A stretch of DNA of 64,000 nucleotides from a virus: positions 1 through 64,000 of the IMG/VR virus record IMGVR_UViG_3300037427_000542, one strand, 5' to 3'. Shown here piece after piece: positions 1-64,000 of the stretch. The position numbers and the translations under genes were made by a program. Each line of letters starts with the position of its first letter. Within the stretch, counting starts at the first letter, position 1. A model generated the notes under the pieces. The model was not told the origin of the DNA and searched no databases. It saw nothing but the letters and a program-made list of their open reading frames with translations.

Positions 1-2
1 CA

Positions 3-1187
3 GCTACAACAGCATCCGCCATTCGTGGTAAATCAGTTAACTGGTTGTACATTGATGAGGCAGCAATCATACCTAACAACATAGCAGACGAGTTTTTTAC
101 TTCTGTTTATCCTACAATCTCAGCTGGAGAAACAACAAAGATCCTACTTACATCCACACCACTAGGTTACAATCACTTCTGGAAGTTCTGGAATGAGGCA
201 GAGAAGAAACAAAATGGCTTTGAACACATGTTCATACCTTACTATGAGATACCTGGAAGAGATGAGAAGTGGTTAGAAGAACAAAAAGGACTCTTAGGTG
301 AGGTAAAATTCAATCAAGAGGTAATGTGTGAGTTCTTAGGTTCAACCAATACTTTAATTAATGCTACAACTATAGGTAGATTAAGTAGTAAACCAGTAGA
401 GTTTACCAATAATGGATTAGATATATACGAAAACCCACAAGAAGGACATTACTACGCAATGGCATGTGATACTGCCAGAGGTATTGGTGGAGATTACTCT
501 GCCTTTGTAGTCGTAGATATAACACAAATGCCATATAAGGTTGTGGCAAAATATAGAGATAATCAAATAGCTCCTATGTTGTTTCCAGATGTAATTGGAA
601 AGGTAGGCAGGGACTATAATAATGCTTTTATATTAGTAGAAGTAAACGATATAGGACAACAGGTAGTAGAAATACTACATCAAGAAGTAGAATATGAGAA
701 CATATTAAGCACAGTACAAGAACAGAACAGACAATATGTAAGTCCTGGCTTTGGTAAAGCAACAAAGTTAGGTGTAACTACTTCTAAACAAGTTAAAAGA
801 CAAGGGTGTTTTACATTTAAGTCTTTACTAGAAGAACAAAAATTATTGATATTTGATGAGCATATAATACATGAGATATCAACATTTATTGAAAAAGGAA
901 ACACATATCAAGCAGATGAAGGTTATCACGATGATCTAGTTATGTGTATGGTATTATTTGGGTGGCTGTCTAGTCAAAACTTCTTTAAGGATATGACAGA
1001 TGTTAATGTTAGAGAAGGACTATATGGACAACAGATGGGAGAAATTGAAACGAATCTCACACCTTTCATTAGAATAGATGGACAAGAACCCGAAGTAGAA
1101 GTTATAGGAGATGATGTCTGGTTATTAGAAGATGAGTATAATCCAGGCAACATGCAGAAAAAATTAAGAGATTTAATAAACAGATAA
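3..1187 (+). CDS. gp17: Terminase large subunit, C-terminal part (5'-truncated by window)
   Basis: Frame open from base 3 (ATTASAIRGKSVNWLYIDEAA): Walker B YIDEAA, coupling motif LTSTPLG, nuclease motifs CDTARGIGGDYSA and GYHDDLVM; precedes tail sheath as in T4. Confidence 0.96.
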   Translation, partial: ATTASAIRGKSVNWLYIDEAAIIPNNIADEFFTSVYPTISAGETTKILLTSTPLGYNHFWKFWNEAEKKQNGFEHMFIPYYEIPGRDEKWLEEQKGLLGEVKFNQEVMCEFLGSTNTLINATTIGRLSSKPVEFTNNGLDIYENPQEGHYYAMACDTARGIGGDYSAFVVVDITQMPYKVVAKYRDNQIAPMLFPDVIGKVGRDYNNAFILVEVNDIGQQVVEILHQEVEYENILSTVQEQNRQYVSPGFGKATKLGVTTSKQVKRQGCFTFKSLLEEQKLLIFDEHIIHEISTFIEKGNTYQADEGYHDDLVMCMVLFGWLSSQNFFKDMTDVNVREGLYGQQMGEIETNLTPFIRIDGQEPEVEVIGDDVWLLEDEYNPGNMQKKLRDLINR

Positions 1188-1243
1188 TGTATTTACAACA
1201 ATATTGTCGTATTTACAAAATTGTAAGTCTAACTTTTGTCATG

Positions 1244-1251
1244 TATAAATA
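1244..1251 (+). promoter_or_regulatory. T4-type late promoter TATAAATA (gp18)
   Basis: Exact gp55 consensus upstream of tail sheath; SD GAGGAG downstream. Confidence 0.85.
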
Positions 1252-1311
1252 GTAGGATGATAATAAAAACTTGTGTCATTCATAAGATAATATAAAACCG
1301 AGGAGAAAAAC

Positions 1312-3225
1312 ATGGCATTTCAGCTATCACCAGGTGTTCTTGTTAGAGAAACAGATCTTACTTCTGTTATTCCAGCAGTAGCTACTTCTATAGGAGCTTT
1401 TGTAGGTAATTTCAGATGGGGACCTGCAGGCGAGATCACAACAATTAGTACAGAAAACGAACTTGGTGCCAAGTTCGGACAGCCAAATGACGATACAGCA
1501 GTTGACTTTTTGACAGCAGCGTCATTCTTGGCTTATGGTAATAACCTTCAATTAGTCAGAGCTATTGACGATACCACAGCAACTAATGCTGTAGCATCAG
1601 GCTCAGCGACACTAATTAAAAACGATGAAGATTATGACTTGAACCATTCTACTGGTTCAGGAACTAACGGCATGTGGGCAGCTAAGTATCCAGGCTCTTT
1701 AGGAAACTCTCTTAAAGTAGCTATTGCAGATTCCAGTAATTTTGACACCAACTCTGTTGCGTCAACTACTGTTACAGCAGGTGGATCTAGCTATAGTAGT
1801 GCACCAACTGTTACATTTTCAGCTCCGGCTTCAGGTGTTACCGCTACAGGTACAGCTACCGTGGCGTCAAATGCAGTTACAGCAATTACTATTACTAACC
1901 CAGGTAATGGTTATACCAGCGCACCAACAATTACAATTAGTGGCGGAGGCGGAACTGGAGCAACAGCTACAGCAACACTTGCAACTGATTGGACATATAA
2001 AAATGAATTTGATAGAGCACCACTTACATCTACAAAAGTAGCAATACAAGGCGGTTCAAACGACGAACTTCACATTGTTGTTATTGACGAAGATGGAGCT
2101 TTTTCAGGCGTAATAGGAACAGTCCTAGAACGATTCGCTCATGTCTCTAAAGCATCCGATGCTAGAGGACTAGAAGGCGGTTCATTATTTTATAAAGATG
2201 TAATTAATTCGCAGTCTAAGTATGTTTACTGGACAGACCATCCTGCAGGAGACTCCACATGGGGTAACGCAGCATTAGGTCAAGCATTTACATCAGGATT
2301 TACAACAGCAGAAGCAACAGTAAGCCTTTCAGGCGGTGTTGATGATGCACCTGACTCAGGTGACTTACAAACAGCTTGGAGCTTGTTTGCAGATGCAGAA
2401 CAAACAGATGTAAACCTTCTTATAACTGGAGCAATGGGTACTACAGACCAAAAGTATGTACAAGATAACATTGCTAAAGTAAGAAAAGATTGTGTTTCAT
2501 TCCATTCACCAGTACTAGCTTCCGTTGTTAACAACGCAGGCTCAGAGGTATCAGCCATTACTACAGACAGAGGTAGTTTAGCTGCCACTTCATATAGTTT
2601 TATGGACGGTAACTGGAAATACATGTATGATCGTTATAACGATGTATACAGATGGATTCCATTAAATGGAGACACAGCAGGTTTATGTGCAAACACAGAC
2701 GCAGAAGCAGATCCGTGGTTCTCACCAGCAGGATTTAACAGAGGACAAATTAGAAACGCTGTTAAACTGGCATGGAGCCCTACTAAAACAAACAGAGACG
2801 AACTATATAAAATTGGTGTAAACCCAATTATTAATAACCCAGGAAATGGGATTGTATTGTTTGGAGACAAAACTCTATTAGCAGCACCTAGTGCTTTTGA
2901 TAGAATTAATGTTCGAAGATTGTTTATTGTATTAGAGAAAGCAATTTCTACTTCAGCTAAATTCCAATTATTTGAATTTAACGACGCTTTTACTAGAAAT
3001 CAATTCACATCACTTGTTACACCTTTCTTAAGAAATGTACAAGGCAGACGTGGTATATTTGACTTTAAAGTAGTATGTAACGAAAGTAATAACACAGGCG
3101 AAATAATCGACACCAACCAGTTTGTTGCAGATATTTTCATTAAGCCTGCTCGTTCTATTAACTTTATTACATTAAACTTTATTGCTACTAGAACTGATGT
3201 TAGCTTTGAAGAAATTGGCGGTTAA
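1312..3225 (+). CDS. gp18: Tail sheath protein
   Basis: MAFQLSPGVLVRETD start, FRWGP, PWFSPAGFNRG, FDRINVRRLF, IKPARSINFITLNF. Confidence 0.97.
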   Translation: MAFQLSPGVLVRETDLTSVIPAVATSIGAFVGNFRWGPAGEITTISTENELGAKFGQPNDDTAVDFLTAASFLAYGNNLQLVRAIDDTTATNAVASGSATLIKNDEDYDLNHSTGSGTNGMWAAKYPGSLGNSLKVAIADSSNFDTNSVASTTVTAGGSSYSSAPTVTFSAPASGVTATGTATVASNAVTAITITNPGNGYTSAPTITISGGGGTGATATATLATDWTYKNEFDRAPLTSTKVAIQGGSNDELHIVVIDEDGAFSGVIGTVLERFAHVSKASDARGLEGGSLFYKDVINSQSKYVYWTDHPAGDSTWGNAALGQAFTSGFTTAEATVSLSGGVDDAPDSGDLQTAWSLFADAEQTDVNLLITGAMGTTDQKYVQDNIAKVRKDCVSFHSPVLASVVNNAGSEVSAITTDRGSLAATSYSFMDGNWKYMYDRYNDVYRWIPLNGDTAGLCANTDAEADPWFSPAGFNRGQIRNAVKLAWSPTKTNRDELYKIGVNPIINNPGNGIVLFGDKTLLAAPSAFDRINVRRLFIVLEKAISTSAKFQLFEFNDAFTRNQFTSLVTPFLRNVQGRRGIFDFKVVCNESNNTGEIIDTNQFVADIFIKPARSINFITLNFIATRTDVSFEEIGG

Positions 3226-3228
3226 CTG

Positions 3229-3236
3229 TATAAATA
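3229..3236 (+). promoter_or_regulatory. Late promoter TATAAATA (gp19)
   Basis: Exact consensus between gp18 and gp19. Confidence 0.85.
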
Positions 3237-3261
3237 ACTATTAAGGACTAAGGAGAAAAAC

Positions 3262-3780
3262 ATGCCTAATATAACACAATTTAAATCAGCATTAGCTGAA
3301 GGCGGTGCAAGGCCTAATCAGTTTCGATTGAGCATTCCATTCCCAAGCGATGTAAAAGACGCAAATCAAACAGACCTGTTATTAGTTAGCGGAGCAGCGT
3401 TACCAGCATCAACTGTCAACCCAGTTATTACACAATACAGAGGTAGGGAAGTTAAATTTGCAGGTGAAAGAATTTTTGATCCGTGGACAATCACAGTAAT
3501 CAATAATAACGACTTCACATTAAGACGAAAGTTTGAAGAATGGATGGACATTATTAATGGTAGAGATGACAACGAAGGTGAAATTGAATGGGATAAATAC
3601 CAGACAGATATTACTGTAGAACATCTAGACAGAAATGATGCACCCTTAACAGGCGGTAAATATGTATTGGTTCAGGCTTTCCCAATTAACATGTCAGAAA
3701 TTGCATTACAATATGCACAGAACGACATTATTGAGGAATTTACTGTAACATTCCAATATCAAACATATACAGCCCAATAA
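3262..3780 (+). CDS. gp19: Tail tube protein
   Basis: GGARPNQF, YRGREVKFAGER..FDPWTITV, IEEFTVTFQY; synteny. Confidence 0.95.
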   Translation: MPNITQFKSALAEGGARPNQFRLSIPFPSDVKDANQTDLLLVSGAALPASTVNPVITQYRGREVKFAGERIFDPWTITVINNNDFTLRRKFEEWMDIINGRDDNEGEIEWDKYQTDITVEHLDRNDAPLTGGKYVLVQAFPINMSEIALQYAQNDIIEEFTVTFQYQTYTAQ

Positions 3781-3802
3781 TTGGGACTGAGGATATATAA
3801 TT

Positions 3803-5398
3803 ATGGACTTATTTGGATTTGAGATCAAGCGGAAGGATAACGCAGCGAACGAGAAATCGTTTGTTGCTCCTTCACAAGATGATGCTATTGAAAGCATACG
3901 AGCTGGTGGGTATTATGGCACCTACATGGATTTGGAAGGTGTTGCCCACACAGAGTCGGAGCTTATTAAAAGGTATCGAGACATCGCCGGGATGGCAGAT
4001 GTCGATACAGCAGTAGAAGATATTATTAATGAATCAATAGCGCAACTTGAGAATGAATCACCCGTTGAGCTCAACTTAGATGATGTAGATTTATCATCTG
4101 CAGTCAGAAAATCAATCCAAAAAGAATTTGAAGAGATTAAAAATCTCATGGACTTTAAAAATAGAGCCCAAGATTATTATAGACGATGGTATATAGATGG
4201 AAAAATATTTTTTCATAAAGTCATCGATATGGAAAACCCTAAAGAAGGGATCAAAGATATTAGATATATTGATCCAAGAAAAATTAGGAAAGTGCGTGAA
4301 GTTAAGAAGGAAAAAAATCCTTCTGGCGTAATGTTTGTTAAAGCAGTGGAAGAGTTCTTTATCTATAATGATAAAGGAGTTACTTCCAAACCAGGAGCTT
4401 ATGTAGCACCTGAAAATCAGCAAGGGCTGAAGATAACAAAAGACGCCATAGCATACGCACCAAGTGGTTTGGTAGATCACGATAAGAATATTGCATTATC
4501 GTATCTACATAAGGCAATTAGGCCAGCAAACCAACTTCGTATGATGGAGAACGCAGTAGTAATTTATAGAATTACAAGAGCTCCAGAACGAAGAATATTT
4601 TATGTAGATGTTGGTAACTTGCCGAAGATGAAGGCAGAACAATATCTAAAAGACATCATGGATAGATATCGTAACAAATTAGTTTACGATGCTAACACAG
4701 GTGAAATTAGAGATGATAAGAAGTTCATGTCTATGTTGGAAGACTTTTGGTTACCCAGAAGAGAAGGCGGAACAGGTACAAGTATTGATACATTGCCAGC
4801 AGGTCAAAACCTAGGGCAGATAGAAGATGTAGAATACTTTCAAAGGAAGTTATATCAGTCCTTGAATATACCTGTATCGAGATTAGAACAACAGGCTGGA
4901 CTAAATTTTGGTAGAGCAGCTGAGATAAATCGAGACGAGATGAAGTTTACAAAATTCATCATCAAGTTAAGAAGAAAGTTCTCGGTAATGTTAAGCGATC
5001 TTTTAAAGACGCAGCTCTTACTAAAAGGTGTTATGACGGAAGACGATTGGCATAGTATCAAAGACGATATAGAATTTGAGTTTGCCACAGATGCTTATTA
5101 CACAGAGTCTAAGGAACAAGAAATTCTTAGAAGTAGAGTAGAAGTATTAAACGGTCTAGCAGCATACATAGGAACATTTTTTAGTAAGCGTTACATACAA
5201 AAGAATGTATTAATGTTAACGGATGAGGAGATTGATACAATAGAAACAGAGATTATGGCAGAGCCACAATACAGTAGACAGTATCAATGGAGTCCATTAC
5301 AAGCAAGTAACCCGGATCAACCGGAACCTGCAGGTAATATAAGTAATGATGTACCAGGAGAAGGAAACCCTGTTCCTGGACCTGATAATGGAGCATAA
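3803..5398 (+). CDS. gp20: Portal vertex protein
   Basis: LFGFEI start, YRITRAPERRIFYVDVGNLPK, MLEDFWLPRREGG. Confidence 0.97.
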   Translation: MDLFGFEIKRKDNAANEKSFVAPSQDDAIESIRAGGYYGTYMDLEGVAHTESELIKRYRDIAGMADVDTAVEDIINESIAQLENESPVELNLDDVDLSSAVRKSIQKEFEEIKNLMDFKNRAQDYYRRWYIDGKIFFHKVIDMENPKEGIKDIRYIDPRKIRKVREVKKEKNPSGVMFVKAVEEFFIYNDKGVTSKPGAYVAPENQQGLKITKDAIAYAPSGLVDHDKNIALSYLHKAIRPANQLRMMENAVVIYRITRAPERRIFYVDVGNLPKMKAEQYLKDIMDRYRNKLVYDANTGEIRDDKKFMSMLEDFWLPRREGGTGTSIDTLPAGQNLGQIEDVEYFQRKLYQSLNIPVSRLEQQAGLNFGRAAEINRDEMKFTKFIIKLRRKFSVMLSDLLKTQLLLKGVMTEDDWHSIKDDIEFEFATDAYYTESKEQEILRSRVEVLNGLAAYIGTFFSKRYIQKNVLMLTDEEIDTIETEIMAEPQYSRQYQWSPLQASNPDQPEPAGNISNDVPGEGNPVPGPDNGA

Positions 5399-5399
5399 T

Positions 5400-5681
5400 A
5401 TGGCAGAAGATAGAACACAAGAAGTTAAAGATTTGGTAGGCAATATCATAGCTGGTAACAGCGGTGAGGCTCAACAACAATTTAACGATCAGATGGCATC
5501 TCGAGCACAAGAGGCGTTAGACGATCAAAAGGCAGGAGTAGCAGCAGACATATATAATAAACATACTGTTGACCCTGACATGGAACCACAGGGAGTATCA
5601 TTAGATGATGCACTTGTGGATATAGATCAAGATACAGGGCGACCTGTAGAGACAGGAGAAACAAATGGCGAAGACATTTAA
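5400..5681 (+). CDS. Small acidic prohead core-like protein (gp67-like position)
   Basis: ATG at 5400 after GGAG; acidic; lies between portal and protease. Confidence 0.55.
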   Translation: MAEDRTQEVKDLVGNIIAGNSGEAQQQFNDQMASRAQEALDDQKAGVAADIYNKHTVDPDMEPQGVSLDDALVDIDQDTGRPVETGETNGEDI

Positions 5682-5958
5682 AAATTTTAGAGCAGGAGTT
5701 ATTACCGAAAGTCCTGTTGATGGTGTAGCTAAAGGCTCACTAGACGGAGATAAACATTTATGTGCATCGAAAATTATGCACAAAGAATGGAACGAAGGTA
5801 CACCTATTATAGGTGAACACGCAGAACCAGTAGACGGAACAGTCTCTTGGTATAAAGTAATGTTTGAACACGGTATAGAAACAGTTGAAGTGAATGATCC
5901 TAATGTCGAGATCCTTGAAGAAGGACCTCATATGAACCATAAGAAAAAATCATATTAA
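5665..5958 (+). CDS. Hypothetical head-associated protein with capsid-targeting-like N-terminus
   Basis: MAKTFKNFRAGVITE start; SD AGGAG; head gene cluster. Confidence 0.6.
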   Translation: MAKTFKNFRAGVITESPVDGVAKGSLDGDKHLCASKIMHKEWNEGTPIIGEHAEPVDGTVSWYKVMFEHGIETVEVNDPNVEILEEGPHMNHKKKSY

Positions 5959-5978
5959 ACTAATTAAAAGGAAATCAC

Positions 5979-6404
5979 ATGGCAGTCACAGTAAATAACT
6001 TAAAACTCACCCAAGTCCAGGGTGTAGTATCTGTTAGGGGGACTGCAGCAACCGGAACAATTGCTTTAGCAACAACACTAAAGAAATCTACTGAGACGCA
6101 AAGCTCCCCAGCAGTCAATATAAAAGGACTACATTGGACTTTATCTAGCGGAGCTAGCGCTAAGGTTCAACGAAACTCCGTTGTACTATTTGAACTACAA
6201 GAAAGTGGTTCATTAGATATGTACGGGTATGCAGAGAACTCAGAAAACACATCTGATATAGAAGTAGCTATTGCCGGTGGCGATGGCGGTACTGTTATAG
6301 TAGATTGTGCTAAAGTTTCTGGTTACGGTTCACAACAACATCAAGACGCACCACTAGACACTAATGATTCAGGAAGTGTTTATGACGGTGGATCTTTAGG
6401 TTAA
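5979..6404 (+). CDS. Hypothetical virion/head protein
   Basis: 141-aa ORF with SD, just upstream of gp21. Confidence 0.6.
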   Translation: MAVTVNNLKLTQVQGVVSVRGTAATGTIALATTLKKSTETQSSPAVNIKGLHWTLSSGASAKVQRNSVVLFELQESGSLDMYGYAENSENTSDIEVAIAGGDGGTVIVDCAKVSGYGSQQHQDAPLDTNDSGSVYDGGSLG

Positions 6405-6414
6405 GGAGAAATAA

Positions 6415-7074
6415 ATGAGACTTATTAAAGAATTCAACGAAAGTATTAACTATCTCACAGAAGATAGTAAAGATCCTAAGAAGCCTAATGTATTCATTGA
6501 AGGTGTATTCTTACAATCAGATTTAAAGAACAAAAACGGTCGTGTATATCCTAAAGAGATTATGCAACGAGAAGTTAACAGATATGTTAACGAATCTGTC
6601 AACACTAAAAGAGCTTACGGAGAGTTAGGACACCCAGAAGGACCTACTGTAAACTTGGACAGAGTATCTCATATGATAGTTTCACTAAAGGAAGACGGCA
6701 GCAATTGGATTGGTAAAGCCAAAATTATGGACACACCAATGGGTAAAATTGTAAAAGAACTTATTAGCGAAGGCGCTCAACTTGGAGTAAGCTCCAGAGG
6801 ATTGGGCTCTTTAAAAGAGAGGAATGGCATTAATGAAGTACAAGATGACTTTATGCTTGCCACAGCAGCGGATATTGTTGCAGATCCTAGCGCTCCAGAC
6901 GCTTTTGTATCCGGTATTATGGAAGGAAGGGAATGGGTTTTTGTTAATGGTAAATGGACAGAACAAGACATAGAAGAAAGCAAGGCAATAATTAACAAGG
7001 CTTCTCAGAGAGATTTAGAAGAAGCTAAATTTGCAGTTTTTAGCAATTTTCTAGATAAACTGTCTAAAATATAA
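6415..7074 (+). CDS. gp21: Prohead core scaffold protease
   Basis: IEGVFLQ, NKNGRVYP, GELGHP, GVSSRGLGS, DIVADPSAPDAFV. Confidence 0.96.
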   Translation: MRLIKEFNESINYLTEDSKDPKKPNVFIEGVFLQSDLKNKNGRVYPKEIMQREVNRYVNESVNTKRAYGELGHPEGPTVNLDRVSHMIVSLKEDGSNWIGKAKIMDTPMGKIVKELISEGAQLGVSSRGLGSLKERNGINEVQDDFMLATAADIVADPSAPDAFVSGIMEGREWVFVNGKWTEQDIEESKAIINKASQRDLEEAKFAVFSNFLDKLSKI

Positions 7075-7084
7075 TAGAAATCTG

Positions 7085-7098
7085 TATAAATATAAATA
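7085..7098 (+). promoter_or_regulatory. Two overlapping late promoters TATAAATATAAATA (gp22)
   Basis: TATAAATA at 7085 and 7091. Confidence 0.8.
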
Positions 7099-7145
7099 GT
7101 TTATTAGATTATATTAAAATTAAATAATCCTAAGAGGAGAGTAAC

Positions 7146-8420
7146 ATGGGAGTAGAATCCAAAATCAGAGAACTTCTAGAAGGCAAGTTGCAAGACGATG
7201 CTGTAGAAGTACTTGACGAACTAGCGGCAAATCGTCCATTAGATAAGTCAAGCAATGGAGATGCTAAACCACCCCTACAAGGTAACTCTAATCCAAACCC
7301 AGAACAGCAAGACCTTAGTGGTTCAAGCAACCCTGAAGGCGGATTAACAAGCCCAGTAGGAAAGGAAGCGTCAGCTAAGGCTGGCAGTGCCCCTAGACCT
7401 TCAAACTCAGGCGCTGGTAAAGCACCTAACTACAACGATGGAGAGGCAACTCAAAGCGTTGTAGCACAATCTAGCTCTAAAGGTAATGTACATCAAGAAG
7501 AAGTCGAAGAGACTGAAGATGAAGTACTAGAAGAAACACCTGAAGTAGCAGACGAAGAGATTGTTGCAGAGGAAGAAGTAGTCGAAGGCGAAGAAGTAGA
7601 ATATGTTGAAGAAGGCGAAGAAGAAGTTATTGCTGAATCTGAAGAAGACGAAGTAGAAGCATCTGAAGAAGAATCAACAGAGGAAACTTTATTCGAAGAG
7701 GACATTGCTAACTTGTTCGCGGACGAGGAGCATCTTTCAGAAGAATTTAAAACACAAGCAGCTTCATTATTTGAGGCATCGGTTGTGGCCAGAGTCAATC
7801 AACAAATGGAATCCATTGAGGATGAGCTTGTTGAGGAAGCCAATAAGGCTTTTGATGAGGCAAAAGAGAAGCTCGTAGAAAATGTAGACAAATACCTCAG
7901 TTATGTAACTGAGCAATGGCTTAAAGAAAACGAGCTAGCTGTTGAGAACGGCTTACGCAACGAAATTACTGAATCATTCCTTAACGGTATGAGAGAAGTA
8001 TTCAAAGAACATTATATTGATGTTCCTGAAGAAAAATTCGATGTGTTGGCAGAACAACAGTCTGAAATTGATGAGTTAAAATCTAAGTTAAACGAAGAGA
8101 TTAACAAGTCAGTTGCAATCAGCGAAGACAGAGAACAACTACAAAAGGAAAAAGTTTTCCGTTCCGTGGTTGACGATCTAGCTGAAACTGAAGTGGAGAA
8201 ATTCGCAGGTTTAGTCGAAGGAATTAATTTCGACGGCGAAGACAAGTATATTTCAAAACTAAATGTTATCAAGGAAAATTATTTTCCTAAAGCGAAAGCT
8301 GATGATAGTGATAAGCTAGAAGATAGCGTTGATCAGGGAACTTTAACAGACAACACCGTGATGAGTAGATATGTACAAGGTATCTCTCAAGCAGCGAAGT
8401 TTGATAAGGTTAAAAATTAA
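7146..8420 (+). CDS. gp22: Prohead core scaffold protein
   Basis: Very acidic; LSEEFK..A..LFEA, VDKYLSYVTEQWLKENELAVENG, F.EHYIDVPEEK. Confidence 0.92.
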   Translation: MGVESKIRELLEGKLQDDAVEVLDELAANRPLDKSSNGDAKPPLQGNSNPNPEQQDLSGSSNPEGGLTSPVGKEASAKAGSAPRPSNSGAGKAPNYNDGEATQSVVAQSSSKGNVHQEEVEETEDEVLEETPEVADEEIVAEEEVVEGEEVEYVEEGEEEVIAESEEDEVEASEEESTEETLFEEDIANLFADEEHLSEEFKTQAASLFEASVVARVNQQMESIEDELVEEANKAFDEAKEKLVENVDKYLSYVTEQWLKENELAVENGLRNEITESFLNGMREVFKEHYIDVPEEKFDVLAEQQSEIDELKSKLNEEINKSVAISEDREQLQKEKVFRSVVDDLAETEVEKFAGLVEGINFDGEDKYISKLNVIKENYFPKAKADDSDKLEDSVDQGTLTDNTVMSRYVQGISQAAKFDKVKN

Positions 8421-8426
8421 CATTTT

Positions 8427-8434
8427 TATAAATA
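8427..8434 (+). promoter_or_regulatory. Late promoter TATAAATA (gp23)
   Basis: Exact consensus upstream of major capsid gene. Confidence 0.85.
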
Positions 8435-8479
8435 ATTAGGTTATAGAAATAACAAACAAAGTAAAACAAGGAGAAACTG

Positions 8480-9745
8480 ATGTATCTTTCAGAAGAACTA
8501 CAAAATAAGTGGAGCCCAGTTCTTGAACATCCTGAACTCAATGAGATCAAGGACCCGTACAAGAAGGCGGTAACCACAGTAGTACTCGAAAACCAAGAGA
8601 AGGCTCTTCGTGAAGAAAAAGAAGCTCTTTTCGAGGCTACACATGCTAACCAAACAGGTGCAAGCGTTGACAACTACGATCCTATATTGATCTCACTAGT
8701 TAGACGTGCTTTACCTAACCTTATGGCTTACGATGTTTGTGGAGTACAACCAATGTCTGGACCAACTGGTCTAATCTTTGCAATGAAATCTCATTTCACC
8801 AGTCAAACTGGCGCTGAGGCTTTATTCAACGAAGCAGACACTGATTTCTCAGGTGCAGGTACACATGCTGGAGCTAATCCAGTAGACGGTACTTACACTA
8901 CAGGAAACGGGGTATCTACAAGCACTGCAGAAGGTTTTGGAGACTCAACTACACTAAATGAAATGGCTTTCTCAATCGAGAAAACAACTGTTACTGCTAA
9001 GTCCAGAGCGTTAAAAGCTCAGTACACAGTAGAACTAGCACAAGACTTGAAAGCTGTTCATGGTTTAGATGCGGAATCCGAACTTTCCAATATTCTTTCT
9101 CAAGAAATTCTTGCAGAAATTAATCGTGAAGTTATTAGAACTATCTACAAAGTAGCAAAAACTGGTTCTGCCAGCACAGCTACTGCCGGAACATTTGACT
9201 TAGATGTCGACAGTAACGGAAGATGGTCCGTAGAAAGATTTAAAGGTCTTTTATTTAATATCGAGCGTGATGCTAATGTCATCGCACAAGACACAAGGCG
9301 TGGTAAAGGTAACTTCATCATCTGTTCATCAGATGTTGCTAGTGCTCTTTCAATGTCAGGTGTACTTGACTATGCTCCAGCATTATCAACTAATTTAAAT
9401 GTTGATGACACAGGTAATACATTTGCTGGCGTACTTAACGGTCGTTATAAAGTATACATTGACCCATATTCTGCAAATACAGGAGCTGCTAGCCAGTTCT
9501 ATGTATGTGGTTATAAAGGCACAAGCCCTTATGACGCAGGTCTATTCTACTGTCCGTATGTTCCACTACAAATGGTAAGGGCAATTGACCCTGCTACATT
9601 CCAGCCAAAAATTGGTTTCAAAACCAGGTATGGCATGATAGCTAACCCATTCGTAATGCAGTCAGACGGCACTACAGATGGAGACACATTTACAGCAGAC
9701 AGAAACCAATACTACAGAAGTGTAAAAGTTTCTAACTTAATGTAA
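8480..9745 (+). CDS. gp23: Major capsid protein
   Basis: KWSPVLEH, LISLVRRALPNL.AYDVCGVQPMSGPTGLIFAM, KSRALKA.Y..ELAQDLKAVHGLDAE, FQPKIGFKTRYG. Confidence 0.98.
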   Translation: MYLSEELQNKWSPVLEHPELNEIKDPYKKAVTTVVLENQEKALREEKEALFEATHANQTGASVDNYDPILISLVRRALPNLMAYDVCGVQPMSGPTGLIFAMKSHFTSQTGAEALFNEADTDFSGAGTHAGANPVDGTYTTGNGVSTSTAEGFGDSTTLNEMAFSIEKTTVTAKSRALKAQYTVELAQDLKAVHGLDAESELSNILSQEILAEINREVIRTIYKVAKTGSASTATAGTFDLDVDSNGRWSVERFKGLLFNIERDANVIAQDTRRGKGNFIICSSDVASALSMSGVLDYAPALSTNLNVDDTGNTFAGVLNGRYKVYIDPYSANTGAASQFYVCGYKGTSPYDAGLFYCPYVPLQMVRAIDPATFQPKIGFKTRYGMIANPFVMQSDGTTDGDTFTADRNQYYRSVKVSNLM

Positions 9746-9768
9746 TTAGGTCTTTTCGGAAACGAATT

Positions 9769-9798
9769 AAAACGGGCTACTTAGTAGCCCGTTTTTTT
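9769..9798. terminator. Bidirectional rho-independent terminator
   Basis: AAAACGGGCTAC-TTA-GTAGCCCGTTTTTTT perfect stem with A/T tails, between convergent genes. Confidence 0.92.
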
Positions 9799-9807
9799 GA
9801 CTTGAAT

Positions 9808-10038
9808 TTATTTTTGATTTACAAATTCGTTGAGTTTAACAGCTACTGCTATAACATCTTCAGCCGTCATTGGTTTTAGTATAGGAAACTCAGGATAAGG
9901 AATATCCTTTGCATCTTGTGCTCTACAAACATCTTGATGATATTTGTCTACAGCCATATTACGGTTTTGTTCTACTATACATTGTGCTTGACTAAGCAAT
10001 TCGGCTCGTATTTCAAAGCCTGATTTATTCTCTGACAT
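9808..10038 (-). CDS. Hypothetical protein (only convincing minus-strand gene)
   Basis: MSENKSGFEIRAELLSQAQ...KLNEFVNQK; SD CAGGAG 6 nt before ATG at 10038; converges on the terminator. Confidence 0.75.
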   Translation of the reverse strand: MSENKSGFEIRAELLSQAQCIVEQNRNMAVDKYHQDVCRAQDAKDIPYPEFPILKPMTAEDVIAVAVKLNEFVNQK

Positions 10039-10138
10039 AATTTTCTCCTGTGTGTGTGTCAAGTCCAAATTTATTTTGGACATACTATATATACAAAAGG
10101 TATTAGTCCTTCTTTACTTATGGTTAGACATAAAGTAT

Positions 10139-10146
10139 TATAAATA
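10139..10146 (+). promoter_or_regulatory. Late promoter TATAAATA (iscU operon)
   Basis: Exact consensus. Confidence 0.75.
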
Positions 10147-10168
10147 CTAATAAGACAAGGTAACTAAT

Positions 10169-10597
10169 ATGGCATATTCAAAAAAGGTAGTAGATAGATT
10201 TAATGATGTTTTAAATAACCCAAAATCACATGGAGTTGGCAGGTTCGATCCTAAAGACCCAAATGTTGCTACAGGCATGACGGGAGCACCGGCATGTGGA
10301 GATGTTATGAAGTTAGATTTAAAAGTAAATCCAGATACTGATGTTATTGAAGATGTAAAGTTCAAAACATACGGTTGTGGAAGTGCTATTGCTAGTTCTA
10401 CAATGTTTGTGGAAATGTTAAAGGGTATTACAATGACTCAGGCTTTAGAAATTAAAGATAAAGACATTGCAGAAGCTTTAGAATTACCACCTATTAAATT
10501 ACATTGTTCTGTATTAGCAGAAGATAGTATTAAAAGAGCCCTACAAGATTGGGACGAAAAAAAGAAACATAGAAATCATAATAGGGGGCCTGAATGA
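10169..10597 (+). CDS. iscU: Fe-S cluster scaffold protein IscU
   Basis: YSKKVVD, GAPACGDVM, KFKTYGCGSAIASS, LELPPIKLHCSVLAED. Confidence 0.95.
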   Translation: MAYSKKVVDRFNDVLNNPKSHGVGRFDPKDPNVATGMTGAPACGDVMKLDLKVNPDTDVIEDVKFKTYGCGSAIASSTMFVEMLKGITMTQALEIKDKDIAEALELPPIKLHCSVLAEDSIKRALQDWDEKKKHRNHNRGPE

Positions 10598-10914
10598 TAG
10601 AATGGACCGATGAAGCAATGGAACAAGTGATTGAAAGATTAGAAAAGAAAAAATCACCTGGTATTAGATTAGCATTGTTAGGCGGTGGTTGTGCAGGCTT
10701 TAAATATGATTTTAATTATGCTGATGGACCTAATAACGATCAGGATGAGGAACTAGACTTTGGAAAATTCAAAATGTGGATATGTCCTATGTCGGCAGGT
10801 TACTTAGCTGGTACAGTTATTGGATGGCGAGTAGAAGGATTGGTAGAAGAATTTACATTTTGGAATCCAGCAGAATCTAGCGCTTGTGGTTGTGGAGAAA
10901 GCGTAGGATTTTAA
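10594..10914 (+). CDS. iscA: A-type Fe-S carrier (IscA/HesB family)
   Basis: GGGCAGFKY and C-terminal NP....CGCGESV. Confidence 0.9.
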   Translation: MIEWTDEAMEQVIERLEKKKSPGIRLALLGGGCAGFKYDFNYADGPNNDQDEELDFGKFKMWICPMSAGYLAGTVIGWRVEGLVEEFTFWNPAESSACGCGESVGF

Positions 10915-10929
10915 TGATGGAGATAAAAA

Positions 10930-11088
10930 ATGGCAAAAACATGGAGTGGAAAACTCACACATAGTGGTGTAAAGAAAGCAACATCACAGGGCGTCGGAGG
11001 AAGAGGTAGAAAAGTTAAACTTGCTACTTCCACGATGAATAAAAACAGAAAAAGAAGTTATAAAAAGTACAGAGGACAAGGTAGATGA
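10930..11088 (+). CDS. Small very basic protein (52 aa), not in ORF track
   Basis: MAKTWSGKLTHSGVKKATSQGVGGRGRKVKLATSTMNKNRKRSYKKYRGQGR; SD GGAG; ATGA overlap with gp3. Confidence 0.7.
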   Translation: MAKTWSGKLTHSGVKKATSQGVGGRGRKVKLATSTMNKNRKRSYKKYRGQGR

Positions 11089-11669
11089 CAACAACCAATA
11101 TTACGAATGTTTCAGAAGCATCGTGGAGTAATGCTAACCCAAATGAGTTAGACTATTTGCGTCCTAACGCATTTAAATTTCAGATACATAACATTCCTAA
11201 TACAAGTTACTTCTGTAACGCTGCTAACATACCAGAAATGAATTTGCCACCTGCAATTCAACCCAATCCTTTAGTAGATATAGGACACCCAGGCGATAAA
11301 ATAGAATTTGGTACTTTAATGATACGATTCCTCATACAAGAGGACATGAAAAATTATAAAGAACTATATGATTGGATGGTAGGCCTAGGTTTCCCTAAAG
11401 ACAGCAAGCAATTTGCAGAATATACAAAAACACAAAACTATAGGTTCCCAGATATATCACCTGAGAGCTCACAAGGGTTAGGACAGTATAGTGATGCTAC
11501 ACTTACCCTATTAGATTCAAACAACAACGCAAAAGTGGTAATTAGTTTCGTCGATGCTTTCCCTACAAGTTTACAGGGTTTGGATTTTGAGATAGTAACA
11601 GGCAGTACAGATTATATGATGGGTGTTGCTATGTTTAAGTACTCATTATTTGAAATCGAAGTCTTATAA
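11085..11669 (+). CDS. gp3: Tail completion / tube terminator protein
   Basis: YLRPNAFKF, ANIPE, F.IQEDMKNYKELYDWM, SDATL, DAFPTSL; precedes uvsY. Confidence 0.85.
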   Translation: MTTTNITNVSEASWSNANPNELDYLRPNAFKFQIHNIPNTSYFCNAANIPEMNLPPAIQPNPLVDIGHPGDKIEFGTLMIRFLIQEDMKNYKELYDWMVGLGFPKDSKQFAEYTKTQNYRFPDISPESSQGLGQYSDATLTLLDSNNNAKVVISFVDAFPTSLQGLDFEIVTGSTDYMMGVAMFKYSLFEIEVL

Positions 11670-11691
11670 TACCAAAAGGTACAATAACTAG

Positions 11692-11720
11692 TTGACTCTT
11701 ACATAGCAAGAGTCTATAAT
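11692..11720 (+). promoter_or_regulatory. Sigma70-type promoter with spacer dyad (uvsY)
   Basis: TTGACT-CTTACATAGCAAGAGTC-TATAAT, 17-bp spacer. Confidence 0.85.
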
Positions 11721-11729
11721 GTATATATT

Positions 11730-12173
11730 ATGATAACTCTAAAAGAACTACAAGACATGTGGCAAGAAGACTGTAAGGTTGATGAACTTAACCTTGGACA
11801 GGAGTCTACACGCATACCAGAACTACATTCTAAGTATCTTAACCATTTATCTACACTAAGACTACAATGTCGCAGATCCCAAAGTGAATTATTTAAAATG
11901 AGAAGGCTGAAGTGGAAGTATTATCGAGGTGAGTTAGATCAAAAGGAATTGAATGAAAGAGGCTGGGATCAGTACTTAGGTAACGCTCCTCTTAATAATC
12001 AGATGAATGAGTTCTTAGACACAGACGAAGATGTTATTAAATTAACCGATAAATTGGAGTATTTAAACACTTGTTTGACCCTGTGTGAGAGTGTTATGAA
12101 GTCGATTTCTAGTCGTTCTTTTGATATTAAAAACGCAATTGAATGGACTAAGTTTACAAACGGGTCTTACTAG
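11730..12173 (+). CDS. uvsY: Recombination mediator UvsY
   Basis: IPELHSKYL, WKYYRGE, R.FDIKNAIEW.KF; upstream of uvsW. Confidence 0.9.
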   Translation: MITLKELQDMWQEDCKVDELNLGQESTRIPELHSKYLNHLSTLRLQCRRSQSELFKMRRLKWKYYRGELDQKELNERGWDQYLGNAPLNNQMNEFLDTDEDVIKLTDKLEYLNTCLTLCESVMKSISSRSFDIKNAIEWTKFTNGSY

Positions 12174-12210
12174 TGAAAAATATTTGGCCGGTATCTAGGA
12201 GCAAAAAAAG

Positions 12211-13677
12211 TTGATCAAGGTTTCTAAAAAAGACGAAGTACATATTAGTGTAGATACAGATCCAAGTACTGCACAAGAGATATGTGACTTCTTTACTTTT
12301 GAAATACCTGGTGCCAAGTTTATGCCTCTATACAAGAAGAAAGTATGGGACGGCAAAGCAAGATTGTTTAATATATACAACCGAGAATTATACATAGGTC
12401 TTTTGCCTTACTTGAAAGAGTTTGCAGAAACCTTAGAGTATAATATAGAAGTAAACATGCCTGACATAGGCGAAACCATAGACATAGATAGATTTACTAA
12501 TGAATTGAGGTTACAATCCAATGGAAAACAAATCGAAATTAGAGATTATCAGAAAGAAGCGGTTACAAAGGCAATTAATGTTGGGAGAACTCTCCTCTTA
12601 TCTCCAACTGCTTCTGGGAAGTCTCTTATTATTTATAGCCTTATCCGTTATCACCAACTGAAAGGTAGAAAGCAACTAGTAATTGTGCCTACTACATCTT
12701 TGGTAGAACAAATGTATGGAGACTTTCAGGACTATGCTACGGCAGACACTTGGCAAGTAACAGAAAATTGTCATAGGATATATGGTGGTAAAGAAAAAAC
12801 AAATGAATATCCTATAACAATAAGTACATGGCAATCTATATACAAGTATCCTAAAAAATGGTTTGAACAATTTGAAGTAGTATATGGAGATGAGGCACAC
12901 TTGTTTAAAGCAAAATCATTAACAACATTAATGAACAAGCTTACAAACACACCTTTTAGAATAGGAACAACAGGTACATTAGATGGAACTAAGACACATA
13001 GGCTTGTACTAGAAGGTGTGTTTGGACAAGTACACAAGGTTACAACTACTAAAAAATTAATGGACGATAAGCAACTAGCCACATTAAAAATTTTATGTTG
13101 TATGATTAACTGGAAGGACGCACATAGAAAAGAAGTAAAGGGTATGACTTACCAAGAAGAAATAGATTGGATAGTAACACACCCAGATCGTAATGAAATT
13201 ATAAGAAAATTAACTGTTGCACAAGACGGTAACACACTTGTTCTATTTCAATTTGTAGAAAAGCATGGTACAGTATTACATGAAATGATAAGCAAAACAG
13301 TTAAAGAAAACAGAAAAGTATTCTTTGTATATGGTGGCACAGATACAGAGGTAAGAGAAGAAATAAGAGCTATTACAGAAACACAAAACGATGCTATCAT
13401 CATTGCCTCATACGGCACATTTTCAACGGGTATAAATATAAGGAACCTTCATAATATTGTGTTTGCCTCGCCTAGTAAGAGTAGAATAAGAAACTTACAG
13501 AGTATAGGACGAGGACTTCGTAAAGGAGAGAACAAAGTATCATGTAATCTTTTTGATATTGGTGATGATTTAGCGTGGAAGTCTAAAAAGAATTACACAC
13601 TTAACCACTTAATAGAGAGGATCAAGATTTATAACGAAGAAGGTTTCGATTATAAACTTGTTAAATTAGATGTCTGA
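12211..13677 (+). CDS. uvsW: SF2 DNA helicase UvsW
   Basis: RDYQ, SPTASGKS, GDEAHLFKA, GTTGTL, ASYGTFSTGINI, LQSIGRGLR; TTG start with GGAG SD. Confidence 0.96.
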   Translation: MIKVSKKDEVHISVDTDPSTAQEICDFFTFEIPGAKFMPLYKKKVWDGKARLFNIYNRELYIGLLPYLKEFAETLEYNIEVNMPDIGETIDIDRFTNELRLQSNGKQIEIRDYQKEAVTKAINVGRTLLLSPTASGKSLIIYSLIRYHQLKGRKQLVIVPTTSLVEQMYGDFQDYATADTWQVTENCHRIYGGKEKTNEYPITISTWQSIYKYPKKWFEQFEVVYGDEAHLFKAKSLTTLMNKLTNTPFRIGTTGTLDGTKTHRLVLEGVFGQVHKVTTTKKLMDDKQLATLKILCCMINWKDAHRKEVKGMTYQEEIDWIVTHPDRNEIIRKLTVAQDGNTLVLFQFVEKHGTVLHEMISKTVKENRKVFFVYGGTDTEVREEIRAITETQNDAIIIASYGTFSTGINIRNLHNIVFASPSKSRIRNLQSIGRGLRKGENKVSCNLFDIGDDLAWKSKKNYTLNHLIERIKIYNEEGFDYKLVKLDV

Positions 13678-14053
13678 TATAAGCATATTAAAATTAATGG
13701 ACGGCACTACAATCGTAGGCAGACTAACACAAGACGGAGATCTTGTAGAAATAGAACATCCAATAGAATTGGTGTCTAATATAACACCTGTTGGAAATAT
13801 ATTAGGTGAGCAAGTAAGTTTAAGACCTTATGTTGCTATAGCACAAGAACATATTTTTACTATAGAAAGATATAATGTTATTAATATATCTACTCTACAG
13901 GAAAATTTTGTTGACGGCTATGAAAGAATGGTAGAAAATATTTATTTCAGAGAACAACAATGGGACGGTGACTTAATGTCAGAGGAACCAGACTTAGATA
14001 TAGATACAATGACAGAACTTGCAGATGCAATTATAAAGAAACAAATACATTAG
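13670..14053 (+). CDS. Conserved hypothetical protein (Sm-like fold, uvsW-gp55 interval)
   Basis: ILKLMDGTTIVG N-terminus; typical position. Confidence 0.6.
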   Translation: MSDISILKLMDGTTIVGRLTQDGDLVEIEHPIELVSNITPVGNILGEQVSLRPYVAIAQEHIFTIERYNVINISTLQENFVDGYERMVENIYFREQQWDGDLMSEEPDLDIDTMTELADAIIKKQIH

Positions 14054-14062
14054 GAGTATATT

Positions 14063-14668
14063 ATGGCAAAAAGACGTGACCCTAACTCGGCACACTATAT
14101 AGACAACAAGGAGTTCCTTGTAAAGATTAGTGCTTACCGAGAGGAAAGAATTGAAGCAGAAGAGAGTGGAGATGAAAGACCACAAGTAACAAATTATATA
14201 GGCGAGTGCTTTGTTAAAATAGCAAATCATTTAGCATATAAATCTAACTTTGTAAACTATACATTTAGAGATGAAATGATTTTAGATGGTATTGAAAACT
14301 GTCTTACATATATGGATAACTTTGATCCAGCAAAATCTAAAAATCCTTTTGCATACTTTACACAAATCACATACTACGCTTTCATTAGGCGTATCCAAAA
14401 AGAAAAAAGACAAATGGAAACTAAGTTCAAATATATTAAGAGCTTAGATATAGATCAAATCTTAGAACAAAGCGCAGACGGAAGTGAACACTCTAATGAT
14501 TACCTAAGTTATATGAGAGGCATGATTGAGCAAGCAGAGGCAGATAATGCTAAAGCTGACGCAGCTAACGCAGGTAAAAAGATGCCTAAGCGTAGACCTA
14601 AATACTTAGATGAAAAAATTAAGGCAGAGGAAGCAGCAGCTAAGGCAGAGGAAGATGCGAAAAGCTAG
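14063..14668 (+). CDS. gp55: Late transcription sigma factor
   Basis: HYIDNKEF, YIGECF.KIA, NFVNYTFRDEMI.DGIENC, NPFAYFTQI.YYAFIRRIQKEK. Confidence 0.96.
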   Translation: MAKRRDPNSAHYIDNKEFLVKISAYREERIEAEESGDERPQVTNYIGECFVKIANHLAYKSNFVNYTFRDEMILDGIENCLTYMDNFDPAKSKNPFAYFTQITYYAFIRRIQKEKRQMETKFKYIKSLDIDQILEQSADGSEHSNDYLSYMRGMIEQAEADNAKADAANAGKKMPKRRPKYLDEKIKAEEAAAKAEEDAKS

Positions 14669-15224
14669 TAAAGATATAAAAGGATTTTATGAGTGGGACT
14701 TTACAGACATTGTTGCTGAACTTCCTGACAAAGGTAAACTTATAGAAATAGGTTCTTATGTAGGCAAGTCTGCGGTATCTTGGGCTGAAGCATTTGAAAA
14801 GGCAGGTAAGGATTATACTATACATTGTGTTGAAGTATTTGTAGGTATAGGTAATACAGGTAGAGCTTCAGTAATGAATGAAGAATTAAAAACATTTCTG
14901 GATAGTTTAATGTGTACTGCTGAAGAACAAGAACAACAGTTTATAGAGAATACAAAGGGCTGGAATATAACATACGAAAAGAAACACTTTACAGAAGATT
15001 TTGAATTGGCAGAGGAGTATACAGTACTATGGTATGATGCTAATCATTCAGAACAATCTGTAACAACAGCAATTAATTATTGGCAGGACAAAGTACAAAC
15101 AATGGTTATTGATTGTTATGATACGGTTCATCCAGAGACTATGACAGCAATAGATACATCTGGTTTAAACTTTAAACTATTTGAATTTAACAAGGGAACA
15201 AAGGGGATAGCATTATTTGGTTGA
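14655..15224 (+). CDS. Class I SAM-dependent methyltransferase (Methyltransf_24-like)
   Basis: LIEIGSYVGKSA motif I and WYDANHS motif. Confidence 0.7.
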   Translation: MRKASKDIKGFYEWDFTDIVAELPDKGKLIEIGSYVGKSAVSWAEAFEKAGKDYTIHCVEVFVGIGNTGRASVMNEELKTFLDSLMCTAEEQEQQFIENTKGWNITYEKKHFTEDFELAEEYTVLWYDANHSEQSVTTAINYWQDKVQTMVIDCYDTVHPETMTAIDTSGLNFKLFEFNKGTKGIALFG

Positions 15225-15253
15225 AAAGGTCAACCAAAAGCGCTAAGAGTAGG

Positions 15254-15282
15254 TTGATTCTTACTTCACCCTTATATATAAT
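15254..15282 (+). promoter_or_regulatory. Sigma70-type promoter of the deazaguanine operon
   Basis: TTGATT-17bp-TATAAT; queE ATG only 8 nt after the -10 box. Confidence 0.7.
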
Positions 15283-15290
15283 ATCATATT

Positions 15291-16169
15291 ATGAAACTGA
15301 GATACAGCGAAGCATTTTATAGCATACAAGGCGAAGGTAGATTTGTAGGAGTACCTAGTGTATTCTTAAGAGTCTTTGGCTGTAACTTTGAATGCGCTGG
15401 TTTCGGACAAGAGCGTGGCAAGTATATTGCTACAGACCAAATGCCTTATATGACAGATCCTAAAGGCGATAAAAATCACCCAGAAGCTTATAAAGATATT
15501 TCAGAACTGCCTGTCACGCCTGTAGGTTGTGATAGTTCTGCTTCTTGGGCTATGAAATATAAACATTTACAAATGACTAAGACTGTTGATGAGGTATATG
15601 AACACATTATAAGTCTTTTACCTAATGGAAGATTTGATGAGAAGAATGATATACATTTGGTTATTACAGGTGGAGAACCTTTACTCGGTTGGCAAAGAGT
15701 ATGGCCTGAATTAATTAAAATGTGTATGGAAGTAGGTTTGACTAATGTAACATTTGAAACTAATGGAACACAATTAATTAAACCTGAACTAGCAAACTTC
15801 TTTAATGAAAATTATAAGGGTATACATGTAACTTGGAGTACATCTCCTAAGTTAAGTCTTAGTGGTGAGAAGAATGAAGATGCTTTAATACCTGACGCAC
15901 TTGTTACAATGAACCAGGTTGTTAATTCTCACTTGTATAATAAATTTGTCGTTAGAGACATAACAGACTTCGAAGAAGTTGATAAGTTTTATCTAACTTA
16001 TCAGAAAAGTGGCGTACAAATAGATGCTGTTTACTGTATGCCAGAAGGCGCTACACTAGAACAACAAACACTAACTGCTAAAGGCGTAGCAGAGGCTTGT
16101 ATGAAAACAGGATACAAGTTTAGCCCTCGATTACATATCGATTTATTTGGCAACGCTTGGGGTACATGA
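15291..16169 (+). CDS. queE: 7-carboxy-7-deazaguanine synthase (radical SAM)
   Basis: SEAFYSIQGEGRFVGVPSVFLRVFGCNFEC...CDS, VITGGEP, FETNGT, SPK, SPRLHIDLFGN. Confidence 0.93.
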   Translation: MKLRYSEAFYSIQGEGRFVGVPSVFLRVFGCNFECAGFGQERGKYIATDQMPYMTDPKGDKNHPEAYKDISELPVTPVGCDSSASWAMKYKHLQMTKTVDEVYEHIISLLPNGRFDEKNDIHLVITGGEPLLGWQRVWPELIKMCMEVGLTNVTFETNGTQLIKPELANFFNENYKGIHVTWSTSPKLSLSGEKNEDALIPDALVTMNQVVNSHLYNKFVVRDITDFEEVDKFYLTYQKSGVQIDAVYCMPEGATLEQQTLTAKGVAEACMKTGYKFSPRLHIDLFGNAWGT

Positions 16170-16378
16170 TGAAATGGAAACAAATTAAAGAAACATTATG
16201 GGGACAAAATCCTCAGCAAGAAATTGATACTTGGAAAGATCCAGATCCAGATGATGTAACAATAGATAATGCTTACAAAACAAGATGGATTTGGTACCAT
16301 ACAATCCTAGCAGTAGAATTATTTCTAGTAGTTATTATTCAACTGTTAATACTATTTTTATTGGCGGTAAAACTATGA
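16166..16378 (+). CDS. Small membrane protein
   Basis: C-terminal hydrophobic helix ILAVELFLVVIIQLLILFLLAV; ATGA overlaps at both ends. Confidence 0.65.
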   Translation: MMKWKQIKETLWGQNPQQEIDTWKDPDPDDVTIDNAYKTRWIWYHTILAVELFLVVIIQLLILFLLAVKL

Positions 16379-16800
16379 CAGGTGACGCAACAAAACTTTA
16401 TATATCGTGGGAAGATGTTAATGAATTAGTCTTTAAATTATTTAAAGAGTTAGGAAAACAAGATATAGACAAAGTGGTAGGCATATCAAGAGGTGGATTA
16501 ATACCTGGTGTTATGCTTTCACATTGGCTAGGCGCTGGCTTTGAACCACTTGAATGGCAAACTAGAGATGGTGAGTTTCAAGATAAGATTAAAGCTAACG
16601 GATTCAACAAAAATTTAAAGGGCACTATTTTTGTTGATGATATATGTGATAGTGCCTTAACAATAAAACAGATCAAGGAAATTATTCCAAACAGCAGGTG
16701 GGCTGTATTACACCAAAAAGCAGACATAGAGCTTGACTTTGTAGGCGAAAGACTGCATAATAACGACAAAAGATGGATAGTTTACCCTTGGGAAACATAA
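16375..16800 (+). CDS. Purine phosphoribosyltransferase (Gpt-like)
   Basis: VGISRGGLIPG, PRPP-binding IFVDDICDS, C-terminal WIVYPWE. Confidence 0.88.
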   Translation: MTGDATKLYISWEDVNELVFKLFKELGKQDIDKVVGISRGGLIPGVMLSHWLGAGFEPLEWQTRDGEFQDKIKANGFNKNLKGTIFVDDICDSALTIKQIKEIIPNSRWAVLHQKADIELDFVGERLHNNDKRWIVYPWET

Positions 16801-16818
16801 TCTCATACAGGAGACAAA

Positions 16819-17499
16819 ATGATTAGTGAAGAGATAAAAGCTAGGTTACTAGAAACAGGACAAAGATTCCATGCGTCTGATAATATATCAGATGTTCTAG
16901 AGCCAGGCGATAAAGATAAATTGATTGATGAATTGGCTGGCAAGTTCCATGATGTTCTAAAGTCATTAGTAATAGATGTAGAAGGCGACCCTAACAGTAT
17001 AGACACTGGTAGGCGTATGGCAAAAATGTATATAAACGAAATTATGTCAGGTAGATATAATAAAATGCCAGACCCTAACAGTTTTCCTAACTATGTAGAA
17101 GATGGTTATGAAGGTATGTTGGTTGTGAGAAGTGAATTGAAAAGTGTATGTTCTCATCATCACCAAGCAGTTCGAGGCACAGCATACATAGGACTTATTG
17201 CAGGAGATAAACTATTAGGTCTAAGTAAGTACACAAGGATTGCACAATGGTGTGCTATGCGTGGTACATTACAAGAAGAACTTAATGTTATGATCGCTAA
17301 TAAGATACAAGAACATACAGGCGCTGAACATGTAGGTGTTTATGTACAAGCAACGCATGGTTGTTGTGAGAACAGAGGCATTAAGGCACATAGTTCCTTA
17401 ACACAGACAACTGTATTAAGAGGCGGATTTAAAAATTCAGACTTGAAGAAAGAATTTTTCGATAACATTAAATTACAACAAGAGTTTGCACCAAGATAA
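16819..17499 (+). CDS. folE: GTP cyclohydrolase I
   Basis: R.AKMY, SVCSHHH, GLSKYTRI, LQEEL, HGCCENRG. Confidence 0.94.
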   Translation: MISEEIKARLLETGQRFHASDNISDVLEPGDKDKLIDELAGKFHDVLKSLVIDVEGDPNSIDTGRRMAKMYINEIMSGRYNKMPDPNSFPNYVEDGYEGMLVVRSELKSVCSHHHQAVRGTAYIGLIAGDKLLGLSKYTRIAQWCAMRGTLQEELNVMIANKIQEHTGAEHVGVYVQATHGCCENRGIKAHSSLTQTTVLRGGFKNSDLKKEFFDNIKLQQEFAPR

Positions 17500-18008
17500 T
17501 GAATATTAATGGTAAACATGTAGTCGTTGATTTAGAAACACTTAGTACACATGCAGATGCATGTATTGTTTCTATTGGTGCAGTGCTTATTGACAACTTA
17601 GAAATCTCAGATACATTTTATATTAATGTTGATGGTAGAACTTGTAAAGAAGCAGGACTACATATAGAACCTGATACAATAAAATGGTGGGGCGAACAAA
17701 GTAAAGAGGCACAAGAAGCTTGGCAAAAGAATCCTGTTCCATTACAAGAAGCAATTGATAAATTTACATTATGGTATGGCAAAGAGTCTATTCCTATTTG
17801 GGGGTACGGTGCTAACTTTGATGTAGTAATATTAGAGAGTGCTTATAGAGCCTTGAACATGCCTTTCCCTTGGAAGTTCTGGGACATCTCTTGTTTAAGA
17901 ACAATAATGAATGTCTTAGATAAAAGATTACCTAAGGCAAACAATCACAATGCGTTAGATGATGCTACGGCAGAGGCGAAAGTATTAATTGAGATATTAA
18001 AATCATGA
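17499..18008 (+). CDS. DEDDh 3'-5' exonuclease (DexA/Rv2179c-like)
   Basis: VVDLETL, WGYGANFDVVIL, HNALDDA. Confidence 0.85.
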   Translation: MNINGKHVVVDLETLSTHADACIVSIGAVLIDNLEISDTFYINVDGRTCKEAGLHIEPDTIKWWGEQSKEAQEAWQKNPVPLQEAIDKFTLWYGKESIPIWGYGANFDVVILESAYRALNMPFPWKFWDISCLRTIMNVLDKRLPKANNHNALDDATAEAKVLIEILKS

Positions 18009-19273
18009 GTAGAAAATTAGATTATGTAGTTTCAGGCACAAGTTATATGAGGTTTAGTAACCCAGGTATAGCTAAAGACGAAACGAATTCAAGCATTATT
18101 AATGTGCTTATAGACAAGCTGGTAACAGATGTTCACAGTCATAAATTTAGTATGTTATATAACGGACATACAGAGTCCAGCTTTGGAGATAGATTTACAG
18201 CATATAAGGATCATGTACATGAGATACATGCAGACTCAGGTGGACTACAAATTGTTACTCAAGGTATGACTATTACAGATGAATTAAAAGATAAAGTATA
18301 TGAGAACCAGGCAAAGTGGGCTGATGTAGGTATGTGCTTTGATGAGATACCTGTAGTCCTTACAGGAGATAGATCAGATAGAAACGATACAAAAGCTAGG
18401 TTCTTTGACTTTGAAAATTATGAAGAACTAGCTCGTAAGACAGGTAGAAATGTTAAACGACAATTAGAAATATTTGAAAAGAATGATAGTAAGTGTAAAC
18501 CTTATATTATCCTACAAGGTAATTGTGTTGATACATATCTTAGATGGTATGAACTTCTAATGGAGGAAGTACCTGCAGAATGGCATGATAGAATTGGTGG
18601 TGTAGCAATGGGAGCAGCAGCTCTAGGCACAGGTCCACTTGAAGATGTTAAACGAGCCTTTATTGCTAGTGAGATTGCTAAGGTATGGCCACAAGAAACT
18701 ATGCACCTACATGTATTAGGAGTAGGTAGTATTAGGCGTATGATTCCTTATCTAGTCTTTTGTCAGAACGGTTTGTATGACAATGTAGAAATATCTTATG
18801 ACTCTACTACACATAGCAGGGCGGTTGAGACAGGTTTATACTACATGGGACAAGGCACAACTAAGTTCAGTAGAAAAATGTCTAATTTGTATCGAGAAAT
18901 GTACGATAATGTGCAGGAAACGATCCAATTAGGCGTAGAATTAGACGAATTTCACACCATTATGAACACACCTAGCATGAAGGCAAAAGAGAAATATGGC
19001 AATTTAAACAAATGGATCTATGTTAGAACAGCATTTATCCTTATGTCCATTAGAAACTTTATGGGGCATCTAGAACAGATGATGAATGACAAAGAAACCT
19101 TATTGAAGTTTACGGGTAAGATGAAACTTGACGGACAGTTCAGGAACCTCTATAATGTAACTAATCGTGAGCAGTTTGATGCTTGGGAAAATAACCAGTA
19201 CTTAGGTGGTAGTATGAAATCAATGGCAGTAGGCACAGAAGCACCTAGTAGTTTAGAGGACTTATTTGAATGA
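18005..19273 (+). CDS. dpdA: TGT-fold 7-deazaguanine transglycosylase, DpdA-like
   Basis: HADSGGLQ, FDEIP, ILQG, GGVAMG, HLHVLGVG, SYDST match the order of TGT catalytic motifs; lies among folE/queD/queE. Confidence 0.78.
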   Translation: MSRKLDYVVSGTSYMRFSNPGIAKDETNSSIINVLIDKLVTDVHSHKFSMLYNGHTESSFGDRFTAYKDHVHEIHADSGGLQIVTQGMTITDELKDKVYENQAKWADVGMCFDEIPVVLTGDRSDRNDTKARFFDFENYEELARKTGRNVKRQLEIFEKNDSKCKPYIILQGNCVDTYLRWYELLMEEVPAEWHDRIGGVAMGAAALGTGPLEDVKRAFIASEIAKVWPQETMHLHVLGVGSIRRMIPYLVFCQNGLYDNVEISYDSTTHSRAVETGLYYMGQGTTKFSRKMSNLYREMYDNVQETIQLGVELDEFHTIMNTPSMKAKEKYGNLNKWIYVRTAFILMSIRNFMGHLEQMMNDKETLLKFTGKMKLDGQFRNLYNVTNREQFDAWENNQYLGGSMKSMAVGTEAPSSLEDLFE

Positions 19274-19836
19274 ATATATTTTTACTTAATGAAAATCCAT
19301 TGTTGTGTGCAGAACAACATTGTGATAAACATGTTGTTAAAATGGTAATTGAATATGCACAGCTTATGTCTACAGCACATAGGTACTTAGACGGAGAATT
19401 ATATGGAGAGCTTACAGACAAAGGTAGAAAAATTAAAAGGTGGCGACATCCAAACTCTAACATGGAGTCTACTTTATACAAGGCCAGTCATGTCAACCAT
19501 CCAGATGGTTTGTGGGTTAGAAATAGTAATGCCAATTACGATTATCTATATGATCTATGGTTTAAATTATGTAAAGAATATACTCACAGGTATGGTAGGT
19601 TACACTTAACACAAGAAAAATTAGAACACTTACTTAGGTATGCACCTAAGAATATTCCACATGCTGATACAGCAGATGTAAAAGGCTTGCCACTAGCAAT
19701 GCCTGATGATGTAAAAGGTGAGAGTGTAGTCAACTCTTATCGTAGGTATTACAACAAATATAAAATTGACTTTGCTAAATATACAAACAGAGAGGAACCA
19801 ACATGGCTAACAAGGCATACCGTAAACGCTATATAA
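19270..19836 (+). CDS. Pyrimidine-dimer DNA glycosylase-like protein (DenV-related family)
   Basis: MNIF.L...P..CA..HCDKHVVKM..E.AQL.STAH, YK.SH.NHP, EYTHRYG..H. Confidence 0.72.
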   Translation: MNIFLLNENPLLCAEQHCDKHVVKMVIEYAQLMSTAHRYLDGELYGELTDKGRKIKRWRHPNSNMESTLYKASHVNHPDGLWVRNSNANYDYLYDLWFKLCKEYTHRYGRLHLTQEKLEHLLRYAPKNIPHADTADVKGLPLAMPDDVKGESVVNSYRRYYNKYKIDFAKYTNREEPTWLTRHTVNAI

Positions 19837-20198
19837 AAGTAAGCTTTCAGAAAGAAGGAGTACACTTCTTCCCTGGAGCAGATACAAATCCTAAATATGC
19901 TACAGGCGATTGGGATGATGTTAGCTTCTTAGGATATCCTCATAGGCACATGTTCCATTTCTATATTACATTAGGAGTTACACATAACGATCGTGATGTA
20001 GAGTTCATACAATTTAAGCGTGAACTAGAAAGAACTTTTGATCAAGGTGTAATTAAACTAGACCACCAATCATGTGAAATGATTGGCGAATCACTTATAA
20101 ATTATATAGAAGAGAAGTATCCTAACAGAGCTGTTAGAGTTGAAGTATTTGAGGATAATGAAAACGGAGGCATCATAGAAAATGATTTATTTAGTTGA
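19803..20198 (+). CDS. dpdL: QueD-paralogous T-fold protein, DpdL-like (putative CDG decarboxylase)
   Basis: LGYPHRHMF fits the LxxxHRHxF signature recalled for DpdL; also DRDVEFI, SCEMI, V.EDNENG. Confidence 0.7.
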   Translation: MANKAYRKRYIKVSFQKEGVHFFPGADTNPKYATGDWDDVSFLGYPHRHMFHFYITLGVTHNDRDVEFIQFKRELERTFDQGVIKLDHQSCEMIGESLINYIEEKYPNRAVRVEVFEDNENGGIIENDLFS

Positions 20199-21255
20199 TT
20201 TAGAATATGTAGAAACTAGATATACTGCCCAATGGAAAACAGAATTCCCTCAGCAAATAGCAGATGAGACTGGACAAGACATTACAGTTATTGAAGGTCC
20301 AGAAGAAATAGCAGCATGCACAACACCAGGTGCTTTTTTAAACTTTGCAGGCACAAACATTTATAAAGCAGAACAAGTAAAATTGTTAGCAGAGTACTTT
20401 AATAATAATCAGATTAAGAATGGAGATCACTTTGTTTTTGCAGACGCTTGGCATCCAGGTATAATTAATCTTAAATATATGTTAGATCTATTTCAGATAG
20501 ATGCAACAATACATGCACTATGGCATGCAGGCAGTTATGATCCACAAGATTTTTTAGGTAGAAAGATAGGCAATAAACCTTGGGTTAGACATACAGAATT
20601 AGCTTTCTTCGATGCTATAGATAAAAATTATTTTGCTAGTAATTTTCATATAGAAATGTTTGCTAGTACATTCTTTAATCCTTCAGACGAAGAATATATT
20701 AATAGTAAAATTGTTAGAACAGGCTGGCCTATGGAGTACTTAGGTAACTACATACAAGCAGGTAGAATAGAAAAAGACAATATTATTTTATTCCCTCACA
20801 GAGATGCACCTGAGAAACAACTAAGTATATTTAAAGATTTAGAAAAAGAATTACCACAATATAAATGGATTAATTGTAACGAATATAATTTAACTAAGGT
20901 TGAATATAATCAGTTACTTGAACAATCCAAGATGGTATTCTCAGCAAACTTACAAGAAACATTAGGCATTAGCTGTTATGAAATACTAATGGCAGGAGGT
21001 ATGCCTCTTGTTCCTAATAGACTATCTTATGTAGAAATGTATGAGGATATATTTAAGTACCCTACGCAATTTACAAAAGACTGGAAAGGATATCAAGACA
21101 ATAAAAGTATTCTATTAGGCAAGATAGAAACAATGATGGAAAATTTTAATTCACCTGAAATACAAGGTGCAATTAAGAGTAATAGAGACACGCTGAAGAC
21201 ACAATACTTCTCGGCAACAAACATATATCAGGAGTTAATGAATGAGAAAATTTAA
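20182..21255 (+). CDS. GT-B fold glycosyltransferase (GT4-like)
   Basis: ILFPHR..PEK and C-terminal ETLGISCYE (E-x7-E), PLVPNRLSY.E. Confidence 0.8.
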   Translation: MIYLVDLEYVETRYTAQWKTEFPQQIADETGQDITVIEGPEEIAACTTPGAFLNFAGTNIYKAEQVKLLAEYFNNNQIKNGDHFVFADAWHPGIINLKYMLDLFQIDATIHALWHAGSYDPQDFLGRKIGNKPWVRHTELAFFDAIDKNYFASNFHIEMFASTFFNPSDEEYINSKIVRTGWPMEYLGNYIQAGRIEKDNIILFPHRDAPEKQLSIFKDLEKELPQYKWINCNEYNLTKVEYNQLLEQSKMVFSANLQETLGISCYEILMAGGMPLVPNRLSYVEMYEDIFKYPTQFTKDWKGYQDNKSILLGKIETMMENFNSPEIQGAIKSNRDTLKTQYFSATNIYQELMNEKI

Positions 21256-21697
21256 ATATTTATCTACAAAAACATATGGACATGAGGAAGGCTTATCATG
21301 TGTATTTAGACAACCCTTGGCCTTACATAGTCATTGCAGTTTATTACATGGATATGCTTTATCTTTTAGTTTTAAGTTTGGTTGTGAGAAATTAGACGAC
21401 AAGAATTGGGTAGTAGATTTTGGCAACTTAAAGGAATTAAAAAAGTGGTTGAAAGATTCTTTTGATCACAAACATGCAGTAGCAAAAGACGATCCTGAGA
21501 TGGGAACATTTCTTAAACTAGAAGAACAAGGATTGTCAGAAGTAGTAGTAATGAATGGTGTTGGTTGTGAGAAATTTGCAGAACAAGCATTTCATTATGC
21601 AGATGAATTAGTAAGTAACTTGACAGACGGCAGATGTTATGCTGTCTCATGTGAAGTTAGGGAACACGGGGCTAACAGCGCTATATACGAGGGCTAA
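21242..21697 (+). CDS. queD: 6-carboxy-5,6,7,8-tetrahydropterin synthase
   Basis: HCSLLHGY, NWVVDFG, FDH, GCEKFAE, EVREHGANSA. Confidence 0.9.
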   Translation: MRKFKYLSTKTYGHEEGLSCVFRQPLALHSHCSLLHGYALSFSFKFGCEKLDDKNWVVDFGNLKELKKWLKDSFDHKHAVAKDDPEMGTFLKLEEQGLSEVVVMNGVGCEKFAEQAFHYADELVSNLTDGRCYAVSCEVREHGANSAIYEG

Positions 21698-21700
21698 CTT

Positions 21701-22762
21701 ATGAAAGTAGCTCTAGTTACAGACACCCATTTTGGTGCCAGAAGTGATAGTCTAGCTTTCGATGCTTACTTTGCTAAGTTTTATGACGAAACATTCTTTC
21801 CTTATTTAAAAGAACATGATATTAAAACTGTATGCCACTTGGGTGACATATTTGATAGACGAAAGTATATAAATTTTAATACATTGAAGTCCTGTAAAAG
21901 ATACTTCTTTAAACAGGCAGAGGATTTAGGTATAGACATACACATGATTCCAGGTAATCATGATACCTATTTTAAAAATACAAATGATGTAAACAGCCCT
22001 GACTTATTGTTAGGAGAATATAACAACATAACATTATATCAGGAACCAACAGAAATAATGTTAGATAGAGAGAAGGTACTTTACCTTCCATGGATATGTG
22101 GTGAGAATTATGACAGGACTATGGCCAAAATTAAAGAATCTGACGCAAAGACTTGCTTCGGACATTTCGAGTTCGCAGGTTACTTCCTTCTTCCTGGAAT
22201 GCCTAATCTCCATGGCATGGATACTGACGCTTTTGTTGACTTTGATCTTGTGGTCAGTGGCCATTTCCATCATCGCCATAGCAGAGGGAATATTACATAT
22301 ATGGGCAACCCTTATGAAATCACTTGGTCTGACTATAAAGACCCTAGAGGTTTCGCCATATATGACACGGTTAAAAGAGATTTGGAGTACATCAACAACC
22401 CGTTTAGAATCTTCCACAAGATTTATTACGACGATTCAGATTTCGAGGGGAGCAATGCCATTAGCAATTTTGATTTTACTAGTGTCGTTGGTTCTAATGT
22501 TAAACTAATTGTAAATAAAAAGACAGACTATAAAAAGTTTGATGTCTTTGTAGACAAATTATACACATGCAATCTAATTGATCTAAAAATTATTGAAGAC
22601 TTCTCAGAGTTTGAGGATGAGGCATTGGGTGAGGAAATAGATCTAGAAGATACAATGACATTGCTAAAAGAATATGTTGATGTTGTTGAAACAGATTTAG
22701 ACAAACAACGAATTAAAAATTTACTACAGAGCCTATACATCGAGGCACAAGATACAGTATGA
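21701..22762 (+). CDS. gp47: Recombination endonuclease subunit (Mre11-like)
   Basis: TDTHFG, HLGDIFDRRK, GNHD, FGHFE, SGHFHHR. Confidence 0.96.
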   Translation: MKVALVTDTHFGARSDSLAFDAYFAKFYDETFFPYLKEHDIKTVCHLGDIFDRRKYINFNTLKSCKRYFFKQAEDLGIDIHMIPGNHDTYFKNTNDVNSPDLLLGEYNNITLYQEPTEIMLDREKVLYLPWICGENYDRTMAKIKESDAKTCFGHFEFAGYFLLPGMPNLHGMDTDAFVDFDLVVSGHFHHRHSRGNITYMGNPYEITWSDYKDPRGFAIYDTVKRDLEYINNPFRIFHKIYYDDSDFEGSNAISNFDFTSVVGSNVKLIVNKKTDYKKFDVFVDKLYTCNLIDLKIIEDFSEFEDEALGEEIDLEDTMTLLKEYVDVVETDLDKQRIKNLLQSLYIEAQDTV

Positions 22763-24456
22763 TACAATTTAAAAATATTAAATGGAAAAATTTCCTGTCG
22801 ACTGGTAATGCTTATACAGAGATTGATTTTACAAAGTCTCCTAGTACATTAATTATAGGTGAGAACGGTTCAGGTAAATCTACATTATTAGATGCTTTGA
22901 CATTTGCATTATTTAATAAACCTTTTAGGAATGTATCTAAGCCCCAACTTATTAATACTATTAATGGCAAGAATTGTTTAGTAGAAATAGCATTTAGTAT
23001 AGGCACAAAGAACTATACTATTAAGAGAGGACTACAACCTAGAGTATTTGATATTACAATTAATGGAGACTTGTTAGATAAGAATGCTAACATAAGAGAC
23101 TTCCAAAAATATCTAGAAGAGAATATTCTAAAACTTAATTACAAGTCTTTTACACAAATTGTTATGTTAGGTAGTGCCTCATTTACACCTTTCATGCAGT
23201 TACACTTGGGTGCTAGGCGAGAGATTATTGAGGATATATTAGACATCAGTATCTTTACAAGCATGAATGCTGTACTTAAAGGCAAGCTTACACAATTAGA
23301 AAACGATAAAAGAATTATAGAAGGTGAGATAGATGTTGCAAAACAAAAGTGTAATCTTCAAGAAACATATATAAAAACATTGGAGGATGATAAATCATCT
23401 AAAGTCACACAGATCTTAAAAGACATTAAGGAGACTGATAATGCGATCGAGACGGCTACTGAAGAAGCTCAGCGATTCGGGAAGGAGAAGCAGGAGGTTG
23501 GTCCTGTTAGCGAAAAGAAAAGAAAACTTGAAGAATTTAGAAGCAAGTTCGAAAGTCAAATTGCCAACCACAGAAAAGAACTAGAGTTCTTCCACAACAA
23601 TGAAGAGTGTCCTACTTGCCAGCAAGGCATAGAACACGATCACAAAGATTTAATGACACAAAGAGATGAACAAAAAATCTCTGAACTTGAAACAGCTCTA
23701 GAAGAACTGAATACGAAGTATAGCGAGGTAGAAGTATTAGTACAAAAGGTTCAAGAGTTAGATGAAAAGATAATAGAAACAAACAATGAAGTCATTACAC
23801 AACAAAGAATACAACAGCGCCTACAGTTAGAACTTAGTGATACAGAACACAAGACAGGCAACATTAAAGATGAGAAAACAAAACTTAAAACTCTAGCAAA
23901 GAGTACACTTAAAAAGGTTGAAAGTAGAAGTGAACTAAGCAACAACGAACATTATTTTAATGTTGCTAAGTCTATGTTACAGGATACCGGAATCAAGACA
24001 AAGATTATAAAAGCATATCTACCTATAATAAATAAATTAGTTAACAAATATTTAGCAGCAATGGATTTCTTTGTTCAGTTTGATTTAGACGAAACATTTA
24101 AAGAAACTATTAAGAGTAGAGGCAGAGATAAATTTAGTTACGCATCTTTTAGTGAAGGTGAAAAACAAAGAATAGATTTAGCATTAGTTTTTACATGGAG
24201 AACTATTGCTAAGATGAAGAACAGCGCTAGTACAAATATTTTATTATTAGATGAAGTGTTTGATAGTAGTTTAGATGTTAATGGTACAGACTATGTTATG
24301 GAATTGTTGAACACAATAGGCGAAGATACAAATGTCTTTGTAATCTCGCACAAGGGTGATCAACTATTTGACAAGTTTAGATCTGTAGTTAGATTTGAAA
24401 AAAGACAAAACTATTCTGTATTAGAGAATAGGAAAAAAGAAAATGAAATACACTGA
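22759..24456 (+). CDS. gp46: Recombination ATPase subunit (Rad50-like)
   Basis: KNFLSTGN, GENGSGKST, zinc hook CPTCQQ, FSEGEKQRIDLA, LDEVFDSSLD, VISHK. Confidence 0.96.
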   Translation: MIQFKNIKWKNFLSTGNAYTEIDFTKSPSTLIIGENGSGKSTLLDALTFALFNKPFRNVSKPQLINTINGKNCLVEIAFSIGTKNYTIKRGLQPRVFDITINGDLLDKNANIRDFQKYLEENILKLNYKSFTQIVMLGSASFTPFMQLHLGARREIIEDILDISIFTSMNAVLKGKLTQLENDKRIIEGEIDVAKQKCNLQETYIKTLEDDKSSKVTQILKDIKETDNAIETATEEAQRFGKEKQEVGPVSEKKRKLEEFRSKFESQIANHRKELEFFHNNEECPTCQQGIEHDHKDLMTQRDEQKISELETALEELNTKYSEVEVLVQKVQELDEKIIETNNEVITQQRIQQRLQLELSDTEHKTGNIKDEKTKLKTLAKSTLKKVESRSELSNNEHYFNVAKSMLQDTGIKTKIIKAYLPIINKLVNKYLAAMDFFVQFDLDETFKETIKSRGRDKFSYASFSEGEKQRIDLALVFTWRTIAKMKNSASTNILLLDEVFDSSLDVNGTDYVMELLNTIGEDTNVFVISHKGDQLFDKFRSVVRFEKRQNYSVLENRKKENEIH

Positions 24457-25096
24457 ACAATTTGCCAAACACGAATACTTAACAGACAAATGCTGGCCAC
24501 ATACATATGGTCCTAAGATTTATGATGACTTGTTTGAACCTATACAACATACAGTTAGAAATTATTTAGAGTTAGGCTCTGCTTATGGTGGGTCTGCTTT
24601 ATTAGCTAGAGATTATTTTACTAGGGCTACAGTATGGACAGTAGATATTGTTAGTCCTAATAGAAGAATACAATCCTCAGATAGAATTATTACATTACAA
24701 GCAGACGCATATCAAAAACGAATAGCTGATATGTTTCCACCTGACATGGATATTATTATTGATGATGCCTCACATAATATAGAGCATCAACAAAAAGCAA
24801 TTGAATTATATCTTTCTAAACTAACAGTAGGTGGACATTTTATTATAGAAGATGTAGAGTCTCCAACAAACTCTTTTAAATTGTTTGATAAAAAAGTAGA
24901 CGAGGTTTATAACAAATTAAAGACTCGAGGTAATATGTATCTTGACTATGAAGTATCTACATACGAAGGCCCAGAGTACTATGCTAATGTAAAACCTGGA
25001 AGAGAAGAACAAGCAGAAGAAGAAATGAAAGAGTATGGTGAGTTAAGACTAAAAGCAAAGAATGATAACTTATACATTGTAAAGAGAAAAGTATGA
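24443..25096 (+). CDS. SAM-dependent O-methyltransferase-like protein
   Basis: YLELGSAYGGS, DIIIDDASH, GGHFIIEDV. Confidence 0.75.
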   Translation: MKYTEQFAKHEYLTDKCWPHTYGPKIYDDLFEPIQHTVRNYLELGSAYGGSALLARDYFTRATVWTVDIVSPNRRIQSSDRIITLQADAYQKRIADMFPPDMDIIIDDASHNIEHQQKAIELYLSKLTVGGHFIIEDVESPTNSFKLFDKKVDEVYNKLKTRGNMYLDYEVSTYEGPEYYANVKPGREEQAEEEMKEYGELRLKAKNDNLYIVKRKV

Positions 25097-26181
25097 ATAA
25101 TGAAAATATCAAAGTTATATTAAGAAATCCATTACAAGTAAAAGTCCAAGAAGGTTATAGTGACTTTTTAGAATACACTATTCATCCTTTAGATACACCT
25201 ATTAAAGAAGCTTGGTTAGAAAAACTTAGAGATATACTTAGACAAAATTTACCTATTGACAATGACTTTTGCCACTTAGGTTTCCCACAGACACATAGGG
25301 ACTTACCTTTTCTATGTAATAGACTCAACGATTGTAAAAGAATAATAAATGAATTTCCCTGGGAAGACTTTGTACTCAGACCAATAAAAATAACAGAAAC
25401 ATTTACACCTGAATTATGTGTAAGAGAAGAGTCGGTTCATACAGGTATCACAGGAGGCGCAGACGATTGGGTTAATCATGATGTAATGAATACTCTTCAT
25501 AACTATTTTGAGAAAATGAATGGTACAATAGAAAATCCTTCTCCCTATATAGCAGCAGCACAAAAATGGCCAGAGATAATAATTGATGATGTTATACATT
25601 ATCCTAAAAATGTAGATCAAAATACACCATGCGCACAGGCAATAAAAGATCTAAATTTAATATGTCATGAGATGGAATCATTAATTAACGCAATGAAAGC
25701 AGGGCTAGATGCTACATCAACAACTATTGTACAATGGAACAGATCAGATAGATGGCCTTTAGAAGACTATATGAGAGATGGATTCGTACAAAATAGATAC
25801 AAAAGAGTTCCTGGTGGTGTATATTTACATTGGAGTCAAGTAGGTAAAACATTATTAGAAGTATTCAATGATGAAGGTGCTCCTAAGTTAGACAAAACAA
25901 CCTGTGAGGCTATAACACATTTGGATTATTATAGTGCAATGTTTGATATACATTGGGGACCTGATCAAGACTGGGCACCGGATACTTTCTGGCCTTGGTT
26001 AGAAGAGAATGGATTAGATCCTAATGATAAATATCTTTCATTAGGATTCATGCCTATAGGTCAAGTAAACTTAGAACAATCTTTCGGAACGGAAGATCCC
26101 AAGAAAATTTTAGCTATTAAAGGCAGGTATCTACATATACATAGTATAGAGTTCGATGGTATTAAAGCTGTGTATGAGTAA
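25093..26181 (+). CDS. Hypothetical protein, paralog of 50573..51322
   Basis: Shared motifs MNxLHxYF, LNxxxHxxE, PGxxYxxxxxVGK. Confidence 0.75.
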   Translation: MNNENIKVILRNPLQVKVQEGYSDFLEYTIHPLDTPIKEAWLEKLRDILRQNLPIDNDFCHLGFPQTHRDLPFLCNRLNDCKRIINEFPWEDFVLRPIKITETFTPELCVREESVHTGITGGADDWVNHDVMNTLHNYFEKMNGTIENPSPYIAAAQKWPEIIIDDVIHYPKNVDQNTPCAQAIKDLNLICHEMESLINAMKAGLDATSTTIVQWNRSDRWPLEDYMRDGFVQNRYKRVPGGVYLHWSQVGKTLLEVFNDEGAPKLDKTTCEAITHLDYYSAMFDIHWGPDQDWAPDTFWPWLEENGLDPNDKYLSLGFMPIGQVNLEQSFGTEDPKKILAIKGRYLHIHSIEFDGIKAVYE

Positions 26182-26488
26182 ATGGCACGGTGGTAAAGGT
26201 AGTAAGCGACGACAAGGTAATGAAGATGCTTATAGAGATAATTGGGATTTAATTTTTAAAAGGAAAAAAATGATAGAGATATATGGAAAACCAAGGTGTC
26301 CTTTTTGTGATAGAGCTAAAGCACTATGCGAACAGAAAGGATTAGATTATACTTATAAAATGTTGGATGCAGACTTTACTGCTGAGGAGATGTTTGAAAG
26401 AGCACCTAACGCTAAAACATTCCCACAAATTTTTATAGACGGTGAAGCTATTGGAGGCTTTACAGAACTGGAGAAACTACATGGCTGA
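26174..26488 (+). CDS. Glutaredoxin (own ATG at 26270) with in-frame upstream basic peptide
   Basis: CPFC, TFPQIFIDG..IGGF; upstream MSKWHGGKGSKRR... is in frame with no stop. Confidence 0.88.
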   Translation: MSKWHGGKGSKRRQGNEDAYRDNWDLIFKRKKMIEIYGKPRCPFCDRAKALCEQKGLDYTYKMLDADFTAEEMFERAPNAKTFPQIFIDGEAIGGFTELEKLHG

Positions 26489-26846
26489 GTTTACTGGCAC
26501 AGGTTATATTGCTTTGCCGCTAACAGTACATATAAAGGACAGTCCTATCCATGGACAAGGTCTTTTTGCTAAGGAAGACATTCCTGTAGACACAGAGCTA
26601 GGAGAGGCACATGCTTTTCTAATGCAGGATTGGGATGGAGAAGGAGAGTGGGGTAGAAAAGAATGGATGAGAACTCCTTTAGGAGCTTTTATTAATCATA
26701 GTAATACACCTAATGCTCTTGTAGAAGTAAGAACTCCTGTAGAGTATCCTAATACCACAACACTAATTACAACCACTAATATTTTAGCTGGCGAAGAAAT
26801 AACAGTATCATATGATGAAGGTACATTTTCATTACTAGGACTATGA
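26481..26846 (+). CDS. SET-domain protein (lysine methyltransferase-like) 1
   Basis: SPIHGQGLFAKEDI, FINHSNTPN, GEEITVSY. Confidence 0.88.
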   Translation: MAEFTGTGYIALPLTVHIKDSPIHGQGLFAKEDIPVDTELGEAHAFLMQDWDGEGEWGRKEWMRTPLGAFINHSNTPNALVEVRTPVEYPNTTTLITTTNILAGEEITVSYDEGTFSLLGL

Positions 26847-27196
26847 GTTTTAGTAAAGAAACATATCGTCCGTTACCAGAAGGGTTGACAATATCTCAAT
26901 CCAAAATAGATGGACTAGGGCTACACGCCTTAAAAGATTTCGAGGCAGGAGAGAAGTTTGGTGAGACACATGTATTAGTACATAGTAGAGACAGACATGA
27001 ATGGATTAGAACACCTCTTGGTGGATTTATAAATCATAGTGATAATCCTAATTGTTTTATTACTACAGACGCAGGTGATAGAACATTATATGCAACGATG
27101 CCTATTAAAGAAGGCGATGAAATTACAGTCTATTATAGATTCAAAGGTTACGACGGCATTATACATAATGATACAGAACCAGATATAGGATGTTAA
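26843..27196 (+). CDS. SET-domain protein 2
   Basis: SKIDGLGLHA, FINHSDNPNC, GDEITVYY. Confidence 0.88.
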   Translation: MSFSKETYRPLPEGLTISQSKIDGLGLHALKDFEAGEKFGETHVLVHSRDRHEWIRTPLGGFINHSDNPNCFITTDAGDRTLYATMPIKEGDEITVYYRFKGYDGIIHNDTEPDIGC

Positions 27197-27197
27197 A

Positions 27198-27770
27198 ATG
27201 GAAGAAGCAACGATAACAGAAAGTGAAACAACAGTATTGGATAAATTAGAGTTAATACCTTTTAACGATCCTTTATTAAAAAGAAAACCTAAACCTTTTG
27301 ACTTTGATAAAGACAATGCAAAAGAACTTAAACAAAAACTTCTCAAGGCAATGCACGAACTTGGAGGTGTAGGACTATCAGCTAACCAAGTAGGAATAGA
27401 TAAGGCAGTATTTGTTATAGGCGACGGTAAAGAAGAAGGACTACAAAAAGCATTCTTTAATCCTGAGATACTAGGTATAGGAAAAGACATGGAGTCTATG
27501 AAAGAAGGATGTTTATCCTTCCCAGGTTTGTGGCTTATGGTAAGTAGACCTAAACAGGCTATGATAAAATATTGGGACGAAGAAGGTGAAGAACATATGG
27601 AAACTTATGAAGGTGTAACGAGTCGTGTTATACAACATGAGTACGATCACATGTTAGGCCATAATTTTACATACAGAGTGTCTAAAATAAAATTAGATCG
27701 TGCTCTTAAAGCAATAGATAAAAAGATTAAGAAGTACCAAAGACGCCAGGCTCAGGCCAAACAGGCATAA
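27198..27770 (+). CDS. def: Peptide deformylase
   Basis: GVGLSANQVG, EGCLSFPG, QHEYDHMLG. Confidence 0.95.
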   Translation: MEEATITESETTVLDKLELIPFNDPLLKRKPKPFDFDKDNAKELKQKLLKAMHELGGVGLSANQVGIDKAVFVIGDGKEEGLQKAFFNPEILGIGKDMESMKEGCLSFPGLWLMVSRPKQAMIKYWDEEGEEHMETYEGVTSRVIQHEYDHMLGHNFTYRVSKIKLDRALKAIDKKIKKYQRRQAQAKQA

Positions 27771-27791
27771 ATAGTATTAAAGGAGAAACAG

Positions 27792-28145
27792 ATGGCAGAT
27801 GACATATTTGACTTTGGTTTTACAGCAGTAGACGAACCTGATACACAGGCTTCTGCTCCTGCGCAACCAACTGTAGACTCAGACGCAATCTTAGATAAAC
27901 TAGCACAACTAGAAGCTAAGGTATTGAACGCAGATAACTCTGGAATGGTTAATGAACACAGGGCATTAATAGAATCAGATGTATCTAGCAAACTTCGTGA
28001 TGTAGAGGATCTTGTCCTCCCTTTACTTTACAATTTGCAAAAAAATCCTGAAAAGGAATATATTCATTGGCCAAATAGAACGGCTATTATTGACAAACAA
28101 ATTGAAAAGATAAAGGCGGTAACAAGATACTATGAGCGAGTCTAA
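27792..28145 (+). CDS. Conserved hypothetical protein
   Basis: FDFGFTAVDE...PLL.NL.KNPEKEYIHWPNR; strong SD. Confidence 0.7.
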   Translation: MADDIFDFGFTAVDEPDTQASAPAQPTVDSDAILDKLAQLEAKVLNADNSGMVNEHRALIESDVSSKLRDVEDLVLPLLYNLQKNPEKEYIHWPNRTAIIDKQIEKIKAVTRYYERV

Positions 28146-28743
28146 CGGATTAAATAAAAACCAATTACAAAACGCATACCAAAGACCAGTAGCTAACATC
28201 TATGACTTGTACCTTACAGGTGCAATAGGAGATGCCAAAGACTATCAAGATTGGAATCAAATGATGAGATCAGCTACGGAAAATGATGTTGTTTACATAC
28301 ACATTAATTCTAATGGCGGTGAGATATTTACAGCTATACAATTAATGAGAACAATGCAGGAGACACAAGCAACAGTCATAGCTTCTGTGGAAGGTATGTG
28401 CATGTCAGCAGCCACATTACTATTCCTAACAGCAGATGTATGTGAAGTCTCAGAACATAGTCATTTTATGTTCCATACATACAGTTCAGGTAATTGGGGT
28501 AAGGGTAGTGAACAATTAGCCAATGTAATGGCAGATGATAAGTGGGCACGACATTTATTCAATACAGTTTATAAAGGATTTTTAGATCCTAAAGAGATGG
28601 AGTCAATGATTGATGGTAAAGATTTATGGATGAATCCTGCAGAAGTAGGCAAAAGACTAGAAAAAAGAAACAACCTGGCTAAGAAAGCTAGAGGACCAAA
28701 AAAGAAACAAAAAGCTTTACTTTCACCTACAAAGGCTTCATAA
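28132..28743 (+). CDS. ClpP-like serine protease
   Basis: IHINSNGG, EG.CMSAA (Ser), FMFH (His), DLWM (Asp). Confidence 0.85.
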   Translation: MSESNGLNKNQLQNAYQRPVANIYDLYLTGAIGDAKDYQDWNQMMRSATENDVVYIHINSNGGEIFTAIQLMRTMQETQATVIASVEGMCMSAATLLFLTADVCEVSEHSHFMFHTYSSGNWGKGSEQLANVMADDKWARHLFNTVYKGFLDPKEMESMIDGKDLWMNPAEVGKRLEKRNNLAKKARGPKKKQKALLSPTKAS

Positions 28744-28744
28744 T
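28716..28744 (+). promoter_or_regulatory. Probable sigma70 promoter without the dyad
   Basis: TTTACT-17bp-CATAAT upstream of 28767 and the TonB-dependent receptor gene. Confidence 0.5.
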
Positions 28745-28766
28745 AATAAGCGTAATAGGAGAAACT

Positions 28767-29210
28767 ATGATGAGAGAATTAAAAATATTTTTTACGGCAA
28801 TGTTTATATTTGCTTTACTAGCAGCTTGGGCACCAAGAGCTAACGCAGCAGATACATCAGATGTAATTGGAGCACTTTTATTTGGAGGTTGGTTAGGTAG
28901 TGAAATACAAAAAGACAGACGACCTATTGAACCTTATGTAACACATTTTCCTCATGGAACAATCATTGTTCCTGGATTCAAACAAAGAACAAACATGCAA
29001 TGCTTTTTTGAAATAGAAGCAGATGGCATGCCCAAGTATGCTGTACCTAACTGTTCTACTACTGGTAGCAGTTATTATAACAGACACACTAACACAAAAA
29101 TCCTGCAACAGGATATGTATCCTTGTGGTAGTTATTGGGGATATGGTTGTCAGTACTTAGTTCAAAAGCTAAAAGCTGGAACCATTACAGGGGTATTTAA
29201 TTTTAATTAA
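28767..29210 (+). CDS. Hypothetical exported protein
   Basis: Signal-peptide-like N-terminus ending ANA-A. Confidence 0.65.
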   Translation: MMRELKIFFTAMFIFALLAAWAPRANAADTSDVIGALLFGGWLGSEIQKDRRPIEPYVTHFPHGTIIVPGFKQRTNMQCFFEIEADGMPKYAVPNCSTTGSSYYNRHTNTKILQQDMYPCGSYWGYGCQYLVQKLKAGTITGVFNFN

Positions 29211-29218
29211 GGAGTAAG

Positions 29219-30766
29219 ATGAAACACTTAAATGTGAAAGCCCTACTATTAGTAGGACTATTTTTCGTTATGACACCAGTAAAGGCGTCAGATGTAGAAG
29301 AAGTGATAGTGATCGGAGCTAATATAGCTCAAGGTTATTCTCAGCCAGAGTATGATGGCTCTGTAATAGAAGCATTAGATCCCACAAGAGTCTTTCAGCC
29401 AGGAGGCGTAGGCGGATTTGTAGGAGCAACAACACATGGAACAGATGTAAAACATACAGCTGTATATAGGAACGGAATTCCTGTTAACGACCCTGGCTCA
29501 GGGTGGTATGACTTTGGAACAGAAGTGCCTACATTCCAAACATTTAAAACAATCTCAGGACCTAATAGTACTTTGTATGGTAGTTCTTCAATGGCAGGAA
29601 CAATACTTATGGAAGATACTTTTGATGGCAATAACTTTTTTACTAAAGGAGGAGACGGATTATTCTTTGTACAAGGTGGAACAGACTGGTTTCACATATC
29701 TAGATACAAAGGTTCCAACGGCTCTGTAAAAACAGATAACAACGAAGAAGATTGGTTTGAGAATGTAACACTTAAAACAAAAACAGAACTTGGTAATTGG
29801 AAAATAATTAATGTCCTACAGGATTACAAATATGATTATGATTCCTGTTACGACAGCAGTTGGTCTAAGATAGATACATGTACACAAGAAGGCACTAAGA
29901 CAGATATTTCAGTAAGAAATGATTGGCTTACTGCTGGTTATAGTATGAATGATGTAACACATAACACAGGCTGGTCTGCTAAAAGTGAACGCTATTTTGT
30001 AGATGCTAATAAAGAAGTATTACCTGGTTTAATTCTAGGAGCACAGAACAATCAAGAAAAATATAATGATAAGTGGGATAATAGAACAGGTGTCTATGCC
30101 AACTACAATTTAAATGAATTTGGTTTTGGATATAGATTTGAGGAAAACGAACACATTTATAGAGTAGGTTATACTACACAAGGATTTAATCTATCCCTGG
30201 CAAATAGTTTTAGAAAGCCAAACTTATATGAAAGATATGGTGACGACTGGACATTTGCTAATCCTAATCTAAAACCTGAGAAAGGAAAAGGTGTTGAAGC
30301 ATCTTATGGAGATGTTACAGCATGGTACTACGAATTTTCTGAAGGTATTGATTATAGTTACATGACATCTAGCTATGTGAATGTTGGTTCATACGATAGC
30401 AAGGGCATTAAATATAGTAATCATATTCTAACAGACAAAGGAGCCTTCCATGTGTTCGTACAATACACAGATTCAGACAGAATTAGAGTACCCAAATATA
30501 AAACAAAACTATCCTGGTATGGTGGTTCTGTATATGGATTTGACTACATGTTATCTTATGTAGGACAATTTGAAAAAGGATTAGAGTTTGATGGCAGACC
30601 TATTGATGATGTGTCTACATTCAACTTTAATATGGGATATTATCTAACACCCAGATACCGCGTAGGACTCCAAATTACTGACATTTTAGACAGAAATTTT
30701 GAGATTTTACCCGATTATTCAGCAGGTGGAAGGACAATTTCCTTGTCCTTAGACCTAAGTCTTTGA
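29219..30766 (+). CDS. TonB-dependent outer-membrane receptor (BtuB-like, compact)
   Basis: Signal peptide, TonB box EEVIVIG, plug VYRNGIPVND...GPNSTLYGSSSMAGTI, FRKPNLYE, NPNLKPE, C-terminal Y...GRTISLSL. Confidence 0.85.
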   Translation: MKHLNVKALLLVGLFFVMTPVKASDVEEVIVIGANIAQGYSQPEYDGSVIEALDPTRVFQPGGVGGFVGATTHGTDVKHTAVYRNGIPVNDPGSGWYDFGTEVPTFQTFKTISGPNSTLYGSSSMAGTILMEDTFDGNNFFTKGGDGLFFVQGGTDWFHISRYKGSNGSVKTDNNEEDWFENVTLKTKTELGNWKIINVLQDYKYDYDSCYDSSWSKIDTCTQEGTKTDISVRNDWLTAGYSMNDVTHNTGWSAKSERYFVDANKEVLPGLILGAQNNQEKYNDKWDNRTGVYANYNLNEFGFGYRFEENEHIYRVGYTTQGFNLSLANSFRKPNLYERYGDDWTFANPNLKPEKGKGVEASYGDVTAWYYEFSEGIDYSYMTSSYVNVGSYDSKGIKYSNHILTDKGAFHVFVQYTDSDRIRVPKYKTKLSWYGGSVYGFDYMLSYVGQFEKGLEFDGRPIDDVSTFNFNMGYYLTPRYRVGLQITDILDRNFEILPDYSAGGRTISLSLDLSL

Positions 30767-30807
30767 TCTAACAGGAGAAAAGACTTCAAAAGATTAGCAT
30801 AAAGTGC

Positions 30808-30836
30808 TTGACTCTTGGTTCTTAAGAGTGCATAAT
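30808..30836 (+). promoter_or_regulatory. Sigma70-type promoter with spacer dyad (vWA gene)
   Basis: TTGACT-CTTGGTTCTTAAGAGTG-CATAAT. Confidence 0.85.
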
Positions 30837-30876
30837 AGTATACATAATAAAGAAACAAGTAAAAAGTGAGGACTTT

Positions 30877-33429
30877 ATGCCAAATCAAATAGAAGTAAAA
30901 TCAATATTAGCCAAGTTATTAGCTACTGAAGACATCAGTGTTGAGCATGATGCGAAAGCACCAACAGCAGCATTTGATGTTAAAAACAGAAAGCTATATC
31001 TTCCAATGTGGAAGGACATGTCTAATGATATGTACGATCTATTTGTTGGACATGAAGTAGGACATGCACACGAAACTCCAGAAGAAGGATGGCATGATAC
31101 AGTTATTGATAACCCTTCACTTAAAGGCTTTCTTAACATTATAGAAGACGCTAGAATTGAGCGTAAAGTAAAAGAAAGATATCCTGGACTTGTTAAGTCA
31201 TTCCACAAAGGCTACCAAGAATTATTCGACAAAGACTTTTTTGGTGTTAAGGATAGAGACTTAACCAAACTTCCATTTGTAGATAGAGTAAATCTTCATT
31301 TTAAAATTGGACACTTACTTGGTCTTAAATTTACAGAAACAGAACAGAACTTCCTAGACAGAGTTGCAAAGACTGAAACATGGGAAGATGTAGAGTTACT
31401 TGCTAATGAACTAGCAGACATTTCCAAACAAGAAGCTGAGGACAGACAAGACGAACTAGAACCACTTCAACAGATGTTAGATGATTTAATGTCAGAAATG
31501 AATGATGCTCAAGAACAACAACCTTCATGGGACGACTATCAACCAGCTCACCAGAAAGAAGAAGAGTCAGAAGATGGCGAGGGTGAAGGCGAAGGCGAAG
31601 GTGAGGAAGACGATACTAAAGATGAATGGGGTAACCCTAAGCCAGGTACTCCAGGCGGTTCACAAGGCGAAGACGAGACAGAAGAAGAGTACTTAAAAAG
31701 AAACGAGAAAGAATGGGAAGCAGAACAACTAAAACGCCAAGAAGAAAGAGCTCGTAGACAAAAAGAATGGGAAGCAGAACAAAAAGCTGAAGAACTTTTT
31801 GCCAAAGACAAACAAGAAAACAAAAAGAAACAAGAAGAGCTTAAAGAAGCTATTGAAGAAGTTGAAAAGATGCATGGCTTCCTAGACAACGAAGGCCAAA
31901 AATCAATTACAGATGAGGAGTTTAGAAGAAACGAATCAGAACTTGTTGATGTAGACGCTAAACCAATCCAATACATTAGCCCTCAGAAAATGTTCAAGTC
32001 TAAAGACTGGATTGTTTCAATGGACGAACTATATGATTGGGAAAAATCAATTGAATTATCAGAAGTTACAAAGACTAGCGATGAATATTATGGTTATGAC
32101 GATAAAGAAGTTCCTAACTCAGAACTTAAAGGCATAGCTTCTAAGTTATATCAAGAGTTTCTTAAGGACACAGCTCCAGTAATAGCATCCATGGCTCAAC
32201 AGTTTGAACTTAAAAAAGCAGCAGCTGCTAACAAGAAGGCTAGAGAAGCTAAGTCAGGTGATCTTAATGAGGACAAGCTTTGGGCTTACAAATTGACTGA
32301 GGATTTATTCCAAAAGAATATGATTGTTCCTAACGGTAAGAATCATGGTATCATAATGTATGTTGATTTATCAGGTAGCATGCACAGACAAATGGAAGGT
32401 ACTCTAGAACAGATGATGAATATGGCAATGTTCTGCAGAAAAGTTAACATTCCATTTGATGTATATGGTTTCTCAAACAATCGTCCATATGATTATGATA
32501 CTAGAGAGTCTACTAGTCCTTGGAGTGAGAATAGAGACATGAACAAAAAGGCAATGCAGAATGTAGAAGACGGCGAAATCCTAATGACGGATGAGAATTT
32601 TGCACTTGTTCATATGTTAAGCTCAACATGTAAGAAAACAGATTTCATCAACGCAATGTCATACTTATTACTTATGAAAATAGGTTATGGTAGAGGTAGA
32701 TATTACTCAGATGTTTATAATAATGATAACCCTTACCATGGAAATATCAGTAACGAATACTTTAGACTAGGAGGCACACCTCTTAATTCAGCAGTAATAC
32801 TAGCAACTGAAGTGGCTAAGACTTTCCAAAAGAAATACAATGTAGAATTACTTACTACAATATTCTTAACAGACGGTGGTGCTACAGACGGTGTTACATA
32901 CAGAAAAGCAGAAAGAGACTCTGAGGACAGAGTAGGAACTGATAGTGTATACTCAGATCAGATTGCTATTAAAGACGGTCCAATAGTAACTAGACTTCCA
33001 CAGAAAGATGGTTACTCCAGAAGAGATAATGTTACTACACAGACACTCTTAGAACATTACAAAAGAGTTACTGGCTCTACACTAATCAACTTCCACATTG
33101 TTGACGGTAAAAGAGATGCCTTCCACTCAGAACATCAAGCAGATGTTTGGATGGATGAAGGTAAAGAAGCAGATTACTATATGTCCAGCGATTGGATTGA
33201 GAATGTATGGAAAGATGTACTTGCCAAGAAGTTTGCAGTTACTACTCCTAAATTTGGATACGACGCTAGGTTCCTTCTTAAAGGCAGAGATGATCTTAAG
33301 ATTGAGAACAAAGAGTTAACTGTTAAGTCTAATAAGAAAGGAGACTTACTTAGAGGTTTCAGAAACTTCAACAAAGGCAAGAAGACTTCTAGAACATTCC
33401 TTAACCAAATCATCGATATGGTAGCTTAG
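30877..33429 (+). CDS. CobT-like protein: N-terminal HExxH domain, acidic linker, C-terminal vWA (MIDAS) domain
   Basis: HEVGHA, NIIEDARIE, VDLSGSM, GGTPL, LTDG. Confidence 0.85.
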   Translation: MPNQIEVKSILAKLLATEDISVEHDAKAPTAAFDVKNRKLYLPMWKDMSNDMYDLFVGHEVGHAHETPEEGWHDTVIDNPSLKGFLNIIEDARIERKVKERYPGLVKSFHKGYQELFDKDFFGVKDRDLTKLPFVDRVNLHFKIGHLLGLKFTETEQNFLDRVAKTETWEDVELLANELADISKQEAEDRQDELEPLQQMLDDLMSEMNDAQEQQPSWDDYQPAHQKEEESEDGEGEGEGEGEEDDTKDEWGNPKPGTPGGSQGEDETEEEYLKRNEKEWEAEQLKRQEERARRQKEWEAEQKAEELFAKDKQENKKKQEELKEAIEEVEKMHGFLDNEGQKSITDEEFRRNESELVDVDAKPIQYISPQKMFKSKDWIVSMDELYDWEKSIELSEVTKTSDEYYGYDDKEVPNSELKGIASKLYQEFLKDTAPVIASMAQQFELKKAAAANKKAREAKSGDLNEDKLWAYKLTEDLFQKNMIVPNGKNHGIIMYVDLSGSMHRQMEGTLEQMMNMAMFCRKVNIPFDVYGFSNNRPYDYDTRESTSPWSENRDMNKKAMQNVEDGEILMTDENFALVHMLSSTCKKTDFINAMSYLLLMKIGYGRGRYYSDVYNNDNPYHGNISNEYFRLGGTPLNSAVILATEVAKTFQKKYNVELLTTIFLTDGGATDGVTYRKAERDSEDRVGTDSVYSDQIAIKDGPIVTRLPQKDGYSRRDNVTTQTLLEHYKRVTGSTLINFHIVDGKRDAFHSEHQADVWMDEGKEADYYMSSDWIENVWKDVLAKKFAVTTPKFGYDARFLLKGRDDLKIENKELTVKSNKKGDLLRGFRNFNKGKKTSRTFLNQIIDMVA

Positions 33430-33574
33430 ATGATAGAACTACTAGAAAACGGCTCTACTAGCACCCCTCTAAGGGGTGGCCTAGTACCAGGTAATACACT
33501 AGGTACCCTGGATTTAGCCCCTGCCATAGCCCCTCTAAGGGAGAAAAAGATTTCAAAAGAATGTAATAAAATGC

Positions 33575-33603
33575 TTGACTCTTGGTTCGCCAGAGTGCAT
33601 AAT
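33575..33603 (+). promoter_or_regulatory. Sigma70-type promoter with spacer dyad (AAA gene)
   Basis: TTGACT-CTTGGTTCGCCAGAGTG-CATAAT. Confidence 0.85.
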
Positions 33604-33640
33604 ACATGTATATTAAATAATAAAAGTGAGGACTTATATA

Positions 33641-34828
33641 ATGAAAGCAATAGATAGAGAAAACTTAATCCAGACCCTACAGTCACAGGACAACGGTACT
33701 GGAGTTTTTACCCGTAAACAAATCATCGAAACAGCTAGCTCAATAGGCTTAGGTTTCCCAGCATGGTTGGTGAACGGCAAGCCAGAAGTCAAAGTTGACA
33801 GAGGCGTTTATAATTTAACCAGTATGTTTGGTGGACAGGTTGCTCAGGCACAGCCCATTGAACAGGCTCAACAAGCACCTTTAGCAGTGGTTGAAACCCA
33901 AGCTCCACAGGTGTTGGTACAAGCTAAATTAGCTGTAGAAGTAGACGATCTTATCCCAGGAAAAGATGCTACTTTTGTACCATTTGGATTTTACAAGGAC
34001 TTGAAAACAGTTCTTAGCACTAGCATGTTCTACCCAATATTCATTTCAGGCTTATCAGGTAATGGTAAGACTACAATGGTTGAACAAGTATGTGCAAACC
34101 TAAAGCGTGAGGCTATTAGAGTAAATATTAGTATTGAAACTGATGAGGATGATTTAATCGGTGGCAATACACTAGTTGACGGTAATGTCGTCTATAGAGA
34201 AGGGCCCGTCCTCACCGCGATGAAGCGGGGCGCTGTTCTCATACTTGATGAAGTGGATAGGGGTTCGAACAAGCTGATGTGCTTACAAGCCATCCTTGAG
34301 GGGAAGCCTTACTTCAACAAGAAGACTGGCGAAACCGTAACTCCTGCTCCTGGATTTAACTTAGTGGCCACGGCCAATACTAAGGGTCGAGGTTCAGATG
34401 ATGGCAAATTTATTTCTGCCAACATACTCGACGAGGCATTCCTTGAAAGGTTTGCAATCACAGTCGAGCAGGAGTACCCTACAATGGCTACCGAGAAGAA
34501 GATTATTGTTAAGAAGATGGAAAAGGTCAACAATGTAGACCAAGACTTCGCGACACACCTTGTTACTTGGAGTGATGTTATTCGTAAAACATATTACGAA
34601 GGTGCCATCGACGAACTTATTTCAACTCGTAGGTTGGAGCACATTGTTAACGCTTTTGCAGTGTTCAAGGACAAGCAAAAGGCTGTTCAACTTTGTGTTA
34701 ATAGGTTCGACGAAGACACAAAAGAGGCATTCATTGATTTGTATGCCAAGGTTGATCCAACTGTTGAATTAGAACAGCAGATGGAAGAAAATGCAGAACA
34801 GGAGATACATGAAGATGGCGAAGAATAA
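33641..34828 (+). CDS. MoxR/CobS-like AAA+ ATPase
   Basis: GLSGNGKT, LILDEVD, ATANTKGRG, LDEAFLERF, ISTRRL; ATG at 33641 after GAGGA. Confidence 0.92.
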   Translation: MKAIDRENLIQTLQSQDNGTGVFTRKQIIETASSIGLGFPAWLVNGKPEVKVDRGVYNLTSMFGGQVAQAQPIEQAQQAPLAVVETQAPQVLVQAKLAVEVDDLIPGKDATFVPFGFYKDLKTVLSTSMFYPIFISGLSGNGKTTMVEQVCANLKREAIRVNISIETDEDDLIGGNTLVDGNVVYREGPVLTAMKRGAVLILDEVDRGSNKLMCLQAILEGKPYFNKKTGETVTPAPGFNLVATANTKGRGSDDGKFISANILDEAFLERFAITVEQEYPTMATEKKIIVKKMEKVNNVDQDFATHLVTWSDVIRKTYYEGAIDELISTRRLEHIVNAFAVFKDKQKAVQLCVNRFDEDTKEAFIDLYAKVDPTVELEQQMEENAEQEIHEDGEE

Positions 34829-35123
34829 AACGCCAGAGTATAAGTTCAACGAAGGAGCTCTCATTAGGGAGCTCCAATCGTATATCGACAAGACATACTC
34901 TGGACATTACAGCAGAAACAAATTTCAATCCACAGAATTTATTAGTGATTGTGGACATGGAATTGGATTTACAATTGGAAACATTCTGAAATACGCACAA
35001 CGATATGGTAGAAAAGGCACCACAGAGGACCATAGAAAGGATCTTATGAAGGTATTACACTACGGCATTATAGCGCTCTCAGAACACGACAAAAATACCG
35101 TAAAGCATTATTTAGACGATTAA
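34809..35123 (+). CDS. DUF3310-like conserved phage protein
   Basis: YIDKTYSGHY, GF..GNILKYAQRYG.K, DL.K..HY. Confidence 0.7.
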   Translation: MKMAKNKTPEYKFNEGALIRELQSYIDKTYSGHYSRNKFQSTEFISDCGHGIGFTIGNILKYAQRYGRKGTTEDHRKDLMKVLHYGIIALSEHDKNTVKHYLDD

Positions 35124-35128
35124 ACTCT

Positions 35129-35136
35129 TATAAATA
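35129..35136 (+). promoter_or_regulatory. Late promoter TATAAATA
   Basis: Exact consensus upstream of the 35171 operon. Confidence 0.75.
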
Positions 35137-35170
35137 AGATAGTAAGTACAGTTTAACTAAAGGAAAAACA

Positions 35171-35497
35171 ATGGCGTATACAGTAACAATGACATTTACG
35201 AGACCAGATGAGTCAACTGAATTGCCTACTTTACAGGCGATCAATTCATCTCACAAGACATCTGCTGACACAGTAATGTCAGAGAACGGTGTTGCTAAAA
35301 CTTATGATATAGATGGACTAGTAACAAGAGTCATCTATACTGCAGAAGATAAAGCTACATACGATAGTGCTAAGGCACTTGCTGATGATTTATCAGATGA
35401 ATCAACAGTTAGAACAACATATAAATCGCAATGTGAAGCAGCTAATATTACTTGTTCAGTGGTAGATTCAGACGGTACTACAATCACAAGTTTCTAA
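35171..35497 (+). CDS. Hypothetical protein
   Basis: 108-aa Thr-rich ORF with SD after a late promoter. Confidence 0.7.
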   Translation: MAYTVTMTFTRPDESTELPTLQAINSSHKTSADTVMSENGVAKTYDIDGLVTRVIYTAEDKATYDSAKALADDLSDESTVRTTYKSQCEAANITCSVVDSDGTTITSF

Positions 35498-35516
35498 AAC
35501 AACAGAGGTTTATATT

Positions 35517-36278
35517 ATGAATTTTGGTGAAAGAATAAATTACGAGCTTGACAATCATGTCGCCGTTTTAACAGTAAACGGAGTAGGTCCTCTCAATATA
35601 ATCGACATACCGTTTTACAACGGATACAACGATGCTCTAGTAGAATTTAGAGAAGATGATTCTAGAGTTTTACTTATCAAGTCAGGCAATCCAGATCACT
35701 TTACAGCAGGTTTTGAAGTAGACACAATCATTGAAGGCATGAAGTCAGGCGCTGCTGGTAATACAATTACAGACAATGATATGGTTACACCTAAACCTAT
35801 TATATCAGCAATCAAAGGTTTTTGTATTGGAGAAGGTGTAGGTTTGATGTTGGCAAGTGATTTTGTATTTGCAGATTCTAATCTAAAAATTGCCTGTCCA
35901 GAAACAAAACTAGGATTTAATGCTGTTACAATGCAGGTTAAATTCACTCAAAGAATTGGACACAATAGAACAATGGAATTTATGATGGGAGACATGCACG
36001 ATGTTCATTGGTTAGATAGAGTAGGATTATGTACAAAGATATGTGATGGAGATGCTGAAGAACAAGCACTAGCATATGCACATAAAATTGCCAATAACAA
36101 TGCACCTATTGCAGTCAGAGGAACAAAAGGTGCCATATGGCATACAGTAAACTCTCATAAGGACGAAGCCATAGACTTTGCTTTGTGGGCTAAGGACATG
36201 ACATTAGACTCTAAAGATATACAAGAAGGTGTGGCAGCTTTCCTAGAAAAAAGAGCACCTGAATTTAAAAATGAATAA
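35517..36278 (+). CDS. Enoyl-CoA hydratase/isomerase (crotonase superfamily)
   Basis: FTAGFE, PKPIISAIKGFCIGEG..LMLASD, PETKLG, D..EGVAAFLEKRAPEF. Confidence 0.9.
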   Translation: MNFGERINYELDNHVAVLTVNGVGPLNIIDIPFYNGYNDALVEFREDDSRVLLIKSGNPDHFTAGFEVDTIIEGMKSGAAGNTITDNDMVTPKPIISAIKGFCIGEGVGLMLASDFVFADSNLKIACPETKLGFNAVTMQVKFTQRIGHNRTMEFMMGDMHDVHWLDRVGLCTKICDGDAEEQALAYAHKIANNNAPIAVRGTKGAIWHTVNSHKDEAIDFALWAKDMTLDSKDIQEGVAAFLEKRAPEFKNE

Positions 36279-37227
36279 AGAGGATCAACCTTTAAGACAA
36301 ACAAGACTAGGAGAGCATGGTTGTTTATCCTTTGCAGCTAGTCCTGGTTTAAAATATAAATGGTTATTACATGAGTCCCCAAGTTGGTTTGCCAGAGCTA
36401 AGAAAGTTCAAGGACCTGATTGGTATTGGAGTGGAGATGTAGAGCCAGTAGAATATGTATTTGATTCTTTAGGTTTTAGAAACAATAAAACAATACAAGA
36501 AATTAGCAACAATAAAAAATGGTGGTTAGTTGATGGTTCCTGTCTTGGCCTGGCTCCTGGAGTTCATACAAAAGATATGATGTCTAATGCTATAACTGAA
36601 TACACAGACATTCCTACCTATAATATGAGTATATATGGAGGAAGACCTGAGTTTATTGTTAATAATATATTAGAACTGTCTAAAAGATGGCAGAACCCAC
36701 CTAGTAAAATTATATTATACCTGGCAGAAAATCCTACAGGAACATACAAATTAAAAAATTCTAATCAAATTATAAATTTGGATTATGCTGGTTCTATGTT
36801 AAAGGGTGGCAAGGCTTTTGACTTTTTTAAATCCTATGAGGAAGAAAGTATTTCAGTAGGTCAACATAGGTTGGCATATAAAACGATAATAGATTTGTGT
36901 ATGAGTTTAAATATACCTTTAACTTGGCTCTACGCAGGATATGAATCCGATCTATCTATTCCTAATTTTGATATTTTTCAAGATCAGGATATTTTAGAGT
37001 GGTTCGGTTTTGCATCAACAGGATTTTTTGAAAAGGATGATTCTTTTGAAGTGAAACAAAACAAAGTTAAGGATATGATTATAAAACCTTTTATTGAATG
37101 CAAACAACCTTCAGATAAAACATTAGATGAAGTGGGGCGAGACTTATATCACCCTAGTGCAGCACAACAAAGGTTGTGGGCACAGAAAATTACACAACAT
37201 TTTCTGGAAACAAAAAGAAACTTTTAA
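36271..37227 (+). CDS. Hypothetical protein, SGNH-hydrolase-like
   Basis: Y.FDSLGFR, DGSC..G..G, YNMSIYGG, C-terminal RDLYHPS. Confidence 0.55.
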   Translation: MNKEDQPLRQTRLGEHGCLSFAASPGLKYKWLLHESPSWFARAKKVQGPDWYWSGDVEPVEYVFDSLGFRNNKTIQEISNNKKWWLVDGSCLGLAPGVHTKDMMSNAITEYTDIPTYNMSIYGGRPEFIVNNILELSKRWQNPPSKIILYLAENPTGTYKLKNSNQIINLDYAGSMLKGGKAFDFFKSYEEESISVGQHRLAYKTIIDLCMSLNIPLTWLYAGYESDLSIPNFDIFQDQDILEWFGFASTGFFEKDDSFEVKQNKVKDMIIKPFIECKQPSDKTLDEVGRDLYHPSAAQQRLWAQKITQHFLETKRNF

Positions 37228-37243
37228 ATGGTCCTATAGACCA

Positions 37244-37272
37244 TTGACTTTTAGTATGTAAGAGCCTATAAT
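37244..37272 (+). promoter_or_regulatory. Sigma70-type promoter with degenerate dyad (gp45)
   Basis: TTGACT-TTTAGTATGTAAGAGCC-TATAAT. Confidence 0.8.
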
Positions 37273-37303
37273 ACGGTTATAGGTTTAAAAATTGGAGTAT
37301 ATT

Positions 37304-37966
37304 ATGAAACTTAGCAAAGAAACACTTGATGTTCTCAAGAACTTCGCAACTATTAATACGAACATTCTTGTTCGTGAAGGAAATTCGCTCTCGACTATTA
37401 GCACAGGCAAAAACATTTTTGCTAAAGCTGATATTAAAGATCCATTTCCTAAAGAGTTTGCTGTTTATGATTTGAACAGCTTACTTTCCCTACTTACTGT
37501 AATGGAAGATACTGATGTTGGCTTTGGAGACGAAAGTCTTAAAGTTAGCAAAGGCAATTCTGTTTTTGAATATTTTTATGCAGACCCTAACATTATTGTT
37601 AGTGCCCCTGATAAGAATATCGAAGTAGACAACTTCTTCCAGTTCGACTTATCCAAAGATGACATTGACATGATAATGAAGGCAGCAGCTATTACAGCAG
37701 CTCCTATGTTAAGCGTGATAGGAGATGGATCTGAGGTAGTAGTTACAGTAGGAGACCCTGCTACACCTAAGTCTAATTCTTTTAGACAGGTTATAGGACA
37801 AACAGATAAAACATTTGATGCTAGACTAGCTGTTGAAAACTTTAAGGTTGTACCTTCAGGCTATACAGTTATTTTATCTCAGAAGAAATTTATGTTCTTA
37901 GAAAGCAGCAACAATAACTTAAAATATTGGTTGGCGCTTGAGCGTTCATCAGTTATTGGAGAATAA
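37304..37966 (+). CDS. gp45: Sliding clamp
   Basis: MKLSKETLDVLKNFATINTNI, F..EFAVYDLN, YWLALE. Confidence 0.94.
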   Translation: MKLSKETLDVLKNFATINTNILVREGNSLSTISTGKNIFAKADIKDPFPKEFAVYDLNSLLSLLTVMEDTDVGFGDESLKVSKGNSVFEYFYADPNIIVSAPDKNIEVDNFFQFDLSKDDIDMIMKAAAITAAPMLSVIGDGSEVVVTVGDPATPKSNSFRQVIGQTDKTFDARLAVENFKVVPSGYTVILSQKKFMFLESSNNNLKYWLALERSSVIGE

Positions 37967-37968
37967 AG

Positions 37969-38145
37969 ATGGGAGAAGATCAACTAGAAGTAACTATCCG
38001 TGAAGCACAGAATGGCTGGGTAGTTGAATTAAACCGTGAAGGTGAGACAATGGAGTACATTTTCACAAGACCTAATCCAGCTATCAACTTGGTTAGGAAA
38101 GTAATGAAGGGAGAACTAGACCCTTTTGGAGGAGACGATGAGTAG
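37969..38145 (+). CDS. Hypothetical protein (58 aa), not in ORF track
   Basis: MGEDQLEVTIREAQNGWVVELNREG...; SD GGAG; overlaps next start. Confidence 0.65.
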   Translation: MGEDQLEVTIREAQNGWVVELNREGETMEYIFTRPNPAINLVRKVMKGELDPFGGDDE

Positions 38146-38773
38146 TTTGACACCAGTAGTACCTGATTTCACAGTTAAGAAAACTGTGATGACTACAACA
38201 GGAGAAAGAAAGTGGGTTGAGATGAATAATGCTAATCTTTTCGACGGCAAGCGTGTCGTTGTTTTTGGTTTGCCTGGAGCATTTACACCTACATGTTCAA
38301 GCCAGCAATTGCCTGGTTATGAACAAGCGTATTCTCAATTTAGAGATGCAGGTATTGACGACATTTATTGTGTTACAGTAAATGATTCTTTTATTTGCCG
38401 TGAATGGGAAATAGATCAAAATTTAGTTAATGTAAAAATTATTCCTGATGGTAGCGCAGAGTTTACAGTTAAAATGGGTATGGATGTTCGTAAAGACAAT
38501 CTAGGGTTTGGAATTAGATCTTGGAGATACGCAGCTATTATAGACGATGGACATGTTATTCAAGAATTTGTAGAGCCTGGCTTCGCAGACAATTTTGAAG
38601 GCGACCCATATGATATAAGTGCACCTGACAATGTTTTAGATAATGTTAAGGCCTATGGATGGCCTAGCAAGTATGAACAAGGCGTAGATGCTAACGGTAG
38701 TCCAACTACTGAAGGTAAGCAAATTAATCTAGAGTTCTCAGAAACGACAGATGTTAAGGAGACTTTTTCCTAG
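38138..38773 (+). CDS. Peroxiredoxin (Prx5/PGdx type)
   Basis: VVFGLPGAFTPTCSSQQLPG, VNDSF, PDGSAEFT, GFG.RSWRY. Confidence 0.92.
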   Translation: MSSLTPVVPDFTVKKTVMTTTGERKWVEMNNANLFDGKRVVVFGLPGAFTPTCSSQQLPGYEQAYSQFRDAGIDDIYCVTVNDSFICREWEIDQNLVNVKIIPDGSAEFTVKMGMDVRKDNLGFGIRSWRYAAIIDDGHVIQEFVEPGFADNFEGDPYDISAPDNVLDNVKAYGWPSKYEQGVDANGSPTTEGKQINLEFSETTDVKETFS

Positions 38774-38842
38774 ACCTTTTTACCCTCGGAAAAAGTGGCC
38801 AAGATTTTGGAGCAAAAAAAGTTCGCCTAATTTGGAGATGAT

Positions 38843-39787
38843 ATGACGACAACACCTGAACAGTTTTTATGGGTAGAGAGATACAGACCCAGGTTAATAC
38901 AAGATTGTGTATTACCCGAAAGTGTCAAGAAACAATTTGCACAGTTTATTAAGAAAGGTGAGATACCTAACCTATTACTGTCAGGTACTGCAGGTACTGG
39001 AAAAACAACTATTGCTCGTGCTTTATGTAATGAGCTAGATTGTGATTATATCATTATTAATGGTAGTGATGAAGGTAGGCAGATTGACACTCTAAGAACT
39101 AAAATTAGGCAGTTTGCCTCAGCTGTCTCATTCGAGGGTAAGACTAAGGTTGTTATTCTTGATGAGGCTGACTATATGAACAGAGATAGTGTACAACCTG
39201 CACTTAGAGGGTTCATAGAAACATTCTCTGAGAACTGTAGGTTTATATTTACATGTAACTATGCTAACAAGCTAATAGAACCCTTACACAGCAGGACTAC
39301 TGTTATAGACTTTAAATTAGCACCCTCAGATCGCCCTGTATTAGCCGCTAAGTTTATGGATAGAATGAAGTATATCCTTAATACAGAAGGCGTGGAGTAC
39401 ACGGAAAAGGTGCTTGCTGAGCTCCTAATGAAGTACTTTCCTGACTATAGAAGGGTGCTAAATGAGCTACAGAGGTACTCAGCAGGGGGTATTATAGATG
39501 AGGGTATACTAAGTAACTTCCAGGAAGTAAATGCTAAGGCGCTTATAGAGAGCCTCAGGGGAAAAGACTGGCGTAAGATGAGACAATGGGTGGCAAACAA
39601 TGTAGACACAGACCCTCAGGCTATATTCCGTCAGATATACGATATACTACTTCCAGAGGTTAAGAGTCCTGCTCGCTTAGTACTAGATATTGCAGATTAT
39701 CAGTATAAGGCAGCTTTTGTAGCAGATCAGGAGATTAATTTAACTGCTTGTCTAACACAGATTATGGTTGATTCGGAATTTAAATAA
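38843..39787 (+). CDS. gp44: Clamp loader large subunit
   Basis: LWVERYRP, GTAGTGKTT, INGSDE, ILDEAD, PLHSR, FPDYRR. Confidence 0.96.
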   Translation: MTTTPEQFLWVERYRPRLIQDCVLPESVKKQFAQFIKKGEIPNLLLSGTAGTGKTTIARALCNELDCDYIIINGSDEGRQIDTLRTKIRQFASAVSFEGKTKVVILDEADYMNRDSVQPALRGFIETFSENCRFIFTCNYANKLIEPLHSRTTVIDFKLAPSDRPVLAAKFMDRMKYILNTEGVEYTEKVLAELLMKYFPDYRRVLNELQRYSAGGIIDEGILSNFQEVNAKALIESLRGKDWRKMRQWVANNVDTDPQAIFRQIYDILLPEVKSPARLVLDIADYQYKAAFVADQEINLTACLTQIMVDSEFK

Positions 39788-39939
39788 TGGCTAAAGACGC
39801 TTGGATTCAAGTTAGAGTAGAAAAGGCTAAAAGAGAAGAAATAAAGAAAGAAGCCGCTAAAAGAAAAATGTCTGTATCTCAATTAATGTTGGAGGGATAC
39901 GAAACATTAAAGGAGGGTAAGTATATTGACTTTAAGTAA
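39787..39939 (+). CDS. Small ribbon-helix-helix-like DNA-binding protein (50 aa), not in ORF track
   Basis: MAKDAWIQVRVEKAKREEIKKEAAKRKMSVSQLMLEGY...: beta strand, helix, SxS helix; TAATG coupling to gp44. Confidence 0.6.
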   Translation: MAKDAWIQVRVEKAKREEIKKEAAKRKMSVSQLMLEGYETLKEGKYIDFK

Positions 39940-40090
39940 ATTGTGGAAATTATGGTGTATGTCGTTAGGCGAGAAAGCTAGCGACGATTCAACAGAAGCA
40001 GATGCAGTAGCAGTTATGAGAACTATCGTTGTTCTTGTTAATTTCTTCACCTGTTTCTTTATTATCTCAGGAGTATTAAGACATTGGTAG
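39926..40090 (+). CDS. Small membrane protein (54 aa)
   Basis: TTG start after GGAGGG; LWKLWCMSLGEKAS...RTIVVLVNFFTCFFIISGVLRHW. Confidence 0.55.
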   Translation: MTLSKLWKLWCMSLGEKASDDSTEADAVAVMRTIVVLVNFFTCFFIISGVLRHW

Positions 40091-40542
40091 ACTCAATATT
40101 AGAAGGTTTCGGTGAGCCAGTCGAAGATATAAATGAAGAAGATTTCCAAGAGAAACTTAAAAAGATATCTCCTTTTGATTACGCTAACAGCATTTACACA
40201 AAAGATAACATTATAGTAGATGAAAGGACAGAAAAAGAATACAATCCTTTTATGGTAAATCGTGCAATGGGTATGGGTAAAGATACTTGTATTGCAGCTA
40301 ATGAAATGAATTCGAGACACCACTTAGATAATAAAATGCAGTATGATTTCCTTATGGATGTTGTAAGAGAAGGCAAACGATTTAATAAGTGGCTTAAAAA
40401 TGACGAAGAAAATATAGAGGCAATACAAAAGTTTTTTGGCTATTCTTTAATTAAAGCAAAACAGACCCTTAGTCTGTTAAATGATACACAAATTGATCTC
40501 ATAAAAATACATTTGAAGTCTTCTAAAGGTGGAAAAGTATAA
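40084..40542 (+). CDS. gp62: Clamp loader small subunit
   Basis: SPFDYANSI, YNPFMVNR, ANEMN, QYDFL, KRFNKW; precedes regA. Confidence 0.9.
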   Translation: MVDSILEGFGEPVEDINEEDFQEKLKKISPFDYANSIYTKDNIIVDERTEKEYNPFMVNRAMGMGKDTCIAANEMNSRHHLDNKMQYDFLMDVVREGKRFNKWLKNDEENIEAIQKFFGYSLIKAKQTLSLLNDTQIDLIKIHLKSSKGGKV

Positions 40543-40591
40543 ATACCTGTATAACTTAATTATTATTTAAGACATTACAGGCATATTGAGA

Positions 40592-41011
40592 ATGAGTGAT
40601 CAAGAGAATTACTTTAACATAGACTATCCAGGGTATTCACCTTTAGAAGTTACCTTAAACGACCCAGAAGATTTTTTGAAGGTTAGGGAAACATTGTCTC
40701 GAATTGGAGTAGCATCGAAAAAGGACCAAGTCCTTTATCAGTCTTGCCATATATTACACAAGAAAGGTAGATACTTTATAACACACTTTAAAGAACTATT
40801 TGCTCTTGATGGCAAGGAAGCAGACTTCCAGGATAACGATTTACAACGCAGAAATACTATTGCTAAACTTCTCCAAGATTGGGGTTTGGTAAAAATATTA
40901 GGCGAAGTAGAAGATTTAGCTCCATTGAGTCAAATCAAAATTATATCGTTTAAAGAGAAAGGTGAGTGGGAGCTAATCCCCAAATACAATATTGGAAAGA
41001 AAGTTAAATAA
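40592..41011 (+). CDS. regA: Translational repressor RegA
   Basis: DFLKVRETLSRIGVAS, LYQSCHILHKKGRYFITHFKELFALDG, WELIPKYNIG. Confidence 0.97.
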   Translation: MSDQENYFNIDYPGYSPLEVTLNDPEDFLKVRETLSRIGVASKKDQVLYQSCHILHKKGRYFITHFKELFALDGKEADFQDNDLQRRNTIAKLLQDWGLVKILGEVEDLAPLSQIKIISFKEKGEWELIPKYNIGKKVK

Positions 41012-42269
41012 AAACCAGATAGAAGCACTTCAGCTAATAAAGACAGAACAGGATAATGTTGGACCGGGTTTCTGCGTGCTAAAATGGTATCACCAAGAAA
41101 TGCACTTAGGCACTGGTAGAGCACACTCTTGTTATCATTGTCCTACACACCAAATACCCTTAGGTTCAGACTTACATAACACAAATCACAAAGTAGAAAA
41201 GAGAGCAGAGATGTTGCAAGGCAACAGACCTTCAGAGTGCTCTTATTGTTGGGATGTCGAAGATCTTGGATTGATTTCTGATAGACAAACTCTTGCAGTA
41301 CAATTTTTTAAACATAATCGTAATATAGTAGACGAGGCAGTAGATGCTGGAACAGGTTATGTTTATCCTAAGTATCTAGAAATATCGTTTACTAATAAAT
41401 GTCAAATGGCATGTAGTTATTGTGGTCCTGTTTTTAGCACAACATGGGAAAAGGAAATAGAAGAACACGGTCCTTACAAATTATCTAAAGACTATAATTC
41501 AATTCATACTCCTCAAATAGAAAACTCTCCATACATAACCAGGTTTTGGAAATGGTTTCCACAGGCATATGAACACTTATTTGTTCTTAGAGTTACAGGT
41601 GGTGAGCCTTTATTAGATAAGAACACATATAAGTTACTCCAATATGTAAAAGACAACCCAAGAAAAGGATTAACATTCCATTGTAATTCTAATCTTATGG
41701 TTTCAGAAAATAGAGTAAAAAAGTATATAGGTTTGGTTAAGGATATTCCTAATACAAAACTTTATGCTAGCATTGATTCATGGGGTAAACAGGCAGAGTA
41801 CATTAGACATGGATTAGATGTTTCTCACTTTGAACAAAATTTACATAGATTATTGGCTAACGGAATACCAGTAGGAATAATGAATACATATAATTTCTTA
41901 TCTATTCCTAATACCGAAGAGTTCATATTTAAAATGGCAGAACTTAAAAATACTTATGGTGATCTAATTACAATAGACATGCCTTTTATGGTAGAGCCAG
42001 ACCACCTTTCAGCACAAATCTCAGACGACTCTCATATAAGTATAATGGAGAAGGATTTAAAAACTATGGAAAGTTATCCTCAGTTTTCTACAGGCGAGAT
42101 AGAAAAATTTAGAAAAACTGTAGGATGGATAAAGGCAAATAGATTTAAAGATTTAGAACTGCTAAAACATAGAAGAGATTTTTGGCATTTTGTATATGAG
42201 CATGATAAAAGAAGAGGCACAGATTTTAAAGCTGCCTTTCCTAATTTAGGATTTGAAAATGAAACATGA
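40992..42269 (+). CDS. Radical SAM protein with N-terminal Cys-rich (Twitch/SPASM-like) domain
   Basis: CQMACSYC (CxxxCxxC), VTGGEP; N-terminal C..KW...SCYHC and CSYCW. Confidence 0.85.
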   Translation: MERKLNKNQIEALQLIKTEQDNVGPGFCVLKWYHQEMHLGTGRAHSCYHCPTHQIPLGSDLHNTNHKVEKRAEMLQGNRPSECSYCWDVEDLGLISDRQTLAVQFFKHNRNIVDEAVDAGTGYVYPKYLEISFTNKCQMACSYCGPVFSTTWEKEIEEHGPYKLSKDYNSIHTPQIENSPYITRFWKWFPQAYEHLFVLRVTGGEPLLDKNTYKLLQYVKDNPRKGLTFHCNSNLMVSENRVKKYIGLVKDIPNTKLYASIDSWGKQAEYIRHGLDVSHFEQNLHRLLANGIPVGIMNTYNFLSIPNTEEFIFKMAELKNTYGDLITIDMPFMVEPDHLSAQISDDSHISIMEKDLKTMESYPQFSTGEIEKFRKTVGWIKANRFKDLELLKHRRDFWHFVYEHDKRRGTDFKAAFPNLGFENET

Positions 42270-42918
42270 GATGGGTGAAAATAAATTATATTCAATTAAT
42301 AATCCGTTATTAATGACAATAGATGATTTCTTACCAGAAGAAGTAGTAGATCTATTATCCTCAGATATTGAGAAACATTGTATATTTAAAGGTGCCCAAG
42401 TATCTACAAATGATGGTACAGGTGAAAAATCTAATTTAAGAACAAATGAAACATCTAGTCTCCATTATCTACAATCCGAAGGAGCTAGAATATTTTTAGA
42501 CGCAGCCTCAGCTTCGTTAAGATTAAATCCAGCTCAAGCAGAACCTATATCAGTTATTAAATATAAAAAGGGTCAACAATTTGAACCTCACATGGATGCT
42601 TTTGGAGATGATAAATTAAATGCTTATTCTCCTCAAGCAGGCAATAGAATAGCAACAGCAATATTATATTTAAATGATGTACAACATGGAGGGGAAACAG
42701 ATTTTCCTAACATGAAAATTACAATACCAGCCAAGAAAGGAAGAGTAGTATTGTTTTCTAATTGCCACATGGGCACAACTCAGCCTCTTGAATTGTCAAT
42801 GCACGCAGGATTGCCAGTTATTCGAGGAGAAAAAACAGCAGTTAACTTGTGGTTTAGATCGGGTGTTTACGATAATAATATGTACCAAAAATGGTTAGAA
42901 CAGCAGCAGAGTGTATAA
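42259..42918 (+). CDS. 2OG-Fe(II) oxygenase, prolyl-4-hydroxylase-like
   Basis: Y..GQ.F.PHMD, R.AT..LYLND...GGET.FP, HAGLPV..GEK...N.W. Confidence 0.9.
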   Translation: MKHEMGENKLYSINNPLLMTIDDFLPEEVVDLLSSDIEKHCIFKGAQVSTNDGTGEKSNLRTNETSSLHYLQSEGARIFLDAASASLRLNPAQAEPISVIKYKKGQQFEPHMDAFGDDKLNAYSPQAGNRIATAILYLNDVQHGGETDFPNMKITIPAKKGRVVLFSNCHMGTTQPLELSMHAGLPVIRGEKTAVNLWFRSGVYDNNMYQKWLEQQQSV

Positions 42919-42982
42919 ATAGTATTGATACGCCGGAAGGGTATCATATTTTAATCTTGCTAAATAATAGGAGAAAACAATG
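42914..42982 (+). promoter_or_regulatory. Late promoter plus structured hsp20 leader (ROSE-like RNA thermometer)
   Basis: TATAAATA at 42914; hairpin TGATAC-G-CC-GGAA-GG-GTATCA; TCTTGCT pairs with SD AGGAGA leaving a bulged G. Confidence 0.6.
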
Positions 42983-43417
42983 GTAAGCATAAACACGACA
43001 AATTGGAACGATTTCGTTTCAGCATTCCCACAAATAGAAAGTAGACTAATTGGATTTGACAGAGTCTTTGACGCTGTTCAAAGAGTCAATACCACCGAGG
43101 CTAACTTCCCACCTTATAATATTAAAAAAATAGACGATGAGAATTATGAAATTCAAATTGCTCTTGCAGGCTTTTCAAAGTCTGAACTTGATATTACTGT
43201 GGAAGACGGTAATCTAATCGTCAAAGGTGAACAGGCAGAGACTTCTAAAACAGAATATTTGCACAAAGGAATTGCAGAACGCAATTTCACAAGAACATGG
43301 TCTTTAGCAGATACTGTTAAAGTGTCAGGTTCTGAATTGAAGGACGGAGTATTAACAATTAATTTGGTAAACAAAATTCCAGAAGAATTAAAACCTCAGT
43401 CTATTAAAATTAAATAA
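42980..43417 (+). CDS. hsp20: Small heat-shock protein Hsp20 (IbpA-like)
   Basis: IGFDRVF, NFPPYNI, IALAGF, YLHKGIAERNFTR, L.DGVL.I.L...IPE. Confidence 0.95.
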   Translation: MVSINTTNWNDFVSAFPQIESRLIGFDRVFDAVQRVNTTEANFPPYNIKKIDDENYEIQIALAGFSKSELDITVEDGNLIVKGEQAETSKTEYLHKGIAERNFTRTWSLADTVKVSGSELKDGVLTINLVNKIPEELKPQSIKIK

Positions 43418-43438
43418 TTAAAACAGGAGATAAGGAGT

Positions 43439-43783
43439 ATGGCTACAAACATACAAATCGTTAAACTTACAACAGGTGAAGACTTGATTGGAGACATTAC
43501 AGAAGAGGAAATTGATGGTAGAGGTTTTCTACTTATCAAAAAACCAGCTATTATTATGATTATGCCTAAACCTGGAAGTGAAACTGATTATACTGTAGGG
43601 CTAGCTCCTTACGCTCCATTTGCAAAAGATCACAAAGTACCAATCTTTCCAGCTCATGTTGTTTCAGTCTACGATCCAGGAAAAGAAATGTTAAACACAT
43701 ATAATACAAAATTCGGTTCTGGAATTGTAACACCTGACTTTATAAATAAAAAGGTGTTGAACGAGACAATAAAAGGAAAGTAA
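43439..43783 (+). CDS. Conserved hypothetical protein (Sm-like)
   Basis: IVKLTTGEDLIG...YN.KFGSGIV; usual hsp20-gp43 interval. Confidence 0.7.
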   Translation: MATNIQIVKLTTGEDLIGDITEEEIDGRGFLLIKKPAIIMIMPKPGSETDYTVGLAPYAPFAKDHKVPIFPAHVVSVYDPGKEMLNTYNTKFGSGIVTPDFINKKVLNETIKGK

Positions 43784-44203
43784 ATGTATGAATATAGAGT
43801 TAAGATCGTAAAGGTCGTAGATGGGGACACAGTAGATGTGGATATCGACTTGGGGTTTGGAGTCTGGCTTAAGAAACAAAGGGTCAGGTTATTCGGTATC
43901 GACACACCGGAAAGTAGAACCCGTGACCTCGTTGAAAAAAGATTTGGAAACATGGCGAAAGATTATCTTAAAAGTAGATTATCAAGTGGAGCTATACTCG
44001 GAACAAGGCTTGATAAAAAAGGCAAATTTGGACGGATACTTGGTGAATTTTTTGTGTTAGATAATGAGGGCCATCCTCAATTTGAAGTTAAAGTGAATGT
44101 AAACGAGGAATTGATTGCTAAACATCATGCCGTTGCATACCACGGACAATCTAAAGAAGAAATAAAAGAAGCACATTTGGTTAATAGGACCTTTTTTGAA
44201 TAA
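43784..44203 (+). CDS. Thermonuclease (SNase-like)
   Basis: KVVDGDTVD..IDLGF, RVRL.GIDTPE, GKFGRILG. Confidence 0.88.
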   Translation: MYEYRVKIVKVVDGDTVDVDIDLGFGVWLKKQRVRLFGIDTPESRTRDLVEKRFGNMAKDYLKSRLSSGAILGTRLDKKGKFGRILGEFFVLDNEGHPQFEVKVNVNEELIAKHHAVAYHGQSKEEIKEAHLVNRTFFE

Positions 44204-44208
44204 AGTCC

Positions 44209-44237
44209 TTGACTCTTAGTCAGTAAGAGTGCATAAT
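44209..44237 (+). promoter_or_regulatory. Sigma70-type promoter with spacer dyad (gp43)
   Basis: TTGACT-CTTAGTCAGTAAGAGTG-CATAAT. Confidence 0.85.
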
Positions 44238-44263
44238 GTGTATATTATGTTTAAGGTGTTGTT

Positions 44264-46759
44264 ATGAATTTTTATACTTATGCGAGACATTATGGAAATG
44301 ATATACTTTTCCGTGGTGTAAAAAATGGTAAGCGATTTACTGCAAGGCATGAATTTCAGCCTACTCTGTTTGTTAAGAGTAAAGAAAAATCTAAGTACAA
44401 AAGTATCTTTGGTGAGAATGTATCACCTATAAAGTTCCCCACAAATAAGGAGGCAACTGCCTTCTTTGACAGTTACAAAGATGTAGAAAATTTTCCAATA
44501 TTTGGACAAAACTATTACGCATACCAATATATCACCGAGAACTATCCTGGTGAGATACAATGGGATGCTAATGAGATGTTAATCTATTCTATCGATATTG
44601 AAACAACATCGGAAGGTGGATTTCCTAATGTAGACTCCCCTAGTGAGAAAGTTCTAGTTATCACACTTCAAAACAACAACACCAAGAAGATAACAACTTT
44701 TGGCCTGGGGGAGTTTACGCCTACTAAAGAAACAAATCATTTAGATATTGACTATCAAGGTTTTGACACAGAAGAACAACTATTAGATACTTTCCTCACT
44801 TGGTGGCAGGATAATTGTCCTGATATTATTACAGGTTGGAACAGTAATTTATTTGATATGCCTTATCTTATTACAAGAGTTCAACGAGTATTAGGTGAGA
44901 ATGAACATAAAAGATTCTCTCCTTTTAAATTAATTAACAAGCGTCCTATTAGATTTGCTAATCGTGAGATGACAGCATTCGAGATTACAGGTGTTGCACA
45001 ATTAGACTATTTGGACTTATATAAGAAGTTTACTTATGTGACTCGAGAGTCTTACAAACTAGACTTTATTGCAGAAACAGAACTAGGTAAGAATAAACTA
45101 GAGTCTGGCTTTGACACATTTAAAGAGTTTTATGATGGAGATTGGAATAGGTTTGTAGAATATAATATTATTGATACAGTTATTGTCGACGAACTAGAAG
45201 ACAAGATGAAACTTATTGAACTTGCTATTACAATGGCCTATGACGCTAAGTGTAATTATAATGATGTATTCTCAGCTGTTAGAACCTGGGATAGTTTATT
45301 ATATAATCATCTATGGGAAAAGGACATTGTTATTCACCAAGGTGGTGGTAGAAAGGATAGACAAATTGAAGGTGCGTTTGTACAGGAACCTAAACCTGGC
45401 AGTTATGAATGGGTGGCTAGTTTCGATGCTACAAGTCTATATCCTAGTATTCTAATGCAACACAATATGAGTCCTGAGACTATTGTTCCTGGGTTTAAAT
45501 ATAATGTTAGCGTTGACGATCAACTGGACAGATATCAGTTAGACAAGTTAAAAGAAAAGAACTATACTATGGCAGGCAATGGCTCTTGTTATACAAGAGA
45601 AAAGAAAGGTCTGTTTCCTGAGATTGTACAAAAGTTTTTTAATGATAGATTAAAATATAAGAAGTTGATGCAGAAGGCACAGAAAGATTTCCAAGAAACA
45701 GGTGCCCTACATCACAAGAACGAGATAAGTAAATATAACAACTTTCAGATGGCTCGTAAGATTCAATTAAACAGTTTATATGGTGCCCTAGCTAATCAGT
45801 ATTTTAGATTCTATGATGATAGAATTGCAGAAGGTATTACAATGTCGGGACAATTAGTTATCCGAGATACAGCTAAGGCTTTGGACAAGTATATGAACAA
45901 AGTATGTGGCACAGAAGATGAGATGTATTCTTTTTATAGTGATACAGATTCTTGTTATGTTACATGTAAAAAGATGGTAGATAATTTCTTCCCTGATAAA
46001 GACACAGATAAGGTTGTAGAACTTCTTGATAAGATAGGTACAGATAAAATAGAACCTGCTATTGCACAGGCAATGACAAAGTTAGGTAATTATACTAATG
46101 CCTTTGAACATAAGATAGACTTTAAGCGTGAGGTTATCGCAGATAAAGGTGTGTTTGTGGCTAAGAAAAGATATGCCTTAAATGTACTAGATGATGAAGG
46201 ACTAAGACTTAAAGAACCTAAGTTAAAAGTTATGGGTTTAGAAATTGTAAGGTCCTCGACTCCTGCTCCTATCCGAGATAGTTTGAAGGAGGCAGTCCGT
46301 CTTATTCTTACTAGTGATGAAGACAAGTTACAAACATATATTGCTGAGGCACAAAAACAATTTAATACATTATCTGCAGAAGAGATTGCCTTTCCTCGAG
46401 GTTGTAATAATCTTAAGAAATACTCATCTACAGCAGACATATATCAGAAAGGCACACCCATACATGTTCGAGGTTCCTTACTGTATAATAAGCTCTTAAA
46501 AGATAAGAGTTTGAACCTTAAGTATGAGAAAATACAAGAAGGTGATAAGATTAAGTTCCTTTATTTAAAAGAACCTAACAGTTTACATGAGAACACTATT
46601 GCCTTTGTAACTAAACTTCCTAAAGAGTTTGAGATTACAAAGTATGTAGATTATGATTTAATATTTCAGAAAGCATTTATTGATCCTTTAGAAAATATAT
46701 TGAAACCTTTAGGATGGAATACAGAACCTCAGGCTACACTCGAGGATTTATTTGCATAA
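44264..46759 (+). CDS. gp43: Family B DNA polymerase
   Basis: DIET, GWN...FD, SFDATSLYPS, KIQLNSLYG, YSDTDS, KKRY. Confidence 0.98.
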   Translation: MNFYTYARHYGNDILFRGVKNGKRFTARHEFQPTLFVKSKEKSKYKSIFGENVSPIKFPTNKEATAFFDSYKDVENFPIFGQNYYAYQYITENYPGEIQWDANEMLIYSIDIETTSEGGFPNVDSPSEKVLVITLQNNNTKKITTFGLGEFTPTKETNHLDIDYQGFDTEEQLLDTFLTWWQDNCPDIITGWNSNLFDMPYLITRVQRVLGENEHKRFSPFKLINKRPIRFANREMTAFEITGVAQLDYLDLYKKFTYVTRESYKLDFIAETELGKNKLESGFDTFKEFYDGDWNRFVEYNIIDTVIVDELEDKMKLIELAITMAYDAKCNYNDVFSAVRTWDSLLYNHLWEKDIVIHQGGGRKDRQIEGAFVQEPKPGSYEWVASFDATSLYPSILMQHNMSPETIVPGFKYNVSVDDQLDRYQLDKLKEKNYTMAGNGSCYTREKKGLFPEIVQKFFNDRLKYKKLMQKAQKDFQETGALHHKNEISKYNNFQMARKIQLNSLYGALANQYFRFYDDRIAEGITMSGQLVIRDTAKALDKYMNKVCGTEDEMYSFYSDTDSCYVTCKKMVDNFFPDKDTDKVVELLDKIGTDKIEPAIAQAMTKLGNYTNAFEHKIDFKREVIADKGVFVAKKRYALNVLDDEGLRLKEPKLKVMGLEIVRSSTPAPIRDSLKEAVRLILTSDEDKLQTYIAEAQKQFNTLSAEEIAFPRGCNNLKKYSSTADIYQKGTPIHVRGSLLYNKLLKDKSLNLKYEKIQEGDKIKFLYLKEPNSLHENTIAFVTKLPKEFEITKYVDYDLIFQKAFIDPLENILKPLGWNTEPQATLEDLFA

Positions 46760-46884
46760 TGGAATTGCAATCGTTAGCAGGCTGGGGTTTATTTGTATGT
46801 ATGATAGTTTCCAATTGGGTAATGTTTATTCTTATAGATGGATTTTTTGAAGGGGATATAGAAGGAGTTAAATATGAAAAATAA
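46759..46884 (+). CDS. Small membrane peptide (41 aa)
   Basis: TAATG coupling with gp43; hydrophobic segment. Confidence 0.45.
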   Translation: MELQSLAGWGLFVCMIVSNWVMFILIDGFFEGDIEGVKYEK

Positions 46885-47044
46885 AGATGAAAGAAATACA
46901 CATTTCATATACAGTATATTGAAAAGTGGTTTTAGATGTGGAGGTTGTGTTATACCTTTTGTTATTAATGAGCCGTGGGCTTGGCAAGTATTTTTAGGAG
47001 CATTCTTTGTTGCTGAGATACTAGGAATTATGGAGGAGTTATAA
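46874..47044 (+). CDS. Small membrane protein (56 aa)
   Basis: SD AAGGAG; HF.YS..KS..R...AEILGIMEEL; coupled to next ATG. Confidence 0.6.
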   Translation: MKNKDERNTHFIYSILKSGFRCGGCVIPFVINEPWAWQVFLGAFFVAEILGIMEEL

Positions 47045-47232
47045 TGGGAACACACGCATGGAAAAAGAAAAGCGTAAGAGCTAGAAGGGAAGGTGCTTTA
47101 GAAAGACTTAAAGCATCTAAATTTACACCAAAAATTGTGCAAGGAAAAGAACGCAATGAAGAGAACTGGACAAAGAAGAAAGAGAAACAAATTGAAACTC
47201 TTGAATCCAGAATTAGAGGGACACAAGGTTAA
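47044..47232 (+). CDS. Small basic hypothetical protein
   Basis: SD GGAGGAG; RARREGALERLK. Confidence 0.6.
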   Translation: MGTHAWKKKSVRARREGALERLKASKFTPKIVQGKERNEENWTKKKEKQIETLESRIRGTQG

Positions 47233-47280
47233 GTTTCAACATAAGAAACTTTTAGATCAACAAAAAGAGATTGACGAACA

Positions 47281-48045
47281 ATGGGAAAGAATAAAAAAAT
47301 TGCAGTCATTGGATATGGATTTGTAGGCAAAGCCACATATTATTTTTTAACTGAAAAACTATATGGCGAACTTTCAGACGTCTATATTCATGATCCTGAT
47401 TTAGGTTACAACATAGATAATTGGAATGAAATTGATTATGCTTTTATTTGCGTTCCAACTAACCTAAAACAAGGAAAGTTAGACACAAGTATTATAGATA
47501 AGATACTATCAGAACTTTATGTAGGTGTACAACCTGTTATTAGAAGTACAATAGGTCCTGATCAATGTTTGGCTTATGCTAATAGAGGAATAATTATAAT
47601 GCCAGAGTTTTTAAGAGAAAAACATTGGAAGGAAGATATAGACAATCCTAACATTGATATTTTAATTGGTTGTTATAATTGTGATGAATTTGTTGATCTA
47701 ATGTCATGTGGTAATAAATTTGTAAAACAGGTTACACCATGCGAGGCAAGTGCAATAAAAATGTTTAGAAACGCTGCACTGGCTGTTAAAGTAGGTTTAG
47801 CAAATGACTTTAAAAATATATGTGAAGTACAAGATATAGACTATGAAGTCATAAAAGAGTTTCTAGAGAATGATGAGAACTTAGGAGGAACACATTGGGC
47901 TGTTCCAGGCCCAGATGGAGAGTACGGTTTTGGTGGCACTTGTTTACCAAAAGATTTGACACATGCTTCTGAGCTATGCTATAATTCTTTTAATATAATG
48001 AATACAGCCTTAGAGGCTAATAAAGGTAGGAGAAAAGATGGGTAA
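47281..48045 (+). CDS. UDP-glucose/GDP-mannose dehydrogenase family protein
   Basis: VIGYGFVG, FICVPT, RSTI.P, PEFLRE, K...N, GFGGTCLPKD. Confidence 0.9.
   Translation: MGKNKKIAVIGYGFVGKATYYFLTEKLYGELSDVYIHDPDLGYNIDNWNEIDYAFICVPTNLKQGKLDTSIIDKILSELYVGVQPVIRSTIGPDQCLAYANRGIIIMPEFLREKHWKEDIDNPNIDILIGCYNCDEFVDLMSCGNKFVKQVTPCEASAIKMFRNAALAVKVGLANDFKNICEVQDIDYEVIKEFLENDENLGGTHWAVPGPDGEYGFGGTCLPKDLTHASELCYNSFNIMNTALEANKGRRKDG
47956..47985 (+). promoter_or_regulatory. Sigma70-type promoter for uvsX (no dyad)
   Basis: TTGACA-18bp-TATAAT with extended TG. Confidence 0.65.
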
Positions 48046-49108
48046 TCTATTAGATAAATTACAAAAAAATTCCACAATTAGAGAAACAGATATTTTGACT
48101 GACTCTAAGTTTTTTAATGACAAAGACTTGATACAAACATCTGTTCCAGCAGTTAATGTTGCTTTAAGTGGTAAACTAGACGGTGGACTTACACCTGGAC
48201 TTACAGTATTTGCAGGTCCTAGTAAGCATTTTAAAACAGCATTTGCTATGTTATTAATTAAGGCACACCAAGAGAAATATCCTGATGGTGTTGTTTTATT
48301 TTATGATAGTGAGTTTGGTGCACCTAAGTCTTATTTTGAGACTTTTGATATTGATACTAGCAAAGTATTACATACACCTATTGCAGATATTGAACAATTA
48401 AAACATGATGTGATGCAACAGTTGAATGGTGTAGAACGAGGCGATAATATTATGGTTGTTGTTGACTCTGTAGGTAACTTGGCTTCTAAGAAAGAAGTAG
48501 AAGATGCCTTGGAAGGTAAGAGTGTAGCAGACATGACAAGGGCTAAACAAATGAAGTCCTTATTTAGAATGATTACTCCTCATCTAACAATTAAAGATAT
48601 TCCAGCTATTGTAGTTAACCATACATATAAAGAGATAGGATTGTTTCCTAAAGATGTGGTTAGTGGTGGCACAGGTATTTACTATTCTGCAGATAATATT
48701 TTTATTATTGGTAGACGACAACAAAAGACAGGAACAGAAGTTACAGGTTATGAATTTATAATTAATGTTGAAAAGTCTAGATTTGTTAGAGAGAAGTCTA
48801 AAATTCCTGTAGAAGTTACATGGGAGAACGGTATTAGTAAATGGTCTGGGTTACTAGACATGGCGATGGCTTCTGGACATGTAATTAAACCTAGTAATGG
48901 TTGGTATCAGAGAGTTGACATGGACACAGGTGAAGCAGTAGATCCTAAAGTTAGAGCTAAGGATCTAGGTAAAGATTTTTGGTTGCCTGTACTCTCAGAT
49001 AAAAGATTTGGAGACTGGGTTAAAAAGTCATATACTATTGGCTCTGTAGAAATGATGGCAGAGGAAATCAGTGATGAAGATATTCAACAAGAATACGAAA
49101 AAGTGTGA
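48038..49108 (+). CDS. uvsX: RecA-like recombinase
   Basis: AGPSKHFKT, FYDSEFG, DSVGNLASKKE, DMTRAK..KSLFR, VVNHTY, SGGTG. Confidence 0.96.
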   Translation: MGNLLDKLQKNSTIRETDILTDSKFFNDKDLIQTSVPAVNVALSGKLDGGLTPGLTVFAGPSKHFKTAFAMLLIKAHQEKYPDGVVLFYDSEFGAPKSYFETFDIDTSKVLHTPIADIEQLKHDVMQQLNGVERGDNIMVVVDSVGNLASKKEVEDALEGKSVADMTRAKQMKSLFRMITPHLTIKDIPAIVVNHTYKEIGLFPKDVVSGGTGIYYSADNIFIIGRRQQKTGTEVTGYEFIINVEKSRFVREKSKIPVEVTWENGISKWSGLLDMAMASGHVIKPSNGWYQRVDMDTGEAVDPKVRAKDLGKDFWLPVLSDKRFGDWVKKSYTIGSVEMMAEEISDEDIQQEYEKV

Positions 49109-49244
49109 TAGGTGTGAAAAACCTATAGACAAAAAAGACAAAGCATATTGTTTTCATAATGGCGATGACGAAGTATATATTTGTGCTCCGTGTGTCATAG
49201 AAGTTTACAATGATTACAAGACAGAGGTAAAAAGAGATGCTTGA
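49074..49244 (+). CDS. Small CxxC...CxxC zinc-finger protein (56 aa), not in ORF track
   Basis: MKIFNKNTKKCDRCEK...YICAPCV...; SD GAGG; overlaps uvsX end and gp41 start. Confidence 0.55.
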   Translation: MKIFNKNTKKCDRCEKPIDKKDKAYCFHNGDDEVYICAPCVIEVYNDYKTEVKRDA

Positions 49245-50592
49245 TACAATTATTCTAGTTAATTTAGTTAGAAACGAAAAGTATGTTAGAAAAGTTCTAC
49301 CCTTCATTAAAGAAGAGTATTTCTCAGATAACGAACATTCTTATGCGTTTAGACAGATTGCTGAATATATAGAAAAATATAACAACACACCTACACTAGA
49401 GGCAATGTCAGTTGCATTTGATAATGCTAGTGAGGAACAAAGAAGTTTATTAAAAACAGTATTTGAATATGAACAAGAGCCTCAGGAACTACAATGGTTG
49501 GTAGATGAAACAGAAAAGTTCTGTAAAGATAAAGCAGTTTTTAATGCAGTACTAGAAGGTATACAGATTATAGATGGTAAGAAAAAGGATATGACTCCTG
49601 ATGCTTTGCCTGATTTATTAACTGAGGCATTACAAGTAGGCTTTGATACTAATGTAGGACATGACTTTATTGAAGATGCTGATAAACGATTTGATTTTTA
49701 CAATAGAATAGAAAACAAAGTTCCTTTTGATCTGGATATGTTTAATAAAATTACAGATGGAGGACTATCTAACAAGACACTTAATATAGCATTAGCAGGC
49801 ACAGGTGTAGGTAAATCCCTGTTTATGTGTCATATGGCGTCAGCAGCTATTGCTAATGGACAGAATGTACTCTATATTACATTGGAAATGGCAGAAGAAA
49901 GAATTGCAGAAAGAATAGATGCTAACTTAATGAATGTTCCTATAGGAGATTTATCTAACATGTCTAAGCCTATGTTCCAAGATAGAATAGGCACATTAAA
50001 AGAGAAGTATGAAGGTAGATTAATTGTTAAAGAATATCCTACAGCATCTGCACATAGTGGACATTTTAAAGCATTGATTAATGAATTAAAACTAAAAAGA
50101 AACTTTCATCCTGAGATTATTTTTATTGATTATTTAAATATTTGCACAAGTTCTAGGTTTAGGCCTGGCAGTAGTGCTAACTCTTATACAATTATTAAAA
50201 GTATTGCAGAAGAACTTAGAGGTTTGGCAGTAGAACTAGATGTTCCTATTTTTAGTGCTACACAAACAACTAGAGGTGGTTATGGAAATAGTGATGTTGA
50301 CTTAACAGATACCTCAGAAAGTTTTGGTCTTCCAGCTACAGCAGATTTAATGTTTGCAATTATAAGTACTGAGGAGCTAGAACAACTTGGACAGTTTATG
50401 ATTAAACAGTTGAAAAACAGATATGCTGATCCTACAAGAAACAAAAGATTTATGATAGGTGTTGATCGTGCTAAAATGAAATTATTTGATTTGGAAGATT
50501 CAGCACAACAAGCTATAACGGACTCTAATATAGATGTTCCAGTATTTGACAGAGGCAAACAAGGAAGCGATTATGACAACCTTAAATTTTAA
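49237..50592 (+). CDS. gp41: Replicative DNA helicase
   Basis: LAGTGVGKSLFMC, YITLEMAEE, IDYLNI, SIAEELRGLA, ATQTTR, SESFGLPATAD, KQLKNRY. Confidence 0.97.
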   Translation: MLDTIILVNLVRNEKYVRKVLPFIKEEYFSDNEHSYAFRQIAEYIEKYNNTPTLEAMSVAFDNASEEQRSLLKTVFEYEQEPQELQWLVDETEKFCKDKAVFNAVLEGIQIIDGKKKDMTPDALPDLLTEALQVGFDTNVGHDFIEDADKRFDFYNRIENKVPFDLDMFNKITDGGLSNKTLNIALAGTGVGKSLFMCHMASAAIANGQNVLYITLEMAEERIAERIDANLMNVPIGDLSNMSKPMFQDRIGTLKEKYEGRLIVKEYPTASAHSGHFKALINELKLKRNFHPEIIFIDYLNICTSSRFRPGSSANSYTIIKSIAEELRGLAVELDVPIFSATQTTRGGYGNSDVDLTDTSESFGLPATADLMFAIISTEELEQLGQFMIKQLKNRYADPTRNKRFMIGVDRAKMKLFDLEDSAQQAITDSNIDVPVFDRGKQGSDYDNLKF

Positions 50593-51322
50593 TGATATAG
50601 AATTTGATGTAATAGATAATGTCTTGGCAAAAAGATATTCTAAGTTTCTAATGGAAAACATACATCAAAGTAAAGAGTTTTATTTCATGGGAGATAAAAT
50701 AGATGAGATTCTGTCTGAAATAGATAAAATTGTTTATATGTATGGCAAAGAGCCTACAAGAAACATGAATAAATTACATGATTATTTTGCAGACCATGAA
50801 GACGATCCTGAAATGAGTAGGTTGAATAATCTCATTCATTACTATGAATTAAGCTTAAACAACTTTCCACCTCGTTGGGGAATGATGGTAGGTGAGGCGA
50901 CAATGGAATTGTTTCCAGCAGACTATGAATACTTTACATTACTAAGGCAACCAGGTACTCTTTATGTGAATTATCCTCATGTAGGAAAACACTTTGCTGA
51001 GATTGCCTACTCTAGAGATTATGATATTCAAGAACATCAATATGTGCCTCAAGATATATGCAGGCCTAGTTTTCATATATGGTTAGGAGATGAAATAACT
51101 ATTGAAATGTTGAATACCAATGTTAATATATTGATTGATATAGCTCACGGAAAGTTAAAAGATAGGCTAAATTTGCCTAATATTGACGATCCTGCAATGA
51201 GAATAGGGTATATTCCATTTGCCACACTTAAAGATGATATAAATATAAATGAACTTACAAATCATCTTTTGAAGTGTAAGACTAAGAGTAAAAATCAATG
51301 GGAGTTATTTACAAATGGCTGA
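50573..51322 (+). CDS. Hypothetical protein, paralog of 25093..26181
   Basis: MNKLHDYF, LNNLIHYYE, PGTLYVNYPHVGK, IGYIPF. Confidence 0.75.
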   Translation: MTTLNFNDIEFDVIDNVLAKRYSKFLMENIHQSKEFYFMGDKIDEILSEIDKIVYMYGKEPTRNMNKLHDYFADHEDDPEMSRLNNLIHYYELSLNNFPPRWGMMVGEATMELFPADYEYFTLLRQPGTLYVNYPHVGKHFAEIAYSRDYDIQEHQYVPQDICRPSFHIWLGDEITIEMLNTNVNILIDIAHGKLKDRLNLPNIDDPAMRIGYIPFATLKDDININELTNHLLKCKTKSKNQWELFTNG

Positions 51323-51662
51323 ATCAGAAGTAAATATTAGTTTAGAAGAATATGAGGCATTAAAGGCAGCAGCAGCGCCAGCCGAAGAAGAGGCAGCGCC
51401 ACCTGGCAAACCTTGGTGGAGTGCACCTGACGATAGAGGTTGGATTTGGATTGCACCAGAGTATTTTAGTAGATGGAGATTATTTCCTCGTGCATTTATT
51501 AGCATGTATATCTACTTATTGTATCAGGTGACAAACTGGTTTATGGATTTACCTTCACCAGGACCTGAACAAGCAGGTCTTGTTAGTGTTGTCGTAGGAG
51601 CTGGAGCAGCCTGGTTTGGACTATATGTTAATAGTACAAGCACAGGACAGGATAAGAAGTAA
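51315..51662 (+). CDS. Membrane protein (two predicted helices)
   Basis: RWRLFPRAFISMYIYLLY...AGLVSVVVGAGAAWFGLYV. Confidence 0.7.
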   Translation: MAESEVNISLEEYEALKAAAAPAEEEAAPPGKPWWSAPDDRGWIWIAPEYFSRWRLFPRAFISMYIYLLYQVTNWFMDLPSPGPEQAGLVSVVVGAGAAWFGLYVNSTSTGQDKK

Positions 51663-52075
51663 TGCCTGAGGTTGTTTTATCAGATTTCTATATTGAGTTT
51701 ATAGGGTTTTTGCTCACCCTAATAATCGGGCTCTCTATTAGAGATTATGCTGGCTCTTTTGTTAAAGGCGCTAAGTTTAGATTTAACCCCGCCTTCCAAG
51801 AAGGCGATAAGGTGCTACTTGATGGTAGCCCAGCACTCATAGTTAAAATAGGATTGAGTGAAACAGTTTTTGGAATCTACGGAGAAGATGGATATACATG
51901 GAGGTATGTTCCAAATACTAGAATAGAATTCTTGAAGTTAGAGAAGATAGTGGACCCCGATTTACATCGGGATACTGCACAAGAGAAGGCACAAAAGATG
52001 GTAGATGCTTTCCAAGATGCTAACATACAAAAGAATGGAGAAGAGATTAATAAATTAAAAAATGGAGAAAAGTGA
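51662..52075 (+). CDS. Minimal MscS-like mechanosensitive channel domain protein
   Basis: TM helix then F.EGDKVLLDG...IVKIGL..T...VPN. Confidence 0.55.
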   Translation: MPEVVLSDFYIEFIGFLLTLIIGLSIRDYAGSFVKGAKFRFNPAFQEGDKVLLDGSPALIVKIGLSETVFGIYGEDGYTWRYVPNTRIEFLKLEKIVDPDLHRDTAQEKAQKMVDAFQDANIQKNGEEINKLKNGEK

Positions 52076-52308
52076 TGCCACCTAAATTTAAACCGAGTCA
52101 TAAAGAATATGTTAAAGGTCCAGACGGTAGACCAACAAAAAGAACAAGAATGAAACATTATTACCTAGCACAAACATCTACACAAGAGATTATTGACGGT
52201 ATAAATAAAGGTAAAAGAAAACATCGTAATAAATTTATTAATGAATTAACTAGGCGTGGAGTGAAATTAGTATGGAAGACGGAAGACGAGATAGCAACGG
52301 AACAGTAG
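52075..52308 (+). CDS. Basic hypothetical protein
   Basis: SD GGAG; coupled to neighbours. Confidence 0.6.
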   Translation: MPPKFKPSHKEYVKGPDGRPTKRTRMKHYYLAQTSTQEIIDGINKGKRKHRNKFINELTRRGVKLVWKTEDEIATEQ

Positions 52309-52850
52309 GTGAAGGCCAAAAGCCTGGAGCTTTAAAAATATATGATGGAGCCTTAAGTGAAGGCTTTGCTGATGATCTAATTGAAATATTCAATGCTAAC
52401 AAAGAAGCACACATAGAAAATAAACACGAAACTCTCAATTTCGTAGAGTACAACTACACCCTGAATCACAAAGAAGAAGATGTGCATAAGAGGCTCATGG
52501 AACATACAGGGCAACTCTATAAACATTACCTCGGGGATTTAGGCACAACCAATATGATTCAAGTATCTGGTTTCGAGGAAATCAAAATATACAAATATGA
52601 AAAAGGAACAGGGTTTCACGATTTACATATAGATGCTGTAGATCATGAAAGTTCTATTCGAGCAGTAGCCTTTACCTGGTTTCTCAATGAAACTGATGGC
52701 AATGTGGATTACCCATTACAAAGAATCGGTGTCCAGGCTCGCAAAGGCAGGGTAATTATAACGCCTGTATCGTGGGAATACCCTTCAAATAACCACATTT
52801 CTCAAGAATCTGACAAATATATGTTACAAACTTTTCTACATTTAGCCTAA
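52272..52850 (+). CDS. 2OG-Fe(II) oxygenase
   Basis: KYEKG...HDLHID, R.VAFTWFLN, P..W.YP..H, K.Y. Confidence 0.7.
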   Translation: MEDGRRDSNGTVGEGQKPGALKIYDGALSEGFADDLIEIFNANKEAHIENKHETLNFVEYNYTLNHKEEDVHKRLMEHTGQLYKHYLGDLGTTNMIQVSGFEEIKIYKYEKGTGFHDLHIDAVDHESSIRAVAFTWFLNETDGNVDYPLQRIGVQARKGRVIITPVSWEYPSNNHISQESDKYMLQTFLHLA

Positions 52851-52888
52851 GTTACTGATATTACACCAAAAAAGATTTGAAAAAATGC

Positions 52889-52917
52889 TTGACTTATGGT
52901 CCTGTAGAGTGCATAAT
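52889..52917 (+). promoter_or_regulatory. Sigma70-type promoter with degenerate dyad
   Basis: TTGACT-TATGGTCCTGTAGAGTG-CATAAT. Confidence 0.8.
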
Positions 52918-52949
52918 AACGGTATATTAAATAAAAAGGTATAAAGATT

Positions 52950-53327
52950 ATGACAAATTGGGAAGACTTATCAGAAAGAGATCAACTTTTAACTTATATT
53001 AGTGATACTCACAAAGATGCTTACGGGTTTAGACCTAGAGGCCTCTACAATGATATGTCTGTCCAAGAGCTTAAGGTTGAGCTTGATAGACTCTATGAGG
53101 CAGCTTCTGAGGAAGCAGATCGCATACATAATATCGAGACTCGAGCTTGGAAGGCTTTGAAAAGTCATTATGCCGATTTAGTTAATATGGGAGCAAAAGA
53201 CTTTAGGCAAGCTCTTGCTTGGGATATGGAAGCTGAAGATTGTGAATCATGGGACTTTGGGTTCTACTGTTACCACAAAAACCTTTCTTATTCTAAGGAA
53301 AGAGTGCTAGAAAGATTAGCAGCTTAA
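52950..53327 (+). CDS. Hypothetical early protein
   Basis: YISD.HKDAYGFRPR; own promoter. Confidence 0.75.
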   Translation: MTNWEDLSERDQLLTYISDTHKDAYGFRPRGLYNDMSVQELKVELDRLYEAASEEADRIHNIETRAWKALKSHYADLVNMGAKDFRQALAWDMEAEDCESWDFGFYCYHKNLSYSKERVLERLAA

Positions 53328-53351
53328 TAGCTCTTTTGGTCCACAAAGTGG

Positions 53352-53380
53352 TTGACTCTTGGTTGGCAAGAGTCTATAAT
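53352..53380 (+). promoter_or_regulatory. Sigma70-type promoter with spacer dyad
   Basis: TTGACT-CTTGGTTGGCAAGAGTC-TATAAT. Confidence 0.85.
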
Positions 53381-53417
53381 GTAACTTGTAAATTAGAAAA
53401 TATGGAGAAACGCTGTT

Positions 53418-53744
53418 ATGACAGATCAACTATTTAAATATGCAGGATATTCAGTTACGGAAGCAGGCCAAACTAAGGCTAGGTTCGGTAATGATATGGT
53501 ATCACGCATAAAGAAACTTACGGCTAAGGGTAACCAAGATACTTGGTTCGCTGAATTGCCGCAAGCCATGACCAAGAAGGAAGCATCAAACTTCTTACTT
53601 GAAAAGGAGGAGATTAAATCCAACTTTGATGTAAGAGATGCTTTACAAAAGGTCGTGTATCGTAATGTGCCTAAGGGAACGACTCGTGTCGTGAACGAGG
53701 GTGCTGTTTCAACCGGCAATGATGCCAACAATATGGAGAGCTAA
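53418..53744 (+). CDS. Hypothetical early protein
   Basis: F.YAGYS....KARF.ND..RIK.L...ELP..MTK. Confidence 0.7.
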   Translation: MTDQLFKYAGYSVTEAGQTKARFGNDMVSRIKKLTAKGNQDTWFAELPQAMTKKEASNFLLEKEEIKSNFDVRDALQKVVYRNVPKGTTRVVNEGAVSTGNDANNMES

Positions 53745-53745
53745 T

Positions 53746-53997
53746 ATGGCTAATCGTAAAGTGACCCAAACTCAAAAGGTTCTAAACTTTTTGAACAAAG
53801 GGAATAGTTTGAGCAATGCAGTAGCAACGCACAAACTTAAAGTAAACAGACTACCTGCTAAGATTCATGTTCTTAGACAACAAGGGTATCCTATTTACAC
53901 AAATTCCAATGCAGTAGGTAATCCTACTTACCGTCTTGGTACACCTAGTAGAGCAATGGTAGCAGCAGCTTTTAAAGCTGGCGTATCATTTAGCTAA
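53746..53997 (+). CDS. Small winged-HTH DNA-binding protein
   Basis: TQ..KVL..L..G..LS......L....L.A.I..LR..GY.I.T...YRLG. Confidence 0.65.
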   Translation: MANRKVTQTQKVLNFLNKGNSLSNAVATHKLKVNRLPAKIHVLRQQGYPIYTNSNAVGNPTYRLGTPSRAMVAAAFKAGVSFS

Positions 53998-54005
53998 GCT
54001 AACTA

Positions 54006-54056
54006 AATGGAGCCCTATATGAAACATAAGAACCCTGGGGCTCCATTACATTTTTT
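54006..54056 (+). terminator. Probable terminator hairpin
   Basis: AATGGAGCCC...GGGCTCCATT stem followed by ACATTTTTT. Confidence 0.55.
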
Positions 54057-54098
54057 GAGGTTTGGTACACCGAGGTCGTCAGAGATCAAAAGACCAAC

Positions 54099-54106
54099 TA
54101 TAAATA
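54099..54106 (+). promoter_or_regulatory. Late promoter TATAAATA upstream of tRNA
   Basis: Exact consensus. Confidence 0.6.
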
Positions 54107-54195
54107 TAGGAGAAGAGCTAGGCAGACTCGAAAAAAAGGCCGTAACAAAAACATATATCCTGGATAATGATATAAAACTTATCCACCGAATTTTT

Positions 54196-54271
54196 GCTCG
54201 GATAGCTCAGTTGGTAGAGCAGATGATTTGTAATCATCAGGTCGTAGGTTCAAATCCTATTCCGAGCTCCA
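54196..54271 (+). tRNA. tRNA-Thr(UGU)
   Basis: 76-nt cloverleaf: acceptor GCTCGGA/TCCGAGC, D arm GCTC-AGTTGGTA-GAGC, anticodon arm GATGA-TTTGTAA-TCATC, T arm GTAGG-TTCAAAT-CCTAT, encoded CCA. Confidence 0.97.
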
Positions 54272-54292
54272 GACAAACATAAAGGATAGGAA

Positions 54293-54538
54293 ATGGAAAA
54301 AATAGATTTAGCAAAAGAATTAATTGAAGCATTAAGCAATCAATATCGTGGCAATATACAAGCTGCAAGAGCTAATGTGAGAGTGTACCTAGAAAATCCA
54401 GCAGGGATTGGTGAGCACCCAGATATTATTCAATCTATTGACAGCCAGATCCAAATTATAGCAGACAACCAAGAGAAATTAGATATTCTCAATAGCCGTA
54501 GATTCAACTTTTCAGGGAGTAATTTTCCCGTTGAATAA
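54293..54538 (+). CDS. Conserved hypothetical protein
   Basis: AN..VYL.NPAGIGEHPDI. Confidence 0.75.
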   Translation: MEKIDLAKELIEALSNQYRGNIQAARANVRVYLENPAGIGEHPDIIQSIDSQIQIIADNQEKLDILNSRRFNFSGSNFPVE

Positions 54539-54728
54539 TTTACAAGCTACCTTTGGTAACGAATTTTTCCGTGCAGAAGTGAGACCTTTTAAGGACACAG
54601 ATCTGTACAAAGTAGAGTTTTTTAGTAAGGACGATTTGGTCTTTACAGAATATGTGGCTGACATAGCCACCGCTGAGGATACAGCAAAAACATTCGTTAG
54701 ACAAAGGGAGCGACTACATGGCAAATAA
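54531..54728 (+). CDS. Hypothetical protein
   Basis: TTG start with GGGAG SD; overlaps neighbours. Confidence 0.5.
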   Translation: MNNLQATFGNEFFRAEVRPFKDTDLYKVEFFSKDDLVFTEYVADIATAEDTAKTFVRQRERLHGK

Positions 54729-55203
54729 TGTATATTCTACTATTCAATTTCAAGAAGGCGACAATGAGGCAGAAAGAGAGTTCATAAGAATTTTTGAATT
54801 CATACAAACCTTCGATGAAAAAGGATTAGAGTTTGCAGACTTTTATCTCACCAATCAAGAAATTGTAGATGATGAGTTTATGGAAGATTGGGTAGGTCCT
54901 AGAAAAGCAGTCGTTACAAATTTTATGGGTACAGAAGTAGAGATAAAATCCTCTTGGATATCTCCTCGTGTATTTTTCGAAGGTTTATTAGAACATTTAA
55001 GAAACACAGATCCTGATGTTAAATTAAGTATGCAATATGAGGATGAATTTCTAATGTTCTGTGGTGTGTATGTTAACGACAAGAATATTGAAGAGTCAGG
55101 TGGTTGGTTCAAGGCACAATTCGATAAACTAGAAGATGACGAATTAGACTTCTTAGAGTTTGTAGAGGATATACAGATAGAATGGTTAGATGAATTGTGT
55201 TAA
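54718..55203 (+). CDS. Acidic hypothetical protein
   Basis: 161-aa ORF with SD GGAG. Confidence 0.7.
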   Translation: MANNVYSTIQFQEGDNEAEREFIRIFEFIQTFDEKGLEFADFYLTNQEIVDDEFMEDWVGPRKAVVTNFMGTEVEIKSSWISPRVFFEGLLEHLRNTDPDVKLSMQYEDEFLMFCGVYVNDKNIEESGGWFKAQFDKLEDDELDFLEFVEDIQIEWLDELC

Positions 55204-55377
55204 TTTTGTGTTGATAGTATGTTAGGAGGATATATAATGCGGTTTGTGGAAAAAATGGAGACATACGATTCACAATCTCCTACTTCTAACATTTTTATAT
55301 TTAATGGAGGAAGACTTGAGACTTGTTAAGACGACTTCAACCAAAGGTCAACAAGACGTCAAGATGGAGATGGAGAT

Positions 55378-55890
55378 ATGAGGTTAGATTACAAAGACTG
55401 TGGCAAAATTGGCATTACATGTAGCACATTTGATTTGCTACATGCTGGACATGTCGTTATGTTAGAGGAGGCCAAAAGGCATTGTGATTACCTAATAGCA
55501 GCGCTGCAAGTCGATCCTACTCAAGACAGACAAACAAAGAACAAACCTATTCAAAGTATAGTAGAAAGACAAATACAGTTAGCTGCTGTGAAGTATGTTG
55601 ATGAGATAGTTATGTACTCTACAGAATCAGAATTAGAAGATTTATTCCTTACACTACCTTTAAATGTTAGAATACTAGGTACTGAATATAGGGACAAAGA
55701 GTTTACAGCTAAGCAGATATGTTTAGATCGTAATATAGAATTGTTTTATAATGTAAGAGATCATTCTTTCAGTAGTACATCTCTTAGAAACAGAATACAA
55801 AACAATGAAATACAAAAAATAACTGGTTATGCAGATGCAGTGATGCCTGAAGTGATAGCCGCTAACAAAAAGAGGAAAGATGATGAGTGA
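55378..55890 (+). CDS. Cytidylyltransferase (TagD/glycerol-3-phosphate type)
   Basis: TFDLLHAGH, KP......ER, YVDE, R.H.FSST. Confidence 0.88.
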   Translation: MRLDYKDCGKIGITCSTFDLLHAGHVVMLEEAKRHCDYLIAALQVDPTQDRQTKNKPIQSIVERQIQLAAVKYVDEIVMYSTESELEDLFLTLPLNVRILGTEYRDKEFTAKQICLDRNIELFYNVRDHSFSSTSLRNRIQNNEIQKITGYADAVMPEVIAANKKRKDDE

Positions 55891-56101
55891 TGATAATAAA
55901 TATTTAGGTAAAAACACACCTGCCATTCGCAGAGTAGTTAATTGTTTAAATGCTGAGAAAAGAGCCTTACATGGTGAATTCAAGCACTATTGGAAGAACA
56001 CTGCTCAGAAAATAGCTAAATCAAATGATATAGATATAGAGCGTGTAAAAAATAATTTGGAGTTATACAATGCAGAACCTAAAAGTAGTAGCATCCACTA
56101 G
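55880..56101 (+). CDS. Hypothetical protein
   Basis: SD GAGG; coupled ORF. Confidence 0.55.
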   Translation: MMSDDNKYLGKNTPAIRRVVNCLNAEKRALHGEFKHYWKNTAQKIAKSNDIDIERVKNNLELYNAEPKSSSIH

Positions 56102-56414
56102 AATTTGGGAAGCTAAAAATCCTAATCAACCTGACTTTCCTATGTGGCACCCTGTTGGAGGGAGTGAATATATTATAGGTTATATGGATCTACCTGACGG
56201 CGAAGCACCACAACTGGCTCATATAGCAGAACATGTTACTAAATTTATCCATGTATTAGAGGGTAAGATTACTCCTAATGTGGTAGAGGTATTTGCAGGC
56301 TATGAAATTTACTATAAAGATGCTTTAACACATAACGAAGCATTTCAACTACAACAAGGTGATTCTATTGACTTCCCAGCTGAAGATGTTACAAAAATCG
56401 AAGGCGAATCATAG
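56070..56414 (+). CDS. Hypothetical protein
   Basis: SD GGAG; W.P.GGSEYII. Confidence 0.6.
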   Translation: MQNLKVVASTRIWEAKNPNQPDFPMWHPVGGSEYIIGYMDLPDGEAPQLAHIAEHVTKFIHVLEGKITPNVVEVFAGYEIYYKDALTHNEAFQLQQGDSIDFPAEDVTKIEGES

Positions 56415-57132
56415 GTGGACATTTGGGTTTACATACTTTAATGAACCACATAAGCTAGAGATACAAATGGACACCTGGTCCAAATGGCCAGGCAATGTAG
56501 ATATCTTTATCGTTGACGATGGTTCAGATCTATATCCTGCCAAGCCATTACTAGAAAATTTTCATTTAGAAGATTGGCAACCTACTCTACAACTTTGGAG
56601 AGTCACAAGAAATATAGGCTTCAACTCTCATGGCTGTAGAAATCTTATAGCCAAATATGCAGACACAGATTGCATACAATTCTTAGATATAGATCATGTG
56701 ATGTATGCTCCCGATGTTGCTAAACTTAAACAAATGAAAGTAGGAAGTAAGGATATTATTCATCATAAAAACTATAATGAATATCAACAAACAGTAAAAG
56801 ATCATCCAGGCCATATGAATTGTTTTGGTATACACAAAGATTTATTTTGGGAAGCTGGAGGTTATGATGAATCTTTTACCGGCCATCATTATGGAGATAG
56901 AGAATTTTTAGATAGAGTATTTGAATTAGAACACAGGAAGATAAAATCTACTTGTATTACTTCAATGAACCGTGAAGGTAGACATGGAAGAGTAAATCCT
57001 AATAAGTCTATAACTGAATACGATCCAACCGATGATAAGTTTTTCTGGGTACCGTTGGCAGTAGATGAAGTTAAAAAACTTAGAGGAACAAAAACACAAA
57101 GATTAGATTTTCCGTTTATTAAAATATTATAA
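56386..57132 (+). CDS. GT-A glycosyltransferase (GT2 / GT7C-like); start uncertain
   Basis: TYFNE, IVDDGS, RNL, FLDID (DxD), GGYDESF....YGDREF. Confidence 0.82.
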   Translation: MLQKSKANHRWTFGFTYFNEPHKLEIQMDTWSKWPGNVDIFIVDDGSDLYPAKPLLENFHLEDWQPTLQLWRVTRNIGFNSHGCRNLIAKYADTDCIQFLDIDHVMYAPDVAKLKQMKVGSKDIIHHKNYNEYQQTVKDHPGHMNCFGIHKDLFWEAGGYDESFTGHHYGDREFLDRVFELEHRKIKSTCITSMNREGRHGRVNPNKSITEYDPTDDKFFWVPLAVDEVKKLRGTKTQRLDFPFIKIL

Positions 57133-57135
57133 ATA
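57128..57135 (+). promoter_or_regulatory. Late promoter 5 nt upstream of ATG (leaderless)
   Basis: TATAAATA-CTGTT-ATG. Confidence 0.75.
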
Positions 57136-57140
57136 CTGTT

Positions 57141-58316
57141 ATGCGCTTTACTGAATTTTTAAAAGAAGATAAAGAAGAAGATAAACTTAAACATCTAGAG
57201 CATGTTGAGGATCATGTAATCCATGCTGGACATGAAGGCTTTGGACATGCGTTCCATACAATTAATGATGTTCATAATGATTTACAAGGTAAAGGCAAAT
57301 CTCAGACACAAACAACTATTAAATATGATGGCAGTCCTGCCGTTGTATTTGGGAAACATCCTGAGAACGGAAAGTTCTTTGTAGCATCTAAATCAGCATT
57401 CAATAAAACACCAAAGATTAATCACACCCATGAAGATATAGATAAGAACCACGGGCACGCACCAGGTCTTGTATCTAAACTTAAAGCAGCTTTAGATCAT
57501 GCACACAAAATAGAGCCTAATGGAGTCTATCAAGCAGACATTATGCACGCTGGAGATGTTAAACACGATAAGAAAAATAATAGAGTAGACTTTACACCAC
57601 AGTTAATTACATATCATGCACCAGCAGATTCAGATCACGGTAAGGCAGCTCAGAAAGCTAAGCTAGGGTTAGCAATACATACGGAGTATGAGGGTAAGAC
57701 AATAGCCGATATGAAAGCCAAACACGGCGCTATTGACTCTAATACCTTCAAAAAGCACAAGGATGTGCACCTTATGAGTGCTAATCACGATCTTAGTACA
57801 CATAGGTATAGTTTAGAAGATCGTAAGCAAGTAGACCATCATTTAGAACAAGCTGTAGCACACTTTAAAAATACACCCAGAGAACACCACGATACAGTTC
57901 AAAAACATGCTACAGCCTTAAAGACTTATGTAAACCATACAGTACGAACAGGCGAACAACATTCACATGAGGGGTTCGTAGCACATCACAGTAAGAGTCA
58001 TCAGAAGAAGGTAGATGGTGTTAAGACAGATGTTGCTAAAGCAAGACATCAAACTACTATGGATAACACCTTAGGACATATAAATAAGAATAAGGAACAC
58101 TTCGAAGGTCCAATGAATATGCACAAACATCTTCAAGCGGCTAAGAATATTTTAACAACTACCATGTCTCAAAAGTCAGAATTTGGACATGAAGTAGACG
58201 GACAGAAAGTTAAACCAGAAGGTTTTGTTGCCATACGAAATGGCAGACCTTCTAAATTTGTAGACAGGAAGGAGTTTAGTGCGCTAAACTTTAACAAGAA
58301 TGACAACAGAAAATAA
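57141..58316 (+). CDS. His-rich protein with ligase-type nucleotidyltransferase motifs; probable internal head protein
   Basis: MRFTEFLKE N-terminus; KYDG, QADIM, PEGFV, KFVDR; 43 His in 391 aa (hand count). Confidence 0.7.
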   Translation: MRFTEFLKEDKEEDKLKHLEHVEDHVIHAGHEGFGHAFHTINDVHNDLQGKGKSQTQTTIKYDGSPAVVFGKHPENGKFFVASKSAFNKTPKINHTHEDIDKNHGHAPGLVSKLKAALDHAHKIEPNGVYQADIMHAGDVKHDKKNNRVDFTPQLITYHAPADSDHGKAAQKAKLGLAIHTEYEGKTIADMKAKHGAIDSNTFKKHKDVHLMSANHDLSTHRYSLEDRKQVDHHLEQAVAHFKNTPREHHDTVQKHATALKTYVNHTVRTGEQHSHEGFVAHHSKSHQKKVDGVKTDVAKARHQTTMDNTLGHINKNKEHFEGPMNMHKHLQAAKNILTTTMSQKSEFGHEVDGQKVKPEGFVAIRNGRPSKFVDRKEFSALNFNKNDNRK

Positions 58317-59166
58317 AGATAAACATATAGTATTTTCATATGGTAGGATGAATCCACCAACTGCTGGACATTCTAAGGTAGTGGACAAAGTTAAGTCTCA
58401 CGCAGATGCTATTGGCGCTAATCACGCAGTTATAGTTAGTCATTCTCAAAATCAAAAAGACAATCCATTACATCACGAACACAAAAAAGAATTTCTAAAA
58501 CATGTACACCCTGATGTAAACTTTGAACATTCTACAAAAGAACACCCACACTTCTTGGCACAGCTTAAAAAGTTTCATCAAGAAGGACATACACACGCAA
58601 CAATGGTTGTTGGTAGTGATAGAGTAAAACAATTTAAAGCGTTGGCACATAAGTACAACGGCAAAGAATACGATTATAAAAAGATACATATCTTATCTGC
58701 AGGACAGAGAGACCCTGATGCAGAAGGAGTCACTGGTATAAGTGGAACAAAGATGAGAAATCATGCTAGCAATAATGATTACAAATCTTTTAAGGCAGGA
58801 TTACATGCCAATCATAATGATGAACAAGCTAAGAAACTCTTTAAGGCAACGCGCCAAGGTATGAACTTACAAAAAGAGGAGAGAGGCATGAAGGATTTTG
58901 CTACATTTTTAACAGAAGACATGGAAGGCATGTCTCAAAAGTCTGGAGATAAAAGAAGTACAGAGAGTGGTGCAGGCATGACAGCCAAAGGTGTCGCTAA
59001 ATACAACAGACGAACAGGTGGTAATCTAAAAACAGCAGTAACTACACCACCAAGCAAACTTAAAAAAGGCAGTAAAGCAGCAGGAAGGCGTAAGTCTTTT
59101 TGTGCCAGGTCCAAAGGTTGGACAGGCGAGAGAGGCAAAGCTGCTAGAAGGAGATGGAATTGCTAA
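58300..59166 (+). CDS. HxGH-type nucleotidyltransferase fused to a basic C-terminal module
   Basis: SYGRMNPPTAGH, VVGSDR, SAG.RDPDAEG..G.SGTKMR; tail from MKDFATFLTE to RRKSFCAR...RRWNC. Confidence 0.78.
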   Translation: MTTENKDKHIVFSYGRMNPPTAGHSKVVDKVKSHADAIGANHAVIVSHSQNQKDNPLHHEHKKEFLKHVHPDVNFEHSTKEHPHFLAQLKKFHQEGHTHATMVVGSDRVKQFKALAHKYNGKEYDYKKIHILSAGQRDPDAEGVTGISGTKMRNHASNNDYKSFKAGLHANHNDEQAKKLFKATRQGMNLQKEERGMKDFATFLTEDMEGMSQKSGDKRSTESGAGMTAKGVAKYNRRTGGNLKTAVTTPPSKLKKGSKAAGRRKSFCARSKGWTGERGKAARRRWNC

Positions 59167-59468
59167 TACTTACTAGACTAGCTATAGCATGTGTAACAGC
59201 AGTATTTGGAAACGCTTTTAGTAAATGGTTTCTTAATACAAAAGTAGGCGCATGGTTTCAACTTAAAATAAACAAACTAATGTCATTCTTAGCAGATAGA
59301 TATAACATAGAGGTTGCTAAGAAAGAAGCTAAATGGAGATCAGATTATCCTATGTTAGCTGAAAGAATAGATTTATTAGAAGATAAGGCACATTACAAAT
59401 GTGGACTTTCAGACTTTGACGGCTTTGAACAGATCGATGAAAGAATTAGGAAGTTAGAGAAGAAATGA
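59154..59468 (+). CDS. Hypothetical membrane-associated protein
   Basis: Hydrophobic N-terminus; SD AGGAG. Confidence 0.6.
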   Translation: MELLILTRLAIACVTAVFGNAFSKWFLNTKVGAWFQLKINKLMSFLADRYNIEVAKKEAKWRSDYPMLAERIDLLEDKAHYKCGLSDFDGFEQIDERIRKLEKK

Positions 59469-59833
59469 GTAAGATATTAATAGGAATTATTGTAGCCATG
59501 TGCTTAGGCTTTGGTGGCTACTACTGGATGACAGAAAAGCGTCTTACAGTTCTAACTGAGAACAACGCTAAACTATCAATAGCAAATCAAACAAATCAAC
59601 AAACAATAGACAAACTTTCACAGGATTATGAGGAACAACAAGTACTTAATAAAGAGTTAGGTATAAAGTTAAAAGCCTCAGAAGCTTATGGAGATAACTT
59701 AGCTAAAAAACTAAGGGAACATGATTTAACAATGCTAACCCTAAAGAAACCAGGGTTAATTGAACGGAGGGTGAATAGTGCCACAGATAAGATTCTTAAA
59801 GATCTCGAGTCTAGTACTGCTACTGTTAATTAG
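59465..59833 (+). CDS. Putative i-spanin (Rz-like)
   Basis: N-terminal TM helix plus coiled coil, overlapped by a downstream lipoprotein gene. Confidence 0.6.
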   Translation: MSKILIGIIVAMCLGFGGYYWMTEKRLTVLTENNAKLSIANQTNQQTIDKLSQDYEEQQVLNKELGIKLKASEAYGDNLAKKLREHDLTMLTLKKPGLIERRVNSATDKILKDLESSTATVN

Positions 59834-60176
59834 TAGTGGTTGTAGTCTTATACCTGCACAGGTAGAAGTACAAACTAAATTCGTAGAGAAACAAATACCA
59901 ATACAAGGACATCCTAAGGGTGTAACTATGTATCCTATGCAGTTTTATGCTGTAACAAGCGAGAACTACGAGGAGTTCAAAGAGAAATTTGAGAAAGAAA
60001 ATGCAGATTTAGTATATTTTGCATTGAGTGTTCCGGATTATGAGAACTTATCTTTAAATATAGGTGAACTAAAACGCTACATAGAACAACAAAAGACAAT
60101 CATTATATATTACGAACAATCCATAACAGGAATTAAGGCAGAAATAGTTTTGGAAGACGACAAAGCCAAAGACTAA
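59778..60176 (+). CDS. Putative o-spanin (Rz1-like lipoprotein)
   Basis: Lipobox LLLLISSG-C; overlaps the 3' end of the upstream gene. Confidence 0.6.
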   Translation: MPQIRFLKISSLVLLLLISSGCSLIPAQVEVQTKFVEKQIPIQGHPKGVTMYPMQFYAVTSENYEEFKEKFEKENADLVYFALSVPDYENLSLNIGELKRYIEQQKTIIIYYEQSITGIKAEIVLEDDKAKD

Positions 60177-60181
60177 TCTTG

Positions 60182-60189
60182 TATAAATA
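60182..60189 (+). promoter_or_regulatory. Late promoter 5 nt upstream of ATG (leaderless)
   Basis: TATAAATA-AGAGT-ATG. Confidence 0.75.
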
Positions 60190-60194
60190 AGAGT

Positions 60195-61577
60195 ATGAAG
60201 ACTTTTACAACATTCATGGAAGACTTAGCTTCAGGTAGACCAATGAAGAAACCTGTATCTAGTAATTTGTTACAACAAAGAGCTAAAGAAAATACTAAAG
60301 CTCTAAAGTCAGGTTTTATGAAGTTAACAAAACAAGAAAGAGATAAAGAAGCTCGAAGAATGTCAGAAGAGAAAAAGAATTGTGGGTGTGGCCAAGATCC
60401 TTGTATCACATATGGCAAAAAACAAATGAAAGAAGAAGACGGTTCGTATTATGGTAAACCATCACCAAGACTTAAAAAGAAAGTAAAAGGTGCCAAAGAA
60501 GTCGTTAATAATCCTTATTCTAAAGACGATGGTAAAACTGTTGTTGCAAAGCAGAAAAAATATCAGCCACAGCTGTCAAAAAGCAAACAAGGTATAAATA
60601 ATGTACTGAAGTTTTTAAAGAAAAATCCGGATTATAAGATTGGAGCCCATAGCCTAAAGAAAAAATCTAAAAGACTAGGTGAAGCTACAGCATCAGAAGT
60701 ATTAAAGAAAAGATATGCTTCCGATCATCCAGATGATAATCCACATAATCAGAAAAGAATTAAAGATCACCTTCCTGGTATGAAAACTTATAAATTGCAC
60801 CCAGGTGCTAAAGCAACTGATGGTGGTGAATGGTCTAAGAAAGGCAAAATGAAAGCTTTAAAGAAACAAATTAAAAGACGCCCTGAACAATATGGAGTAA
60901 CAGAATCAGCCAGAGATAATTACGATCCTGTAATTTCAGATAAAAGAACAAAAGAAAAACTTAAGAAGGCAGGGTTACCACCGGAGTCTCCTAAAGTAAT
61001 GGAAGCTAAGAAACCTGTAGTACACAGCACAAAGCCAGACAGTCTTAAAACAATTAAGATTAAATATAACAAACCTATTAGAACTAAAGTAACAGACATT
61101 GGAGCTGGCGGAAAAGAGTATGTCAGAAAAGATTGGTCTGAAGAAACATTTAAACCTCATGATATGTGGAGTCCTAAAGGCGAGAAGAAATTTGCTAAAA
61201 CAGAAAAAGAACATTTAGCATTAAAAGACAAAGGCTGGGGACATAATAATCCTAACAAATCAGAAGAAAAGAAAAAAGGATTAGACGGCAAAGCATGTTG
61301 GGACGGTTATAAGCAAATGGGCACCAAGAAAAAAGGTGGCAAAACTGTAGATAATTGTGTTAAGATGAAAGAAGAACAAATTCAAATAGTAACTAACTTA
61401 GATTTTAATGAAAGTATTGGTAACTTGGTAAGACGTGGGTTAGGTAAAGTTAGATCAGCTATTAAAGATTCAGAAAAGAGAACAGGCTTATCCGTAGACG
61501 CAAGTAAAAACAATACAAACAATCCAGTATCTGGCAAGAACATTGCTAAAAGACTGGCATCGCAAAAAAAAAGGTAG
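60195..61577 (+). CDS. Lys-rich modular internal head polyprotein, part 1
   Basis: MKTFTTFMED start; repeated hydrophobic-x-E sites between short modules. Confidence 0.7.
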   Translation: MKTFTTFMEDLASGRPMKKPVSSNLLQQRAKENTKALKSGFMKLTKQERDKEARRMSEEKKNCGCGQDPCITYGKKQMKEEDGSYYGKPSPRLKKKVKGAKEVVNNPYSKDDGKTVVAKQKKYQPQLSKSKQGINNVLKFLKKNPDYKIGAHSLKKKSKRLGEATASEVLKKRYASDHPDDNPHNQKRIKDHLPGMKTYKLHPGAKATDGGEWSKKGKMKALKKQIKRRPEQYGVTESARDNYDPVISDKRTKEKLKKAGLPPESPKVMEAKKPVVHSTKPDSLKTIKIKYNKPIRTKVTDIGAGGKEYVRKDWSEETFKPHDMWSPKGEKKFAKTEKEHLALKDKGWGHNNPNKSEEKKKGLDGKACWDGYKQMGTKKKGGKTVDNCVKMKEEQIQIVTNLDFNESIGNLVRRGLGKVRSAIKDSEKRTGLSVDASKNNTNNPVSGKNIAKRLASQKKR

Positions 61578-62881
61578 CAATACCTAACTCCGCTAAGAAA
61601 GACTTAGACAAACAATCCAAATCCAGAGATAAAAATTGGTGGAAACACCAAGACAAATCTATGTCTGAGGCAAGCACAAACAAATTTAGTCTAAAGGGAA
61701 CAGAGGACGGGCCTTTAAGTTCTATGCCAAAAGGTACTAAGCCTATAGGAAGTCGAACTAAAAAGAACAAAGTATATGAAGATGCTCGATATGATCCTAC
61801 ACCAGGTGGTATGGAATGGGGCACACCTCAAGGCACAGATTATTTTAAATCCTTAACACCAGGCGAAGGTAAGGAAAGAGAAAAACCTTTAAAGCCTTTA
61901 AACATTAAAGCAAGAAAACCTGAAGACGAGAAGGGTGTTAAAGTTACAGAAGGCTATTGGCAAGATAGAAATGCCAAACAAAAAGAAACATTAGCTAAAC
62001 ATGATAAAGCAATGATAGACTCAGCAAAGAAGTCTATTAAGAAGTATGATGTTGCTAAAAAGATAAAAGAAAATTTAGATCTATCTCATATAGAAGATAA
62101 ACAGGCAGACCATAGTAAACATCAATACCCTATTAACAATGAAGTAGAGACACACGACACAGGTGATAAGGGACATTGGCTAACAGGTAAAGATGGTGAT
62201 TGGTATATAGAACAAGATGATATTACAGAGTTAGATAAAGAGGCAGAAAACTTTTCATTTAAGGATGCTGTAGATCTAGGACTATATGACGATGATGAAC
62301 TAACTTATGATGACTACGATAATACACCAGGTTTTGATAATGAGACAGAAATTACTGAGGCACTATCAGTACAGGGTCGTTTAAAAAGACGATTTAATGC
62401 ACGAAGAAACAAACAAAAATTAAAAGTAGCTAGGCGTATAGCATTACGAAGAGGATCTACTCCAGACAGACTTAAGAAGAGAGCAACCAGGGGTGCAAGG
62501 CTCATGGTTTACAAACGACTTCTCAGGGGTAGAGATAGAGCAGGATTACCACCAGCAGAGAAGGCTCGTTTAGAGAGAATGATTACTAGATTCCAACCAC
62601 TAGTAAGTCGTATATCTGTTAAACTATTACCTCAGATGAGACAGAATGAAATTAAAAGACTTACATCAAGAGGTAAGTTAAAAGCCAAAACTAGTAAGAA
62701 ATTTAAAGCAGCTAAACCAGTGAAGAGCGCTTCACAGAAAAGAGCTAAGAAGTTTAAAATAAAGGTTAACAAATATAAAGCACCTAAGAAGAAAGCAGTT
62801 AAAGCTAAATATGCTTCAGGTGGACCTACACTTAAGAAAGCAAGTAAAGCCTATAAAGCCTTTTCATATTCCATAGGTTAA
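61550..62881 (+). CDS. Lys/Arg-rich modular polyprotein, part 2 (frame open from 61550; likely joined to part 1 across A9 at 61564-61572)
   Basis: No SD before ATG 61661; -1 frame open across the A-run; same module and cleavage-site pattern. Confidence 0.65.
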   Translation, partial: KTGIAKKKVAIPNSAKKDLDKQSKSRDKNWWKHQDKSMSEASTNKFSLKGTEDGPLSSMPKGTKPIGSRTKKNKVYEDARYDPTPGGMEWGTPQGTDYFKSLTPGEGKEREKPLKPLNIKARKPEDEKGVKVTEGYWQDRNAKQKETLAKHDKAMIDSAKKSIKKYDVAKKIKENLDLSHIEDKQADHSKHQYPINNEVETHDTGDKGHWLTGKDGDWYIEQDDITELDKEAENFSFKDAVDLGLYDDDELTYDDYDNTPGFDNETEITEALSVQGRLKRRFNARRNKQKLKVARRIALRRGSTPDRLKKRATRGARLMVYKRLLRGRDRAGLPPAEKARLERMITRFQPLVSRISVKLLPQMRQNEIKRLTSRGKLKAKTSKKFKAAKPVKSASQKRAKKFKIKVNKYKAPKKKAVKAKYASGGPTLKKASKAYKAFSYSIG

Positions 62882-62888
62882 TCCAACA

Positions 62889-62896
62889 TATAAATA
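62889..62896 (+). promoter_or_regulatory. Late promoter 5 nt upstream of ATG (leaderless)
   Basis: TATAAATA-CCTGT-ATG. Confidence 0.75.
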
Positions 62897-62901
62897 CCTG
62901 T

Positions 62902-64000
62902 ATGAACCACGGTATTATAATGGGTGGTGTGGTTGACTATTATTATGATTCAATCAAACGAGCACCCGGCGCACATAAAATTGCTACACATCTTAGACGA
63001 GAAGGATGGGACGTCGAGGTATTAGATTTTGTTCAATCATGGACATTAGAAGAACTGCAAGAGTTCACAAGACAAAGAGTACATTCAGGTACAAAGTTCC
63101 TCGGCCTTAGTGCTACATTTTCCATTAGATTTAAAATACTATTTGAATTCGCCAGATGGTTTAAGAAAGAATATCCAGACATTCTAATCATAGGAGGCTC
63201 GCAGGCATTCCATAATTGTGAGGGACTGCCTTTAGATTATATGGTACATGGCTACGGAGAACTGGCTATGAGTGCTATTCTTAGAGGAGATGTTAAGTAT
63301 CAGACACATAAATGGCTTAATGGACACAAATTTAGGCGCGTAGACGCTACACATGACTATATGGCAGCGCGTATGAAAGACCTAAGTACATATTACGAGG
63401 AAAGGGACTATATAGAGCCACAGGAGGTCCTTACAGTAGAGTTTGGTCGTGGGTGTATATTTAATTGCCACTTTTGTACCCTCACTTACAGGAACATTAA
63501 GGACGATCACAGCAGGGCTGAGGACAACTTATATAAGGAAATGTTGGAGAACTATAATAAATGGGGCACAACAAACTATTCTATATCAGACGAGACAGTA
63601 AATGATTATACAGAAAAGATAGAAAGATTTGCTGGTGCTATTAGAAAGTTACCTTTCAAACCTAATATGGCAGGTTATATTCGTGGAGACTTATTAGTAC
63701 ATAAACAAAAAGACTGGCAAGCAATCGAGGATATAGGACTCAATACACAATTCTATGGTATAGAATCTTTTCATACACCTTCAGCAAAGTCTGTAGGTAA
63801 AGGTATGCAGTCAGGTAAACTACAAGATGGTTTACTAGAATATAAAGATCACATGAGAAGTAAAGGACACTTTCAGGCACATTTAAGTTTAATAGCAGGC
63901 CTCCCACATGAAACATTAGATACATTAAGAACTACAAAGAAATGGATAGTAGAAAATTGGGTGGGACAATCATCACAAATAATGCCTTTATGGATTCCAG
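62902..64000 (+). CDS. Cobalamin-binding radical SAM protein (class B-like), 3'-truncated; not in ORF track
   Basis: IA..LR..GW.V.VLD, IIGG, V.GYGE (B12-binding domain); E.GRGCIFNCHFC, DET.N, GIESF, LIAGLPHET. Confidence 0.85.
   Translation, partial: MNHGIIMGGVVDYYYDSIKRAPGAHKIATHLRREGWDVEVLDFVQSWTLEELQEFTRQRVHSGTKFLGLSATFSIRFKILFEFARWFKKEYPDILIIGGSQAFHNCEGLPLDYMVHGYGELAMSAILRGDVKYQTHKWLNGHKFRRVDATHDYMAARMKDLSTYYEERDYIEPQEVLTVEFGRGCIFNCHFCTLTYRNIKDDHSRAEDNLYKEMLENYNKWGTTNYSISDETVNDYTEKIERFAGAIRKLPFKPNMAGYIRGDLLVHKQKDWQAIEDIGLNTQFYGIESFHTPSAKSVGKGMQSGKLQDGLLEYKDHMRSKGHFQAHLSLIAGLPHETLDTLRTTKKWIVENWVGQSSQIMPLWIP

Follow-up and report, generated by a model that had tools for sequence, protein, structure and literature searches.

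A GT4-like glycosyltransferase linked to DpdA-type transglycosylases as a candidate tailoring enzyme of 7-deazaguanine DNA modification in phages

The window, 64,000 nucleotides of a marine T4-like phage (positions 1 to 64,000 of IMG/VR record IMGVR_UViG_3300037427_000542), encodes a GT-B glycosyltransferase (GT) between the genes for a DpdL-type T-fold protein and QueD. Relatives of this GT are found beside DpdA-type transglycosylase genes in phages and in bacterial chromosomes. On balance, the chances are about even that the GT glycosylates a 7-deazaguanine which becomes part of the DNA. An equally balanced judgment, based on conserved motifs and a predicted structure, applies to its being an active, retaining-type nucleotide-sugar glycosyltransferase, dedicated to tailoring within a 7-deazaguanine DNA-modification module. 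A literature search found no published description of glycosylated 7-deazaguanine in DNA, in agreement with the earlier note, which knew of none in phage DNA.

The cluster around the GT contains queE, a phosphoribosyltransferase (PRTase) gene, folE, an exonuclease gene and dpdA, and is bounded by a late sigma factor gene on one side and by SbcD/SbcC genes on the other. The features are the following.

14063-14668, + strand: late sigma factor (T4 gp55-like), upstream boundary marker, outside the module; PHROG phrog_234 'late sigma transcription factor', E 6.9e-58
15291-16169, + strand: QueE (7-carboxy-7-deazaguanine synthase, radical SAM); PHROG phrog_2076, E 1.7e-52; Pfam Fer4_12, E 5.1e-5
16285-16800, likely start near 16369, + strand: type I phosphoribosyltransferase, xanthine/guanine-PRTase-like; PHROG phrog_8995, E 7.6e-28
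16819-17499, + strand: FolE (GTP cyclohydrolase I); Pfam PF01227, E 1.5e-35
17499-18008, + strand: Rv2179c-like 3'-5' exonuclease; Pfam PF16473, E 5.4e-40
18005-19273, + strand: DpdA-type DNA guanine transglycosylase, KVP40/Moby-type, 422 aa, with C-terminal extension; PHROG phrog_10773, E 6.6e-97
19270-19836, + strand: pyrimidine-dimer-glycosylase-like protein (T4 endoV-like); PHROG phrog_624, E 1.6e-52; Pfam PF03013, E 3.4e-4, below cut-off
19803-20198, + strand: DpdL, QueD-paralogous T-fold protein, 131 aa; LGYPHRHMF motif, tblastn, AlphaFold2 model
20182-21255, + strand: GT4-like GT-B glycosyltransferase, 357 aa; AlphaFold2 model, Foldseek, E-x7-E motif, linkage to DpdA and DpdL
21242-21697, + strand: QueD (6-carboxytetrahydropterin synthase), CxxxHGY variant, 151 aa; Pfam PTPS, E 1.8e-13; PHROG phrog_2389 QueD-like, E 2.1e-37
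21701-24456, + strand: SbcD- and SbcC-like proteins (T4 gp47/gp46-like), downstream boundary marker, outside the module; PHROG phrog_100, E 1.3e-115, and phrog_77, E 4.4e-164

In the ORF list, DpdL, GT and QueD form a run of three overlapping + strand genes at 19803-21697, and both gene overlaps described in the earlier note were read directly in the sequence. The GT ATG at 20182 lies 17 nt within the T-fold gene, which ends with a TGA at 20196-20198, and is preceded by GGAGG at 20166-20170; the queD ATG at 21242 lies 14 nt within the GT gene, which ends with a TAA at 21253-21255, and is preceded by AGGAG at 21231-21235. The 17-nt overlap is kept in relatives, as the DpdL ORF ends at 10017 in all eight marine-lineage loci listed (L008, L013, L017, L018, L021, L022, L023 and L026, chosen for a GT match starting at 10001). 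Promoter and terminator scans did not exceed the chance level, with 49 promoter-like sites where 47.0 were expected, and co-transcription of the T-fold, GT and queD genes is therefore suggested by the overlaps only.

The AlphaFold2 model of the GT (pLDDT 95.3, pTM 0.92) displays the two Rossmann-like domains of the GT-B fold. With Foldseek, 461 PDB matches were obtained at E<=0.001, and GT4 enzymes (BshA, BA1558, MshA, PimA and PglA) head the list; the best was BshA 6d9t (E 1.2e-10), and the values for BshA, MshA, PimA and PglA ranged from 1.2e-10 to 1.3e-8. The GT-B assignment made earlier is thus borne out. BshA, MshA and PimA share fold and E-x7-E motif with the window GT but only 9-14% of sequence identity, and the search of PDB sequences gave no sequence-level match. 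Against Pfam Glycos_transf_1 (PF00534) the GT scores 15.5 bits (E 0.013), below the gathering score of 26.4; precomputed PF00534 matches exist for a few close homologues, and the homologue from Synechococcus phage BUCT-ZZ01 passes the threshold with 26.5 bits.

Conservation was evaluated on 45 homologues, 25-86% identical. The C-terminal domain contains the motif E259-x7-E267, whose second glutamate, E267, is invariant; conservation reaches at least 90% for E259, R207 and K212. E-x7-E, together with basic residues binding the diphosphate, is a hallmark of retaining GT4 enzymes. By motif and model, the protein looks catalytically competent and retaining GT4-like. The N-terminal, acceptor half is conserved as strongly as the donor half. 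Within the motif HAGSYDPQDFLGR (residues 115-127), G117 is invariant, and H115, A116, D120, D123 and L125 are each kept in 90% or more of the homologues. Two motifs of the N-terminal domain, ETRYT.QW and HAGSYDP.DFLGR, are specific to the family of the window GT. This family comprises at least 8000 proteins at E<=1e-3 and 1068 clusters at 50% identity, and is found on at least 588 IMG/VR contigs.

Linkage of the GT to the deazaguanine pathway was evaluated in isolates, metagenomic contigs and bacterial chromosomes. By tblastn, the GT was detected in 22 phage records, 17 of which matched over at least 78% of the query (11 PA5oct-like, Phosso, two ACP17, X1, BUDD and BCSR5); all 17 are also among the 28 records containing DpdL. 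In the five inspected (Phosso, PA5oct, ACP17, X1, BCSR5), the GT always lies inside the folE/queE cluster. The BUCT-ZZ01 GT was added by profile comparison (hhalign 99.6%, E 3.2e-24; profile search 8.5e-31), giving six isolate lineages in which DpdL and a DpdA-type transglycosylase stand beside the GT. Among metagenomic phage contigs, DpdL and DpdA-like genes were found respectively at 33 and 30 of 34 marine-lineage loci, at 63 and 56 of 66 loci of the PA5oct-like group, and at 3 and 4 of 4 loci of a group 26% identical. In every miss among these 104 contigs the GT is at most 2.8 kb from the contig start, and all contigs with enough upstream sequence carry DpdL and a DpdA-type transglycosylase beside it. 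Gene order changes between phages, and a natural exchange is seen in Stenotrophomonas phage Moby, which has QueC-DpdA-QueE at the place of DpdA-GT-DpdL-QueE in ACP17 and of GT-DpdA-DpdL-QueE in X1; this counts in favour of a tailoring role of the GT. The linkage is not due to chance, and both the placement of the GT in the deazaguanine pathway and the expected co-occurrence of its family with DpdL and dpdA across phages are supported. Distant relatives occur in other contexts, as in the PhiXhv-12 group, where the GT adjoins GlmS-like and BshB-like deacetylase genes.

DpdA-like, YhhQ-like transporter and GT genes occur together in chromosomes of Alphaproteobacteria. For full-length bacterial GT homologues, a DpdA-like gene is located beside the GT in 13 of 17 cases and a YhhQ/Vut_1-like membrane protein in 11 of 17; in the trio, the YhhQ-like base importer directly precedes the GT. 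Neither DpdB nor DpdC was seen in the annotated 8-kb flanks of these islands, and 21 bacterial loci matching only the C-terminal half of the GT showed no deazaguanine genes. Whole-genome profile searches, which included positive controls, found DpdL missing from three of five bacterial genomes carrying GT, DpdA-like and YhhQ-like genes. The constant partner of the GT is therefore the DpdA-type transglycosylase, not the T-fold enzyme, and the tight functional pair of T-fold protein and GT put forward in the earlier note has to be abandoned.

Residues 5-305 of the window DpdA are 34-36% identical to DpdA proteins from KVP40-like and Stenotrophomonas phages (tblastn); some of these matches are annotated as queuine tRNA-ribosyltransferase, and the Moby record cites an HHpred match to TGT. 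It has neither a Pfam match nor a PDB sequence match. A D-S-G-G motif occurs in 35 of 36 members of its family; D-S-G-G and the catalytic Asp motifs are what we take to be the TGT-superfamily signature. DpdL lineages bearing the GT have a DpdA of KVP40-type or of a 510-aa type, and the small phiST-type DpdA3 is found only in the six DpdL lineages without GT, phiST included, and in all of them.

DpdL carries LGYPHRHMF at residues 43-51, with H47, H49 and F51 invariant in 13 isolate sequences; this fits LxxxHRHxF, the signature which, in the part of PMC10516641 consulted, replaces the CxxxHGH of QueD and defines DpdL, proposed there by Hutinet and colleagues as a 7-carboxy-7-deazaguanine (CDG) decarboxylase. 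By tblastn the protein matches the DpdL of ACP17 (E 4e-28) and of phiST (E 5e-8), and the best structural matches of its AlphaFold2 model (pLDDT 93.0) are QueD of E. coli (4ntk; E 2.8e-4, TM 0.61-0.66), which is the closest fold, and PTPS. Fourteen invariant residues, including H21, H47, H49, H61, R64, E67, C91, E92 and E117, are common to seven GT-bearing and six GT-less isolate lineages, and no conserved position separates the two groups. The earlier suggestion of a different chemistry for the T-fold enzyme of the window thus finds no support. QueD itself has CSLLHGY at residue 32, and the CxxxHGY variant is present in 39 of 47 QueD proteins of the fetched loci, that of phiST included.

The described system nearest to the cluster is that of Cellulophaga phage phiST, which encodes FolE, QueD, QueE, DpdL and DpdA3 and has plain dDG in its DNA, according to the consulted part of Cui, Hutinet et al., NAR 2023 (PMC10516641). 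The precursor genes are the same, canonical QueC is absent from the cluster itself, and DpdL belongs to the same family; phiST, however, is without GT by profile search and has the small DpdA3, whereas the window combines the GT with the 422-aa KVP40/Moby-type DpdA. In the same source, heterologous tests of the ACP17 and phiST DpdL systems failed, neither construct giving dDG without further genes; as the phiST control also failed, the ACP17 result is ambiguous.

In the reading preferred here, FolE, QueD and QueE would convert GTP to CDG by the established pathway, DpdL would convert CDG to 7-deazaguanine as Hutinet and colleagues propose, and the DpdA-type transglycosylase would exchange guanine in phage DNA for the modified base after replication, as established for its family. 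The GT would draw on a nucleotide sugar of the host to glycosylate the deazaguanine, perhaps at the 2-amino group or at position 7/8 and either before or after insertion into DNA, so that packaged DNA would carry a sugar-bearing 7-deazaguanine. The likely role is extra shielding from restriction and from deazaguanine-directed defences; in bacterial islands the sugar may serve as a self mark. Somewhat more tentative is the joint reading, a little short of an even chance, in which packaged phage DNA would carry glycosylated 7-deazaguanine and a mobile island of three genes (base importer, DpdA-like, GT) would write the same mark into some Alphaproteobacteria chromosomes, where it would be the self label of an undescribed modification-based immunity. 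In its boldest form, DpdA would insert a base already bearing the sugar.

Tailoring of an already modified DNA base has a parallel in the alpha- and beta-glucosyltransferases of T4, GT-B phage enzymes that glucosylate hydroxymethylcytosine after replication. The comparison, drawn in the earlier note, stands for the GT-B fold but not for a specific relationship: the T4 enzymes are absent among the PDB matches listed and the best 50 viral models, no Pfam T4 GT family was matched, the nearest folds are GT4, and the presumed acceptor, a purine analogue, would lack a hydroxymethyl handle. Mannosyl- and galactosyl-queuosine of eukaryotic tRNA likewise bear a sugar on a 7-deazaguanine derivative already in nucleic acid; there, however, the acceptor is tRNA rather than DNA, and the sugar is attached to the cyclopentenediol of queuosine, which is beyond what these phages can make. 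In the bacterial Dpd system (dpdA-K, Salmonella Montevideo), an island-borne DpdA-type transglycosylase writes 7-deazaguanine into the cell's own DNA; the alphaproteobacterial islands share such an enzyme but consist of DpdA-like, YhhQ-like and GT genes.

Against the preferred reading, position 7 of 7-deazaguanine bears neither a hydroxyl nor an amine, so that a major-groove sugar would need C-glycosylation, which we do not know for any GT4 enzyme. With the sugar on the 2-amino group, it is the minor groove that would be occupied, and bulky groups there are usually a hindrance to polymerases. The sub-threshold PF00534 score, the acidity of the GT, the small-molecule acceptors of the closest solved structures, the covariation with DpdA type and a QueC-like gene outside the window also count against this reading. 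The earlier objection that decarboxylation removes the sugar handle can be met at the 2-amino group: in huimycin this group of a 7-deazapurine carries GlcNAc from UDP-GlcNAc, attributed to the glycosyltransferase HuiG (PMC7439116; bioRxiv 10.64898/2026.04.15.718813), and in dapiramicins it also bears a sugar (PMC7439116), which provides a known way round. As described in the consulted parts of these sources, HuiG resembles the window GT in lying within a FolE/QueD/QueE-type cluster, and it shows that a handle independent of position 7 exists; it differs in that its pathway, one of actinomycete secondary metabolism, includes QueC and an O-methyltransferase but no DpdA and gives a free small-molecule product.

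It is rather unlikely, yet to be weighed seriously, that the GT acts only on free base, 7-deazaguanine or CDG in the cytoplasm, as HuiG does, the 2-amino group being the simplest site. In that case the large DpdA might have the sugar-base as its true substrate, with an outcome overlapping that of the preferred reading; the sugar-base could be a transient or protected intermediate that loses its sugar, leaving plain dDG in packaged DNA; or it could be a small-molecule product acting on the host. Besides the huimycin and dapiramicin precedent, this account is favoured by the nearest solved structures, which act on small molecules (BshA, MshA), by the position of the base importer in the bacterial trio and by the failure of both Hutinet constructs to yield dDG without further genes (PMC10516641). 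With a pI of 4.88 and a net charge of -17 (the median pI in the family is 5.5), the GT is also acidic, not as expected for a DNA-binding enzyme, yet acidity is shared by this phage's DpdA (charge -11) and SbcD (charge -24). Moreover, the GT covaries with DpdA type, which agrees with free-base glycosylation no less than with glycosylation of DNA. A TGT-family pocket, on the other hand, would need to take the base plus a whole sugar, and what regularly adjoins the GT is a transglycosylase acting on DNA, within a block of replication genes, rather than an exporter or genes for a nucleoside antibiotic.

That the target lies elsewhere (another modified DNA base, a phage or host protein, a host envelope precursor), the GT being merely co-located and co-regulated, appears improbable. 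GT4 acceptors are very diverse, and the PhiXhv-12 group and the 21 loci matching only the C-terminal half lie in other contexts; but the linkage to DpdA-like genes persists across unrelated phages and bacterial chromosomes despite changing gene order, with translational overlap, and the acceptor half is conserved like the donor half. Least probable is that the GT assists DpdA without catalysis, for example by binding DNA or the base in place of the DpdB-type helper of bacterial Dpd systems: the phage modules have no DpdB-like ATPase near DpdA and the GT always adjoins DpdA-like genes, but E-x7-E, R207 and K212 are kept down to 25% identity, as for an active GT4 enzyme.

All sugar-bearing DNA bases known to us are pyrimidines. 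If the preferred reading is true, glycosylated 7-deazaguanine would be the first known sugar-bearing purine in any DNA, a new class of hypermodification, and a widespread one, carried by T4-like myoviruses that abound in the ocean, by a cyanophage from fresh water and by jumbo phages, PA5oct-like ones among them. It would explain why ACP17 DpdL and DpdA alone did not reconstitute the modification, and would provide new substrates for modification-dependent defences (GmrSD-type enzymes, deazaguanine-directed glycosylases) and a new enzymatic route to sugars on purines in DNA. Culturable carriers include PA5oct, studied for phage therapy, so that the prediction can be tested at once by mass spectrometry. 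PA5oct DNA resists several restriction enzymes, and modified G is suspected by the authors, who do not name the base in the consulted part of PMC12191111.

Among the remaining genes of the cluster, QueE is kept in the clusters of relatives, and the Rv2179c-like exonuclease recurs in the cluster of BUCT-ZZ01 and, within the marine lineage, at 27 of the 34 loci. The pyrimidine-dimer-glycosylase-like gene is variable between dpdA and dpdL and not core to the module, as it is missing from this gap in several close relatives (e.g. L008, L022, L025) and located elsewhere in L023. The PRTase remains below cut-offs for Pfam PF00156 (E 1.6e-5, 24.7 against 26.3 bits) and NCBIfam xanthine PRTase NF006613 (E 1.8e-13); PF00156 is present in the BUCT-ZZ01 and phiST genomes and absent from those of Phosso, ACP17, X1 and BCSR5. 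The gene is accessory, and may salvage guanine freed by base exchange. DpdL is expected to accompany FolE, QueD, QueE and DpdA in the absence of QueC. QueC was found neither in the window cluster (ORF list, Pfam, PHROG) nor, as PF06508, in PA5oct, ACP17, Phosso and BCSR5. A divergent QueC-like PP-loop gene is located at 71699-72370 of the record, outside the window (Pfam QueC, 36.8 bits, with only model positions 154-209 aligned), so that this phage may make a base other than plain 7-deazaguanine.

The genes under study form a single run on the plus strand, abutting or overlapping one another and flanked by a late sigma factor gene and the SbcD/SbcC genes.

Genes of the run and its flanks. For each gene, the position in the window and the strand are given; PPN indicates a family call from Pfam, PHROGs and NCBIfam.
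14063-14668, +, late sigma factor, upstream flank
15291-16169, +, queE (PPN)
16285-16800, +, xanthine/guanine-type phosphoribosyltransferase (PPN)
16819-17499, +, folE (PPN)
17499-18008, +, Rv2179c-like exonuclease (PPN)
18005-19273, +, DpdA-type transglycosylase, 422 aa (PPN)
19270-19836, +, T4 endoV-like gene (PPN)
19803-20198, +, T-fold gene (DpdL), 131 aa
20182-21255, +, glycosyltransferase (GT), 357 aa
21242-21697, +, queD (PPN)
21701-24456, +, SbcD/SbcC genes, downstream flank

The gene overlaps described in the earlier note for 19803-21697 proved to be real when checked in the sequence, and all 8 marine relatives with both coordinates listed share the 17-nt overlap of DpdL and GT. Base composition is even throughout the window, promoter and terminator scans of the window stayed at chance level, and a megablast comparison of 15000-23000 against the phage collection returned no match. 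The window belongs to a record of 83.6 kb, with an estimated completeness of 51%. Methyltransferase-like genes are located on both flanks of the cluster, at 14610-15224 and 24443-25096 (Methyltransf_24, E 5.6e-8; PHROG methyltransferase, E 2.1e-9). The QueD protein of the window (21242-21697) carries the motif CxxxHGY, the textbook form being CxxxHGH; this variant is found in 39 of the 47 QueD proteins from the fetched loci, including that of phiST, where the pathway works.

The association between GT and deazaguanine genes was evaluated in cultured phages and in metagenomic contigs. A tblastn search with the GT detected 22 cultured-phage records; 17 of them, from PA5oct-like phages, Phosso, ACP17, X1/BUDD and BCSR5, were matched over at least 78% of the GT length, and all 17 are also among the 28 records containing DpdL. 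In the five phages inspected (Phosso, PA5oct, ACP17, X1, BCSR5), the GT lies within the folE/queE cluster and adjoins the small DpdL gene, a DpdA-type gene or both, in a gene order which varies by lineage. The remaining 5 records, weaker matches from the PhiXhv-12 group (63% coverage), feature a different context, next to GlmS-like and deacetylase genes. Profile comparison adds Synechococcus phage BUCT-ZZ01, with cluster order QueE-XGPRT-x-QueD-FolE-GT2-DpdA-DpdL-GT-exonuclease. At least 588 IMG/VR contigs carry the GT family; 104 loci were examined, by iterated searches with the window proteins.

IMG/VR loci containing the GT. For each group, the number of loci and of those with DpdL and with a DpdA-like gene are given.
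Marine lineage: 34 loci, DpdL in 33, DpdA-like in 30
PA5oct-like group: 66 loci, DpdL in 63, DpdA-like in 56
26%-identical group: 4 loci, DpdL in 3, DpdA-like in 4

In every locus with a miss, no more than 2.8 kb separates the GT from the contig start, and the partner gene would fall beyond the contig. The earlier note had named GT homologues occurring mostly without deazaguanine genes as evidence against its proposal; the outcome, both in cultured phages and in the 104 IMG/VR loci, favours linkage. In BUCT-ZZ01 (locus L115), two glycosyltransferases, at 4370-5713 and 7361-8527, flank the DpdA-DpdL pair on either side, an arrangement which hints at a two-sugar modification.

Sequence searches with the GT produced a sub-threshold match to Pfam PF00534 (15.5 bits), no PHROG family, and an uninformative best E of 0.6 against PDB sequences. 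An AlphaFold2 model, built on an alignment of 45 homologues, is confident (pLDDT 95.3, pTM 0.92) and has a GT-B fold; among the matches listed, the nearest structures are the GT4 enzymes BshA, BA1558, MshA, PimA and PglA (E 1e-10 to 1e-8, TM about 0.6-0.66). Among the best 50 viral-model matches, the close ones are an ACP17 protein (TM 0.89) and one other; no T4 glucosyltransferase appears in the viral-model matches listed. Conservation down to 25% identity is seen for the GT4 motif E-x7-E (E259, E267), for the basic residues R207 and K212, and for motifs of the N-domain that are particular to the family, such as HAGSYDP.DFLGR. A search for fused forms, at 626-2000 aa, gave no homologue, which is weak evidence, and a predicted complex of GT and DpdL scored 0.00 without control pairs, a value counting neither way.

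The T-fold protein bears LGYPHRHMF, matching the DpdL signature defined by Hutinet and colleagues in the accessible part of PMC10516641, and is homologous to the DpdL of ACP17 and phiST. Its model predicts a fold like that of E. coli QueD; a DpdL profile search against PDB sequences yielded only chance matches to bacterioferritin (E>0.3). Fourteen invariant DpdL residues are identical in GT-bearing and GT-less lineages, and no conserved position separates the two groups; there is therefore no sign of other DpdL chemistry in GT-bearing phages, which the earlier note had thought possible beside a GT. In Vibrio phage Bakedbeans (L116:6221-7372, 383 aa) and Chryseobacterium phage MA9V-3 (L119:6431-7312, 293 aa), longer proteins are annotated whose C-terminal part is DpdL. 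Their N-terminal extensions match neither a family nor any protein of the cluster, and were discarded as cluster-related parts.

Isolate lineages with DpdL are divided evenly, six with the GT and six without. The latter are phiST-like phages, MA9V-3, RHph_I1_18, Ahp1, D479 and Bakedbeans, all negative in a GT profile search for which ACP17, BCSR5 and BUCT-ZZ01 served as positive controls; for phiST DNA, the accessible text of PMC10516641 reports the plain 7-deazaguanine nucleoside, dDG, with [M+H]+ at 267.109. Vibrio phage VP1 DNA likewise contains plain dDG. The two sets differ in DpdA: the phiST-type DpdA3 is found in all six GT-less lineages and in no GT-bearing locus, and the DpdA of GT-bearing lineages is either of the KVP40/Moby type or of a 510-aa type. 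A single-sequence search for phiST-type DpdA3 in 8 GT-bearing genomes was negative, a weak result, as the known positive Ahp1 was missed too. By hhalign, the 510-aa protein found in the PA5oct-like group is distantly related to DpdA (91.5%, E 8.5e-7). When its iterated profile was compared with all fetched loci, 106 of the best 110 DpdA-like matches had the DSGG motif; a DpdA profile matched no PDB sequence. In the slot where the Stenotrophomonas phage Moby has QueC-DpdA-QueE, ACP17 and X1 carry DpdL and GT instead. The deazaguanine cluster of Moby (L125) also contains an annotated inositol-3-phosphate synthase, at 3505-4755, between folE and queC. A C-terminal DpdA extension was rejected as GT-specific, since Pseudomonas phage pf16 has a long DpdA with no GT or DpdL nearby.

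Scanning one bacterial genome per species revealed 38 GT loci. In 21 of them only the nucleotide-sugar half of the GT is matched and no pathway gene is found; these are generic GT4 relatives. The other 17 match the GT over its full length (35-51% identity), with a DpdA-like gene beside it in 13 and DpdL in 8. Directly upstream, 11 of the 17 have a small polytopic membrane protein of 4-6 hydrophobic segments, matching Pfam Vut_1 (PF02592, E 2.2e-6), the family of YhhQ, whose members transport queuosine precursors. The contigs of these 11 loci are chromosomal and come from Pelagibacterium, Ochrobactrum, Devosia, Azospirillum, a Rhizobiales isolate, Sulfitobacter, a Roseobacter and Methylobacterium. 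A whole-genome DpdL profile search detected nothing in Pelagibacterium, Ochrobactrum and Devosia, whereas the controls were positive, with a single copy in the Roseobacter, at a distance of about 10 kb, and two copies in Methylobacterium. GT-bearing bacterial genomes without DpdL thus exist, and the GT can do without DpdL. What constantly accompanies the GT is the DpdA-type enzyme, and the GT probably acts on the 7-deazaguanine core and not on one specific substituent at position 7.

An island of three genes (DpdA-like, YhhQ/Vut_1-like membrane protein, GT) is found in alphaproteobacterial chromosomes (loci L131-L140 and L142; coordinates L134:635-2548 and 12555-13817), and could represent a modification-based type of defence not described before. 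Its neighbours in Ochrobactrum include an integrase and a GmrSD-type restriction enzyme, and 5 of the island loci share an 864-aa protein that belongs to no known family.

As established for these families, FolE, QueD and QueE make 7-carboxy-7-deazaguanine (CDG) from GTP, and DpdA enzymes replace guanine in DNA by a 7-deazaguanine base. The GT would move a sugar from a host nucleotide sugar onto the deazaguanine. Decarboxylation of CDG is the activity proposed for DpdL in the accessible part of PMC10516641, and the earlier note had pointed out that this would remove the handle for a sugar. The difficulty has a documented way out, the 2-amino group: in the accessible text of PMC7439116, huimycin and dapiramicins have a sugar N-linked to this group of a 7-deazapurine, and HuiG (KALB_4073), the glycosyltransferase of the huimycin cluster, is held responsible, with UDP-GlcNAc, there and in the accessible part of bioRxiv 10.64898/2026.04.15.718813. 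A sugar at this candidate site would lie in the minor groove; at position 7 or 8 it would lie in the major groove and C-glycosylation would be needed. Minor-groove sugars are usually ill tolerated by polymerases, and all phage hypermodifications known to us sit in the major groove.

We consider the chances evenly balanced that the packaged DNA carries a sugar-bearing deazaguanine. Analogy with T4 leans towards DNA as the acceptor. The covariation of GT with DpdA type and the importer gene adjoining the GT lean towards a free-base acceptor, and favour the rival explanation by which the GT acts on the free base, the end product in DNA being uncertain; this explanation appears rather unlikely. 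Charge was dropped as a criterion for DNA being the acceptor, since DpdA and SbcD of the same phage share the acidic character of the GT. With the linkage found in phages in view, a GT target unrelated to the pathway is improbable, and, given the conserved GT4 residues, a GT acting as a non-catalytic helper is hardly credible.

A deazaguanine DNA modification with a predicted added glycosylation step is the resulting finding; it would be widespread and directly testable in cultured phages. Neither this GT family nor a deazaguanine glycosylated in DNA is described in the accessible full-text literature, the Hutinet 2023 supplements aside. The accessible text of a preprint (PMC12191111) reports that the DNA of PA5oct is resistant to five restriction enzymes, and suspects a modified G without identifying it.

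Beyond the window, the record encodes a 223-aa PP-loop protein between nrdA and nrdB (G000:71699-72370, fetched as L107:1027-1698), with an SGGFDS motif and a QueC-like C-terminal cysteine cluster. It matches Pfam QueC above threshold (36.8 bits), aligned at model positions 154-209 only. The near-complete marine relative G001 also carries the gene, and Ralstonia phage RsoM2USA has the sole full-length phage relative in the collection; a PF06508 search found none in PA5oct, ACP17, Phosso, BCSR5 and a complete 364-kb relative. The protein may be QueC, an amide-forming QueC relative, of the sort noted in the accessible part of a 2026 preprint (bioRxiv 10.64898/2026.04.15.718813), or unrelated; should CDG be its substrate, the window phage may have a different base.

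Other genes of the cluster are variable. The xanthine/guanine phosphoribosyltransferase-like gene is found in 45 of 66 PA5oct-like loci and in BUCT-ZZ01, but not in the genomes of ACP17, X1, BCSR5 and Phosso; its role, we guess, is to turn guanine freed by DpdA back into GTP, the pathway precursor. It was rejected as an obligate GT partner: of 5 GT-bearing genomes searched, 4 lack PF00156, which the GT-less phiST has. The endoV-like gene between dpdA and dpdL (19270-19836; Pyr_excise, below threshold) is variably present: missing there in several close relatives and located elsewhere in one (L023), it behaves like a movable insert. A 221-aa protein, about 180-220 aa across L066:8668-9327 and its homologues, is encoded immediately before DpdL in ACP17 and in 62 of the 66 PA5oct-like loci; it has no Pfam or NCBIfam match and only a chance-level PHROGs match (E 0.047), and was excluded as a core part, being absent from the window's record and from the module loci fetched from PA5oct, Phosso, X1 and BCSR5. 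Around DpdL-GT, the 184-kb phage contig L066 also contains GFO/IDH/MocA and zinc-ADH-like oxidoreductases, a cytidylyltransferase-like gene and a HIT gene (7021-8804, 11315-11785, 13803-14201), which could make a special sugar donor. As core parts these sugar-nucleotide-type genes were rejected, GFO_IDH_MocA, ADH_N and CTP_transf_like each occurring in 4-18 of 66 related loci; the HIT gene, in 29 of 66, is the sole common one of the set.
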